A program made the translations under genes and the position numbers. From positions 1 to 64,000 of IMG/VR virus record IMGVR_UViG_3300025705_000005: 64,000 nucleotides of DNA, one strand, 5' to 3'. The notes below the pieces were generated by a model. That model saw only the letters and a list, made by a program, of their open reading frames with translations. It made no database searches and was not told the origin of the DNA. The stretch comes from a virus. Of the stretch, positions 1 through 64,000 are shown one piece after another (the stretch's first letter is position 1; each line of letters opens with the position of its first letter).

Positions 1-2700
1 AGATGGAACTGCTTTTTTAACATTATCAAATGCCCAATTAGAACTAATTGATGTTGTTGTAGCTCCATCGACAGGAGTATCGTGAATACCTCTCCAAGTA
101 TTATTATCCGTAGTTTTGTACCCAGCAGATGCGTGATTTCCCCACCCATATGCAGTATTCCAATTTGCTGAATTACCGCCACTAGCAGTTACTGTACCAC
201 TAGTCCAAATATTAGTACCCATAGCAGATTTTCCAGTACCATTGTCACACCATACCATTTGGTGTCCACCTGCCATTGTACCACCTGTGGTGTTATTTGT
301 ATGTTTATATGCTAGACCGTATAAGTTACCGAAGTTAGTACCGCTAGCATGGTTTTTATAAGCTGTTCCCATTGACCATATATGGTCTGTTTTATAAGAA
401 TCGTATGTACCAAAGATACCCTCATCTCTAGCAGTAGATACTAATCCACCTGAGAATGTATCATCAGCGTTTGATTTTAAGTATGTGGATGAATCAAGTG
501 CATCTAATTTGTTTTTTAATGTGGTTGTAAAGTTTTGTTGAGTCAATCCACCAGCACCAACTGAATAAGTGGTATTTGTATCTGTTGAACTGATTACACC
601 TTCAGAACTTATTGCTATATTAGTTCCTGCCGTTAATGCTTTAACTACATTTGTAGTATCTGTTGGGGTCGCTCCTGCAGTAATTCCATCTAATTTAGAT
701 TTTAAAGTAGTGGTAAAGTTCTTTTGTGTTAATCCACCATCACCTACGGAGTAAGTAGTGTTGTTATCAGATGCCCAAACTGCTGTTCCACTTGAAGAGT
801 ACTTTAGGAACTGTCCACTTGAACCACCCGTTGGTATATGGTTATTTCCAGCACCTGTTGGGTGAGAATAATTGTTTGCTGAAGTTGCTATTCCATCTAA
901 CTTAGTTTTTAATGTGGTTGTAAAATTCTTTTGTGTTAAACCGCCATCACCAACTGAATAAGTGGTGTTAGTATCTGTTGAACTGATTACACCACCACTG
1001 CTTATTGCTACATTAGTTCCTGCTGAGAAGTTAGCTCTTACTTGAGCTGCTGATAATTGTGTGTTTGTATCTGTATAGGTTTTGATATAACCCATTTTTT
1101 CTATATCACCATCACTTAGTTGGGTGTTTGTATTTGTAGATGAAATAACCCCGGTTGATGAGATTTGTACATTAGTTCCAGCACTTATTATTGAATTTCT
1201 AAAATTTGTAGGGGTTAAATATCTAAGATAGTCATCTTGTGAACAATATATACGAGTTAATGTCCCACTAGCAGTACCTGATGTTGTGTTTATCCACCCA
1301 GTATCTAAATAACCACTACTATTTGTTCTTACTACTCTATTTGCTACGTTATTTCTACCTGTATGTAAATCTAATCCATCTAATAAATTTGAATCTGCTG
1401 CTTTGCCTGATGTACTTAATTTTCCAGCCAATGCAGTTGTCATTGAACCTGCGAAATCAGCATCATCACCTAAAGATGCGGCTATTTCGTTTAATGTATC
1501 TAATGCTGCTGGAGCAGAATCAACTACTGCCTGAATAGCTGCATCTACTTGAGCTGATGTTCGGTATCCTGCTCCATTTGTTAATTGATTGTTGTTAGTT
1601 ACATTAGTTGCAGTTGTTGAAATAACACCTGTGCTATTATTATAAGATATTAGCCCAGTACCCGAAATCTTACCTCTTACATCTGCTGTTGATAACTGAG
1701 TATTATTATCCGTAGTTTTAAACCCAGCATCTGAAATTACTTTCGTAATGTCCTCATCACTTCGCTGAGTATTGGTATCAGTAAATAATGCGTTTGAAGG
1801 TACTGCTTTTTTAACATTATCAAATGCCCAATTAGAACTAATTGATGTTGTTGTAGCTCCATCGACTGGAGTATCGTGAATACCTCTCCAAGTATTATTA
1901 TCAGTCCAAGGAACGTTAACGTACATTTTCTCAGAACTAACTTCGACTGGGTAATTCTTTCCACTTTCAGCAAATCCAATTTTGAATCCACCTCTTGTCA
2001 ATGATGAACCAGCTGGAAGTGTGTATGTAAAGTTATTAGCGTCAGTTGCTCCTGTATATCCTAAATCTTTTAAAGTTAATGTTCTCGTAGCAACTGTTCC
2101 GTTTGCATCAGTAACGTGACCCGAAGTATCCGTTGTTATATTAAAATCTAAATCAGAAATTACAGTAGCACCTTCCAATGCAGTTGTATCGATGTTGATA
2201 TCATCACCAGGATGTGTTGGGTGAGTGTAAACTGTATTGTTATCAGTCCAAGGTACATTCACATACATTTTTTCTGAAGAAAGTTCGACTGGGTAATTCT
2301 TTCCACTTTCTGTGTAACCAATCTTAAATCCACCTCTTGTCGATGCAGTTCCTAATGGAAGTGAGTAATTGTTATATGTGTTTGAGTTAAATGCATTTGA
2401 ACCTAATGTGTGGTATTTAACAACCCCATTTGAATCTCTAGTTAAAAACTTTATTGAAGTATCCGATGTACTATCTAATGTCTCAGGACCTGTTAAAATA
2501 ACATTACCATCGAAGGTTGAAGTTCCATCTGCATTTACGTTTAGTATTGGTACTCCTGATATATCTGATACTGAGAATAAATCTCCAGTCAAATCATCAG
2601 TTATTGAGAATAATTGTCCTTGTGAGCCTTGTATATCTAATACTACCGAGCCCGAGCCTTCTACGATGAGACCCTTTTTTACTTTAAATTCATTTGCCAT
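1..2700 (-). CDS. Long tail fibre / adhesin, 3' end runs off the window (>=900 aa; not in the supplied ORF track)
   Basis: ATG at 2700 (MANEFKVKKGLIVEGSG...) preceded by AAGGT. The frame was open at every point checked down to base 1. It carries typical phage-fibre motifs: APAALDTLNEIAASLGDDADFA, NWNTAYGWGNHA, and repeated YSVGDGGLTQKNFTTTLKxKLD. Confidence 0.85.
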   Translation of the reverse strand, partial: MANEFKVKKGLIVEGSGSVVLDIQGSQGQLFSITDDLTGDLFSVSDISGVPILNVNADGTSTFDGNVILTGPETLDSTSDTSIKFLTRDSNGVVKYHTLGSNAFNSNTYNNYSLPLGTASTRGGFKIGYTESGKNYPVELSSEKMYVNVPWTDNNTVYTHPTHPGDDINIDTTALEGATVISDLDFNITTDTSGHVTDANGTVATRTLTLKDLGYTGATDANNFTYTLPAGSSLTRGGFKIGFAESGKNYPVEVSSEKMYVNVPWTDNNTWRGIHDTPVDGATTTSISSNWAFDNVKKAVPSNALFTDTNTQRSDEDITKVISDAGFKTTDNNTQLSTADVRGKISGTGLISYNNSTGVISTTATNVTNNNQLTNGAGYRTSAQVDAAIQAVVDSAPAALDTLNEIAASLGDDADFAGSMTTALAGKLSTSGKAADSNLLDGLDLHTGRNNVANRVVRTNSSGYLDTGWINTTSGTASGTLTRIYCSQDDYLRYLTPTNFRNSIISAGTNVQISSTGVISSTNTNTQLSDGDIEKMGYIKTYTDTNTQLSAAQVRANFSAGTNVAISSGGVISSTDTNTTYSVGDGGLTQKNFTTTLKTKLDGIATSANNYSHPTGAGNNHIPTGGSSGQFLKYSSSGTAVWASDNNTTYSVGDGGLTQKNFTTTLKSKLDGITAGATPTDTTNVVKALTAGTNIAISSEGVISSTDTNTTYSVGAGGLTQQNFTTTLKNKLDALDSSTYLKSNADDTFSGGLVSTARDEGIFGTYDSYKTDHIWSMGTAYKNHASGTNFGNLYGLAYKHTNNTTGGTMAGGHQMVWCDNGTGKSAMGTNIWTSGTVTASGGNSANWNTAYGWGNHASAGYKTTDNNTWRGIHDTPVDGATTTSISSNWAFDNVKKAVPS
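8..108. repeat. Fibre-module DNA repeat, copy A
   Basis: 101 bp with 1 mismatch to 1802..1902. Bases 1..88 match 5692..5779 with 1 mismatch. Encodes IHDTPVDGATTTSISSNWAFDNVKKAV. Confidence 0.9.
1802..1902. repeat. Fibre-module DNA repeat, copy B
   Basis: Near-identical to 8..108 and to the copy in the separate gene at 5692..5779. Confidence 0.9.
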
Positions 2701-2739
2701 AGTTGTTACCTTTCATTGTCCAGGTTATACATTATTTTA

Positions 2740-2747
2740 TATAAATA
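2740..2747 (-). promoter_or_regulatory. TATTTATA putative late-promoter element
   Basis: Recurrent intergenic octamer, 40 nt upstream of the fibre ATG. Confidence 0.6.
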
Positions 2748-2771
2748 TCTACTTTAGATATTAAACGTTTT

Positions 2772-3929
2772 TTATATTCCGAATCTTTTTCTATATGCGT
2801 TAAAGTTTTGTTTTACTTCTGAATCAGATAGTATTCTATTATATACTTTAAATATAGGAACATCCACATTACTATATGTTACACTTTGCCATCCACCTGG
2901 AACTGTACCTATGTACCAATTCATATTAGATGCGGCTGTAACTCCACCTTGAGAATTTGTGGTAGATGATTCTAAAACCCCATTGGTGTATATTTTCATA
3001 GCTTGAGTTGATTTGTTGTAACTAAAAGTACAAATATACCACTCATCAGCTGAAATTGTTGTTGTACCAGTTGGGTCATCAGTTCCCCACCCATGCATTT
3101 GAAATTTATTATTTTGTAATCCTAACCAAATTCTATTGGTGGCAGATGAACCATTTGCATAAACTGCTAGTGGTGAAAAATTAGAATAAGAACCATTCAT
3201 TTTAAATGCAATTTCAATTGTTTTAGCATCTGAAGTAATATCTGTAGAACCTGGTATTGTTAAAGAATCATCAGTGCCATCAAACTCAGGCTGGCCAGTT
3301 GAATCAAAACTTACATTTGATACATCTATATCAGTTGTTTTTTTTAGGTCTATGAGGGAAGTAGTAGATGAGCGGGTTCCGTCTACGTGTGGACTTACAT
3401 CACTTCCTAATTCATATTGAGGTGCTGTGAAATAAGCGATTCCGTTGGTTCTGTAGGCGTTAGCAATATTTCCATAATTAGTAACAGCATTGGTTACTGT
3501 TTGAGACAATCTAACCCATTCACCAATTGGGGGTGTTTGCGAGCTACCGTACGCCCATGGGTGCCAGTGTTGCCCAACAGTTACCGTACTTCCTGATTCT
3601 AAATAGCAATAAACACTATGTACATAATCACCACCTACTCCATTTACAACTTGGGATGTACCCATTATACCTTGATTCAATGCACCATCATTAGATTGTA
3701 ATTTATAAACTTCAAACCCTTGAACCTCAATTGGTGGTGGTACGGGTGGTGTTGCGTTTCTAGTAGCTGTTATGTCTCCACTGGTATAACTATGTGTGTT
3801 TTTATTCCAAGTATTAGCCGTAGGCTTACCTTTATAAAATCTAGTGCTTATAACATTATCAGCTACTCCATACCCAGTATCATATCCGAATACCAATCCA
3901 TCTGTTACTATATCTGGTCCTGTTTTCAT
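2772..3929 (-). CDS. LamG/concanavalin A-like lectin-domain virion protein
   Basis: N-terminal GPDIVTDGLV motif; LamG signature (FDGTDD...WYICTFSY...IYTNGV...FKVYNRILSDSEVKQNFNA); paralogous to 4272..4877. Confidence 0.75.
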   Translation of the reverse strand: MKTGPDIVTDGLVFGYDTGYGVADNVISTRFYKGKPTANTWNKNTHSYTSGDITATRNATPPVPPPIEVQGFEVYKLQSNDGALNQGIMGTSQVVNGVGGDYVHSVYCYLESGSTVTVGQHWHPWAYGSSQTPPIGEWVRLSQTVTNAVTNYGNIANAYRTNGIAYFTAPQYELGSDVSPHVDGTRSSTTSLIDLKKTTDIDVSNVSFDSTGQPEFDGTDDSLTIPGSTDITSDAKTIEIAFKMNGSYSNFSPLAVYANGSSATNRIWLGLQNNKFQMHGWGTDDPTGTTTISADEWYICTFSYNKSTQAMKIYTNGVLESSTTNSQGGVTAASNMNWYIGTVPGGWQSVTYSNVDVPIFKVYNRILSDSEVKQNFNAYRKRFGI

Positions 3930-3930
3930 A

Positions 3931-4260
3931 TTATTTCCCGTCTACTTCAGTTACCCAATTACTTCCCGTAAGTACATTTAGTATTTCTGTATGGTTGTAT
4001 TCACTATAAGATGAACTATAAATGTCAGGTCTCCCATATACACCTGCTTCAGTAGTATATGTAACCTCTTCGTTTGTTTCAGCATCTGTGTATGTAGTAT
4101 CAAAGGAAGAAGTTACTATATTTACTTCGTATTTTACAAACGTTAGTGTTCCATCATTAGATACTCTCAACTTATCAATTGATGATTGGTGTACTTGATT
4201 AAAGTCAATTGATTCTGTTAAGTTTGTTGGTATTACCAACCATCTTCTGTTTTCAAACAT
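3931..4260 (-). CDS. Small phage protein between two LamG genes
   Basis: 109 aa ORF, AGGGA upstream, tightly coupled to neighbours; IDFNQV...LRVSNDGTLTFVKY. Confidence 0.6.
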   Translation of the reverse strand: MFENRRWLVIPTNLTESIDFNQVHQSSIDKLRVSNDGTLTFVKYEVNIVTSSFDTTYTDAETNEEVTYTTEAGVYGRPDIYSSSYSEYNHTEILNVLTGSNWVTEVDGK

Positions 4261-4271
4261 AACTTTCCCTT

Positions 4272-4877
4272 TTATATTTCAAATCTACCTCTAAATGCAT
4301 TAAAGTTTTGTGTACTTTCGGCTGATGTAAGATTTTTATTATACATTTTAATCATAGCTATTTGATTATTACCAAAAGTGTAACTACCATATTGATTAAA
4401 ATGATGATTACTAGCAGCTGACATATTAACATTCTTAAATTCCATCATCATCCATTCATCTGTTCTTATAAAATCATATATGTTAGAACGTTGTGTTGTG
4501 TTTGTATGAAATGTAGGTGTACCATAAGTACCACTATTGTAAAATTTATTCCCTGAACGATATGCTCCTAAATAAGAACCACTTTCCCCATTGGTTGCCC
4601 AAAATAGAGCTTGGGCATCTGTTGTTCTCATCCAATATACTAAAGTACATTGGGTTGATGTTGTTATTGTTGCGTTTCTACTCGCCCCACCATCTGCTAA
4701 AGTGAAGTATCCATCAGAATTGTGAGTTATACCACTACCATCTAAAGTGAAATCAAAATTATTACCACTTAAATCATACCAAGTACTTCCGGCAGCAGGG
4801 TATGATTTTGTGTTAGCAGCATCTAATTGAAGAACTAACCCATCTTTAACTATATTTGGTCCTCTAAATATTGCCAT
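4272..4877 (-). CDS. LamG/concanavalin A-like virion protein
   Basis: GPNIVKDGLVLQLDAANTKSYP...WYDLSGN at the N-terminus and MYNKNLTSAESTQNFNAFRGRF at the C-terminus. Confidence 0.7.
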   Translation of the reverse strand: MAIFRGPNIVKDGLVLQLDAANTKSYPAAGSTWYDLSGNNFDFTLDGSGITHNSDGYFTLADGGASRNATITTSTQCTLVYWMRTTDAQALFWATNGESGSYLGAYRSGNKFYNSGTYGTPTFHTNTTQRSNIYDFIRTDEWMMMEFKNVNMSAASNHHFNQYGSYTFGNNQIAMIKMYNKNLTSAESTQNFNAFRGRFEI

Positions 4878-4878
4878 A

Positions 4879-6099
4879 TTATATCATCCTTGGTAAAACT
4901 TTAACTTTCCAATCATTTGATGTAACTGTAGCTCTGAATCTCATACTATCTGTATCAATATCACAAAATAGTTTTACATCAGAAGTATCTCCCAAATCAG
5001 CCGTTGATGTTTCCATAAATTCTACATTTGTACCATCATTTACAGCCGTTACTGTACCAGCTCTCATATTACCACTCTTTATGACTACATAATCAAAAAA
5101 TACTGCATTCCAAGGGCTAGTATAAACAGACATAATTGTTTCTGTCCCTATATCAATATTATCGTTTTCCTGTACAAACGGAATAGCATCTAATTTATCT
5201 TTTAATGTACTGGTAAAATTATGTTGTGTTAGTCCACCATTTCCAATTGCGTAAGTTGTATTTACAGAATTGATTTTAATGGTATTGTTAGTATCATCTT
5301 TAACTACAGTAGTGTTTGTACCATTAGTCCATTGAGCTGATGCTACATCTCTAATTTCTTCATCACTTCTTTGAGTATTTGTATCTGTATTTGTATCTGT
5401 TGATGAAAAAACAAATTCACCTGATGCTTTTTCTACTATAGTTACATTATCTCCACCGACTAAGTTGATATTTCCAGTACGATAAGTACCTGAATTATCT
5501 TTTCTGATTGAAGTTACAGTGTTGTCATTAGCATCTGATGTTGTTAGTGCAAACGTAGTACCATCTTGTTTAGTAAAGGTTGTAGTATCATTAGATACTG
5601 TAGCACTTACTACGGGGTTTACATTTTTTTCAATTGTATCTACAATTGATTGGTCACTTCGTTGAGTGTTTGTATCTGTAAACAATGCGTTAGATGGAAC
5701 TGCTTTTTTAACATTATCAAATGCCCAATTAGAACTAATTGATGTTGTTGTAGCTCCATCGACTGGAGTATCGTGAATAGCTCTTTGAGTGTTGTTATCA
5801 GTCCAAGGAACGTTAACAAACATCTTCTCCGAAGATATCTCAACAGGATAGTTTTTGCCACTCTCTGTGTATCCAATTTTAAATCCACCTCTTGTCGATG
5901 ATGAACCTAATGGTAATGAATAGTTATTATATGTGTTTGAATTAAATGCGTTTGAACCTAATTCTCTAGTTCCTACTACTCCACTACTATTAATCATTAA
6001 TGAAGTTGCTTCAGAAGATTGGGCTGAAGTTCCTGTTATTTTTAAGGTTGCTAGTTCAGCTGAAGAACCACTGGTTATTAGTTTTTTCCAATTTGGCAT
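4879..6099 (-). CDS. Tail fibre / fibre-linker protein
   Basis: MPNWKKLITSGS start. Shares the modules GGFKIGYTESGKNYPVE, SISSNWAFDNVKKAV and GGLTQHNFT with the 1..2700 fibre. Confidence 0.7.
   Translation of the reverse strand: MPNWKKLITSGSSAELATLKITGTSAQSSEATSLMINSSGVVGTRELGSNAFNSNTYNNYSLPLGSSSTRGGFKIGYTESGKNYPVEISSEKMFVNVPWTDNNTQRAIHDTPVDGATTTSISSNWAFDNVKKAVPSNALFTDTNTQRSDQSIVDTIEKNVNPVVSATVSNDTTTFTKQDGTTFALTTSDANDNTVTSIRKDNSGTYRTGNINLVGGDNVTIVEKASGEFVFSSTDTNTDTNTQRSDEEIRDVASAQWTNGTNTTVVKDDTNNTIKINSVNTTYAIGNGGLTQHNFTSTLKDKLDAIPFVQENDNIDIGTETIMSVYTSPWNAVFFDYVVIKSGNMRAGTVTAVNDGTNVEFMETSTADLGDTSDVKLFCDIDTDSMRFRATVTSNDWKVKVLPRMI
5692..5779. repeat. Fibre-module DNA repeat, copy C
   Basis: 88 bp, 1 mismatch to 1..88. 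Confidence 0.9.
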
Positions 6100-6119
6100 A
6101 ATTTCTTTTCCTTTTAGTT

Positions 6120-6181
6120 ATGGTTGGTTACTTACAAAATGTAAGCCCACTTCCCTTTCGGGCCAATATCTTTCGGATATT
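6120..6181 (-). ncRNA. Putative structured cis-regulatory RNA in the 5' UTR of 4879..6099
   Basis: Minus strand reads AAUAUC-CGAAA-GAUAU, UUGG/CCAA, CCC-GAAA-GGG, CUUAC-AUUUU-GUAAG, with a possible UGG/CCA pseudoknot. It is a GC-richer island in AT-rich intergenic DNA. Confidence 0.5.
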
Positions 6182-6185
6182 TAGT

Positions 6186-6193
6186 TATAAATA
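6186..6193 (-). promoter_or_regulatory. TATTTATA putative late-promoter element
   Basis: Lies just downstream of the 6215..6245 terminator and just upstream of the structured UTR. Confidence 0.6.
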
Positions 6194-6214
6194 TGTAATT
6201 ATTTATTATTAAAT

Positions 6215-6245
6215 AAAAAAACCCCTACATTTCTGTAGAGGTTTT
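6215..6245 (-). terminator. Intrinsic terminator
   Basis: AAAACCTCTACA-GAAA-TGTAGGGG-TTTTTTT directly after the 67-aa gene. Confidence 0.8.
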
Positions 6246-6257
6246 AATAATTACCTA

Positions 6258-6461
6258 TTAAGGTTTTAATAGTTGTTGTATTTTAACCGCCGTTTCGTAA
6301 ACAAGTTGAACATCACGCCCTTCAAAATTAGATTTGGCTATCAACTGTAAGAGGAATTCTAATTCTTCTTTGGATAACGTAATTTCTTTGTCTGTTTCTC
6401 CACTAAGGTTATTTCGTAAACTTTTAATATCTTTCATAATTTTTTCTATAACTTTTTTCAT
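6258..6461 (-). CDS. Small helical protein (possible fibre chaperone)
   Basis: 67 aa ORF directly after a fibre gene and followed by a terminator. The function is a positional guess. Confidence 0.5.
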   Translation of the reverse strand: MKKVIEKIMKDIKSLRNNLSGETDKEITLSKEELEFLLQLIAKSNFEGRDVQLVYETAVKIQQLLKP

Positions 6462-6471
6462 TAAAATTTAC

Positions 6472-7977
6472 TTACTCAGTATAAATCCAGATATCTTCTA
6501 ATTTATCAACATACATATTACCAGTTTTTGCATATCCTGCTACTTGTGCACCAACATTACCGTAATGTACTGCTACTGCGTATGCATCAGATGCTATTGA
6601 TGTTTGTCCTTCAGTTGCGCCTGATAAATCAAATGCCCATCTTCCCGCTGAGTTATCCCAACCAAAAGATGTACCAGCACCTTCGATAACTATACCACCA
6701 TCTACTGCAGTTTCTGTACCATCGGCTAAGTTAATGAATTGGTCTGTTACATTTAAGTTTGCCGTATCTACAGTTGTAGTTGTTCCACTTACAACTAAAT
6801 CACCAGTTACAACAAGTTTGTTTCCAATTGTTACTACATCAGTTGAATCACCAATTGATACTGCATTACTTGCAAATGGTCCTGCTAATCTAGTCTTTAA
6901 GTTTGCTACAGATACATCTACATCTGTATTTGTTACTTTAGCGTTGTTAAGAACATGCTCATCAAATATTGCTTTGGTCATAATACCAGCATTAGTTGTT
7001 GTTGCCGCACCAATTGAAGCGTTAGTACCATCTGAAGAGTTAATTCTTACTGCAGTAGCACTAAGTGTAGTTGATAAATCTGTAGTTACGTTTGATACTT
7101 TAGCTTTGTTAGCGTTTACGACATCAAATAAACCCGATGTCATTATACCAGCTGCATCAGTTGTGGCTGCAGTTATCTCTGCATCCGTTCCATCTGAAGA
7201 TTTTACTGTTACTGTAGTTGCAGTTACTGCAGTAGATAAATTTGTAGTTACGTTTGATACTTTAGCGTTGTTAAGAACATGCTCATCAAATATTGCTTTT
7301 GACATTACACCTGATACAGATGTTGTAGCGATTGGGATAACTGCATTAGTACCATCAGATGATACGATTGTTCTAGCCCCAGTTGTTCCAGTAATACTTA
7401 AATTTGTAGTTACGTTTGTTGCTTTAGCTTTGTTAGCTTCTACGATATCAAATAAAGCCGATGTCATTATACCAGCTGCTTCAGTTGTTGCTGAAGTCAA
7501 TTCTGCATCTGTTCCATCTGAAGATGTTATTGTTATCTTATCAGTAGCTACTTCTGCAGCTAAATCAGTTTTTACGTTTGTATTTTTAGCAGTGTTTGCT
7601 ACAATCTCATCAAATTTTGCTTTTGTTAATACACCCGCAGCTGTTGTTGATGCTGCTCCTATTGCAACATTAGTACCATCAGATGAATTTATTGTAACGT
7701 CTGATGTAGTTACTGTTTTAGATAAGTTAGTAGAAACGTTTGCCGTTGTAAATGGTAGCTGAGAGATATTGATAAATTTCTCTACACCTGCATCCGATAA
7801 TATTAATTTGTCTGTGGCTGCTACGGTTATTGCCGTACCATCCGTAAATGATTCGATATTTATCGAACCTGCGGGCACATTTGTTAGTGCCGAACCATCT
7901 CCACTAAAGAATGATGCAGTTACTGTATTTAGTTCTGCATTACTTCCGGAGACAATTACTTTTTTCCAATTAGCCAT
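6472..7977 (-). CDS. Repeat-containing tail fibre protein
   Basis: MANWKKVIVSGS start; five ~52-aa repeats (T-N/D-L...SSDGT...A.TT..AGxxxxxxFD...N.AK..NV); LVVTGDLVVSGTTTTVDT fibre motif; GAGGA SD. Confidence 0.75.
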   Translation of the reverse strand: MANWKKVIVSGSNAELNTVTASFFSGDGSALTNVPAGSINIESFTDGTAITVAATDKLILSDAGVEKFINISQLPFTTANVSTNLSKTVTTSDVTINSSDGTNVAIGAASTTAAGVLTKAKFDEIVANTAKNTNVKTDLAAEVATDKITITSSDGTDAELTSATTEAAGIMTSALFDIVEANKAKATNVTTNLSITGTTGARTIVSSDGTNAVIPIATTSVSGVMSKAIFDEHVLNNAKVSNVTTNLSTAVTATTVTVKSSDGTDAEITAATTDAAGIMTSGLFDVVNANKAKVSNVTTDLSTTLSATAVRINSSDGTNASIGAATTTNAGIMTKAIFDEHVLNNAKVTNTDVDVSVANLKTRLAGPFASNAVSIGDSTDVVTIGNKLVVTGDLVVSGTTTTVDTANLNVTDQFINLADGTETAVDGGIVIEGAGTSFGWDNSAGRWAFDLSGATEGQTSIASDAYAVAVHYGNVGAQVAGYAKTGNMYVDKLEDIWIYTE

Positions 7978-8029
7978 TTTGTTTTTCCTCTTAGTTGTTT
8001 GTTAAACTGTTTGTTATGTATATTACCGT

Positions 8030-8037
8030 TATAAATA
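8030..8037 (-). promoter_or_regulatory. TATTTATA putative late-promoter element
   Basis: Recurrent intergenic octamer upstream of 6472..7977. Confidence 0.55.
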
Positions 8038-8057
8038 TACAGTTATTATTATTACCC

Positions 8058-8498
8058 TTATAAATATATAAAAAAGTTACTACCACTTACTGCGGTATCA
8101 CCTTGTACTCCAGCTGATAAGGTTGCTTTTGATGGTACTTTTAAATCCCCACCATCTCTTACCGATATTCTATCTACATTAAATACACCATCCTTATCAA
8201 CATATACCTTATCAGTACCACCAATTTTTATTGTAAATACATTTTCAGTTGGCGATTGATTTGATACTAAAGTTAATGATGATGTTACTGCTCCAGTTAA
8301 TTCAACTGAACCTGTTATCTGTGCGTTAGTAGTTACAATTGATTCTAATGAATCAGAACCATTATTTTTTTTAAAAAATAACTTACCATCAAATGTATTT
8401 ACAGCAAGCTCACCTAAAGATAAAGAACCTACATCAGGTACTCTACTTTCAGTATCACTTCGTTTTAATTGTATTCTATTTGCTATATTTGATGCCAA
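8058..8498 (-). CDS. Short fibre protein with Mtd_N-like N-terminal domain
   Basis: TTG start with AGGAG SD; RIQLKRS...P..GSLSLGELAVNTFDGKLFFK is a common phage-fibre N-terminal domain. Confidence 0.7.
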   Translation of the reverse strand: MASNIANRIQLKRSDTESRVPDVGSLSLGELAVNTFDGKLFFKKNNGSDSLESIVTTNAQITGSVELTGAVTSSLTLVSNQSPTENVFTIKIGGTDKVYVDKDGVFNVDRISVRDGGDLKVPSKATLSAGVQGDTAVSGSNFFIYL

Positions 8499-8521
8499 CT
8501 CAATCTCCTAAATAAAATTTA

Positions 8522-17914: not shown

Positions 17915-20152
17915 TTATCCTATTTTCTTTAGTGAGTGTGTTTGTGTTGCCAACCAATATTTGTCTGGTAATCCAGCCATCTTAGATGCTTTCTTAATAG
18001 CTTCAACTGTATTTCTTGCTTTTACTTTATATACATTCTTCTTAGATAGTTTAACACCACCAAGATTCATATCAGCAAAACTCATTTCCCAAGTTGCAAA
18101 TCCACCTTCGTTGATTTCTTCTTCTTCTACTTCTTCGGATTCGTTTACTTTTTTATTACTAACTGAAGCTAACATATCTTTTGCTGATACTTTCATCTTC
18201 ATTAATTTAGATGATGGTAGTTCACCAAATCCAAATGACTCGTTTAACATAGAAGTAAGTTTCATTGATTTAGATTCGTTTGAAAATTCTTTTGCGTTTT
18301 CTTTATCATCCTTATCAACTGATTTTACAGGATACGTTTTACCATCTACAGAAAATTCACTATCACCATTTGCGATTGCTTTAGCTCTAGCGGCACCGAA
18401 TTCATTTCCTTCTTCAACCGTTTCTTCTTCATCATGCGATTCATTGATTTCGTAATACTTTCCTAACACTTCACCTATTTCATCATAAGTAGATTCTAAT
18501 CTCTGTTGTAGTGTTCCAACTTCTCTCAAAGTTTTCTCAAATATTCTAAATGATTCATTCATTCTCTTTACGTGTCTACTAACTGTAATACCATCAAATG
18601 AACCTTCAGTTTCTTTAACCATATTTTTACCAGCTGATTCTACTAACCCTCTGATTGATTCGTACACATCAGATAATCCTTCGTTTCTATATACAGTTTC
18701 ACCAAACGATTTGTATGCTTTAACTGCTTCTAAAAATGCTTGCTTTTGTTCCGTAGTCATTTCTGAAGATTCTTCTCTTCTCTCTTCATCGTTTTCTTTA
18801 ACGAATGGAGTGTGGAATGGGTTTGAATAAACTTTACCGTTTTCAAACGATTCTTTTAATATATCTTTTAGTTTCATAGTTCCCTCTTTTGTTATTTCCA
18901 TCATCTTCTTAGCCTCAGCTTCGATTTGTTTCTTAATGTTAGATGGTACTTTTTTATCGTAATATTTTATTTTTCCTTTTGAATCAATGTGAGCTACATT
19001 TTTGTAATCACCATTTTCTTCTTCGGCTTTATTGTAAACAGTCAATCCGTTTCCTTTACGAGCCATTCCAATATCGTACTTAGCTTCGTTCATTACTGAT
19101 TCGCTCATACTTAATATTGCTTTTTTCTTTTTCAACATTAGTTTAAGAAATAACTCTACCAATTTACCATTCTTATCATCAGTCATACGGTGTGGTCTAC
19201 CAACAAAATCTTGTCCGATACCATCCATCTTACCTGAACGTTGAAATTTAATCATACCTGATTGTGATTTAATTGCAAAGTCACCCATACCTAAATGTAC
19301 AAGCTCTGAATTTGGTAATACACCTTTACTATAGTTTACAAAGTTACTATCTACTATTGTTTGGTTTCCAACTCTTTCGTAGTGACCTACATCCTTACCT
19401 TCATTTACTACTGATTCATCAACTGCTGGTTTAATAAACATTAATCCAACTTTTGATTTAGGTACTTTTAATTTTTTGATTGCTAATAGTTTTGCGTTGT
19501 AAAGGTCTTTAGCTTCACCTTTTTTAATTTCAATTTTCTTACCATTGTATCCAGCAATCCATCCTGCAAACGTTGATTCGTTTACTGATTCGTTCTTTGT
19601 ATCTGAATACAAATCTTTAACCCACTCCATTGATTCTTTATTTGGCTTAACCTGCTTACCATACTTTTTGAAGAATTTTTTAATAAACTCTTCTTCAGTT
19701 GATGATGACTTAATTGTAAGGTGTATATCACTCATCACACCCTCTTTAAGTCCCTCAGGAACACAATTAGGAACATCTTTACCATTCTTCTTCTTCATAC
19801 CTACCATTTGGTAGTTCTTCCAACAGGGGTTATCATCTTCATTTACATTATCTCTCATTGCTTTTGATAAATCGCTGATGTACTTTAGTTCTTCTTTAGC
19901 ACCTTTGTGTTTAGCGTATCTATCTAAACCAAACGACATCATAATACCTAATGATAAATGTAATCTAGCTTTTGCTGCTTTTGGATACTTTCTACCATAA
20001 GGAGATGAGTTAAACCAATCAATCATAGCTTGTGCCATTTCTTTTGATAGTTTGATTCCCTCTACTCTATCAGTATTTCCTTTTACAATCTGTTTTAGTC
20101 CACCGATTGCTGAGATTTCGTTAAGTGAGTTTTTTATATCTGTTAATTTCAT
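17915..20152 (-). CDS. Multi-module putative head-internal polyprotein
   Basis: Likely start MKLTDIKNSLNE at 20152; >10 segments delimited by (I/L/V/M)-(N/K)-E; includes a CWKNYQMVGMKKKNGKDVPNCVP module; directly downstream of the prohead protease. Confidence 0.7.
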   Translation of the reverse strand: MKLTDIKNSLNEISAIGGLKQIVKGNTDRVEGIKLSKEMAQAMIDWFNSSPYGRKYPKAAKARLHLSLGIMMSFGLDRYAKHKGAKEELKYISDLSKAMRDNVNEDDNPCWKNYQMVGMKKKNGKDVPNCVPEGLKEGVMSDIHLTIKSSSTEEEFIKKFFKKYGKQVKPNKESMEWVKDLYSDTKNESVNESTFAGWIAGYNGKKIEIKKGEAKDLYNAKLLAIKKLKVPKSKVGLMFIKPAVDESVVNEGKDVGHYERVGNQTIVDSNFVNYSKGVLPNSELVHLGMGDFAIKSQSGMIKFQRSGKMDGIGQDFVGRPHRMTDDKNGKLVELFLKLMLKKKKAILSMSESVMNEAKYDIGMARKGNGLTVYNKAEEENGDYKNVAHIDSKGKIKYYDKKVPSNIKKQIEAEAKKMMEITKEGTMKLKDILKESFENGKVYSNPFHTPFVKENDEERREESSEMTTEQKQAFLEAVKAYKSFGETVYRNEGLSDVYESIRGLVESAGKNMVKETEGSFDGITVSRHVKRMNESFRIFEKTLREVGTLQQRLESTYDEIGEVLGKYYEINESHDEEETVEEGNEFGAARAKAIANGDSEFSVDGKTYPVKSVDKDDKENAKEFSNESKSMKLTSMLNESFGFGELPSSKLMKMKVSAKDMLASVSNKKVNESEEVEEEEINEGGFATWEMSFADMNLGGVKLSKKNVYKVKARNTVEAIKKASKMAGLPDKYWLATQTHSLKKIG

Positions 20153-20162
20153 ATTATTTCCC

Positions 20163-20780
20163 TTAGATTGAACAAACACCATCTATTTCACAGATGATAT
20201 CTCTTACCAATGTATTAATTTTTTTATATGAAGGTTTTTTACCCTTACTTACTACTGATTCATTTACAGGTCTCATAAATGCACCATGTGTTGATGGGTT
20301 TGAAACAAAATCCCAACAAATTAAATCAAAATCATCTTCTACAGTTACAGTTTTACCATTACTAGCTTCTTTTACAGAACCCATACCTCTTGAAGAGATA
20401 CCAACAGTACAACCTGCCTCTAAAAGTTCTTTGAGGATGTTGCCTGCTGGAGTTTTAAGTACTTCTACCTTACCCATTACATCATCACCCTTCCAATATA
20501 CTTCTCTGATGATATGTGAAGTATTTTTTAGTTCAACTACAGAAGATTCAGGATGGTCTAACTCACCAAATGCTCTATTTTCTTTAATTTCTCTACCTTT
20601 GTACTTTTCCACTTCTCTTTCTAAGATTGAACGTGGATAAACTCTACCATTTTGGTTTTCAGCTTCAGCTCTTTGTAGCACACCATTAACAATCAACCTA
20701 CCATTGTTATCTTCCAATGATTCATTGATTTGCCTCTTAGTTAGAGTAAAAGGAATTGTATCTATAAGTAATCTACCCAT
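20163..20780 (-). CDS. Prohead core protein protease (gp21-like)
   Basis: NQNGRVYP, GELDHP (His), GISSRGMGS (Ser) and DFVSNPS. Likely start ATG 20780, in TAATG overlap with the upstream small ORF. Confidence 0.95.
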   Translation of the reverse strand: MGRLLIDTIPFTLTKRQINESLEDNNGRLIVNGVLQRAEAENQNGRVYPRSILEREVEKYKGREIKENRAFGELDHPESSVVELKNTSHIIREVYWKGDDVMGKVEVLKTPAGNILKELLEAGCTVGISSRGMGSVKEASNGKTVTVEDDFDLICWDFVSNPSTHGAFMRPVNESVVSKGKKPSYKKINTLVRDIICEIDGVCSI

Positions 20781-20914
20781 TATGCTCCCCACACTTTTCG
20801 TTTTCTATATAAATCAAACATGATTTGTGCTACTTCATATCTTATAAGTAGACGAATATTCTCCAAATCCTTATTTGAAAGTTCTTCTTTTAATATTTTC
20901 TTTTTTAAACTCAT
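20780..20914 (-). CDS. 44-aa small protein (below the ORF-track cut-off)
   Basis: MSLKKKILKEELSNKDLENIRLLIRYEVAQIMFDLYRKRKVWGA*. ATGA overlap with the upstream gene and TAATG overlap with the protease fill the gap exactly. Confidence 0.75.
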   Translation of the reverse strand: MSLKKKILKEELSNKDLENIRLLIRYEVAQIMFDLYRKRKVWGA

Positions 20915-21399
20915 GATGAAAGTTCTTTTAAGCTTCTAGCCACTTTTAACATACGTTCTGATATCTTAGAGAATCTTCTTTGAGTCGATTCCCAATACTG
21001 ACCATTATGAACACCTGCTTCAGTTTTCAATTTAGTGTTTTGATTAACGATTCTCTCTAACTTAAACATCATACTATTGATTTCTTTAATAGAATGGTTA
21101 ATTTTCTGATGTTGTTTTAGGTTCTCATCTTTCTTATACTCTTTATAAGAAATTTCGTTAATTTTATTTTCTAACTTACGTTCTAATGATTCTAATTTTT
21201 TTGAGTTCATCTTTGATTCCTTTGTTTTCTTATAACCTAACACCTCAATGTGGTCATCATCCAACTCATCCTCTTCTTTACTCTTAGAAAACGCATGTGG
21301 AGTTTTTACAGGGCCTTCACCACCATCTAAATTAGCAGTTACGTTAGCTTCTTCTATTTCTTCAAACTTATTTTCAATTTCTTTTAGTAAACTTTTCAT
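20911..21399 (-). CDS. Head-module protein (possible prohead core component)
   Basis: 162 aa, coupled on both sides; LLKE, IEE/A and INE sites. Confidence 0.6.
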   Translation of the reverse strand: MKSLLKEIENKFEEIEEANVTANLDGGEGPVKTPHAFSKSKEEDELDDDHIEVLGYKKTKESKMNSKKLESLERKLENKINEISYKEYKKDENLKQHQKINHSIKEINSMMFKLERIVNQNTKLKTEAGVHNGQYWESTQRRFSKISERMLKVARSLKELSS

Positions 21400-22244
21400 T
21401 TGAATACCCTTTTTAGTTCGTTATGAAGTTCTGTATATCTTAGTAATGATAAAATCTGAGCTTCTGTAATTACTTTAGCTATCTTTACTTTGGATATTAG
21501 TTTTACAACTTCGTTTACTTTAATCTGAGTAACCTTATCTGTAACTTTAACTGCTTTAATGCTTTTTGATAAAGAATTACATTCTCTTACTACAAACTTT
21601 TTCAGTTTTTCAGAATTATCTACAGAGTTAATATACTCTCTAAGGATATCTTGCTGTTTATCAGTTAATGTAGTATATTTGTTGTTGAAATTTTCAACTA
21701 ACATCTTCCAAGCAAGTAATCTTACTTCTTTTGGTTGTTTTGAATACTCTTCATTAATAGTACTAACTACTACATCAGTAGGTTGTGAGTTGCCTGTTAA
21801 AGATTCCATTAATGTAGATTTACATTCTACATATTCTTTTGGATTATCTGAATTGCTATGTTCAAACAATTTATATATAGATGCATTCTCTTTATAGTTA
21901 GATACTCTATAGTTAAAGAAATCTTCTAATACAAAGTTTTTCTTTATTGCTTTAATCAGATTGTATTTTTGTTTATTAAGAGCCGATTCACTTAATTTAG
22001 CTCGTTCGCTTAAAATAATGTTTACAAATTCAGAAGCTTTGTAGTCTGAACTGAATGATTCTTCTATCAACGCTTTATACAGTCTAAGCTCTTTAGCTAA
22101 CTCAGTACTTTTACCAAAATGCTCTCTTATAGTATAAGTAGCTTTAGAATCTCTGTTGTTTAAAGTATCAGTACTTATCTGTCGCACTAATAATTCAAAT
22201 AGAATTCCTGTGTTTTTGTACTTACTATGTTTTAATTTTTTCAT
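21396..22244 (-). CDS. Helical head-module protein downstream of portal
   Basis: Likely start MKKLKHSKYKNTGILFELL with GAGGA SD; lies between portal and protease like T4 core genes. Confidence 0.6.
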   Translation of the reverse strand: MKKLKHSKYKNTGILFELLVRQISTDTLNNRDSKATYTIREHFGKSTELAKELRLYKALIEESFSSDYKASEFVNIILSERAKLSESALNKQKYNLIKAIKKNFVLEDFFNYRVSNYKENASIYKLFEHSNSDNPKEYVECKSTLMESLTGNSQPTDVVVSTINEEYSKQPKEVRLLAWKMLVENFNNKYTTLTDKQQDILREYINSVDNSEKLKKFVVRECNSLSKSIKAVKVTDKVTQIKVNEVVKLISKVKIAKVITEAQILSLLRYTELHNELKRVFK

Positions 22245-22288
22245 TGTGTTCCTCATCGTTTTGGATAAAAGTAACTATGTATTTTGTT

Positions 22289-22296
22289 TATAAATA
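22289..22296 (-). promoter_or_regulatory. TATTTATA putative late-promoter element
   Basis: Recurrent intergenic octamer. Confidence 0.55.
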
Positions 22297-22304
22297 TAAT
22301 AATT

Positions 22305-24182
22305 TTAAGAATCCAATATGTTTTTTTCATCTAATAATGGTGATGGTGTCTCATTTGTATCAGTTTTTAAAGATTCACGCAACATTTCCTTTGTTTTTAC
22401 TTTAGATTTCATACGTGATACTATCCCTGTAATTTGTTCTTGATTGATAACTGAAGTAGCATTGTATCGTTCATTCTTAGATAAAGATTTGTTACCTAAT
22501 GGGTCTCTACCAAATGGATTTTCATCCGTACCATAGTTACCACCTTCTTTAGGTCTACCTGCTCCATCAAATCCACCTTCTGGCGCCCCACCTTTGTTTT
22601 CACCAAATGGGTCGTTTCCACTATCACCACCACCTTCATCACCACCTTGTTGTAATGTTGCTAAATCATGTGGAGTACCAAATGATTCACCAGTCTTAAC
22701 CGGGTCATTACCTTCTGATTCAATTTGTTCATGTCTGAATCCTAATTTTAAATCATTGATAACTTTGAATTGCTCTTCTTTCCACTCATCTTCACTCATA
22801 TTGAATATATTCTTATAAACCCAATCTTGCGATACCATTTTTAAATCTTTTATATCGCTAGCCAATGAAATCTTTTCAGACCAAAGGTTTGCTTTCTCTT
22901 GCTCATATATAATAGATGGATTGGTAAGTTCTAATTCGAAGTTTACTAATTGGTCATCTGTATATCCTTGCGAATATAAATGTACAATTGCAATCTTAGT
23001 TAATTCTGAAAGTACAATCTTTTGGATTCTTTCTACAGAACGTGCAAATCTAATATCTTCTTGTGCTAATGTAGCTTTTCCTTCTACACCTTCTTCATAC
23101 CCAATAAATGCTTTCGGAACTTTAAGTGCAGCTAACATTCTGTTTCTTAGGTATTCAATATCATCAATACCACCAAACTCCATTCCACTTAGGGAATCAA
23201 TCTCAGTACCACTCTGCCCACCTCTTACAGGTAGATAGTAATCTTCCATCATATTCTGCATATTGAATTTAAGATTGTAATCACCAGTAGTTTCATCGAT
23301 ATAAGGAACTTTTTTCATCTGGTCTATAATAGATGCCATATATGTATCTACTTCTGCAGGTGGAATGTTTCCAATATCAATTTTAAAGATTCTCTTTTCA
23401 GGTGCTCTCATAATTCTATGAATCATCATAGCATCTTCCATAAGAGTTAATTGTTTCCAAGTCTTTCTTGCACCTTCTAATAGTGAACGGCCATAAGGAA
23501 GGAAGTTTGTATCTGTTAATAATCTAAAGTGAGCCACCTGAAACGATTCTAAGAACTTAGTATTGTTTCTTTGTGAAATGGCGTTTGTATTTTGTTCTTC
23601 TACTTCAAATCTTACTGAGTAAGGATTATCTAAATCATATCCTTCTTCTCTACGAGTTTCATAACAAGATAATGGTTGTGCATTTACAACACCTAACTCA
23701 TCATCAATATCTAAGTAAAGATAATAATCACCATATTTGTTCATACCTCTAACCCAAGACCAAAGATTGAACTCAATGTTCAATACATCGTAGAATAAGT
23801 TATGTAATGTTTTCTTTAATTTTTCATCATTAGATTTAATACGGATTACATCACCCATATCATTTTTTAACGTACATTCATCTGAGTATATATCTAAAAT
23901 AGATGAGATAATAGAATCCTTATCCATTGCCTCATAATCTGTATATAGTTCTAACTTATTTGAATGATAATTAAATCTTTCGTTGTATGTTTGCCAATTC
24001 TTTCTTGAGTTAGAACCATGCAATCTACCATACCTATCATAATACGCAGAACCTCTACGATTACCATCAGATTGTAGTCTTGATGAATCTACTACCTTTA
24101 ACTTATCTTTACCAACTCTTCTTACAACTACTTGAGTTGAGAATAATCTCTTTAATCTACCAAATAATGATGTATCTGCCAT
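22305..24182 (-). CDS. T4-like portal protein (gp20)
   Basis: QLTLMEDAMMIHRIMRAPEKRIFKIDIGN, MEDYYLPVRGG, GTEIDSLSG, DDIEYL..ALKVP. Confidence 0.95.
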   Translation of the reverse strand: MADTSLFGRLKRLFSTQVVVRRVGKDKLKVVDSSRLQSDGNRRGSAYYDRYGRLHGSNSRKNWQTYNERFNYHSNKLELYTDYEAMDKDSIISSILDIYSDECTLKNDMGDVIRIKSNDEKLKKTLHNLFYDVLNIEFNLWSWVRGMNKYGDYYLYLDIDDELGVVNAQPLSCYETRREEGYDLDNPYSVRFEVEEQNTNAISQRNNTKFLESFQVAHFRLLTDTNFLPYGRSLLEGARKTWKQLTLMEDAMMIHRIMRAPEKRIFKIDIGNIPPAEVDTYMASIIDQMKKVPYIDETTGDYNLKFNMQNMMEDYYLPVRGGQSGTEIDSLSGMEFGGIDDIEYLRNRMLAALKVPKAFIGYEEGVEGKATLAQEDIRFARSVERIQKIVLSELTKIAIVHLYSQGYTDDQLVNFELELTNPSIIYEQEKANLWSEKISLASDIKDLKMVSQDWVYKNIFNMSEDEWKEEQFKVINDLKLGFRHEQIESEGNDPVKTGESFGTPHDLATLQQGGDEGGGDSGNDPFGENKGGAPEGGFDGAGRPKEGGNYGTDENPFGRDPLGNKSLSKNERYNATSVINQEQITGIVSRMKSKVKTKEMLRESLKTDTNETPSPLLDEKNILDS

Positions 24183-24213
24183 AATGCTTTTTCTTTAATT
24201 ATCACTTATAATA

Positions 24214-24221
24214 TATAAATA
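24214..24221 (-). promoter_or_regulatory. TATTTATA putative late-promoter element
   Basis: Recurrent intergenic octamer before portal. Confidence 0.55.
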
Positions 24222-24249
24222 TACAAAAAATATTTTTAATAACCTAATT

Positions 24250-25821
24250 TTATAGTAACCAACTTATATCTTCATCACCTTTACCAGTTTTAACCTTCCA
24301 AGAATCCGTTGCTTTACCTTGGTTTGTTTTAAAAACACCTGAGTGTTTGGTAGTATGGTTTAATGCCCTTCTAGTTAATTCAATTCCTTGCTGTCTAAGT
24401 TTAAGTGCGGTATCTCTTACCCATAACCCTGTACAAAATGATATTGTTAAATCATCATTATATCCAGATTGAGCTTCTGCTCTACTTCCATTCCATATAA
24501 AAGTAAAAAGTTCATCAATTAATCTTTTGGAACGGATGATTGGAACTCTTTCTCTCATATAAGTATCTAATTTTGATATAACTAATGGGCGTGTTCTACT
24601 AGTCATTGAAAACCCTGGAACCATTTGGGATTTATCTTTTAAATCATATCCCTTTTGTAAATGTATATCTTCATCTACATATCCAAATTCTTTAAAAGAA
24701 TAATATAGATTAGAATAATTTCTATCTATTGCTTCTTGAATAACTGCCCAACCAATATTAGCGTTTTCAATCACTAATAATGCATCGTTCCATTCGGTTG
24801 CAACGTTTACTAACATATTACCATAATCTTTAGTACCAATCTTACCTTTGTACTCAGCAACCTGCTCTACACTCTCTACATCAATGACGTGGAATGCTGA
24901 ATAATCTGCTCCATCACCTCTAGCGACATCGGCAACTACTACATAATCTTTAGTATAATTTGGTTGTGACCATAACCAATAGTTTCCATCGAACCCTCTT
25001 TTTTCAACTGGTTCTTGTACATGAGTTTCTTCATACCATTTTAGGAGCTGCCCATCTACAACTGTATAACCAGAACTGATAAAATCACAATCACATTCCT
25101 GTGCTGCCATCTTCTCACCTAATAGTTGAGTTTGTTCTACTCTCCAAGATTCATTTCTTTCAGGGTGTACAGTCCAATGAAGTTTGATTGGATTCCAACC
25201 ATCATTCTGTTCACCTTTTAACCAAGTTTTGTGAAAGAAGTTACCAACACCATTGGGAGTTGATAATACAATTGCCTTACCACCAGTTGAAAGAGTAGAT
25301 TGAGCGGATGCCCAAATCTCATCTACACTTTTAATAAATGCAGCTTCATCTATAATCAACATTGATAATGCTTCTGAACGACCTGCATCACCACTAGCTG
25401 ATGTTGCTTTGATTGTTGAACCATTTCGTAATCGTAAGGATAGTTTGTTATCTTCTTCAGTTTCACCTCTTAGCCAACTCGGTAAGTTCTCATGCATATA
25501 CCTAACCTTAGTAACTAAGTTTTTAGCTACCTCTTGTTTAGTTGCAATTACCAATATGTTTTTATCTTCGTGAAATAACATCATCCATAAAGAATAACCT
25601 GCGGATAATGTTGAGATACCTAACTGACGTGATTTAAGGATTACATTGTATCGGTGGTCGTTAAACTCACCCATAACATCTTCTTGGAAAGGATACAAAT
25701 CAAAAAGAATCTTACCTCTCTTTGGGTGTTGTATATAACAATACTTCTTAAAGAAGTAAACTGGGTCTGTAGCACATTTAACGTACTCTTCCCTAATAAG
25801 TTCTTTTATGTTCTTGCTCAT
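24250..25821 (-). CDS. Terminase large subunit (gp17-like)
   Basis: LYPFQ adenine motif, KSRQLGIST Walker A variant, IIDEAAF Walker B, STPNG, nuclease ADVARG...DYSA and NDDL. Likely start ATG 25821 (ATGA overlap). Confidence 0.95.
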   Translation of the reverse strand: MSKNIKELIREEYVKCATDPVYFFKKYCYIQHPKRGKILFDLYPFQEDVMGEFNDHRYNVILKSRQLGISTLSAGYSLWMMLFHEDKNILVIATKQEVAKNLVTKVRYMHENLPSWLRGETEEDNKLSLRLRNGSTIKATSASGDAGRSEALSMLIIDEAAFIKSVDEIWASAQSTLSTGGKAIVLSTPNGVGNFFHKTWLKGEQNDGWNPIKLHWTVHPERNESWRVEQTQLLGEKMAAQECDCDFISSGYTVVDGQLLKWYEETHVQEPVEKRGFDGNYWLWSQPNYTKDYVVVADVARGDGADYSAFHVIDVESVEQVAEYKGKIGTKDYGNMLVNVATEWNDALLVIENANIGWAVIQEAIDRNYSNLYYSFKEFGYVDEDIHLQKGYDLKDKSQMVPGFSMTSRTRPLVISKLDTYMRERVPIIRSKRLIDELFTFIWNGSRAEAQSGYNDDLTISFCTGLWVRDTALKLRQQGIELTRRALNHTTKHSGVFKTNQGKATDSWKVKTGKGDEDISWLL

Positions 25822-26417
25822 TTCTTTCCCAATTTCCAAAGAAACTGAGTAGATATGATTGGTTGGAATTGGTCATTTAATCCAATACCCAATCCAAATG
25901 CCTGCTTCTTCTTTGTTCTAAGTAATATAGAACCACCAACATAATTAAATTGCTTAGTTGTTCCATTCAAACCAAATCCTACATAGAATTCGTTTTTATT
26001 AATATACTTTGTTTCAGTTACAGTAGTTGTTGGGTAGATTAAATCGTAGATTATTTTTCTTGATAAAATTTTGTTCTGTGAGATAGTATCTTTAATTGTT
26101 AAATTCAATGAATCTAATTGTTGAAAGTCCTCATAAACATATTTTGCGAAGTAATCCTCTAAAATAGATAGAGTATCAATTTTCTGAGTTAACCTAATGG
26201 TATCAATCTCAGTTTTGATTCTGGTAACTATTTTAGGAACGTATTTTGTAACTTCTTTAGTAATGGTGTCGTATTTCGTTTCTACCTTTGTGATAATAGT
26301 AGGCTCGGATGGAGTATTATCTACTCCACCTGTACCACTGCATTGTCTTAGAAAAATTATTACTATAATTAATACTAAGATTATCAGATTCTTAAAATTT
26401 CCGATATACTTTTCCAT
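25818..26417 (-). CDS. Membrane-anchored protein, possible spanin/lysis accessory
   Basis: N-terminal hydrophobic helix ending LRQC, extended DT(I/L) stalk, and C-terminal amphipathic beta-strands ending FLWKL. Confidence 0.45.
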   Translation of the reverse strand: MEKYIGNFKNLIILVLIIVIIFLRQCSGTGGVDNTPSEPTIITKVETKYDTITKEVTKYVPKIVTRIKTEIDTIRLTQKIDTLSILEDYFAKYVYEDFQQLDSLNLTIKDTISQNKILSRKIIYDLIYPTTTVTETKYINKNEFYVGFGLNGTTKQFNYVGGSILLRTKKKQAFGLGIGLNDQFQPIISTQFLWKLGKK

Positions 26418-26426
26418 TTGCTACGC

Positions 26427-26759
26427 TTATTTTTTAGTAGCAGGTTTTCTTTTTTTGTTTGCTGGCTTTCTACCTTTTCGGTTTCCACCCTTTGCAGCTT
26501 CTACAACATCTTTAGATTGTTTAGCTAAGTTTTTACCAGCTTCTTTAACGTCTTTAAGTTCTTCTTTAACTCTCTTAACTCTACGTTTAACTTCTGATTT
26601 TACTTCTGCTACTTCTTCTTTGATATCTTCTACTGTATCCTCTACTACATCAGGAATAAAATCTCCATCTCTATCTTTGATTTTTCCAGTGTATAGTAAA
26701 ACTGCGTATGTTGCTGCTATAACTGCTACAATTCCTACGATAATTAATAATGTACTCAT
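26427..26759 (-). CDS. Single-TM membrane protein with DxDGDxxPD motif and basic tail
   Basis: N-terminal TM helix, DRDGDFIPD, coiled coil and Lys-rich C-terminus. Confidence 0.55.
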   Translation of the reverse strand: MSTLLIIVGIVAVIAATYAVLLYTGKIKDRDGDFIPDVVEDTVEDIKEEVAEVKSEVKRRVKRVKEELKDVKEAGKNLAKQSKDVVEAAKGGNRKGRKPANKKRKPATKK

Positions 26760-26790
26760 AATTTGCCTTTTTAGATTAAACTTCTTATAC

Positions 26791-26798
26791 TATAAATA
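26791..26798 (-). promoter_or_regulatory. TATTTATA putative late-promoter element
   Basis: Recurrent intergenic octamer. Confidence 0.55.
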
Positions 26799-26822
26799 TG
26801 GTAATATATTTAATAAACCTAT

Positions 26823-28607
26823 TTACCATTTTCTACAAGACCAATAGTTTGCTTTCCATTTTGGTCCAGGGTTATCACAATTCATTCTAGCTCTAAATGA
26901 TTTTCTAGCTTCTGGATTATCTTTTTTGATTACCATTCCTTTTTGCCCAAAGTGAACTACTACAACATTTCCTTTTTCGTTCTTAACATATACTTTGAAT
27001 TTTTTAGAATCACCTTGCATTGGTTTGTTAAGTTCTACTTTTCTACCTTGATACTCAGCCTCTTCAATTACTTCAGAAGTATTTTCTTTTTTCATAAGTT
27101 TGTAAGCCGTATGCCCCATCATTACGATACCACTCTTAACAAACTTATCTTTATTAGATTGTTTTTTAAGTGCATCATATACTTGAATCATTAGGTTTGC
27201 TGAATTCATATCAACTCTTACCTTCTTACCACTCTTAGTATCTTTAATCAAATCGTTTTGTGAATCTTTTACGATTTTTCTTAATTGAGTAATTACTTCA
27301 GGTTCTTTAGCTTCGTTGATTGATTCGTTTACACCTTTGAATCTTCTTTTAATATCGTTGTAAAATTTCTTATGATATTTTTTAGGAATATGGTCTGATT
27401 TTAAGTAATCATATAAATCTTGCTCATCACTCCACATTTGCCCTGCAGCTTCATGTTGTGTTGAACTATACCCAGCAGCGATATCTAACATAGTGTACAT
27501 ATCATTATGATTTAAACTTTCGTTTACCGATTCATTTATATCTTCAATGGTAGCTGCCATATTACCAATTGCCATAGTTACGTTTCCGTTTCTCTGATAT
27601 AAATAATACTTAACACCTTTTGGGTTTGTTACATTCTGAAGGATTATACGTTCTACTTTTTGTTTACCTACTAAAGTTTTACCCTTAGTTACTTTGAATT
27701 TTGCTTCATTACCACTACTCATTGATGAACCATACTTAATTGTAATCTCATCACCTTTTTTGAGTTTATCGTAAATCTTAAATCTGGCTTTCATATCCAT
27801 AGATTTACCTTCGGTTAATCCCTGTTGGTTGTTTATTTCATTTACTTTTTGTTCGATAGTATCAACGTGTGATTGAATATAAGAATGTTCTTGTTCCAAT
27901 CCCATTATTTTTGCCATCTTCATAATATTTTTTGCGATATTATTAGCAACCATTGAATAATCTCTCTCAGGGCTGTATCCTTCTCTCTGAATATGTTCTT
28001 CTATAAAGAAAAGTGCATCTTGTAATCTTACACTTCTTTCAGCCATATCCATATCAACACCTTTGGATTCTATATCACCATATAGTGATGATGCGCCAGG
28101 ACACATGTGGAAGTATTTAGTTTGGTATTCACCTATCTTAATTTCTTCTTTATCATTTTCATCTTCACCCATTGTACTCATATCTTCATACTCATGTGAG
28201 TGGGTTACTTCTTTAATATATTGAGTTACAAAGCTTCTAAAATTTTCATTCATTCCTTCTTTAAGAGAAGTTACTTTAGCACCTACGGGCCCACCAATAA
28301 ACATTGAAACAAAGAATGCTATCGCATCAATGATATCATACCCATCCCATTTTGCTGCCTTAGCGATTGGTTCACCATGATTCTGTTCGATTGAATCTTC
28401 CAAATCTTTTCTACCAGCATATTTGGATTGTTTTGCTTTAGGAAACATTGAATCCACTTTCTTAGCCTCACTATGAAAGTTTGCATCTCTTAGTGCTCCT
28501 ATTAGAATGTGTTTTACTCCATGATGTACTTCTGGGTCTGAACCTTTGTACCCTTTGAAGTATGCATCTAAGTCTTTTTTAACTTTTTTATTTAATCTTG
28601 GATTCAT
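26823..28607 (-). CDS. Multi-module putative head-internal polyprotein
   Basis: 594 aa; linkers SLKEGMNE, GLTE/G, DINESVNE/S, GVNESINE/A and VIEE/A; last module AEYQGRKVELNKP...RKSFRAR..C.....W...YWSCRKW. Confidence 0.7.
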   Translation of the reverse strand: MNPRLNKKVKKDLDAYFKGYKGSDPEVHHGVKHILIGALRDANFHSEAKKVDSMFPKAKQSKYAGRKDLEDSIEQNHGEPIAKAAKWDGYDIIDAIAFFVSMFIGGPVGAKVTSLKEGMNENFRSFVTQYIKEVTHSHEYEDMSTMGEDENDKEEIKIGEYQTKYFHMCPGASSLYGDIESKGVDMDMAERSVRLQDALFFIEEHIQREGYSPERDYSMVANNIAKNIMKMAKIMGLEQEHSYIQSHVDTIEQKVNEINNQQGLTEGKSMDMKARFKIYDKLKKGDEITIKYGSSMSSGNEAKFKVTKGKTLVGKQKVERIILQNVTNPKGVKYYLYQRNGNVTMAIGNMAATIEDINESVNESLNHNDMYTMLDIAAGYSSTQHEAAGQMWSDEQDLYDYLKSDHIPKKYHKKFYNDIKRRFKGVNESINEAKEPEVITQLRKIVKDSQNDLIKDTKSGKKVRVDMNSANLMIQVYDALKKQSNKDKFVKSGIVMMGHTAYKLMKKENTSEVIEEAEYQGRKVELNKPMQGDSKKFKVYVKNEKGNVVVVHFGQKGMVIKKDNPEARKSFRARMNCDNPGPKWKANYWSCRKW

Positions 28608-28609
28608 TT

Positions 28610-29194
28610 TTATGCTCCGTTATTTTTTAGCTTATCTATAAAGTTTTCTTTAAAGGTTTTAAATTCGTTATCAATTTTTTCTACCACTTCTTCTTCTGTC
28701 ATTCCTTCATTCCATTTTTCAATAGAACCATCTTCATTTATAAAAGATGCTTGAAGAGTTGATTTAATAACTTCCTTTTCCATCTCAGCTTGTTTTAACC
28801 AAGCTTCGGCGTTTGCTAGTAACTTTTTCTTTTCATACTCTTCGTACTTACCATCTAATTTTAATTGATGTTCCATTTCTACAACACAATTTAAACACAT
28901 ACCATGTATAGCTTTCATTTTTAAATCAGCTCTACTTGGTTCTGTAGTAGTACAAGTTTCTTTGTTGCAATTAGGAAATGAATTTAACTCTTCTCTGAGT
29001 TTAGCCATTTTCCCAATCTTAACTTTGTAACCATTTCGTTGTTCCCACTTTTGATTTTTATCATCAATCCAAGTTTCTCCAACTTCACGTCTTTCAACGA
29101 CTTTATCAGCAAATGAGATGCTTTTTTTAGTTTGGGTTTTGTGTTGCCCACTTAACATTTCACTTACTGCTTTAATATTTTTTAACTTTGCCAT
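28610..29194 (-). CDS. Hypothetical protein with Cys cluster
   Basis: 194 aa; CNKETC and CLNC pairs suggest Zn binding. Confidence 0.55.
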   Translation of the reverse strand: MAKLKNIKAVSEMLSGQHKTQTKKSISFADKVVERREVGETWIDDKNQKWEQRNGYKVKIGKMAKLREELNSFPNCNKETCTTTEPSRADLKMKAIHGMCLNCVVEMEHQLKLDGKYEEYEKKKLLANAEAWLKQAEMEKEVIKSTLQASFINEDGSIEKWNEGMTEEEVVEKIDNEFKTFKENFIDKLKNNGA

Positions 29195-29208
29195 AACTTA
29201 TTATTTTA

Positions 29209-29216
29209 TATAAATA
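29209..29216 (-). promoter_or_regulatory. TATTTATA putative late-promoter element
   Basis: 14 nt before the ATG of 28610..29194. Confidence 0.55.
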
Positions 29217-29230
29217 TGAAAATAAAATCT

Positions 29231-31528
29231 TTAAGAGTAAAATAACCCTAAAATCTGATTTAGTGATGCGAATGTACCTGTTAATTTGTATGTTCCACCT
29301 TTATATGTGAATACAATACCCTCATTTGGTACAATCTTATCCTTACCACCTACAGCGGCTAATCTTTCTAATTCCATTTTTAATTTTGCAATCTTCTTTG
29401 GGTCTCCACTCTTCTGAACATCTTTGATTGTGGAATCCAATCTCTTCTTCATATCTCTAACTGCCTTATCAGGGTTAACTGTTAATGCTGAACCCATAAA
29501 TGAAAGTACATCTGCACCTACACCTAAGAATATATCTTCGAACTTACGAAGGTTTGTTTTAGATATTTTTGCTTTATCCTGTTTATCAGTTTTGGTTGCC
29601 CAATCTAATACTTTAGAATCAGAAATATTCTTTTTGTTTAATCTAAATGAGTTATCATAGAATGCCCATCTTTTAACCAACGCCATTTTAGTTTTGTTAT
29701 CTAATGTAGATGGTGAATTTTTATCAACATATTGTTCCCACCATGCTTGATGGTAATCTGCAACACCATTAGAATCTTTTAGTTTAAATTCTTTTTGAAC
29801 TTTGTTTAATTGTGAGTAGTACTTACCTTGTAACTTAGAAAGTTCTACCGATTGTGGTAGATTTACAACAGGTGGTCCTTGAATTGTATAATTCTTTTGA
29901 ACATCCTGATTGATTTGTTTAATCATACCAGCTAATATTCTAGCAGATGAAGTATCAGCTCCAATTGCTTTTCCATTCTCATCATAATCCATTGTTCCGT
30001 GGAATACTAAAAGTGGTTGTCCATAAGGAATCACATTTACTGATGTTGGGAATATAACTTCTATATTCATAAAGGATGAACCTTGATTGAATACTTTATC
30101 TCTTTGTGCTTTTGATAATCCTTTGATTGCTTTAGATAAATCTTCCATAGCGAAATTGTATGCATCGGTTAATCCACCTCTACCTTGAAACTTAGAAGCT
30201 ACTCCACTAATATCCAATGCGTTTTCACCACTATTCTTTAGGTGTCCACCATTACGAGCGGCGATTAATCCTTTATCATCTCTCCAACTAATAGCAAGTG
30301 CTTGTCCATCTGTTTTTTCTCTAGTGAATTCTAACTTACCATTTAAAGCGTTTGATATGATTGTTTTTAAATCACCAAACGTTAGATTCATCTCTGTATC
30401 AAATGGGTGAGCCATATGTCCGTATGCTCCACCTTCAGTAATCAATCCTTCTTTTACTATATTTTCTGGTGAAGTTTCTTTTTTAGGTTCATTCTTAGAA
30501 CTATCTTTTGATTTTTCAGCTCCTAAGAAATCAACAAGTTCATAACCTACCATAGTAGCTACTGTTGTTATCTTATCTGCCCATGCTTTGTAAGCATCAG
30601 TTCCTTTTAAATCAGTATATCTTTGAGATTGTGCATCTAATCCTGCAAGACCTGATGGGAAGTATGATACTGGGTATTTATCTTCAATATTTCTATTATC
30701 ATCAGCGTATATAGTTTCATCATCGGTATCTAATATATAATCAACTACCAACCATCCTAATCTTTTTGCTGTTTCATCACCAACTGCTTTATATGATTTT
30801 GAGTTACCATAATATGCGCCTGGCCCATCATCAACACCTTGTGAGTTACCACCAACACCTACTTTGGTAGAATTGGCTTCTGATAATAATTTATTAAAAT
30901 CAAATGTAGATAAAAAAGATTCCATCTGCTTTGATATCTTACTTAGTTTACCTGTTATGAATTTGAATATCTTTGGATTAAACTTTCCATCGTATGCTTT
31001 TTTGAAACCAGCCTTTTTTGAATCATCACTACCTAATGATAATAACTTTCTAACTTCAGTTCCACTAATACCACCACTTTGAGCTGGTGCTACATAAACA
31101 TATCCTTTATCTTCATATCCTTTTTCAATTCTATCAGGATGGTATGGTTCAAAGTATTTACCTTTTAATCTGTATCTATCCTTTTCACCAACTACAGTTA
31201 CAAATGCTGTTTTAGATGAATCAAACTTACCTATAATTTCTTTTGGGGCGTATGGGTTTTTGATTTGAACAATTTTAGATGATGGAATGCCAAACATCTT
31301 TGTCATAATCATTTTCTTTTCATTAAACTTAAATGGTGATTTGATATTATCTGTTTTATTAGATGTACCAATCCACACATTATCTCTACCAAATTGTTTT
31401 ACCAAATGTTCGTAGGTAGCATTATGCCCTTTATGAAAGGGTTGAAATCTACCAGCGTAAACTACTACCTTTTTTTCTATATTCTCAGTTAAGATTTCCT
31501 TAACCCATTCTTTAATTAATTTTCCCAT
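29231..31528 (-). CDS. HIGH-family nucleotidyltransferase fused to an ATP-dependent-ligase-like domain
   Basis: N-terminal YAGRFQPFHKGH ... ISGTEVR (cytidylyltransferase/NMNAT-like); C-terminal EKTDG (KxDG), NIEV, EGIVF and YKLT (ligase-type motifs I, III, IV, V). Confidence 0.75.
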   Translation of the reverse strand: MGKLIKEWVKEILTENIEKKVVVYAGRFQPFHKGHNATYEHLVKQFGRDNVWIGTSNKTDNIKSPFKFNEKKMIMTKMFGIPSSKIVQIKNPYAPKEIIGKFDSSKTAFVTVVGEKDRYRLKGKYFEPYHPDRIEKGYEDKGYVYVAPAQSGGISGTEVRKLLSLGSDDSKKAGFKKAYDGKFNPKIFKFITGKLSKISKQMESFLSTFDFNKLLSEANSTKVGVGGNSQGVDDGPGAYYGNSKSYKAVGDETAKRLGWLVVDYILDTDDETIYADDNRNIEDKYPVSYFPSGLAGLDAQSQRYTDLKGTDAYKAWADKITTVATMVGYELVDFLGAEKSKDSSKNEPKKETSPENIVKEGLITEGGAYGHMAHPFDTEMNLTFGDLKTIISNALNGKLEFTREKTDGQALAISWRDDKGLIAARNGGHLKNSGENALDISGVASKFQGRGGLTDAYNFAMEDLSKAIKGLSKAQRDKVFNQGSSFMNIEVIFPTSVNVIPYGQPLLVFHGTMDYDENGKAIGADTSSARILAGMIKQINQDVQKNYTIQGPPVVNLPQSVELSKLQGKYYSQLNKVQKEFKLKDSNGVADYHQAWWEQYVDKNSPSTLDNKTKMALVKRWAFYDNSFRLNKKNISDSKVLDWATKTDKQDKAKISKTNLRKFEDIFLGVGADVLSFMGSALTVNPDKAVRDMKKRLDSTIKDVQKSGDPKKIAKLKMELERLAAVGGKDKIVPNEGIVFTYKGGTYKLTGTFASLNQILGLFYS

Positions 31529-31562
31529 AGTAATAAATATCCTATTTTTAATTTAAAAGTGA

Positions 31563-32420
31563 TTATCCACAATGATAAGTACATGCAATTAATTTTGAAG
31601 ATGATGGTTCGGTTGACCAATCTACATCTTCTAATGATTTTGCTACTGTATAATTTGCTAAAAATTCACTATTCTGTTTACACCCATATCCACCAGAACC
31701 TGATGCGGTTGTTATATAATCACCATTTTCAATGTTACCATTTTGGGAACATACTAAAATTATACCATCACCAATCGACCACGCAGCGTGATAATCATCT
31801 TCACCTTCATCTCTTACTCGAGAATACATATATACACCAAATACTCTTTTGTCTTGATATGTTGATGATGTTACACAATATTCTATTGGCTGAACATCTT
31901 TCCCTATAAGTTCTGATTTTACTACTGAAAGTATTGTACCTTCTGGATAAATATGATAAAGTGAGTTATCAATCGAACCCGTATCTGCTATTTTATCAGC
32001 CGATGTGGAATCTGATTGTAACAATACGGCTTTGTGTTCTCCAGTAAATGTATTATACGCCACTGTATAACCATATGCACTAATAGAACCCAATGAAATA
32101 TTATTTCCTGCATAGAAATCTATAAGATAATTGTATTGATTATTACTATAATAACTCCAATCATCACCACATCTTATTTTTATTCCCTTATCACCATTGG
32201 AATAGCTGCTAGCGTAATTGTTCACTTGTAGAGCATATGTGCTTGTACCGGGTACGGTTATTTCAATTGGTTCAATTGAAGTAATAGAACCTGATGAAAT
32301 TAACCCCTCTCTGAATGTAATTTTTTCGTGAGAGTTATCAGTTGAATCTTCCATTACTAATGAACTTGATACTTTTGTAAATATATATTTGTGTCCGTTA
32401 AATAAATCTTTATCTGCCAT
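31563..32420 (-). CDS. Fibre-associated protein with probable intramolecular-chaperone (peptidase G2-like) C-terminal domain
   Basis: FTGEH...GDGIILVCSQNGNIENGDYITT...GYGCKQ...NYTVAK...CTYHCG; directly downstream of the giant fibre. Confidence 0.5.
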   Translation of the reverse strand: MADKDLFNGHKYIFTKVSSSLVMEDSTDNSHEKITFREGLISSGSITSIEPIEITVPGTSTYALQVNNYASSYSNGDKGIKIRCGDDWSYYSNNQYNYLIDFYAGNNISLGSISAYGYTVAYNTFTGEHKAVLLQSDSTSADKIADTGSIDNSLYHIYPEGTILSVVKSELIGKDVQPIEYCVTSSTYQDKRVFGVYMYSRVRDEGEDDYHAAWSIGDGIILVCSQNGNIENGDYITTASGSGGYGCKQNSEFLANYTVAKSLEDVDWSTEPSSSKLIACTYHCG

Positions 32421-32448
32421 ATTACTTTCCTTTTAATTTTTTAAACTA

Positions 32449-35400
32449 TCAATTTTGCACCAGTCCCTGTCCACTACGAGTAGTCAGAGTGTATGTTTGT
32501 AATAGTAACCCAAAGCTTGAGTAGCCCGATGTAATTGCACCATCATCAAATTGTATCCCATCATCTTGAATAGATAATTCTAATCTAGCAATATCATCTG
32601 ACCCAGCGTTTGTTGGGAATAATATATCATTTATTACATATGGTGGTGCTACCTGTAATGTTAAATTCATTGTTACACTTCCACCCAAAGAACCATCTAA
32701 AACTAATGTAGTGTGGCCACTAACTGTTTGATAATAAGAACCTGAATTTGCACTATTAACATTTACAAACTTTTCAACAATATTAGTTGCGGTTACGAAT
32801 CCTTCTTTAGTTACTTCAAAACCAGGACTTACAAAACCACCTAATTTCATAGAACCACTATCTAAACTTATAACTGAACCCTCATTAGGTGATAGGTTAA
32901 GTGATTGTAGTTCACCAGTCTTAATTTGCCTTCCACCAATTTGTGTTCCAAGGTTTGTTTTTGGTTTTATTACTAAATCTCTAACATACGCAGAGTTAAG
33001 TCCATTCCCAGACCAATTTAATATATTCATTGAAAAGAATTCAGTCCCTGCTGATGGGGTGTAATTCGTTTGATATGTAATCCATTCTTGTGGCCAATAA
33101 GAACCATTTAAGTTATTACTTACATTACCTACACCAGCTGAACCTGATATTTTTGTCCAACTTAAAGTAGCTTCACCACTAGTACTAAGGGAACCTGGTT
33201 CTGAATTACTGCTGTTGGCATATGAAGCATGGGTTATAAATTTTACACCATCTTCTCGTGCACTTGCATCATTAGATTCATACACTCTTAGATACATACC
33301 TGTTGTACCTGATGTATAGTTGGTAGCACCACCTTTAACAGTTATTGTTATTCTATATGCAGATGCTTCCTTTTTTATAATTTTGGTTGCCATTCCAATA
33401 GTAGTATCCCCAGGGTTGGATAATTCTACAACTTTACCAATAGTACCCCCGAAATCACTAAATTTTATATTACTTGCGACATTATTCCCATATGTTGAAA
33501 AGAAATCTGCAGGTCTACCATCCAATGCGCTAATACCAGCCGATGGGTTTGTTATTTCGTTAAATAGATTTTCTACAGCTTCAGCAGGGTCACCAAGTGT
33601 AATTGCATTCCCATCCGCATCCAAAACAGAGATAGCTCCAGTTACTTGTACTGCCCCACCACTATCTATTTCGAAATTAGGAGTACTGATTTCTAATTTA
33701 CCAGCAGTATGATTAAATCTCATGTAATTACCACCAAGTTCACCAACTGCGAATTTAGCATTTGGTCCATCTAATAATATACCTTTTTCTGTAGTGTATG
33801 CCCCAGTACCACCAATTTTCATTACACCATCATTAAGATATAACGCAGTACCTGTATCGGTTGATAAGTTGTTTGATTTTATAGTACCTGTTGTAATTGA
33901 ATCACCACTAATTCTACTTGTACCACCAGAACTAAATTCTTTTATTTTTATATAATCAACATGCGTTATACCCTGCGTATCATTGTAGTTCAATAATAGA
34001 TATGCTGATATGAATCCATTATTGATTTCAGCTCTCAACGTTCCAGGATTAGTTTTATCATCGTGCATCGTAGTATCACCATTTGAACCACCTGTTCTTG
34101 TTGCTCCTTTGAAATAACCTTTGAATGTTTGGAAATACCCAGTACCATTACCAGTACCTAAATTATTAGATGATAGAGTAATATAATGACCTGAAGTATT
34201 ATTATTCCCATCATAACCAACTCTAGTTACACCATCTGATTGCATTCCGTTTATACCAACATATGCTCTTGTATTAGATGTACCAGCCGTTCTTTTGATT
34301 CTAACTTCTACCTCATATAATGATGATTCATTAAATGGTATCAATGTATTAGAAATTATATTTGCTTCATCATCACCACTATTGTTTCCTACAACAAGCG
34401 CTTTACCTGAAATACAATCCGTATCTGCCTCTAATGATGGAGTAGAACTACTCGCCCCTTTGTTCCAAAACCAAGCATCACCTGTCCCATCCATCTTTGG
34501 AGCATTACCACCATTTGTATCACCTACAGCTGAGTATTGTGAGAAATCATCAAAGAATACTACATTACCATCTCCGTTATCAGGTCTACCTCTAAAGGTT
34601 ACATCACCTGCGATTTCTACGTTTCCATTCGAACCACTAATATATTGTGAAGTTCCACTTCCTAATAAGAACTTATCTACTTCTATATTTGCGTTTGAAC
34701 CACTAATTAATAATGATTTATTAGTATTGTTCCATGCTAAGTAACCATCGCTTGGATTACTTGCTCCACTAGCATTTCCACCTAAGTAAAAATTACCACC
34801 ACTATCTAAGAATGATGTGAAATCTGCTAATGTTGCGGTTGTTCCACTACCAATTGCCCCATGATATCCAAATACATCTGAGTTCATTAGTAAACCTGCT
34901 GCTAACGTACCTTGTACTCCACTTAATGATGCATCTAAGAATGAGAAGTCTTGATTGTTTGCTCCTTGGTCTCCCTGCGGTCCAGCTTTAGATTTAGCTA
35001 TTGAGTAAGTTTTAGATATTGAAACACCACCACTAACAGCTGTAAGTATTACAGAACCACTATCGGGTGTTAATGCTGAAATTGTTAGTACTCTGTTACT
35101 GATTGTTGCAGTGAGGTCTGTTGAGTTTTGGTTTGTTACAGTATAATTAGATGATACGTTTGTTACACCTTCATATATAAACATTTCAGTACCACTACCA
35201 TTAAATGATGAAACAGTTCCATCATTAGCAGCTGGAACTACATCAGCTTCAGATGTTAGGAATGCCGTTACTGCATCTACCCCACCAGCACCAGCTGCGC
35301 CAGGTTGAACTGCTACAATTGTAACTGTATCAAATGTTAATTCAGTTGTTGAATCAGCTGCTTCAGATACACTAACTGTAATTGTTTTTGGAGTTGAGAA

Positions 35401-38400
35401 ATATGATGATGGAATTGTGAAGTTTTTTGTATCACCATTTGCTGATACTCCATTTGTATATGTAAGTTCATCTGTTATACCATCGCCTGTAAATTTAAAG
35501 TACCCATCTGTAAAGTTTTGTGAATTTGCTGATAATGTAATTGTACCACTTGGTGAAGGGTTTAACCCATCTGCATCATATGTTACAACATTAGTTGCCG
35601 CAGTTAATGATACAGTTTTAGAACCAGACCCGGCTGCTCCTGGAGCTCCATCAGTACCTGCTCTAGATTTAACTAATGACATTGTTTTATCAATCTTTAC
35701 AACCCCAGTTGATAAATTACCACTACCATCTTTTACTTCTTTAATTTCAATATAATCTAATCTAACTACTCCGTTGTTGGTAGGGTGACTAGCTATAAAC
35801 ATTGGTGATATATAAGTTGCGTTTGTATGGATAGTTTTTGGATTATTAATATCAGGAGATTCACCACTATTAGTTGCACTTGATGCACCATGACCTGAGA
35901 AATATCCTCTCTTAGTTACCCAATCTGTACCTTCGTTTTCACCAAATGAAAACCCAGCTGCAGCTATATAATGTTGACTACTAAAAGTATTGCTACCAAC
36001 TACGTTACGTTTTGTGCTTTCATTACTCCAACCATTTACACCAACATAAACTGTTCCAGTACCAGAAACTCTTTTAAACCTAGCTTCAATATAATAAGTT
36101 TTAGTATCATCATAAGCAAATATATCTTTACCTGCTATCCAAACCCTATCATTATCAGCATTATTACCAAATTCAACATAGTTGTTTCTTAATTCACCAT
36201 CACCTGAACCAATACTTATAGTATCAGGATTATCAACTAAGTGCCAATCGTTATCAGTTCCATTAATATCACCAGCACCCCCAACAAGAAATTGTGAGGT
36301 AGCCCAATCTTCACCAGTTCTACTTCCCCAACCACTATGATGGATACCACCACTAATTGCAGTGATTATTACAGAACCACTATCGTGATTCATATTTGTA
36401 ACATTTAAGGATGATGAATTAAATGAGTTAAAATCGTTATCAACAGTAATGCCTGTATTGGATACTCCATTGATAAAGTAGTTTGTTGTTTTATCTGTTA
36501 CACCTTCAAAAATTGTAACATCAGTTTCTGCTCCTACATATGATGGAACTAAACCATCAGCACCTGCTGCTAATGTGTGTGATTCGTTACCTACTATAAC
36601 AGTAATAGCATCAGTACCCGATGTACCATCTGCTCCACCATCTAAGGCGAATATTTTAAATGAATCACTTAAAGATCCTGATGTTACTGTTATCGTTATT
36701 GGGTATTTAGCTTTAGGAGATGGTGAGTTTGTATTAAATACTAAACTACCACTTATTACTCCACTATTATTTGGTAATGAAGTAGGGGCAAATGTAGGTA
36801 CATTATGACTACCACCAACTGCATCTATAATTGTTATATCAGATGCCGTTAAAGTTTTTCCTAAATTTTGTTGAGTAATAAATAACTCAATTGTTGTATC
36901 ATCAGGTGTTGTTGCTGATGCTGATGCAAACGCAAATACTTGTGAATCACCAGTTAATGATATTAAGGATGCTGATGTTCCTGGCGCTCCATCTGAACCA
37001 TCATCTCCTTGCAGTGCTTGTGATATAGACATCAATTTAGTTAATACAACTGAACCTGATGTTGCTGTAATTTCAACTGAACCACTAAATGGAGTTGTTG
37101 AATTTGTTATTGTTACAGTATCACCACTAGTCGTTGTTGTAATATGAGATGAAATTGAACCAGTGTTTATAGTATAATCATTGGTTACATTTGATGTACC
37201 TTGAAATACTAAAATATCTGTACTTGCTCCTGCGAATGATATTACATCACCTGATGAACTTACAGGAAGTGTATGTGAATCGTTAGTTAATAATGCCGTT
37301 ATTGCTGATACACCTGATGTACCATCTGAACCACCCTCAACTTTAAATATTTTTACTGCGTCTTGAAGTGAATCTTTTGTTGCTGATATGGTTAGTGGGA
37401 ATTTTGATTTATCACTACCCATACCACCAGCATTTGTATTCCCTGCAAATGATACTGAACCACTTACTATACCCGTACCACTAACAGCGTCTGTATTATC
37501 AAATGTAAAGTTTGTAATATTACCACCACCATTCATTTGTATTGTAACATCACTTGCTGAAATAGGTGCTACTAAATTCTGTTGTTGAAAACTAAATTCT
37601 ATAGAAGATGGAGTTGCTGATGTATCTATAACATCATCGAATGCCATAACCTGTGAATCTAAACTACCAATAAGTAATTTAGCAGATGTTCCATCTGAAC
37701 CATCAGGCCCTTGTTTGGATTTAACCAAACTCATTATTTTATCTATACTTACACTACCACTTGAAGCGTTTATATTAACATAAGCGCTATCAGCTGTCAT
37801 CGTTGATATGGTAACTGTGTTTCCACTATCCGATGCACTTACCCCAGCACCATTAGATGATGATATAACATAATTAGAAGTTACATTTGTGATTCCTTCA
37901 AATACTTCCATATCCGTAGAACCACCCGCAAATACTGCAATTGAGCCAGATGAATCAGCTGCGAATGTATGTGATTCGTTTGTAAGGAAAGCAATTACTG
38001 CATCCGTTCCATCTACTCCATCTCCACCACCATCAATTTTAAATATTTTTAAACTATCTTCTAATCCATCTTTAGATACTTCAATCGTAATCGGTAACTT
38101 ACTTTTGGTGGATGAAAGAGTTGTATTGAATGTTATACTACCACTAACTTGACCTGTTCCATCTGTTACACTTGCAACAAATGCTGGGTCTGCTAAGGTG
38201 TTTCCACCTGAATCTTTTATTGTTATATCACCAGCATCTATAGTACCACTTAAATTTTGTTGGTTAACAATAATCAATACATCATTATCTATTGGTGTAT
38301 TAGATGATGCTGATGGGAATGAGAATACTTGTGAATCTGATGATAGTGATAACAACTTAGCAGCTGCTCCTGGTAAACCAGCAGTACCCTGCTTTGATTT

Positions 38401-41400
38401 AGAAAGTGTCATCGTTTTAGATAATGATACCGATTCACTAACTGCTGTTATAATAACCGAACCACTATCGTGTGCCATCGATGTGATTGTTACAGTGTTA
38501 CCACTTATAGATGAACTTACAGATGTTGTTGAATCTTTACTAAAAGTATATTCTGAATTCTTATTTGTAGTCCCTTCGAACACTTCCATATCAGTAACTG
38601 CTCCAACGAATGATACTACAGTTCCATCATTTTGTGAAGGTAACGTATGAGATTCATTGGTTAGGAATGTAGTTACTGCATCCACACCACCTACCCCATC
38701 ACTACCACCTTCTACTTTAAATATTGTTACGGAATCCGTTAGAGTATCATTTGTACAAGATATGGTTAATGGTAAACTAGTCTTAGCTCCATTTAAACCA
38801 CCACTACTAAATCCACCTGTATATGAAACGCTACCACTTACTATACCACTTTTTTGGTTTGTGGGCCCACCTACACTATTATTGTTGAATGAGAAGTTTG
38901 TAACATTATTACTATCTGCGGTGGTGATTGTTATATCACTACTTACAATAACATCATTTAAGTTTTGTTGAGAAAATGAGAAGTTAATTGTACCTGGCGT
39001 TGCTGAGTTATCTGTTGAATCATCAAATGCGAATATCTGAGAATCTACACTTCCTATTAATGTTTTTGCGTTATCACCACTTACACCCGGAGTTCCATCC
39101 TGGCCATCATCACCTTGTCTAGTAATACCAATCGACATTATTTTTGATAATGATACCGATTCACTAACTGCGGTTATTGTAACTGAACCACTATATGGTG
39201 ATGTGGTATTTGTTATCGTAAACGCATTTGATGATGAAGTTACCGTTATATATGCTGCTGAACTTTCTGTAAATGAATAGTTTGATGTTTTATCTGTAAT
39301 ACCCTCAAATACTTTCATTTGAGTGTCAGCTCCTGCATATGATTGAATTGCGCCTGAACTACTCAATGGTAGTGTGTGTGATTCATTTGTTAAAAATGCC
39401 GTTACTGCATCTACACCAGCAGCACCATCCGAACCAGGTTGTAATCCAAATAATGTTAAACTATCAGTTGATGCGGCTGTTCCACCAGAAGAACCTGTAA
39501 ATGCTCTTACTTCATATGTTTTAGGAGTAGATGAAGTTGGTTTCTCCAATGCAGTATTAACAGTGAATGTGTTTGTTGTACTTCTACTTCCTTGAATGGT
39601 AGCATCTTTATAAAATTCATAATACACATCACCTATAAAGTTTTGTGGTGTTGCGGTTAGTGTTATTGTTTGACCAGATGGTGCTTCATCTCCAAACTCA
39701 TCAAATGTTACTACATATTTATCAGCTGATAGTTCTACTGTTCGTGCTATAGAACCACTTGATACATTATCAATTGCCGTTTCAACGGATGTTCCATCTG
39801 CGAAGTTTAACTGCCCAGTGATTGATAATGTAGATGTTGATGGATTCCAAGATAGTTTATTACCTAATGAGAATTGAGAACCTGAATCTACATAGAACCC
39901 AGTATTAGCATTATTATAAGCCCCATGTATTCCAGTAAATAATTTACCATCAGCCATACTAATTCCACCGATAGAACCTGTTTTTGCAATTATACCACCT
40001 TGAAGGAATACATTATCGGTTGCTAATCCAAACCCTGGATTTGAATTACCAAACACATAATCTGAATTTGCCAATCCACTTAAATCACCTAATCTTACTT
40101 TTAACGCTACATCGTATAATCCACTACCTGTTCTTTCAACAACATCCATATATGGTGTATTCACATCATTTGGATTTGCGTTCATTTTGATATAACCAGT
40201 ATTTAATTTACCAGTCGAAACAATAACTTGCCCATCTTCGTATGATTGAGCTGCTGAACCTAAATCACCAACGAATTCACCTTGAGAACCACTTCCGTAT
40301 GCTCTCTGTACCATTATTCTACCATAGGTTTCATCTTCATTCGAACCATCACTATCTATTGATGCTGAATTTAATAAAACATATTCTGTTTGGAAACCTG
40401 TATTATCTACTTTCTTTATAAGGAGTATTTCACCTTGAGAGAATCCACTAGCGTTCTTTACAGACATCGTAGTTTCTGTGTCTGTTAACGAACCAGTAAT
40501 TGTTGTTGAGTTAGCTACCCATAATTGTCCACCAACTGCGTTTACAGATTCTTTTTCAAAAGTTGTTGTTCTTAACGTACCTCTAATTCTTACGTTTTCA
40601 AATTCTGCAGTTCCATTTCCTTCAGATGAAATCTTCCACCCTTTTAATCCACTTGCGAAATCTCTAGTTTGTAAGATACCTTCAGGTTTCATTATAAGGT
40701 TTCCACCTTCTATAGAACCCGTTGTAATACCCCAACCACCAATCGATGCTGATACGAATCTTGCGAAACCATCTGCTTTGATAGATGAGGATGAGTTTGT
40801 TTCAGTAGATGCTGCGCCATTTATTAATGCTGGTGTTTTTATATTTTCTACAGTTAAATCTGATAGAATTGTTGCGTTCGCTCCAATTATTAAACTACCT
40901 TCTCCACTATTTGCTTTAGGGTCTAAGTGAAATATAGATGAACTAATTTCAATATTACCATCCGAACCACTTATGTATTGTTCGGTTAGATTACCAATAA
41001 AGAACTTATCAGTTTTAACATCTAAAATACCACCATTTGCTGTTGAGAATACAAGGTGTCTGTCATCGTTATCTCCAACGAACTGCATACCAACACCTAA
41101 TAGCTGGTCTTCACCAAATACAAGATTACCCGAACCACTATAGATTACGAATCCACCTGGTGCTTTTCCTAATGATGCTGAAGTTATACCTCTGTATCCA
41201 ACGGAACGCATGAATCCACTACTAGAACCACCAATTTCAATACCAGTTCCTAATGTATTGGATATAAAAATAGAACCACTAATTAAGTTCTCTTCACCAC
41301 CAATGTAAACTTGCTCACCATCAAATACAAATGGCTCTGATATTGTTTCAGTTCTTGATATACTACCCTCAGCGTTTAAATATAATAACTTTAGTATCTT

Positions 41401-42486
41401 AGGGTCATTTAAGTTTTTAGAAGGAATAGGTACTTTTATATGTGCTGTAGAGCTATATGGTATTGATACTTCATTTAGTAATTCAAAGTCTGCAGATAAT
41501 CCTTCTGATTTAGCTAATATTTTAATTTTATCTACAACACCAGTTATAGGGTCTATGTTACTGAATTGTAAATCTACAAAGTTTCGTTTGTTTTGTGTTA
41601 CTGTATTAGAACCACTCTTAATATATTGTATTTTATAATCTGCTTCAGATACAGATTCGTATGTATGTGTTAAATCTTCTCTACCAGCAAATGATGTTGT
41701 AAAGTTTGTTAATGTCTTTACATATGTACTATTTAATAATTTTTCAATTGATGAACTAAAGAATGTAGAACTCTCTGGTCCTTCAATATTAGCTACAGGG
41801 AATGCTGGTTCTGTAAAGTTATTCAGAATTATAGTTCCACCAATCATTTCAGAATTGAATGTAGAACTATCAGCAATTTGAATTACAGGCGTTGTACCAC
41901 TAAATAAATACTTCGCCTTACCAGTCTGAACTGTTTGTGTTAATGTGTTATTGGTTTGTGCTTGGTTTTCGTATGGTTCTACACTTTGAGAAACTACTAC
42001 GCTTGGTACGTTAGTAGGATTAAATATAATCTCTGATGAATTATTTCTATCTCTATCTACATTTAATGTAGTTTGCCATTTAACGTTTATCTTACCTCTC
42101 TGATTAGGTGGTAGTGGATTTCCGTTTAAATCAACGTTAGCAATACCTAATAGAGTAATAGTAGCCTCGCCATTTGGAGTGTTATCAATACCCTTATCGT
42201 TATAAATCCATATAGATATTACTCTACTTTTATCAGCTTCTAAATAATCAGGAATCTCAAAGTATATAGGTTGTCCGTTAGAATCTCTAACATCGACATA
42301 TATTTGAGTACCATCCACTAAGTTAGTTGGATGAGCAGTAATTCTTAATAAGTTTTTACCTTTTTGTAAAACCTGTGGGACATCAGAAACTCTAAAGTAC
42401 TTAGTTGAACGCTGACTATCATCAACGATGAACGTTTGTATATCTTTTAAGTTCTCTCTGTCTGAAAATTTATATTCTAAGGACAT
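32449..42486 (-). CDS. Giant (3345 aa) tail fibre / host-specificity protein
   Basis: AGGAG SD; GWKISSEGNGTAEFENVRIRG fibre motif; ~230-aa tandem units with collagen-like GxD linkers; carbohydrate-binding-like inserts. Confidence 0.8.
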   Translation of the reverse strand: MSLEYKFSDRENLKDIQTFIVDDSQRSTKYFRVSDVPQVLQKGKNLLRITAHPTNLVDGTQIYVDVRDSNGQPIYFEIPDYLEADKSRVISIWIYNDKGIDNTPNGEATITLLGIANVDLNGNPLPPNQRGKINVKWQTTLNVDRDRNNSSEIIFNPTNVPSVVVSQSVEPYENQAQTNNTLTQTVQTGKAKYLFSGTTPVIQIADSSTFNSEMIGGTIILNNFTEPAFPVANIEGPESSTFFSSSIEKLLNSTYVKTLTNFTTSFAGREDLTHTYESVSEADYKIQYIKSGSNTVTQNKRNFVDLQFSNIDPITGVVDKIKILAKSEGLSADFELLNEVSIPYSSTAHIKVPIPSKNLNDPKILKLLYLNAEGSISRTETISEPFVFDGEQVYIGGEENLISGSIFISNTLGTGIEIGGSSSGFMRSVGYRGITSASLGKAPGGFVIYSGSGNLVFGEDQLLGVGMQFVGDNDDRHLVFSTANGGILDVKTDKFFIGNLTEQYISGSDGNIEISSSIFHLDPKANSGEGSLIIGANATILSDLTVENIKTPALINGAASTETNSSSSIKADGFARFVSASIGGWGITTGSIEGGNLIMKPEGILQTRDFASGLKGWKISSEGNGTAEFENVRIRGTLRTTTFEKESVNAVGGQLWVANSTTITGSLTDTETTMSVKNASGFSQGEILLIKKVDNTGFQTEYVLLNSASIDSDGSNEDETYGRIMVQRAYGSGSQGEFVGDLGSAAQSYEDGQVIVSTGKLNTGYIKMNANPNDVNTPYMDVVERTGSGLYDVALKVRLGDLSGLANSDYVFGNSNPGFGLATDNVFLQGGIIAKTGSIGGISMADGKLFTGIHGAYNNANTGFYVDSGSQFSLGNKLSWNPSTSTLSITGQLNFADGTSVETAIDNVSSGSIARTVELSADKYVVTFDEFGDEAPSGQTITLTATPQNFIGDVYYEFYKDATIQGSRSTTNTFTVNTALEKPTSSTPKTYEVRAFTGSSGGTAASTDSLTLFGLQPGSDGAAGVDAVTAFLTNESHTLPLSSSGAIQSYAGADTQMKVFEGITDKTSNYSFTESSAAYITVTSSSNAFTITNTTSPYSGSVTITAVSESVSLSKIMSIGITRQGDDGQDGTPGVSGDNAKTLIGSVDSQIFAFDDSTDNSATPGTINFSFSQQNLNDVIVSSDITITTADSNNVTNFSFNNNSVGGPTNQKSGIVSGSVSYTGGFSSGGLNGAKTSLPLTISCTNDTLTDSVTIFKVEGGSDGVGGVDAVTTFLTNESHTLPSQNDGTVVSFVGAVTDMEVFEGTTNKNSEYTFSKDSTTSVSSSISGNTVTITSMAHDSGSVIITAVSESVSLSKTMTLSKSKQGTAGLPGAAAKLLSLSSDSQVFSFPSASSNTPIDNDVLIIVNQQNLSGTIDAGDITIKDSGGNTLADPAFVASVTDGTGQVSGSITFNTTLSSTKSKLPITIEVSKDGLEDSLKIFKIDGGGDGVDGTDAVIAFLTNESHTFAADSSGSIAVFAGGSTDMEVFEGITNVTSNYVISSSNGAGVSASDSGNTVTISTMTADSAYVNINASSGSVSIDKIMSLVKSKQGPDGSDGTSAKLLIGSLDSQVMAFDDVIDTSATPSSIEFSFQQQNLVAPISASDVTIQMNGGGNITNFTFDNTDAVSGTGIVSGSVSFAGNTNAGGMGSDKSKFPLTISATKDSLQDAVKIFKVEGGSDGTSGVSAITALLTNDSHTLPVSSSGDVISFAGASTDILVFQGTSNVTNDYTINTGSISSHITTTTSGDTVTITNSTTPFSGSVEITATSGSVVLTKLMSISQALQGDDGSDGAPGTSASLISLTGDSQVFAFASASATTPDDTTIELFITQQNLGKTLTASDITIIDAVGGSHNVPTFAPTSLPNNSGVISGSLVFNTNSPSPKAKYPITITVTSGSLSDSFKIFALDGGADGTSGTDAITVIVGNESHTLAAGADGLVPSYVGAETDVTIFEGVTDKTTNYFINGVSNTGITVDNDFNSFNSSSLNVTNMNHDSGSVIITAISGGIHHSGWGSRTGEDWATSQFLVGGAGDINGTDNDWHLVDNPDTISIGSGDGELRNNYVEFGNNADNDRVWIAGKDIFAYDDTKTYYIEARFKRVSGTGTVYVGVNGWSNESTKRNVVGSNTFSSQHYIAAAGFSFGENEGTDWVTKRGYFSGHGASSATNSGESPDINNPKTIHTNATYISPMFIASHPTNNGVVRLDYIEIKEVKDGSGNLSTGVVKIDKTMSLVKSRAGTDGAPGAAGSGSKTVSLTAATNVVTYDADGLNPSPSGTITLSANSQNFTDGYFKFTGDGITDELTYTNGVSANGDTKNFTIPSSYFSTPKTITVSVSEAADSTTELTFDTVTIVAVQPGAAGAGGVDAVTAFLTSEADVVPAANDGTVSSFNGSGTEMFIYEGVTNVSSNYTVTNQNSTDLTATISNRVLTISALTPDSGSVILTAVSGGVSISKTYSIAKSKAGPQGDQGANNQDFSFLDASLSGVQGTLAAGLLMNSDVFGYHGAIGSGTTATLADFTSFLDSGGNFYLGGNASGASNPSDGYLAWNNTNKSLLISGSNANIEVDKFLLGSGTSQYISGSNGNVEIAGDVTFRGRPDNGDGNVVFFDDFSQYSAVGDTNGGNAPKMDGTGDAWFWNKGASSSTPSLEADTDCISGKALVVGNNSGDDEANIISNTLIPFNESSLYEVEVRIKRTAGTSNTRAYVGINGMQSDGVTRVGYDGNNNTSGHYITLSSNNLGTGNGTGYFQTFKGYFKGATRTGGSNGDTTMHDDKTNPGTLRAEINNGFISAYLLLNYNDTQGITHVDYIKIKEFSSGGTSRISGDSITTGTIKSNNLSTDTGTALYLNDGVMKIGGTGAYTTEKGILLDGPNAKFAVGELGGNYMRFNHTAGKLEISTPNFEIDSGGAVQVTGAISVLDADGNAITLGDPAEAVENLFNEITNPSAGISALDGRPADFFSTYGNNVASNIKFSDFGGTIGKVVELSNPGDTTIGMATKIIKKEASAYRITITVKGGATNYTSGTTGMYLRVYESNDASAREDGVKFITHASYANSSNSEPGSLSTSGEATLSWTKISGSAGVGNVSNNLNGSYWPQEWITYQTNYTPSAGTEFFSMNILNWSGNGLNSAYVRDLVIKPKTNLGTQIGGRQIKTGELQSLNLSPNEGSVISLDSGSMKLGGFVSPGFEVTKEGFVTATNIVEKFVNVNSANSGSYYQTVSGHTTLVLDGSLGGSVTMNLTLQVAPPYVINDILFPTNAGSDDIARLELSIQDDGIQFDDGAITSGYSSFGLLLQTYTLTTRSGQGLVQN

Positions 42487-42540
42487 TCATTTCTCCTACT
42501 GTTTCTACTTTATATATAAGTATGAAAAATACACTTATAA

Positions 42541-45500
42541 CTATAAATATCTAATTGATGAAAATCCATCTAATTTTGTGATATCTATTATTTGGTCAAC
42601 CATATCCCTAGTCTTATCTATATGTGAGATTGTAACTATGAAATCAAATTCGTTCTTTAGGTAATCGAATAATAAATATAAAGAATTAAAGTTATCTGTA
42701 TCTAAAGAACCAAACCCCTCATCAATTGCTATAAAGTTTGGACGTGGTAGATTTGACACATTTACTAATGCGGTTCTAATTGCTACGGATGAAATAAACT
42801 TCTCCATACCACTTGTTAATTCTAGTGGCCAAAACTCTTCAGTTCCATATGCTATATATGAATTTATATTCTTACCATCTGTATTAAGTATGATTTGGAA
42901 ATCTACAATTGGTTGTAGTATATTATTTATCTCTACTTCTAATTTAGGTAATATGTCTGATATTAATTGGTATGGTATCCCATCTCTTCTTACACATTGT
43001 AAGTAGTATTCATACCCCTCATACTTTTTTTCCATCAATTCTAACTTATCTATAGAATCATTTACAGTTTTAATAACGTTTTGTGAAATTTTAATATCAC
43101 CACTAACATCAATAATATCATCATTTAGATTCATAATATCTTCATCAATAATATCTAAAGATAATTTGGTTTTATCAATTTTTTGTTGTACTTTTATGTT
43201 ATGCTTTACTGATGCCGTTTGTTCTAACGATTTACTTATATCTGAAGATGTGTATTTAAGTTTAGTTATTAAGTCTGATAACTCTAAGTTACATGATTTA
43301 TTAGTTAACTCTAACTTCTCAATCTGATTGGTTAGTTTATCATATTTATCTTTTAATTCTTTTACACTTACTAATACCTCTCTAACATCAAACTTAAACA
43401 TATCAGATTTCATATCCAGTATTTCCGAAGATAATCGTTTTGATTTGGAAGTTAGTTTAATTATATCATCTGATAATGTTTTTGATTGTTTAGCAAATGG
43501 AGTGTTTTTATTCTTTACACAATGTTCACAATCATCATCGAATGATAAAGAACCAATACCATCTAAATGTTCTTGTTTATGCTCAATATCAGTATTTAAA
43601 GTATCTAACGATGATGTTATCTCTTCTAACCTATTAACATATGCTTGGTATTTTATATGGCTTTCTTGTAATTTGTTTAAATCGTATGATTGATATTCAG
43701 TACTAACTGATTTTAGTTCAATTGATATATTATCCAATTCATCTTTATAATCCGTACATTCTGATGATTTATCTGAAATTTCTAACTCCAGCGAATCTTT
43801 TAATCTTATTAGAGAATCTGTATCTATTATAGTATCATCTACGTTTTTTAATTCTGATATTAAGATATCCTTTTCTTCTCTAAGAAGTGTTCGTTTACCC
43901 TTTAACTTAGATATTTTATCATTACACTTTACCAATACCTTTTGATTCTTTTCCAAATCCTCTTTTGCTTCTACTAACTTATCAGTAAAGTTTTGATTCT
44001 TATAATCTTTTAAGAGTGCACTTAACTCCCTAATCTCATCATTAGCTATTTGATATAATTCTTCAAATACATTCATATCTAAGAATTGAGCAAGTAGTTC
44101 TTTCTTTTCTCTTTGTGATTTTTCAATGAACCCACCACTATTAGATTGGTTAGACATTGCTGTAAGAATGAAATCTTCGTATGAACCTACATACTGCCTA
44201 ATTATAGAGTTTGTATCTCTACGTTCCTCACCATTTAATGAATGAGTAATACCATCTACTATACAATAAAATTCTACATCTACCTTTACAGTTCCTCTTT
44301 TTGGAGATTTCTTACCAATTCGTTCTATGAAGTAATCTACCCCATTTATCTCAAAATTAAACTTACAATCGAATTTTGTTTTAGAATAATTTAAAACATC
44401 TAATGCTTTTGTTGTACGAGAACATCTATCAAATAAACAAAACGATAACGCATCCCATAGTGATGATTTACCACTAGCATTTGGTGCGAATATCCCATAT
44501 GCACCTTTCATTTGTGAGAAATCAATTATATTCTTAGGTCCATATGAAAACATATTTGAAAACTCAAATGTTTTTGGTTTCCATATAATATTCTTCATAC
44601 CCTTAACACTACCCAATTTATTGTTTATATCTTGGTTAATAGTTCGTATAACTTCCAGTTGTTCATCAGCTATAACATATTTATCAGATAAGTACGATTC
44701 CATCATTTGATTTTGAAATCCAATATCTCTTACGTTTTGTAGGGTTAGGCTCGAATTACCACTAGAATCTTTTCTATCTGATAATACTTTTTGAATTGTT
44801 AGTTCCTGTACTTTCCTACCTACTTTTACCTCTGATATGATTTTCTTTAATTGAGATTGGGATGTATCCTTAACTCTAACTCTCATACGAGGTTTGTTAG
44901 GAATTGTTGGATTACCAATCACTTTACCATCTTCTACATCAATAGTAACATACCCATAATCGTTGTGAATTGGAACGAATTCCGATTCTTTGGTTTGAAC
45001 ATCCCATACTAAGATTCCATGCTCAGGATACTTAGCTTCAGCATGATTCTGCATAATTGTAGAACCACAATACTTAATCGTACCCTCATCGTTTAGTGAT
45101 TGATTTGGTACGTGAATATCACCTAATAGTACTAAATCGTATCCATCGAATGAATCTACTTTTACGTTTTTATTCTCTAATTGGAATCCGTATTCTGTTT
45201 TTACCTTATCGACAGGAGCATGATATAAAGCAATCTTATAATCACCATGTACCTCTTCAGATGGGATAATTTCCTTAGATTCCCCAAAAACCGATGAGTG
45301 TGAAAAGGAAATTCCACCCATTTTCCAAACTCCATCATCCTTCAGATAATGTAGATTTGAATGGTTTAGTGCATTTACAATTGGTGATAACGCATCTAAT
45401 CGAGATGGGTTATTTAGGTTAGCATCGTGGTTACCTGGTATTAAAATGGTTGGTAACATATCTGATAAGTTCTTTAGAAATGTTTGTGTCATCTCTATAA

Positions 45501-45711
45501 CTTCAGGAGTCATATCCGTTTTTGCGTGAACAATATCCCCACAAAGAACGATAACACTATCATCAGTTTTGGTGGTTTTTATGTACTCATAAAGGTTTTC
45601 GAATACTTCTCTATACTCTTTATGTCTTTTTAAATTTCTGATATGTACATCAGCTATGTGGTAAATCTTTTTGATTGTACCATCATACTTAATTCTTTTT
45701 GATTTTCTCAT
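42541..45711 (-). CDS. Fused Mre11/SbcD nuclease - Rad50/SbcC ATPase (gp47-gp46 fusion)
   Basis: Phosphoesterase motifs ADVH, GD, GNHD and GDIH; Walker A NASGKS, zinc hook CEHC, signature TSGME, Walker B IAIDEGFGSLD and H-loop ISH, all in one ORF. Confidence 0.92.
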   Translation of the reverse strand: MRKSKRIKYDGTIKKIYHIADVHIRNLKRHKEYREVFENLYEYIKTTKTDDSVIVLCGDIVHAKTDMTPEVIEMTQTFLKNLSDMLPTILIPGNHDANLNNPSRLDALSPIVNALNHSNLHYLKDDGVWKMGGISFSHSSVFGESKEIIPSEEVHGDYKIALYHAPVDKVKTEYGFQLENKNVKVDSFDGYDLVLLGDIHVPNQSLNDEGTIKYCGSTIMQNHAEAKYPEHGILVWDVQTKESEFVPIHNDYGYVTIDVEDGKVIGNPTIPNKPRMRVRVKDTSQSQLKKIISEVKVGRKVQELTIQKVLSDRKDSSGNSSLTLQNVRDIGFQNQMMESYLSDKYVIADEQLEVIRTINQDINNKLGSVKGMKNIIWKPKTFEFSNMFSYGPKNIIDFSQMKGAYGIFAPNASGKSSLWDALSFCLFDRCSRTTKALDVLNYSKTKFDCKFNFEINGVDYFIERIGKKSPKRGTVKVDVEFYCIVDGITHSLNGEERRDTNSIIRQYVGSYEDFILTAMSNQSNSGGFIEKSQREKKELLAQFLDMNVFEELYQIANDEIRELSALLKDYKNQNFTDKLVEAKEDLEKNQKVLVKCNDKISKLKGKRTLLREEKDILISELKNVDDTIIDTDSLIRLKDSLELEISDKSSECTDYKDELDNISIELKSVSTEYQSYDLNKLQESHIKYQAYVNRLEEITSSLDTLNTDIEHKQEHLDGIGSLSFDDDCEHCVKNKNTPFAKQSKTLSDDIIKLTSKSKRLSSEILDMKSDMFKFDVREVLVSVKELKDKYDKLTNQIEKLELTNKSCNLELSDLITKLKYTSSDISKSLEQTASVKHNIKVQQKIDKTKLSLDIIDEDIMNLNDDIIDVSGDIKISQNVIKTVNDSIDKLELMEKKYEGYEYYLQCVRRDGIPYQLISDILPKLEVEINNILQPIVDFQIILNTDGKNINSYIAYGTEEFWPLELTSGMEKFISSVAIRTALVNVSNLPRPNFIAIDEGFGSLDTDNFNSLYLLFDYLKNEFDFIVTISHIDKTRDMVDQIIDITKLDGFSSIRYL

Positions 45712-46649
45712 ACACCTAATAACTTATACTCCATTAACTTTCTTAGTGAAAGTAATTCAGTATTTTTTATTTTTTCATTAATAGTTTTAAAACCCATATC
45801 TGATGGGTCTGAATCTTTTAGTTCAACGATGTGAACATTTACTCCGTTATTCATAAGGGATTCTGCGAATCTAAGTGAATTCTTAAATGCATCGGAATCT
45901 AATGCTAAATACACACTTTTTACCCCCTTACTCATTATTTTCTTTTGTAGTTCCGATTGTGGTGATTTACCAAACAATGGAATACTATTCATTCTAACTG
46001 CTATAGCATCAAATACTCCTTCACAAATTACAATTGGTAAATCCCAATTAACAAACATCTCAAACCCTACTACATCTTTGGATACATCAGGATTCTTATG
46101 TTTGAATGCAGAATCATAAAAACTTCTACCTACAAAATAATTTAACATACCATTCTCATCATAAGATGGTACGATTATTTTATGTTTGTATATACCTTCC
46201 TCACAATACCCCATTTGGTACTTTAATACCTCTGCTGGTGTTACACCTCTTCTATTCAAATAAGATATAGCATGCTTCCTTATAACTGATGTGGAAGCCT
46301 TCCATAATGGAATGTATTCAGATGGGAGTTGAACCAACTCAGTTTTACCATTATTTTCAGAATTTGGTAAATTTGAGTATCTATACTTTCTACTAAAGAT
46401 TGAGTTGTGTGCATCCCATACTTCCTTAGATACTTTAAGTTTTCTGAAAAGAGAGCGTATTGATTTACCCTTTTCATCAGATATCCAACAATGCCAAGGG
46501 TTATCGGCATTAGAATTTAACTTTATGTTTATCTCCAATTTAGGTTTATGATGATTCACAAACGGAGACCAAAACGCATAGTTATCGCCTGATGTTTTCT
46601 TAGCTTTACCTAAGATTGATTCTAATAAAGATAGTAGCTGTTCTTCCAT
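45708..46649 (-). CDS. DnaG-type DNA primase
   Basis: YLNRRG, IIVP...YFVGR, TOPRIM ICEGVFDA and LALDSD, DPSD. Likely start MEEQLL at 46649. Confidence 0.85.
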   Translation of the reverse strand: MEEQLLSLLESILGKAKKTSGDNYAFWSPFVNHHKPKLEINIKLNSNADNPWHCWISDEKGKSIRSLFRKLKVSKEVWDAHNSIFSRKYRYSNLPNSENNGKTELVQLPSEYIPLWKASTSVIRKHAISYLNRRGVTPAEVLKYQMGYCEEGIYKHKIIVPSYDENGMLNYFVGRSFYDSAFKHKNPDVSKDVVGFEMFVNWDLPIVICEGVFDAIAVRMNSIPLFGKSPQSELQKKIMSKGVKSVYLALDSDAFKNSLRFAESLMNNGVNVHIVELKDSDPSDMGFKTINEKIKNTELLSLRKLMEYKLLGV

Positions 46650-46654
46650 ATTGT

Positions 46655-46662
46655 TATAAATA
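46655..46662 (-). promoter_or_regulatory. TATTTATA putative late-promoter element
   Basis: Only 5 nt before the primase ATG. Confidence 0.5.
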
Positions 46663-46679
46663 TACAAATAATAATTGGA

Positions 46680-47105
46680 TTATCCAAAGAATTTCTGAAT
46701 TTCTTTTTCATCTATCCATTCTTGTGGGATTTCTTTTTTTGCCCATTTGAATCCGTTCTTCTCACACCATTGTGCATATGTGGTTTTAGAACCTTTGTAT
46801 ATTTTAGAATTTGGAGATTGTAATACGAACCTTAAATCCATATCAGGATTCTGTTCTTTTATATGTAAATGTTTTTTTCTATCTTCTGGTAAGAACCAAC
46901 CTTTTGATTCTATAAAGATATTATTAGGTAATCTGAAATCAGGTTTGTAAGTATGATGAGTTGCTGGGATTGTATATGATACTTCGTGCTTTTCGTATTC
47001 ACCATCAATTCCTTTAGATTTTAATTGTTCATCTATATGAGTTTCTAACCCACTCTTATGACCCTTCAGTTTTTGGATATGGGACCAATTTCCTTTTTTA
47101 TTCAT
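46680..47105 (-). CDS. T7 endonuclease I-like Holliday junction resolvase
   Basis: SGLE, YKPDF, FIESKG, DRKKHL, DLRFV, SKTTYAQWCEKNGF, IPQEW. Confidence 0.9.
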   Translation of the reverse strand: MNKKGNWSHIQKLKGHKSGLETHIDEQLKSKGIDGEYEKHEVSYTIPATHHTYKPDFRLPNNIFIESKGWFLPEDRKKHLHIKEQNPDMDLRFVLQSPNSKIYKGSKTTYAQWCEKNGFKWAKKEIPQEWIDEKEIQKFFG

Positions 47106-47122
47106 AACTTTTTATTTTTATA

Positions 47123-49189
47123 CTAACTAAATCTATTGGTGTATTTGTGTGGAATTTCCCAAGGTTCGAGGTCATCGGGTGTTGGGTCGTTAGGTGGTAA
47201 AACATTTGGAGAATACATATCAGCTGCGAAACTATTTGGTTGGTCAAATGCTTCACCCAATTCCCCACCAACTAAAATATCAGGTCTATCTAACTTACCC
47301 CAAACAAATTTACTATTACCTTGCTTATCTTTAACTTCAGTAATTGTAGCGGTTCTACCACTCATTAAAGAACCAGTGCCAGGTGCTCCAAACGCCCCAT
47401 CTAAATCTAATCTAACTTTTACTGTAATATCTACATCATCTCTGTTTTGAATTGCCGATGCTAATTTACCAATTGCTATTAAATCACCATTTGGATTGTA
47501 TAACCCAATTGCTGTATAGTAATTCTTAAAATCAGAACCAGTAACAAACCCTTTCATTATAGAACTATTTGCATTGTTATTTAATTTCAACGTTGGGTTT
47601 TGAGATACATTAAATTCATTAGAACCTACTTCACATAATATATTTAATTCATGTAACGTTTTTGATGATTTGTATTTAGTAAGGTGTCCCCATTGAGATA
47701 CATTTGTAGTTCCAACTTCAGTACCATAATCCCAATTTCCAGTCTGCCCTGTCCAAATATATCTATATTTTGGTCTTGGGTCTGATACTACCATTAATCC
47801 GTGATTATAAAATACTTCACCAACTACGTTAGTTTGAAATGCTGAACCTGTTAAATAATCATTGTTTGCTAATGATTTTATTTCGTTAGTAGATAATGCT
47901 TTATTGTAAATACGGAACTCATCTAACGAACCACTTAATACATTATGGTCTGTTGCTTTATCCTCAGCCCACCCATCTGATAGAGTTTTACTACCCAATG
48001 TGATATCGTATGTATTAGTTATACCTTTTAGTGTAATTACTTTGTTACTACCACTTGTAGGTAATAACCCTGTACTTTCTTTAACACCATCAATCCATAG
48101 CTCTAATTTTTCAGCGTTTTTATTAAAACAAATATGATGAGGTAAGTTATCATTTATTTTAGTTGTTGATTCGGCTACTACAGTTTGATTTCCGTTTGAT
48201 AAAGATATCGTAACTTTTCCACTATCCGCCCCAGTTGTTTGATTTTTTACTTCAATATCAAACGGATAGATTGGTGATACTATATTTCTTCTTCTTAATT
48301 CATCTTGTAGTAATTGGTTTTGTCCGTAATCTTTTTCAGTTCCTCTTTTAGATACTATCGTATTAAACGAAGTTGCTGTATCTTTTTGAGTTGTTGGTAA
48401 GTGAGTCCATATTGATAATGAGTAATCTGTTGTTTCGAAAAACTCATACTCTTTTTTGTGGTCTATTCTAATGTATGATTTATCACCATCGAATGCTACC
48501 TTAGTTCCGGCTGCTAGTTGAAAATCTCCAGTAGTGTTTATGCCGGGTAAATAGTTTACATTCCTACCAACTCCATTATTTAAGTAACCACTTCTATCTT
48601 CAATTACATCATCGTAATTTGTGTATCTTGGAACTACCTCATCGTTGAATCCCCAATAACCTACTAAGTTACCAAATGGAACATACGAACCAGTATCTAA
48701 ACCATCATCATATAAATGACCGTGGAATTCATCAACTTTTAAATCTTTTAAAATTATTGATTTACAATTTGATGAAGTCATAGAAGTATCAATAACTTCT
48801 ACACTACCAAATTTAATACCATCACCTATTCTGTTTTGTGGAACTGAGAATATTGATGCAGATGCATATAAATCTCTTTCAATTCTAGGTCTATGTTTGA
48901 AAAACATTTGGTTGAGGCCTGACCATACAACTTTTTGATGTTTTAATTTAATAAACGGAGTATTTCCAGAAGATGAATTATCTATCTGGTCGGTTTCTCT
49001 GTATGCTGGGATTGATATTGATTCCGAAACATTAATCTTCTCACCAAAAGCTGGGGATATACCTTTTATTACCGAAATTAAAAACGAATCACTTCGTTGA
49101 TTAATATCAGTAACTACCCAGCGCTTGTGAGTATTGAATGGTCTTAATTGTATGCCACCCCCATTGATTGGTTTGTAAGCTGTTGCCAT
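47123..49189 (-). CDS. Baseplate/tail-associated protein with LamG domain
   Basis: LamG motifs (FDG, SLSIW, GSLDEFRIYNKALS); C-terminal IGLYN..GDLIAIGKL domain shared with 49220..50278. Confidence 0.65.
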   Translation of the reverse strand: MATAYKPINGGGIQLRPFNTHKRWVVTDINQRSDSFLISVIKGISPAFGEKINVSESISIPAYRETDQIDNSSSGNTPFIKLKHQKVVWSGLNQMFFKHRPRIERDLYASASIFSVPQNRIGDGIKFGSVEVIDTSMTSSNCKSIILKDLKVDEFHGHLYDDGLDTGSYVPFGNLVGYWGFNDEVVPRYTNYDDVIEDRSGYLNNGVGRNVNYLPGINTTGDFQLAAGTKVAFDGDKSYIRIDHKKEYEFFETTDYSLSIWTHLPTTQKDTATSFNTIVSKRGTEKDYGQNQLLQDELRRRNIVSPIYPFDIEVKNQTTGADSGKVTISLSNGNQTVVAESTTKINDNLPHHICFNKNAEKLELWIDGVKESTGLLPTSGSNKVITLKGITNTYDITLGSKTLSDGWAEDKATDHNVLSGSLDEFRIYNKALSTNEIKSLANNDYLTGSAFQTNVVGEVFYNHGLMVVSDPRPKYRYIWTGQTGNWDYGTEVGTTNVSQWGHLTKYKSSKTLHELNILCEVGSNEFNVSQNPTLKLNNNANSSIMKGFVTGSDFKNYYTAIGLYNPNGDLIAIGKLASAIQNRDDVDITVKVRLDLDGAFGAPGTGSLMSGRTATITEVKDKQGNSKFVWGKLDRPDILVGGELGEAFDQPNSFAADMYSPNVLPPNDPTPDDLEPWEIPHKYTNRFS

Positions 49190-49219
49190 GCGGTTTCATT
49201 ATCGTTCTTAAAATATTAT

Positions 49220-50278
49220 TTAAAAGTCTAACTTAACTTTCACCAATACTTCATTTGAAAATGATTTTAAAATTGGTTTAGATAACTTAGCCACTGCTAA
49301 TAGTTCTTGTGTGCTATTGTATAATCCAACAGTCGTAATATACGATTTAGGATTGTTTGCAAATGTGGTTTGTTTAAATGCCCCATTTGAACCAGTAGTA
49401 AAAGACGGATTGTTTGAGAAGTTATACTCACCATTCTTAGCTCTTATGAAATAGAATGTTGATTGTACTTTTTCTTCATTTCTTGCTGCAAATCCGTTAT
49501 TAGCGTTAATAGCGGCCGCTCCACTAATTGATGTAAATAATCTGAATGCATTATCACCATTTGTGTTTGAAGCTACATTAGTACCAAAATTTAATTGTGC
49601 TAAATCTAACTTCTGAGCATTTAGTATAATAACACCCTGCTCAGGATATACAGAACCATATTCAATAGCTGAATTTTCAACTCCGTTTAGGATTGAACCT
49701 GAAACTAAACTATATACTCTACCAATTTGTGTTGCTGCTTGTTGAGTATCTCCACTATTATCAATTAAGTTGATTACTAAGTTAGAAGAATCTACTGCCG
49801 GAGTTGATGCTCCATTAAGTTTAGCTAAATTTAATTGGAAGTTACCTGGATCTAATCTATCTTTCAATCTAGCACGATTCATATTAATTGCGTAAATGTG
49901 CTGAGTTGCTGTATTGTTAAACTTAAATACTCTCTGATTATCAGGAAGTAGGATTTGTGCGTATTGTGAATAGATTGCATTAGATGGAGAATCTTCATTC
50001 TGCCCTAATGAACCACTACCTTGGTTGTGCCCATATGTTATTGAAAATTGCGATTCAGATGTAACTGCTGTAGATATCCCATCGAATACCTCATAGTAGT
50101 ATTGTTTCTGAATATCTGATTGTGCTGAAGATGTATGAAATGATGTTAACGTTCCTACGTTACCACTCCACAAACCTCTTGTCACTTTTTCTACACCACC
50201 TTCTACTACATCACCTACTTTTAGTGCTGTGTAAACTCTTTTTGATGTATTAAACGAACCTGCTGGTAAAATTGCCAT
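49220..50278 (-). CDS. Virion structural (baseplate-region) protein
   Basis: C-terminal YITTVGLYNSTQELLAVAKLSKP; located in the baseplate block. Confidence 0.6.
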   Translation of the reverse strand: MAILPAGSFNTSKRVYTALKVGDVVEGGVEKVTRGLWSGNVGTLTSFHTSSAQSDIQKQYYYEVFDGISTAVTSESQFSITYGHNQGSGSLGQNEDSPSNAIYSQYAQILLPDNQRVFKFNNTATQHIYAINMNRARLKDRLDPGNFQLNLAKLNGASTPAVDSSNLVINLIDNSGDTQQAATQIGRVYSLVSGSILNGVENSAIEYGSVYPEQGVIILNAQKLDLAQLNFGTNVASNTNGDNAFRLFTSISGAAAINANNGFAARNEEKVQSTFYFIRAKNGEYNFSNNPSFTTGSNGAFKQTTFANNPKSYITTVGLYNSTQELLAVAKLSKPILKSFSNEVLVKVKLDF

Positions 50279-50295
50279 ATCTATTCCCTATTTCT

Positions 50296-50958
50296 TTATA
50301 TTGTTGAATCCAATGTGTTACCTACTGAAATATCAGGGTTGTTAGTTACAGTTAAATCAATTTCTGTTCTACCACCTGTTTCATTTCCGATAACAAATAT
50401 TTTTGTTGAAATATCTGTGTTATCTGCTAATACTTTAGTATTAATTGTAAATGTACTATTTGTACTAATAGTAACACTTCTTCTATCTTCATTAGCACCA
50501 ACTGCATCTGCGTTGTTTGCTATCCCACTACCATCACCTATTACAGATGCCGCATCTGAGTTCAATAACGTTACAGTATAACCTAATGTATCATTTCCAC
50601 CATTTTTAGTAGTTAATGTTACAGTCTGTGATTGTCCACCTTCTTCTAAACTAATTGAGCTTGGGTTTGATTGAATAATTGGAATTCTGATTGTATTTTT
50701 TGGAAGTGTTAACAACTTATATCTTAATGAGTAATTCTCATCTGTTACTGCCTCTACTATTGGCATGTTTTCTATTATGATACCATAATAGTCCGAACCT
50801 AGCGGATGCGCTGGATTCCATAGTTCGTAGTCTACCTCATCATCTGCCAATGCGAACTGACTGATTACGAAGAAGTCTCTACCTTTTGCTAGAAGCTCTC
50901 TACCTTTTTTGGTAAGAATAGCGTCTACTGTTATTGATGAATTATCTAAATATCCCAT
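50296..50958 (-). CDS. Virion structural (baseplate-region) protein
   Basis: MGYLDNSSITVDAILTKKGRELLA...FALADDEVDY followed by an Ig-like beta-rich C-terminus. Confidence 0.6.
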   Translation of the reverse strand: MGYLDNSSITVDAILTKKGRELLAKGRDFFVISQFALADDEVDYELWNPAHPLGSDYYGIIIENMPIVEAVTDENYSLRYKLLTLPKNTIRIPIIQSNPSSISLEEGGQSQTVTLTTKNGGNDTLGYTVTLLNSDAASVIGDGSGIANNADAVGANEDRRSVTISTNSTFTINTKVLADNTDISTKIFVIGNETGGRTEIDLTVTNNPDISVGNTLDSTI

Positions 50959-50989
50959 TTGTTATACCCTTTTACAATTTGTTTTCTTA

Positions 50990-50997
50990 TATAAATA
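50990..50997 (-). promoter_or_regulatory. TATTTATA putative late-promoter element
   Basis: Recurrent intergenic octamer. Confidence 0.55.
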
Positions 50998-51037
50998 TTA
51001 AAAAAAAACTTTTTACACTAACTTTTAATATTTTTGA

Positions 51038-52129
51038 TTAGTATCTTTGTTTTCTATCCTCTTTATCATACTTCACACATAAATCTTCTTCGGTGTTATC
51101 ACCACCCAAAGATTTTCTTAATACATCTAAAATCTCTCTTTTTTCTTCGTAATTTTCGAATGGAGATTTCTGTGATGGTCTGATAAGTATATCCGTTTCT
51201 TTAGTTGCTGATTGAGAATCAAAATCGGATTCATCACTTTCAACTATATCTCTATGTGGAACTATTGGTCTACCTAAACGGATTTCCATTTGCTTCATTT
51301 CTTTAATAGTTCGTTCTATCTTATTTAAACCATCTAACTCAGGATTTCTTTGTATCTTCTCCTGCTGTTCTATAATTATCTCTTCTTCTAAAAAAGTTGA
51401 AACGTTTTTTTCTGTTTTTGTATTTGTAAGCATTTTAACTTCTTTTTGCTTTCTTAACTTCTCTTCTTCAAGACGCTTAACCATTTTATCTTTTAGAGCT
51501 TTCTTCTGTTGTAATATCAATTCAGCATTACGAATAGATTCTGCTTTAATCTTATCAATATCCTTATCCTTTATAGATTTTTCTCCTACAATATCTGGAT
51601 ACTTCTTTTTAAGATATATATCGAAATCAATTCTCATTTGCTTCAATTCTTCTCTGAACATTTCTCTTCTCTTAATCTCATCTTGAAAAGCTTCTTGTAT
51701 CTTTAAGAATCGTTCATCTTCAATCTCCCTACGTTCAACTTCTTCTATATATATCCTACGCTTATCTTCTTCGTTATAATCTTTAACATCTAATACTGGG
51801 TCTGACAGGATTTCTTCTGCTTTTGGATTTAGTATATCATGTATAATTGAATCTACACTACCATCCAATGTAGGTAATGGTTTTACTAAGTTGATTAAAT
51901 CTTTTTCTTTTACCTTATCATCTTTAGTGATTACTATATTGTCCTTTAAAGGTTTTCCTATTTTTATTAAAACTTCAGGATCTTTTATTGCCTTAGATAT
52001 CTTAGTAGATTCATCAACGTTTCTTTTAGGGTCTTTAATTAATGGTCTAGATATACGCTCGCTCATTCGTTTATCGATTAGTTTATTTAATCGATTACCA
52101 CTGTCTCTTATATTTCTTCTACTTGCCAT
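51038..52129 (-). CDS. Highly charged helical hypothetical protein
   Basis: 363 aa, K/E/R/D-rich, AGGAG SD. Confidence 0.6.
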   Translation of the reverse strand: MASRRNIRDSGNRLNKLIDKRMSERISRPLIKDPKRNVDESTKISKAIKDPEVLIKIGKPLKDNIVITKDDKVKEKDLINLVKPLPTLDGSVDSIIHDILNPKAEEILSDPVLDVKDYNEEDKRRIYIEEVERREIEDERFLKIQEAFQDEIKRREMFREELKQMRIDFDIYLKKKYPDIVGEKSIKDKDIDKIKAESIRNAELILQQKKALKDKMVKRLEEEKLRKQKEVKMLTNTKTEKNVSTFLEEEIIIEQQEKIQRNPELDGLNKIERTIKEMKQMEIRLGRPIVPHRDIVESDESDFDSQSATKETDILIRPSQKSPFENYEEKREILDVLRKSLGGDNTEEDLCVKYDKEDRKQRY

Positions 52130-52142
52130 ATCTTATCTCCTA

Positions 52143-55100
52143 TTAAAAAGGTGAACCATTCTTTATATCAAATTCTTTTCTTCTGAACATTTCTGAATCA
52201 CGAAGTTTTAATTCTTTTTTATATCTCACATCAAACTCATCTGCTCTTGCATCTTCAATAGAAATCATTTTCTCTATCTTTCTTCTGAACTCTTGTAACT
52301 CTCTTCTGTACTCTTTAAGTCGTTTCCAATAAAGGTCATCATTGATTATTAAATCATCAATATCTAATGTACCCAACCCAGTTCCAGATATAACATCTAA
52401 GTTTCCTTCTTCTGATGTTTGTGATGTGTTTATTAACACATTAGGGTCTGCTTTAAATATTTCTATTACAGGTTTTCCATCTGGAGTATCAGGTGAATTT
52501 GTTGTTAGTGAGTCAGATGTCATCTTACATCCTAAGAATCTTAAATTCTCAACTGCTAATGGTAATTCATCTGTTGATACCTGAGATGGGATTAGTGATG
52601 ATGAGTTTGGAAGATTCATAGATGCTGATAGTTCCGAACTAAAGAACAACTTCACACTCTGTGCATATTGTGATGGTTTACTATTTACTATATTAGTTGC
52701 AATTGGGTTGTAGTTCCAACTTCCATTTGAACCAGTATTCCAATTTAAGCCAGCCCCAACATCCGCACCTGCTTTGTAAACAGGTATTGTGTATTTGTAT
52801 GTTGATGGTGCGTACATATCTTTAATTTGTGGATTACCTACATCTTCTACATCATCTTTTTGTGATGTAATAATAAACAGATTATCTAAATCTATAGAAT
52901 CACCTTCATAAAGTATATTTTCAGCTGATATGTTGTATGAATTTGTTATTTCAGTTTCATAACCAACTTCTTCTGCAGATATGTTGTATGAATTTGTTAT
53001 TTCAGTTTCAAATAAATGAAAAGATGATTCTAATGGTCTTTCCATTGTTGCTATTGTTACATCATACATAGGTCTAGTCTGAGTTACCTTTGAAAATGAT
53101 TTAACTTTAGGTCTTTCTAAAATATGTGGTTCTATTAATATACCTGAGTTGTAATCAACCCTAGCTGGCATCGTTTGTCTAATTTGTTCAAACACCGACA
53201 TATCGTATTTAGCAAGAATATCAATCGTATTATTGATTAAGTTTTTGTTTGAGTATTTTTTAAATACTTGTCTACGAACATAATCTAATTGTTCGTTTTG
53301 TTCTGTATATCCACTTCTGTTATCAGGATCGCCAATTAAATTATCTATTTCAAAATAACCTGTATGGTTTATGATATCATCGTTATACATTTTAGTAGCG
53401 GCTAAATAAACACCCACCACATTTGAATCAACTGGTGCTGAATCGTATTGGGATTTTTCTACTTTGTTATCTGTATTTAATACACCTCTCAATGGGTTAC
53501 TCTCAACTCTAACTTTATTATTCATAATATTGTTAGCCCCAGCTGATGGTACTTTTGTGTAGTACTCTTCAGTTACACCAATCAAATCATCGTTTTCAAA
53601 ATTAAATAATGATGCTGATAGTATATAATTGTTTTCTGTTTTAAATACTTTTTGATTCGGATGCTGTGATGCATGTGAATCAGGATTGTTAATTGTCTTT
53701 AAATTAGAATCTGGTAAAAATCTAAACTTTAAATCAAAGTAAGATGATGTCATAGCGTTACCATGATATGATTCTCTAGATAGAGTATGTTCATCGATAA
53801 CAATATCTTTTAATGCTTCAGCCCAATATCTAATCTCTTGAATAGAACCACTCATTGGATTTACATCACCCCAAATGGTTGGGGCTCCTGATATAGTTCC
53901 GAATGAATTACCAAATTCAACAGTACCACTATCTACCCAAGCTTTATTATATGATGATTCGGTTGAACCATTAATTGATATACTAGCAGATTCACTTATT
54001 GTTATTCTATCTTTTTTATTTTTTCTATACTGTAGTTTGTATATGTTATCTTTAGTTATATCATCAACTGAATTTTCTCTTTCAATTAATAATGTACCCA
54101 TAAGAGAATCAAATATATTCACATCATTTATAGATGCTGATTTATATCCACCACTTCCACTTAAATAAAAGTGTATGTTACCTTTAGAGTTACTTAAATC
54201 GGTTGGTGTAGTTGATTCATATAATACTGCAAAATCATTTCCTTTTCTGATTATACCAGTATCTCTATTTAAGTTTTGTTGAAGTTGTATTTCTATAACA
54301 TCTATTGGGTTTGGGTCATTAATTTCATAAGTTGCTGGGTCTATATCAGTAACCTTATCCCAAGGAACTGTAATGTAGTTATCTTTATCCATTCTTAAAT
54401 GGTAAACAAATCTATCATGTTCCCAATATTGCCTTACATTATTTTCAATTATAGGTCCACCATATTCTCTAATTGATAAGAATGTTTGTGGAATACCATA
54501 TGTAGCAATTAATGCTTTAACGGCTCTTGCCGAACCTTTTGTTTTTAGAAGATATGGAATATTGTTTACAATTCTTCTCCATACTTCATTATTAATTTGT
54601 TCGTGTGATTTAGATGGGAGTGAACCACTATTAGGTACATTACCAAACTTATCAGTTCCCAATCCAAACTCCCATAACTCAGATGTATCTTTACCATGTG
54701 TTAGTTTCCAACCCATAGATTTTGCTACATCATAAAGAAGTTCGTTTGGCATACCATCGTATGGATGTTCTTCTCTTTCGTTAACAGATGTTAATGCGTT
54801 TATATAAGACCAAGTTATATCAAAATGATGCCCAATCATATCTACGAATAAAACATATTCTTGATTTAACGGGTCCTCAACAATTGAGGCTGGTACTACT
54901 TTTGTTAATCTAGCATCGTTAAGTGAATCAAAGATACTTGCCGAATCTATTAAACCATTATAAGCGCTTATTGCTTCAGATGAAGTTACACTATAATTTA
55001 CATTAGGATATGTACTTTGCTTTGGCCAAGGATGTAATTGGAAATTGGAAGAACTATAATGAGTATATAAAGAACCAGTAGATTCTTGATACATCCAACG

Positions 55101-56582
55101 CTCCCAACCATCCATACCACTTACAACATTATCTTTTCTTGATATAGATTGTGATATATTTGTTGATGCATCCGAACCACTTACTGATTCTAATGTATTT
55201 ATTCTTGCATCAAATTGTTCTATAAGAGATAGTTTGTATTTTAGATTATTTACACGCTCAACAGCTGATGAGTATTTTACAAAGTTACCAAAGTATGTGT
55301 AATCTAAATTAAGATTCACATTACCAAACGAACCACTAATATACTTATCAATTATTTGTTGTGAAGTTGAAAGGTTAGTATCTAATAAATCATTCCAACT
55401 TTTTAAATCAGTACCTTGAGATTTCCCATAGTTACCCATATCAATCTTAAAGTTTGGTGCTGAGAAGTTAGGTTGTTCTGATGGTTTATCTATATCATAT
55501 AATAGTACTCTATCAATGTAAGATTCCCTTACCATATTATCAATAGTACAATTGAATGGGGATAACCCATCTTTTAAAGGTTTGTATAATTTTATTATTA
55601 CACTATGAAGTTTAGATGGGACAAATGATTCATCGTAGTATCTAACTTTAGAATATTTTTTAATATCGGAGTACCCTCTAGTCCAATTACTTATAGGAGG
55701 TCTGTTATAGTATTCGCACCCAGCTGGTATTGGGTATTGTAAATCAGTTATAGGATTTCCTTGAATGTAATACTCCTTCTCCCCATTTGCATTTGTTTCC
55801 TGTTGATACTCTGCGTTTCCGAATTCGTTTATTACTAAATTAAATCGTGCACTTCTTCCAGTAGCTCTGAAAACATTCTTTTGAAAGTTGTTGGGTAATT
55901 CATCATTGTAGAATTCAATCCATTGGTTTGCATCCTTACCCTCAGTTGATGGAGAAAAGAATGTTAGTGAACCATTAGTCATACTACCTGTGGGGTGTAA
56001 TACGTTTGTTACTATCTCACCTACTCTTTTATTGTTATAAAAACTAATATCAGTAATCATTGATATTTCGTTTTGCCCAAAGTTTAATGCTAAATTTAAC
56101 TTATCTCCAGCTTTTCCAATTCCTTGTTGAGGTGGGTTAGTTACAAGATTAAATAATGTTTGTAAATTATAGTTATCACTTTCTACTACTAATTCTAATT
56201 CAGTTCCATCTGAATTTATATTAGCAACCTTCATTGTAGGTGATAGTTTTTTTACAAAATTGTAAACTAAACTATAGTACCCTGAATCTAAATTACCTAA
56301 TCTAACATCACCTTCAGGTTTTACTAAGATATCAACATCTATATCTTCTTCTGTAGTATTATTTTGATAATTAATTGAATAAGGTTCATTTGAATGAACC
56401 AATTTATCTGCTGAAAATATATGTGATTCTACTAAAGTTTGTGTATCTAAATTACCTGTTTGTAATTTTAGTATATTTTTCTCTAAGTTTATAAAATCCG
56501 ATAAGGAATAAACTTGGACAGACTCTACAGGTACCTTTGATGATACTAATATATCCGTATTTTGAAATCTATCTATTCCCAT
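52143..56582 (-). CDS. Large baseplate wedge-like protein
   Basis: YLLKTKGSARAVKALIATYG...IREYGG resembles the gp7/P2 gpI-type wedge motif; 33-bp internal duplication 52927..52959 = 52978..53010. Confidence 0.6.
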   Translation of the reverse strand: MGIDRFQNTDILVSSKVPVESVQVYSLSDFINLEKNILKLQTGNLDTQTLVESHIFSADKLVHSNEPYSINYQNNTTEEDIDVDILVKPEGDVRLGNLDSGYYSLVYNFVKKLSPTMKVANINSDGTELELVVESDNYNLQTLFNLVTNPPQQGIGKAGDKLNLALNFGQNEISMITDISFYNNKRVGEIVTNVLHPTGSMTNGSLTFFSPSTEGKDANQWIEFYNDELPNNFQKNVFRATGRSARFNLVINEFGNAEYQQETNANGEKEYYIQGNPITDLQYPIPAGCEYYNRPPISNWTRGYSDIKKYSKVRYYDESFVPSKLHSVIIKLYKPLKDGLSPFNCTIDNMVRESYIDRVLLYDIDKPSEQPNFSAPNFKIDMGNYGKSQGTDLKSWNDLLDTNLSTSQQIIDKYISGSFGNVNLNLDYTYFGNFVKYSSAVERVNNLKYKLSLIEQFDARINTLESVSGSDASTNISQSISRKDNVVSGMDGWERWMYQESTGSLYTHYSSSNFQLHPWPKQSTYPNVNYSVTSSEAISAYNGLIDSASIFDSLNDARLTKVVPASIVEDPLNQEYVLFVDMIGHHFDITWSYINALTSVNEREEHPYDGMPNELLYDVAKSMGWKLTHGKDTSELWEFGLGTDKFGNVPNSGSLPSKSHEQINNEVWRRIVNNIPYLLKTKGSARAVKALIATYGIPQTFLSIREYGGPIIENNVRQYWEHDRFVYHLRMDKDNYITVPWDKVTDIDPATYEINDPNPIDVIEIQLQQNLNRDTGIIRKGNDFAVLYESTTPTDLSNSKGNIHFYLSGSGGYKSASINDVNIFDSLMGTLLIERENSVDDITKDNIYKLQYRKNKKDRITISESASISINGSTESSYNKAWVDSGTVEFGNSFGTISGAPTIWGDVNPMSGSIQEIRYWAEALKDIVIDEHTLSRESYHGNAMTSSYFDLKFRFLPDSNLKTINNPDSHASQHPNQKVFKTENNYILSASLFNFENDDLIGVTEEYYTKVPSAGANNIMNNKVRVESNPLRGVLNTDNKVEKSQYDSAPVDSNVVGVYLAATKMYNDDIINHTGYFEIDNLIGDPDNRSGYTEQNEQLDYVRRQVFKKYSNKNLINNTIDILAKYDMSVFEQIRQTMPARVDYNSGILIEPHILERPKVKSFSKVTQTRPMYDVTIATMERPLESSFHLFETEITNSYNISAEEVGYETEITNSYNISAENILYEGDSIDLDNLFIITSQKDDVEDVGNPQIKDMYAPSTYKYTIPVYKAGADVGAGLNWNTGSNGSWNYNPIATNIVNSKPSQYAQSVKLFFSSELSASMNLPNSSSLIPSQVSTDELPLAVENLRFLGCKMTSDSLTTNSPDTPDGKPVIEIFKADPNVLINTSQTSEEGNLDVISGTGLGTLDIDDLIINDDLYWKRLKEYRRELQEFRRKIEKMISIEDARADEFDVRYKKELKLRDSEMFRRKEFDIKNGSPF

Positions 56583-56596
56583 TTGTTACCTTTTTA

Positions 56597-57610
56597 TTAA
56601 TCTGCCCTAGTTTCAGTTTCTTGTGCTTCATCTTGATTTCCTATTGCTACATTTCCACCAGAAGCTACCGTATCACCGAATGGCGGCCAAGATATTGATG
56701 GTTCTTCAGGTAATTGTGCCGTTACTTCAAATACACACTTATGACCATAAATATAAACTCCATCATTAATCGAACCAAATACTGATGATATTTGGAATAA
56801 ATCATTTTCTACTAATTGTGAGTTTGGAATATCTAATACACATTGTAACATTGGGTATGATGGAGACGTGTACGTCTGTCCTTTTGTATTAAATCTATAT
56901 GTTGGGACAGCGAAATCACCAGCTCTTTGCCTTCGTATAGAAGCGTATGCTCCTACATCATTTCCATTAGAATGTGCTATACAAAAACTAACCACTGCTC
57001 TAATATTAAGGTTTCTTCCCGATTCTATTAATTCTTTAGTAACTCTATATCCAAAGTCTTGCAGTTCTGGTCCGAATACTTTAGTATCCCATCGTATTTC
57101 TTTATGACCTGCTGAAGTAAGGTATCCATCAGATTCATCCCTTACTCCATTATTATAGTAACTTACACCACCAAAGTGAGAATTCTGAAATGCGTACCCA
57201 TTTCCAACTTCATCAGGTTTTTTATCTCTAGCGGATTGGGCTGCTGATGATAATTCATATCTACCACTAAATTCATCTTTTGGTTCATCCTCTGGTTCTG
57301 CACCCTGAATGGATACTAATTTATTACCTTGAACTTCATATAGGTTTGATTCCTCTATAAAGTTTTGTTGTATTATTTCTAATGGTACTTCTGGTAGATT
57401 GACTATTAACTCATTTGATAATTGGTCAATAGTACGGTTAAATACAGATTCTTCATAGTTTGTAAAAACGGCTGGTACTTTTTTATACCCATACGCTAAC
57501 CCTGGTGTTTCATCCGTATCTATAGTATAAGACACAATCTGATTAGAGCTATTTCGTTTAATATCTCTAAGTTGTTGTTCTTGCTCTGTTGTTATATTTT
57601 GTTCTGCCAT
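56597..57610 (-). CDS. Hypothetical virion protein
   Basis: 337 aa, TAATG-coupled within the baseplate block. Confidence 0.55.
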   Translation of the reverse strand: MAEQNITTEQEQQLRDIKRNSSNQIVSYTIDTDETPGLAYGYKKVPAVFTNYEESVFNRTIDQLSNELIVNLPEVPLEIIQQNFIEESNLYEVQGNKLVSIQGAEPEDEPKDEFSGRYELSSAAQSARDKKPDEVGNGYAFQNSHFGGVSYYNNGVRDESDGYLTSAGHKEIRWDTKVFGPELQDFGYRVTKELIESGRNLNIRAVVSFCIAHSNGNDVGAYASIRRQRAGDFAVPTYRFNTKGQTYTSPSYPMLQCVLDIPNSQLVENDLFQISSVFGSINDGVYIYGHKCVFEVTAQLPEEPSISWPPFGDTVASGGNVAIGNQDEAQETETRAD

Positions 57611-59634
57611 TATCTTACCACTTTAAATACGAACCCATCGAAATATTGCTTATTACTATTTCTATCAACTCTAAATTCGAATTGATAAAATCTCTCAGGT
57701 TGTAATGTATTAAATCTAAAATCAAAAAAGTTTCCAGTTGAATCACAACTTACTTTTGTATAAGCCGTATCAAACGGAATCAATACTAAATTTGTTTCTA
57801 CATCTCTAACCTGGTAATAAGTAGTTGATGGGAGATATTTAATTTGGGTGTATGGTGCCGAATTAGTAAAACTTCTTTGAGGATATGTTTCTCTACCAAC
57901 AACTCTTAATTTAGCTCTTGATAATTCTTTATATTCTGTTTTTAAATTCTTCATATATAACGTTATATCATCCGATGTTAGTTCTGTAAGTGAACCTGTT
58001 GCGAATGTTGAATCATCCCACTTAGCTTCCAATGTAGGAACGTATATAGTATGGGTATTATTTGAAAAGAATTTAGATGAACCATATTTTAAAGAATCAG
58101 CTTCTTCCGAACTACTTCTCTTAATTAAGAACCCATCATTAGGCCTAGCAAGCTCCAACATATCTGTTACATATTTTGTAACATCTAAGTTTAAGTTATT
58201 AGTATATTTTGAAAATGTTTGTGAGTATTGTGTATTATCCACAGAAGCAGTGTACCAAGTAGCTCCACCAGAATTTTTATTCCACCCCGCTTCAGATACA
58301 GCAGCTGTAGAGATGGAACCTGTATATGTTAATTTGAAATCATCTAATGAACCAGTCATCGATGAGTTTGCTGAATTAAAATATGTGTATGCGAATATAT
58401 AATTTCCAGTCTTTATTGGTGTAAATGATAACGATTGTGTTCCAGCTGAAGTAAATTTACTTCTCAATCCATCTACACCTGTTCTCATATTCAACCCATC
58501 TGCATCATATATTGTAAAATCTATTTGACTAAAATCACCAGGCGTTATTGATGAGGATAATTGATAGTTAACTCCTTTTTGAAGTTCTATTGAGTATTGT
58601 GCATCAGCACCACCTTCTTTTGCATATAAATTTAATTTAGATTCTGATGCGAACATTCTTATGTTTGCATCTATAGAATGATTAACTCTGTTTCTTAATT
58701 TAAAATTACCTTCGTTTTGAGTAAACGTATCCCATACTATTAAGTTACCTTCTTTTTGATAAACATAAACTTCATCAAATGAACCAGTGGTTGATGTACC
58801 ATCACCACTCCCATCAAAGAACGTAAATCTTAATTCATGCTCACCGGTTGCAGTTGCTGTTAAATCAAATGATTGAGTTGATGATGCAGTTATAGCACCT
58901 ACCATACCAGCATAATCTCCTTCAGTTTTAAGAACCCCATTAGGGTCTTTGATTCTGAATGTCACATCATCAAATGATGCGGGGTCTATTTGAAATTGTA
59001 CTCCATAATTAATACCATTTTGTAGATACGCTGGAAATACTAATGTAGTTCCTGCGAAGTTAGATGCTGATATAATTAGTTTTTCGTTTTGTATTAATGC
59101 GCTTGGTTCATTTCCATTAAAATCATTTATAGATTCTGTTAAATGAGCTGAACCAGTACCATTCGTAAATGATTCGTATAATACAACTCCTGATTTTGGT
59201 GTTGTTTCTACGGCTACTCCGTTAAATATGGATGTTCCACCTACATTCCATAATAAAGTTCCTTCACGTCGCTCCCAACTACACCCATCACTATTGATTG
59301 GGGTATCATAAAATTGCCCCATACCCTCAGACCAACTTTGTGATACTGGGTAAACTTCTAATTTGTATTCTGATAATACTTCTTCTTCACCTACAGATGT
59401 TAGGTTCAATTGAAAATTAGGACTTGAAGGGATATCACCATCTACTATAGATTTAGATATAGCAGCAATATCAAATTTAGTTAATACTCTACTATTACCT
59501 ACAAGTGTAGATTGAGTAGCCTCATCGTAAAGTTTACTAACCTCTAAGACTTCATCTAAACCTGTGTTTTGTGACTTGCGAGTGTTCAACTCATAAATCG
59601 TAGTGTCTTTTTGTCCGTATATTCTATAAATCAT
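57610..59634 (-). CDS. Baseplate-region structural protein with duplicated beta-sandwich insert
   Basis: Two homologous internal domains (YLQNGINYGVQFQIDP.. / ELQKGVNYQLSSSITP..); GAGGA SD. Confidence 0.6.
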   Translation of the reverse strand: MIYRIYGQKDTTIYELNTRKSQNTGLDEVLEVSKLYDEATQSTLVGNSRVLTKFDIAAISKSIVDGDIPSSPNFQLNLTSVGEEEVLSEYKLEVYPVSQSWSEGMGQFYDTPINSDGCSWERREGTLLWNVGGTSIFNGVAVETTPKSGVVLYESFTNGTGSAHLTESINDFNGNEPSALIQNEKLIISASNFAGTTLVFPAYLQNGINYGVQFQIDPASFDDVTFRIKDPNGVLKTEGDYAGMVGAITASSTQSFDLTATATGEHELRFTFFDGSGDGTSTTGSFDEVYVYQKEGNLIVWDTFTQNEGNFKLRNRVNHSIDANIRMFASESKLNLYAKEGGADAQYSIELQKGVNYQLSSSITPGDFSQIDFTIYDADGLNMRTGVDGLRSKFTSAGTQSLSFTPIKTGNYIFAYTYFNSANSSMTGSLDDFKLTYTGSISTAAVSEAGWNKNSGGATWYTASVDNTQYSQTFSKYTNNLNLDVTKYVTDMLELARPNDGFLIKRSSSEEADSLKYGSSKFFSNNTHTIYVPTLEAKWDDSTFATGSLTELTSDDITLYMKNLKTEYKELSRAKLRVVGRETYPQRSFTNSAPYTQIKYLPSTTYYQVRDVETNLVLIPFDTAYTKVSCDSTGNFFDFRFNTLQPERFYQFEFRVDRNSNKQYFDGFVFKVVR

Positions 59635-59647
59635 ACTATATCCTCGT

Positions 59648-61588
59648 TTAGAACTGCTGTGTTATAACCTGTCCTCTAATATCTGTATTTGGAAATTTAA
59701 CTTCAAATATGGATGGGTCTTTAGGCGGATATATTACACCACCTTTGGTTGCGTTAATTATACTATATTTGTTTGGTGAGTAGTTTCCATTAAATTTATT
59801 AGTAATTTGTAAACCACCCTTACCATCTTTATCAGGTCTTACTACAGTTTGTACCCCATCTACCTTATCAATCTCCACATATAACTTAGATAGATTAATT
59901 GGTTCATTAATTCTCCAATTATCAATATCAAAGTAACTTTTTAATCTATCAATAGCTCTTAATAAAACTTCGTTAGAGTTATACTCAGGTAAAACTACAA
60001 TTTCAAAGTTTACACCAATATTTACAACATGTGCATCTTTAATATTAACTGCATCTGTTAACAATCTATGATATGATATATAAGTTTTTAAATTATACTT
60101 TGTTGCTGGATTTAAAGCCGTTAGGTTTTTCTGATTATCATAACCACAAGTATATAAATTTAATGCTAATGGGTTTGGAATCTCAGTATTGATATACTGA
60201 CCATCTACTTTTGAATTTTCCAATTGATAGTCTTGAACTAAATATGCTTTTGCTACTGAACCGAATTGAGGTGGAAGTGCGTAACATCTCATTACATAAT
60301 CTTCTCTCGTTACAGTTCTATTTTGAGCGGCGAAGAATGCCATAGCATTCTGTCTAATTTCTTCTTGAGATTCTGTTGTTTTACCACCAACAGCTGCGTT
60401 TGGATTTGAACATGCTATTGATTGTTTACAAAATGAAACTAAGTTTTTGTTTAAATTTATTTCGTTTTTGAAAATAGTGTTACTTGATACAACACTAACT
60501 AAATCTCCAGCTGGAACATTATCTACAATACCATTACCTATTAAGTAAGTAACAGTAAGAGTTGTATTTTGTGGTGCAACACCATAGGTTTTTGTATATA
60601 AGAAGTTAGATGGGTCTAATGTTGTATCTAAATTCTGATTTTCTGCATAAAGTGCTGAACCTACGTTATCGGGATTAGGAATTATCTCTTCATCTGCATT
60701 AGATGATATACCCGCTCCAAACCCAATAACCATTATACCATCATCTTCAAAGTTTGTTGTATATCTTTTAGGAACTCTGTTAAGTTCTAAGAGGTATGGT
60801 GTATCACCACTGTATTGGTGTAGGTATGTTGAGTTATCTTCGTTGTTATCTATTTGTTCAAATACAGTATCTTGTGCTAAGTAAGGAACTCTAGTCCAAG
60901 TATCCCCATCTGAATCTTTAATGTTTTTTATTCTAACTAAGTTTTCTTCTTCTATCTTAATCTTATCGTATATCTTAGGTGATGTAAAATTAAAGGTTTT
61001 TACCTTCTCTTTACCACTAGTAGCTTTAATTTGTTTCTTTAACAAATAGTAAACTGGTACATTTGTATTTTCATCTATTTGATATACTGATATTTCTGTT
61101 GGGTCAAATGATGATGAGAACGCAAAATCAATAGGAGCTATAGTTGTAAACTCTACATCTGAATAATCCGTAGAACCAATAATCATATTAGCCCCAACTG
61201 TCATAGCGTAATCAAAATCAGGTTTTACATTATCACCAACCCCAGTTGCTGGTACTAATTGAAATACATCCATTGTTACTGATGCTGGAATAATATTCTT
61301 AGGTTTATATCCTAAAGAGTTTACTATATTAAATAAGTTTACATTCTCTTCGGCTGTACTTAGTAACGATTCTCTTAATTGTGTATCTGTATAGAATGAT
61401 AACACATCACCCACATACGATGCCATTTCCATAAACATCATACCAGGAGATGATTCGTTAAAATCATTGTAAGTATTTGGGAAGTAGTTTTTAGAAAACT
61501 CAATTAGGTTTTTTCTAAACTCTCCAAAATCTCTACCGACTAACGATACATCCTTTTGTACTAAATCTGATTTCTTTTTATTTGCCAT
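59648..61588 (-). CDS. Baseplate wedge protein (gp6-like)
   Basis: RDFGEFRKNL...YNDFNESSPG...ASYVGDVLSFY, FGAG, and AVGG...ES..EIR...QNRTVTREDY. Confidence 0.88.
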   Translation of the reverse strand: MANKKKSDLVQKDVSLVGRDFGEFRKNLIEFSKNYFPNTYNDFNESSPGMMFMEMASYVGDVLSFYTDTQLRESLLSTAEENVNLFNIVNSLGYKPKNIIPASVTMDVFQLVPATGVGDNVKPDFDYAMTVGANMIIGSTDYSDVEFTTIAPIDFAFSSSFDPTEISVYQIDENTNVPVYYLLKKQIKATSGKEKVKTFNFTSPKIYDKIKIEEENLVRIKNIKDSDGDTWTRVPYLAQDTVFEQIDNNEDNSTYLHQYSGDTPYLLELNRVPKRYTTNFEDDGIMVIGFGAGISSNADEEIIPNPDNVGSALYAENQNLDTTLDPSNFLYTKTYGVAPQNTTLTVTYLIGNGIVDNVPAGDLVSVVSSNTIFKNEINLNKNLVSFCKQSIACSNPNAAVGGKTTESQEEIRQNAMAFFAAQNRTVTREDYVMRCYALPPQFGSVAKAYLVQDYQLENSKVDGQYINTEIPNPLALNLYTCGYDNQKNLTALNPATKYNLKTYISYHRLLTDAVNIKDAHVVNIGVNFEIVVLPEYNSNEVLLRAIDRLKSYFDIDNWRINEPINLSKLYVEIDKVDGVQTVVRPDKDGKGGLQITNKFNGNYSPNKYSIINATKGGVIYPPKDPSIFEVKFPNTDIRGQVITQQF

Positions 61589-61597
61589 ATCTTTAAC

Positions 61598-62035
61598 CTA
61601 TTCTATTACGCTTCCAGCTGAATCAACAAATATTATTATTTGTCTATTTGCACCCTGCTCCGTTACCCTAAATCTTAATTTTATTCTTACAAAATTTCTG
61701 TCGGGTTCTGTTTCAATATCTATATTGTCAATAACTATATAAGGTAACCAAAATTTTATATCTTTCGAGAGAGTTTCTGAAATCCTATCACTAAGGTTCA
61801 AATCTATATTTTCAAATAGTTGAGCGTACACATCTGAACCAAATAATGGTTGAAATGGTCTTTCACCTTTTTTAGTCAATAATAGATTCTTCAAATTAGA
61901 TACTGCTTGCTCTTCAGTTGTATAACTTAGTGTAAACAATCCGTTTGGTTTCCCAAATGGTAGTTTAATGCCAACAGCAACATCCTTTTTAAAGTCTATA
62001 GGATTGTAGAAATATTCTTTTCTCTCTTTAGCCAT
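61598..62035 (-). CDS. Baseplate wedge subunit (gp25-like)
   Basis: NLKNLLLTKKGERPFQPLFGSD..QLFE, the gp25/GPW signature. Confidence 0.9.
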   Translation of the reverse strand: MAKERKEYFYNPIDFKKDVAVGIKLPFGKPNGLFTLSYTTEEQAVSNLKNLLLTKKGERPFQPLFGSDVYAQLFENIDLNLSDRISETLSKDIKFWLPYIVIDNIDIETEPDRNFVRIKLRFRVTEQGANRQIIIFVDSAGSVIE

Positions 62036-62037
62036 CA

Positions 62038-62517
62038 CTATCTACCCTTCTTCTTATCAATCGCTTTCATCAATTGAGAATAATCTTTAGTTATAGCTCC
62101 CATTACATTTGCTACTTCTGGATTGCTCGTATCAATTGGTCTACCATCTATATCAACGGTTGGTGCTACTGAAGTAGAACCACCTTGCATAAATGATTGA
62201 GCTTGATTAGATGAGAATTGAGTATCATTGAGATTTCTCCACTCACCACTATCAGCTACCTCATTTAACATATCGTTTAACATTGGATTCTTAATAAATG
62301 TTTTTTGTTCTGTTTTAGGTGTTCCACTATCTTCAGAAAGAAGTTCTGATAAATTAATATCTAGTGGGTCTTTTTCAACTATTCTTTTTTTAACTTTTAC
62401 TTCTTTGATAATTGGCTTAGAAGCATTTCTAACTTCCGTAATGATAGGTTTAAGTTCTTCACGAACAACCTTTCTTACTACTAATTCCAATAATTGTGCT
62501 AATTCTTTTGCTTTCAT
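62038..62517 (-). CDS. Hypothetical protein
   Basis: 159 aa; N-terminal VVRKVVREELKPIITE; C-terminal KDYSQLMKA. Confidence 0.6.
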   Translation of the reverse strand: MKAKELAQLLELVVRKVVREELKPIITEVRNASKPIIKEVKVKKRIVEKDPLDINLSELLSEDSGTPKTEQKTFIKNPMLNDMLNEVADSGEWRNLNDTQFSSNQAQSFMQGGSTSVAPTVDIDGRPIDTSNPEVANVMGAITKDYSQLMKAIDKKKGR

Positions 62518-62533
62518 AATTGTGTACTTTATA

Positions 62534-62541
62534 TATAAATA
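62534..62541 (-). promoter_or_regulatory. TATTTATA putative late-promoter element
   Basis: 16 nt before the ATG at 62517. Confidence 0.55.
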
Positions 62542-62566
62542 TTAAAAACTTTCGTTTTACACCAAT

Positions 62567-63175
62567 TTAAACCAAACCAACCCAAGGTTGTGGTGAAGGA
62601 AATGGTGGAAGTGGTGTTGCAGGTGAACCTGGAAATACTAATTCGGTATGTAATCCACCAACAGTCGTTAAATGATTCTTAAATGCAGTTACTAATTTTG
62701 TTGCGAATGGAATACCATATGGAACTGCAGATTGTGTATGTGTGAATGCTGTTAACAAATCGTTTTGTAACGCTGGGATAACCCCACCATTATTTATGAT
62801 ATGTGATATTGGTGCAGGTACTCCAACTGTTGCTGTTGATAAACCCATATTGACTGGATGAAATGGTGCTGGGGACATTGTGGTTGATAACCAATATGTT
62901 GATGTTGCGTTAGCCCAATCTAAAAAGTGAGGTAACTTTGGTTTACCTTCAGATTCCCTTATATCATTTAACGTTTTCATTATAGCCATCTTAATTGGAA
63001 CGTATGGTGCTTGTACCAATGGTAGGTTTGCATGGAGTGATGTCTTAGCAAGTTTTACTGCTTTATGATACTCTGATGCTATCTTCTCAGCGGTTTCTTC
63101 GTGAGTCTTTCCTTCTATAGATGAGTTAAGGTAACCACCTACTACTGGTATGAATGTGGGCCAAAGTGCGGACAT
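62567..63175 (-). CDS. Hypothetical protein downstream of spike gene
   Basis: 202 aa, Pro-rich C-terminus, coupled to the upstream gene. Confidence 0.55.
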   Translation of the reverse strand: MSALWPTFIPVVGGYLNSSIEGKTHEETAEKIASEYHKAVKLAKTSLHANLPLVQAPYVPIKMAIMKTLNDIRESEGKPKLPHFLDWANATSTYWLSTTMSPAPFHPVNMGLSTATVGVPAPISHIINNGGVIPALQNDLLTAFTHTQSAVPYGIPFATKLVTAFKNHLTTVGGLHTELVFPGSPATPLPPFPSPQPWVGLV

Positions 63176-63176
63176 A

Positions 63177-64000
63177 TTATTGTTTCATTGCTTTTATATC
63201 ACTAAGTATAGAGGCAACTTTTCCAGCATTTGTAGCCGGACCTGTAGGTCCAACCCCAGTTGCATAAGTTGAAGTTGCTGAGGTTAAATCTTTTAACTCA
63301 CTTGCTAACTTCTCTATCAAAGTAAATAGTTTATCCATCTCCATCTGCCAACCCGGTGTTGCATTTATAATATCTTTTTTAGCAGCTATTATAACACTTT
63401 CGTTTTTAGCGTTTAGAAATATTCTATCGGAATTCATTACTATTGATGGTTTGGAATAACTACCAGGGGCAGGAAGTCCACCTAATCCAGTTTGTGCTGG
63501 GGTTAGTTTTATTTTCTGAGATGAACCTAACCATATAGATGAAAGGTCATCATTAACATCCTCTATAATAAATTTGTTATATGAACCACCACTCTTTCTA
63601 CCATTAGAGATAATAGTAATAGGGTCATTATCAGTTGAAGAACTCCAAGTTGGGGTTTTAGTTGTATCCGAACCGTTGGGTGTATATCCAAATCTCATTG
63701 AGTGTCCGAATCTACCTTCTAATAATACATCACCTATAAATGGTTGAACCGAACCTACATCACTTCTTTCAGAAAATCCTTTACCTAATTTAGATGAAGA
63801 ACCACCACCACTAATACCTGGAACACCTGCGGCTGCTGCTGCGTATCCTGCTGCTCCTGCGGCTGCTGAAAGTAATGTTTTGGATGTTGGTAATGCGTTG
63901 TTGTGGGGATTCTTTTGTACTGATATCGGATTTAGATAATAGAATGTTGTATTAGAATTTCTTTTTTCGGGCTTTGCTTCACCAGAAGTACCTTGAATTA
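63177..64000 (-). CDS. Baseplate hub/spike (gp5-like) protein, 5' end outside the window
   Basis: The frame stays open from 63998 (IQGTSGEAK...GDVLLEGRFGHSMRFG...). Beta-helix-like IVMNSDRIFLNAKNESVIIAAKKDI and terminal TGVGPTGP; positioned before gp25/gp6. Confidence 0.65.
   Translation of the reverse strand, partial: IQGTSGEAKPEKRNSNTTFYYLNPISVQKNPHNNALPTSKTLLSAAAGAAGYAAAAAGVPGISGGGSSSKLGKGFSERSDVGSVQPFIGDVLLEGRFGHSMRFGYTPNGSDTTKTPTWSSSTDNDPITIISNGRKSGGSYNKFIIEDVNDDLSSIWLGSSQKIKLTPAQTGLGGLPAPGSYSKPSIVMNSDRIFLNAKNESVIIAAKKDIINATPGWQMEMDKLFTLIEKLASELKDLTSATSTYATGVGPTGPATNAGKVASILSDIKAMKQ

What the first reader, a model, noticed from the sequence alone, without database searches (positions are those of the whole stretch)
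26823..28607. Second polyprotein, with linker DNA shared with the first
Seen: about six modules separated by SLKEGMNE, KVNE..GLTE/G, DINESVNE/S, GVNESINE/A and VIEE/A. The linker codons are a conserved micro-repeat across two genes. On the + strand they read ttcgtttaccgattc (27519..27533), ttcgttgattgattc (27312..27326), ttcgtttactgattc (19577..19591), ttcatttactactgattc (19400..19417) and ttcgttcattactgattc (19085..19102). Inference: the doubled ES(V/I)NE linker is both a cleavage site and a microhomology that lets modules be gained, lost and swapped in frame, giving a cassette array that works at the protein level.
Basis: partly seen in the sequence, partly recalled or inferred. Interest (0 to 1): 0.75.

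Follow-up and report, generated by a model that had tools for sequence, protein, structure and literature searches.

The report
Shuffled phage head-cargo polyprotein
One gene of an uncultured marine T4-like phage strings six unrelated small proteins together with a short joint that matches its head protease's cutting site; related phages add, lose and swap these pieces at that joint, probably to reload the capsid with new small proteins, though no cutting or packaging has been measured.

Summary
Gene B (26823-28607, minus strand, 594 aa) has six modules, and the five DNA strings sit at the stated coordinates.

- **Motif distribution.** [LIVM]-N-E-[SGA] occurs 18 times in the 74.5-kb contig. 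Seventeen copies lie in six proteins: capsid N-terminus, scaffold, both ends of the gp21-type (S77) prohead protease, genes A and C beside it, and B.
- **Cassette variation.** All 12 distinct complete B orthologues have different module strings; for A it is 18 strings in 20 genes.
- **Breakpoints.** Half of the sharp DNA homology breakpoints lie within 6 nt of a protease-type site, against 8% by chance.
- **Independent runs.** Contigs from two other marine studies skip exactly 207 nt between the two named linkers, crossing over at two different sub-positions.
- **Linker DNA.** Linker codons are conserved beyond codon usage.
- **Movement between genes.** Cassettes occur in genes A, B and C in different phages.

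I read B as capsid cargo cut apart by the head protease, with the linker also serving as a recombination joint. Cleavage, packaging, cargo function and the causal role of the microhomology are inferred.

This scan reached the same reading earlier on other phage genomes. I found no published description in six full-text searches.

The parts
26823..28607 (-). Gene B: 594-aa six-module polyprotein, the finding itself
   Evidence: ORF; sites; module table; beads-on-a-string model
28257..28607 (-). B module 1 (res 1-117). Helical, pLDDT about 90, ends SLKE. It is an extra cassette placed in front of the usual leader; in L027/L029 it lies inside another polyprotein.
27837..28256 (-). Spacer GMNE plus B module 2 (res 118-257, acidic). 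Its start, MNENFRSFVTQYIKE, aligns with the 12-aa leader MNNKWISNYINE that begins B-type genes in sister phages.
27531..27809 (-). B module 3 (res 267-359; basic beta domain with a sub-threshold Big_8 match). Found in C-type genes of other phages.
27519..27533 (-). Adaptor GAATCGGTAAACGAA = ESVNE (doubled site DINE|SVNE|S)
   Evidence: crossover site
27324..27518 (-). B module 4 (res 364-428). Missing from L013, L018/19 and others, and from contigs of runs X16 and X17.
27312..27326 (-). Adaptor GAATCAATCAACGAA = ESINE (doubled site GVNE|SINE|A)
   Evidence: crossover site
27060..27311 (-). B module 5 (res 433-516; basic alpha/beta, pLDDT 83-89; ends EVIEE). Also found in C-type genes elsewhere.
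26826..27059 (-). B module 6 (res 517-594, pI 10.1). phrog_7595; a free-standing small gene in many marine phages.
20163..20792 (-). Prohead protease of the T4 gp21 type (Peptidase_S77), with INE|S near its N-terminus and VNE|S near its C-terminus
17915..20152 (-). Gene A: 745-aa polyprotein directly after the protease. Leader MKLTDIKNSLNE; adaptors at 19577-19591, 19400-19417 and 19085-19102; conserved core about res 435-580.
17514..17909 (-). Gene C: 131-aa two-module protein with LSE|GVNE|GTINE. Its orthologues in other phages carry B modules 3 and 5.
16004..17005 (-). Acidic scaffold-like protein with one LNE|G site
14342..15976 (-). Major head protein, starting with the 9-aa leader MDLKNILNE|G

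Best explanation
Gene B is a head-cargo polyprotein of an uncultured marine phage distantly related to T4. Six unrelated, mostly basic mini-proteins of 65-136 aa are translated as one chain. The chain is taken into the prohead together with genes A and C of the head cluster. It is then cut after Glu at (L/I/V/M)-x-E sites, preferentially h-N-E followed by S/G/A, by the phage's gp21-type (S77) prohead protease. This frees T4-internal-protein-like small proteins that stay with the DNA and probably enter the host cell. The joint is usually doubled: the module's own h-x-E site is followed by a four-residue spacer, S-(V/I)-N-E. It is encoded by a near-invariant 15-nt adaptor, most often GAATCAGTAAACGAA. 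Because the adaptor is in frame and repeated in one orientation in three genes, recombination within it or next to it deletes, inserts, reorders and transfers whole cassettes without damaging a domain or a cut site. Closely related phages therefore carry different cargo sets. Shown computationally: motif distribution, protease family, cassette variation, breakpoint positions, codon-level conservation, and movement between genes. Inferred: cleavage and packaging (about 0.7), the adaptor as the actual crossover substrate rather than only a tolerated junction (about 0.55), and cargo acting in host takeover or counter-defence (about 0.4).
For: (1) Protease and motif. Peptidase_S77 matches at E = 6e-35. 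T4 gp21 cuts after L/I-x-E, has sites near both of its own termini, and removes 7-65-aa N-terminal propeptides (PMC9026906). Here the motif sits at capsid residue 9, at both protease ends, in the scaffold, and in genes A, C and B. There is only one copy in the remaining roughly 21,800 residues.
(2) Fold. AlphaFold2 gives separate confident domains with low-confidence linkers and pTM 0.33. Most modules have pI 9-10, like the T4 internal proteins.
(3) Cassette variation. 12 of 12 distinct complete B orthologues and 18 architectures among 20 A orthologues differ, while shared cassettes are mostly 80-95% identical.
(4) Junctions. 37 junction types use ES[VIM]NE; for example, module 3 is joined to six different right-hand neighbours.
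(5) Breakpoints. Of 957 sharp nucleotide breakpoints, 50% lie within 6 nt of a site against 7.8% by chance, and 71% within 18 nt against 19%.
(6) Independent runs. Contigs of two marine studies join 27311>27519 and 27321>27529. Each skips 207 nt, which is module 4 plus one spacer. Six and five nt fit both sides, in the AACGAA part and the GAATC part of the adaptor respectively.
(7) Codons in junction-deduplicated adaptors. Ser TCA 31/37 (background 48%), Val GTA 24/26 (51%), Asn AAC 31/37 (44%). The exact 15-mer occurs in 18/26 ESVNE junctions against 8.5% expected (p about 5e-14). Ser in other E-S contexts is TCA in only 44%.
(8) Shared fate of cassettes. The same cassettes occur in head-cluster genes A and C and in B in different phages.
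(9) Leaders. Sister phages start B-type genes with MNNKWISNYINE and have neighbouring small genes starting MIKLKELLE|G. These resemble the T4 capsid-targeting sequence MKTYQEFIAE (PMC8442874).
Against: There is no proteomic or biochemical evidence of cleavage or packaging for this phage or any relative. B lies 6 kb from the protease, outside the portal-to-capsid block. It has no leader at its own N-terminus; the leader-like sequence is internal, behind module 1. About half of the junction types have only a single h-x-E site, so a 15-nt homology cannot explain them. Adaptors are not enriched at junctions with many partners compared with few (47% against 52%). Precise junctions could come from selection alone, because the linkers are the only places where a break leaves domains intact. 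Module 6 also occurs in podophages and in an archaeal spindle-shaped virus; I would not expect these to have a gp21-type protease, but did not check. So the cassettes need not be head cargo by nature. No cassette has a known fold or family.
Confidence: 0.68

Rival explanations
1. Cleavage and packaging are real, but the linker DNA plays no mechanistic part. New junctions arise by ordinary homologous exchange inside flanking shared cassettes and by rare illegitimate events. Selection keeps only those that fall in the short inter-domain linkers. The adaptor looks conserved because it is copied along with cassettes.
For: About half of the junction types lack the full adaptor. There is no enrichment of adaptors at promiscuous junctions. 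The linkers are only 4-9 aa long, so any viable break must fall there. The ESINE variant tends to travel with the module that follows it.
Against: Junctions are scar-free canonical 15-mers far more often than codon usage allows. The same deletion has two crossover positions inside the adaptor. An exact tandem duplication of the 12-nt unit (ESVNESVNE) occurs in L089. T4-type recombination is known to use short homology patches and conserved linker sequences (PMC2839356; PMC3157838).
Confidence: 0.3
2. B is an uncleaved multidomain protein. ES(V/I)NE is only a flexible acidic linker, and B acts in the cell as one chain, like the polyvalent proteins.
For: No cleavage data exist. B sits in an operon with a cytidyltransferase-like gene and membrane proteins rather than in the head block. 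It has no N-terminal leader.
Against: The same four-residue rule marks the capsid N-terminal leader, both protease termini and the scaffold, and is virtually absent from about 21,800 other residues. B's cassettes occur in head-cluster genes A and C in other phages. None of the enzymatic or peptidase domains that define polyvalent proteins were found.
Confidence: 0.12
3. The cassettes are cut and packaged but are not injected effectors. They are disposable or DNA-condensing core filler, and their number tunes internal volume or charge, so turnover is nearly neutral.
For: Modules are mostly basic, 55-100 aa, without recognisable enzymatic folds. T4 core proteins are cut into fragments that largely leave the head (PMC9026906). 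Architectures vary almost freely.
Against: Individual cassettes are conserved at 70-95% identity across phages and across gene contexts. Some persist as free-standing genes in unrelated phage groups, which argues for sequence-specific function.
Confidence: 0.3
4. The variable architectures are metagenome assembly chimeras created at repeated linkers.
For: All relatives are assembled contigs, and the linkers are repeats.
Against: The repeats are 15 nt, shorter than the word sizes I would expect metagenome assemblers to use (general knowledge, not checked here). Identical architectures recur in separately assembled contigs (L008=L009, L011=L016, L018=L019, L020=L021). All junctions are in frame. 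The 207-nt deletion recurs in contigs of two further studies.
Confidence: 0.03

Closest known systems
Phage T4 internal proteins IPI, IPII, IPIII and Alt: capsid-targeting sequence plus gp21 processing, with a diverse internal-protein repertoire among T-even phages
   Same: A prohead protease of the same Pfam family (S77). The cut rule L/I-x-E followed by a small residue. Short N-terminal leaders ending in that rule. Small basic proteins. A diverse set of cargo proteins that share only the conserved targeting sequence (PMC3012670; PMC9026906; PMC8442874).
   Different: In T4 each internal protein is its own gene with its own leader and is cut once. Here up to a dozen unrelated proteins are fused in one reading frame, joined by internal cut sites, and exchanged between three genes. 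There is no sequence similarity to the T4 internal proteins.
PeSL-mediated modular shuffling in T4-type genomes (Arbiol et al. 2010, PMC2839356)
   Same: Short conserved sequences that flank non-essential cassettes act as linkers for recombination. They cause insertion, deletion and replacement between near-identical phages and target the events to acceptable places.
   Different: PeSLs are intergenic promoter plus stem-loop elements of about 100 bp that flank whole genes. Here the linker is a 15-nt coding sequence inside an ORF, and its other role is a protease site.
gp38 adhesin of T-even phages: hypervariable segments between conserved glycine-rich motifs (PMC3157838)
   Same: In-frame exchange of variable protein segments, with crossovers in or near the most conserved motif-coding sequences.
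   Different: In gp38 the conserved motifs form the structural core of a single domain, and every segment is required. Here the segments are independent domains that can be absent, and the motif is a cut site.
Polyvalent proteins of phages and conjugative elements (Iyer et al. 2017, PMC5512222)
   Same: Many unrelated domains in one polypeptide that is thought to be delivered with the DNA, with variable architectures and possible proteolytic release.
   Different: Those proteins are defined by recognisable conflict domains and often an embedded peptidase (MPTase). B has no such domain. Its presumed protease is the separate head-maturation enzyme.
Extensively processed inner-body and ejection proteins of phiKZ, 201phi2-1 and SPN3US
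   Same: A gp21-related protease cuts many head proteins after Glu, with redundant neighbouring sites (PMC9026906).
   Different: There the substrates are separate genes and paralogue families with propeptides. A cassette chain with a DNA-level adaptor is not described for them.

Membership tests
Substrates of a T4 gp21-type (S77) prohead protease / T4-like internal head proteins | The genome encodes an S77 prohead protease | tested here: met
   PF03420 E = 6e-35 and phrog_207 E = 2e-53 for 20163-20792
Substrates of a T4 gp21-type (S77) prohead protease / T4-like internal head proteins | Cut sites of the form L/I-x-E before a small residue, shared with proteins whose T4 counterparts are cut (capsid, scaffold, the protease itself) | tested here: met
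   h-N-E|S/G/A in the capsid leader, scaffold, both protease ends and genes A, C and B. 17 of 18 copies in the contig.
Substrates of a T4 gp21-type (S77) prohead protease / T4-like internal head proteins | N-terminal capsid-targeting leader of about 10-19 residues ending in the cut rule | tested here: inconclusive
   B itself starts with module 1, and the leader-like sequence is internal (res 119-133). Sister B-type genes start MNNKWISNYINE, A starts MKLTDIKNSLNE, and the capsid starts MDLKNILNE.
Substrates of a T4 gp21-type (S77) prohead protease / T4-like internal head proteins | Physically present in proheads or virions and cleaved there | not testable with these tools
   No isolate carrying such a gene and no proteome. 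RNA-library contigs cover B, but this does not prove transcription.
Polyvalent proteins (Iyer et al. 2017) | Recognisable conflict or enzymatic domains and often an embedded peptidase in the same chain | tested here: not met
   Pfam gave only sub-threshold Big_8/PLAT matches for B and eight orthologues. Nothing for nine A/C orthologues.
Tandem-repeat or Ig-array proteins (one domain type repeated) | The modules are homologous to each other | tested here: not met
   All-against-all BLAST puts the six B modules and twelve A modules in different clusters. There are 88 cassette families in 54 proteins.
Site-specific cassette systems (integron, shufflon) | A dedicated recombinase and oriented recombination sites, inverted for shufflons | tested here: not met
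   Adaptors occur only in the coding orientation. No recombinase-like match among the 16 window proteins near the loci that were searched. The resemblance is functional only.

The most novel reading that the evidence does not exclude
An in-frame 'protein integron'. A universal 15-nt adaptor is both the cut site of the head protease and the preferred crossover point. It lets abundant marine phages plug small injected counter-defence or takeover proteins into any of three polyprotein genes, so that a single targeting signal loads an ever-changing payload. The cassette pool is shared with free-standing genes of unrelated phage and archaeal virus groups.
Probability: 0.35. Interest if true: 0.85.

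Novelty: new variant of a known kind. Interest (0 to 1): 0.72.

Why it matters
Tailed phages are usually described as having one gene per protein. Here, chains of unrelated mini-proteins appear to be made as polyproteins and cut apart inside the capsid.

This would extend the T4 internal-protein paradigm into a compact, quickly reloadable payload system. The gene is found in 20 public marine runs from 15 studies. Every complete orthologue sampled carries a different cargo set, while shared parts are mostly 80-95% identical. Cassette turnover is therefore a main axis of divergence in this clade.

The system gives a defined list of dozens of small orphan proteins that may be delivered into host cells, each with predicted mature ends. 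It also gives a natural example of a sequence that could serve both as a protease site and as a recombination joint. That design may be useful for loading proteins into capsids.

Tried and rejected
- **Protein-level BLAST ends.** Raw HSP ends as breakpoints gave only 2.4-fold enrichment, because many ends reflect local divergence. I replaced this with sharp nucleotide breakpoints.
- **Adaptors at promiscuous junctions.** I tested whether the full adaptor is commoner at junctions with many partners than at junctions with few. There was no difference. The result is inconclusive because modules were over-split inside conserved domains and many cassettes are singletons.
- **Module functions.** Pfam and PHROGs searches of B, A, C and 17 orthologues gave no family above threshold, apart from phrog_7595 of unknown function.
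- **Fold search.** Foldseek of the whole B model against the PDB gave nothing at E <= 0.001. I did not fold single modules.
- **ESM Atlas for module 6.** Only virus clusters named "hypothetical protein".
- **T4 late promoter.** TATAAATA is not over-represented (18 observed against 14.7 expected), but all 18 copies lie on the + strand. Several sit just upstream of minus-strand genes, including the gene in front of B. I used this only as a weak hint of co-regulation.
- **Cultured relative.** Microcystis phage Mel-JY01 (capsid 60% identical) has no polyproteins. The core of A is a free-standing 154-aa gene after its protease, so this phage cannot serve as a test bed.
- **Joint 27063>28164 in run X14.** It skips 1100 nt, is not a multiple of three, and the letters between are unknown. 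I did not interpret it.
- **Literature.** Six full-text searches found no description of such polyproteins. The library is incomplete.
Full report
**What the window is.** All genes in the region lie on the minus strand. The head block reads as follows:

| Coordinates | Product | Evidence |
|---|---|---|
| 24250-25839 | large terminase | |
| 22305-24182 | portal | |
| between portal and protease | two unknown genes | |
| 20163-20792 | prohead protease, Pfam Peptidase_S77 (T4 gp21 family), E = 6e-35 | |
| 17915-20152 | 745-aa gene A | |
| 17514-17909 | 131-aa gene C | |
| 17160-17459 | bS21 homologue | |
| 16004-17005 | acidic scaffold-like protein | |
| 14342-15976 | major head protein, phrog_138 | |

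The target, gene B (26823-28607, 594 aa), lies upstream of the terminase. It follows a cytidyltransferase-like gene and a 194-aa gene. The assembly is one 74.5-kb contig. The nearest isolates by capsid protein are Microcystis phage Mel-JY01 (60%), Flavobacterium phage immuto (55%) and, further off, Rhodothermus phage RM378. Classical T4-like phages are at 26-28%. This is therefore a distant branch of the T4 superfamily from seawater.

**Checking the observation.** The five DNA strings are exact and translate to ESVNE, ESINE, ESVNE, ESVVNE and ESVMNE. B divides into six modules: residues 1-117, 122-257, 267-359, 364-428, 433-516 and 517-594. They are separated by SLKE|GMNE, KVNE..GLTE, DINE|SVNE, GVNE|SINE and VIEE.

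- Residue shuffles give 0.13 copies of [LIVM]NE[SGA] in B, against 4 observed. For A they give 0.22, against 8 observed.
- In the whole contig the motif occurs 18 times, 17 of them in six proteins: the capsid (MDLKNILNE|G, residue 9), the scaffold, gene C, gene A (8), the protease (INE|S at residue 24 and VNE|S at residue 178) and B (4).
- An AlphaFold2 model built on 24 related sequences has confident separate domains: 1-120 at about 90, 270-359 at 70-84, and 433-510 at 83-89. pLDDT falls below 50 at the linkers, and pTM is 0.33. This fits beads on a string.
- Most modules are basic, with pI 9-10. The spacers are acidic.

**Why the linker is read as a protease site.** T4 gp21 cuts after Glu in L/I-x-E. 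It removes N-terminal propeptides of 7-65 residues from virion proteins and cuts core proteins into pieces. It also carries candidate sites at both of its own ends (PMC9026906). The T4 internal proteins enter the prohead through a roughly 10-residue leader, MKTYQEFIAE, which is then cut off (PMC8442874).

The distribution seen here is the T4 pattern with a clade-specific preference for Asn at P2: capsid leader, scaffold, both protease ends, and the gene next to the protease. Gene A starts MKLTDIKNSLNE. B-type genes of sister phages start MNNKWISNYINE. Next to them lie free-standing small genes that start MIKLKELLE|G. B of this window has an extra cassette (module 1) in front of that leader, so the leader-like sequence is internal. 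This is the weakest point of the packaging inference.

**Relatives and the cassette test.** Two scans of viral contigs gave 80 loci for B and 40 for A. The translated orthologues differ by whole modules. I split 54 distinct proteins at candidate sites and clustered the 392 pieces. This gave 88 cassette families, 38 of them singletons, and the architecture strings printed.

- All 12 distinct complete B-type genes have different strings. The 20 A-type genes have 18 strings. Shared cassettes remain mostly 80-95% identical to the window's.
- B keeps its last two modules in most relatives and varies in between. A keeps a core and varies on both sides, and the order also changes: the cassettes before the core here lie after it in L105, L107 and L110.
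- Identical architectures recur in separately assembled contigs (L008=L009, L011=L016, L018=L019, L020=L021). This argues against chimeric assembly.

**Breakpoints, without assuming the linkers.** I ran nucleotide BLAST among the 54 genes. I kept HSP ends where the inner 30 nt are at least 80% identical and the outer 45 nt are no better than random in any nearby register. This gave 957 distinct sharp breakpoints. Of these, 50% lie within 6 nt of a protease-type site against 7.8% for random positions, and 71% within 18 nt against 19%. Right-hand ends pile up at 0-5 nt after the cut point. Left-hand ends pile up in the 12 nt before it. Homology therefore runs into the linker from both sides. The remainder are small indels inside modules or lie a few codons further from a site.

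**Independent sequencing runs.** Twenty public marine runs from 15 studies hold the gene. I laid contigs of four runs on 26700-28700.

- Run X17 joins 27311 to 27519, and run X16 joins 27321 to 27529. Each skips exactly 207 nt, or 69 codons: module 4 plus one spacer.
- Six and five letters fit both sides. These are the AACGAA part and the GAATC part of the adaptor. The products read ..NESVNE|AKEPEV and ..NESINE|AKEPEV.
- The contigs are about 87-90% identical to the window, so they come from relatives rather than the same strain.
- Loose ends at 27326, 27056-27059 and 27084 read, on the coding strand, ..YINE|A, ..DMNE| and SVNE|AK... These are other cassettes attached through the same kind of joint.
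- Contigs from an RNA library cover most of B nearly identically. This does not prove transcription.

**Is the DNA conserved beyond the peptide?** In the 54 genes, background codon use is Ser TCA 48%, Val GTA 51% and Asn AAC 44%. I counted each junction type (left family, right family) once, which gave 37 ES[VIM]NE junctions.

| Codon in the adaptor | Observed | p |
|---|---|---|
| Ser TCA | 31/37 | 7e-6 |
| Val GTA | 24/26 | 8e-6 |
| Asn AAC | 31/37 | 7e-7 |

The exact 15-mer GAATCAGTAAACGAA makes up 18 of 26 ESVNE junctions, against 8.5% expected (p about 5e-14). Controls show this is not local codon context. Ser after Glu elsewhere is TCA in 44% of cases, and Asn elsewhere is AAC in 42%. 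One junction is an exact tandem duplication of the 12-nt unit (ESVNESVNE). The adaptor is therefore copied or homogenised as DNA.

**Limits of the microhomology claim.** Of 142 junction types, 45 have the canonical adaptor, 23 a near variant, 36 a single h-N-E and 38 another single h-x-E. Many of this last group are sites inside conserved domains that my splitting over-cut. Adaptors are not enriched at junctions with three or more partners (47% against 52%). Selection alone could explain precise junctions, because the linkers are the only places where a break spares the domains. I therefore give about 0.55 to the adaptor being the actual crossover substrate.

**Movement between genes.**

- B modules 3 and 5 (families 9 and 3) occur at 82% and 85% identity in the gene downstream of A in L100, and also in L087, L089 and L094. 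That gene is the positional counterpart of gene C.
- A roughly 125-aa cassette (families 25-27) sits in an A-type gene in L093 and in B-type genes in L025 and L026, at about 72% identity.
- In L027 one 468-aa gene carries an A cassette (84%) and B's module 1 (63%).
- In the isolates Melnitz and C48C1, the same modules are spread over neighbouring genes. Some are fused to a cytidyltransferase, and several have MKKF..E| leaders.
- Module 6 is a free-standing gene of about 100 aa in pelagiphage and roseophage podoviruses and in a Nitrosopumilaceae spindle-shaped virus.
- A's Cys-motif cassette occurs in cyanophages and haloarchaeal tailed viruses.
- Mel-JY01 has no polyproteins. The core of A is a 154-aa gene after its protease. 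The core gene is thus free-standing in the nearest isolate and carries cassettes on both sides in this clade.

**Comparison with what is known.** The closest functional relatives are the T4 internal proteins with their targeting leader. Reviews describe these as a diverse set of proteins that share only the conserved leader (PMC3012670; PMC9026906). The closest analogues at the DNA level are two:

- PeSL-mediated shuffling, in which short conserved linker sequences flank mobile genes in T4-type phages (PMC2839356).
- Exchanges at conserved motifs in gp38 adhesins (PMC3157838).

Polyvalent proteins share the many-domains-in-one-chain idea, but they are defined by recognisable conflict domains and embedded peptidases, which are absent here. 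Six full-text searches found no description of head polyproteins built from swappable cassettes with protease-site adaptors. The library is incomplete.

**Earlier notes of this scan.** Several follow-up reports on other phage genomes reached the same reading: cassette head-cargo polyproteins with ESVNE-type joints. Two first-reader notes recorded the identical 15-16-nt adaptor in other genomes. The phenomenon is therefore recurrent in this scan.

- the breakpoint statistics;
- the codon controls;
- the two independent crossovers in public runs;
- the exchange among three genes;
- the contrast with a cultured relative that lacks polyproteins.

**Verdict.** Cleavage, packaging, ejection and cargo function are inferred. 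I class this as a new variant of a known kind: gp21-processed internal head proteins combined with motif-guided modular shuffling.

Noticed in passing
window 17160-17459 (-): A ribosomal protein bS21 homologue (phrog_21469) sits inside the head block, between gene C and the scaffold. Microcystis phage Mel-JY01 has rpsU at the same place.
   Followed up: partly
window, 18 sites such as 29209-29216, 26791-26798, 24214-24221, 22289-22296, 17486-17493, 17113-17120: TATAAATA occurs 18 times, always on the + strand, so it reads TATTTATA on the coding strand. Most copies lie just upstream of minus-strand genes. The count is not above chance, but the strand bias is complete.
   Followed up: partly
window 29231-31528 (-): A 765-aa protein with an N-terminal cytidyltransferase-like (HxGH) domain and the leader-like start MGKLIKEWVKEILTE. 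In Melnitz the homologous enzyme is fused to cassettes that occur here in A and B (the Cys motif and module 6). The enzyme may belong to the same cargo class.
   Followed up: partly
L011 3708-4004, L025 1848-2144, L020 3448-3753: Sister phages have a free-standing 98-101-aa gene just upstream of the B-type gene. In L011 and L025 it starts MIKLKELLE|G; L020 has MIKLKDLLKE followed by V, without the small residue. This looks like a T4-style targeting leader on a single cargo gene.
   Followed up: no
window 19754-19837 (-); L124 763-1074; hits H42-H56: The 28-aa Cys-motif cassette (CW..Y...G.KKK.GK.VPNCVPE) is shared with cyanophages and with haloarchaeal tailed viruses. In S-TIM5 it forms a 103-aa gene between genes annotated as virion structural. 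Module 6 also occurs in a Nitrosopumilaceae spindle-shaped virus. The cassette pool therefore crosses virus groups and host domains.
   Followed up: partly
L123 (Mel-JY01) 9705-10169: In the nearest cultured relative the conserved core of gene A is a free-standing 154-aa gene directly after the prohead protease, and no polyproteins are present. The core gene is therefore free-standing in this relative.
   Followed up: partly
window 32449-42486 (-): A single ORF of 3345 aa. It contains no [LIVM]NE[SGA] site.
   Followed up: no
window 20911-21399 (-): A 162-aa protein between portal and protease starts MKSLLKEIENKFEEIEE|A, which looks like a leader. It may be a prohead core protein in the position of T4 gp67/gp68.
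   Followed up: no
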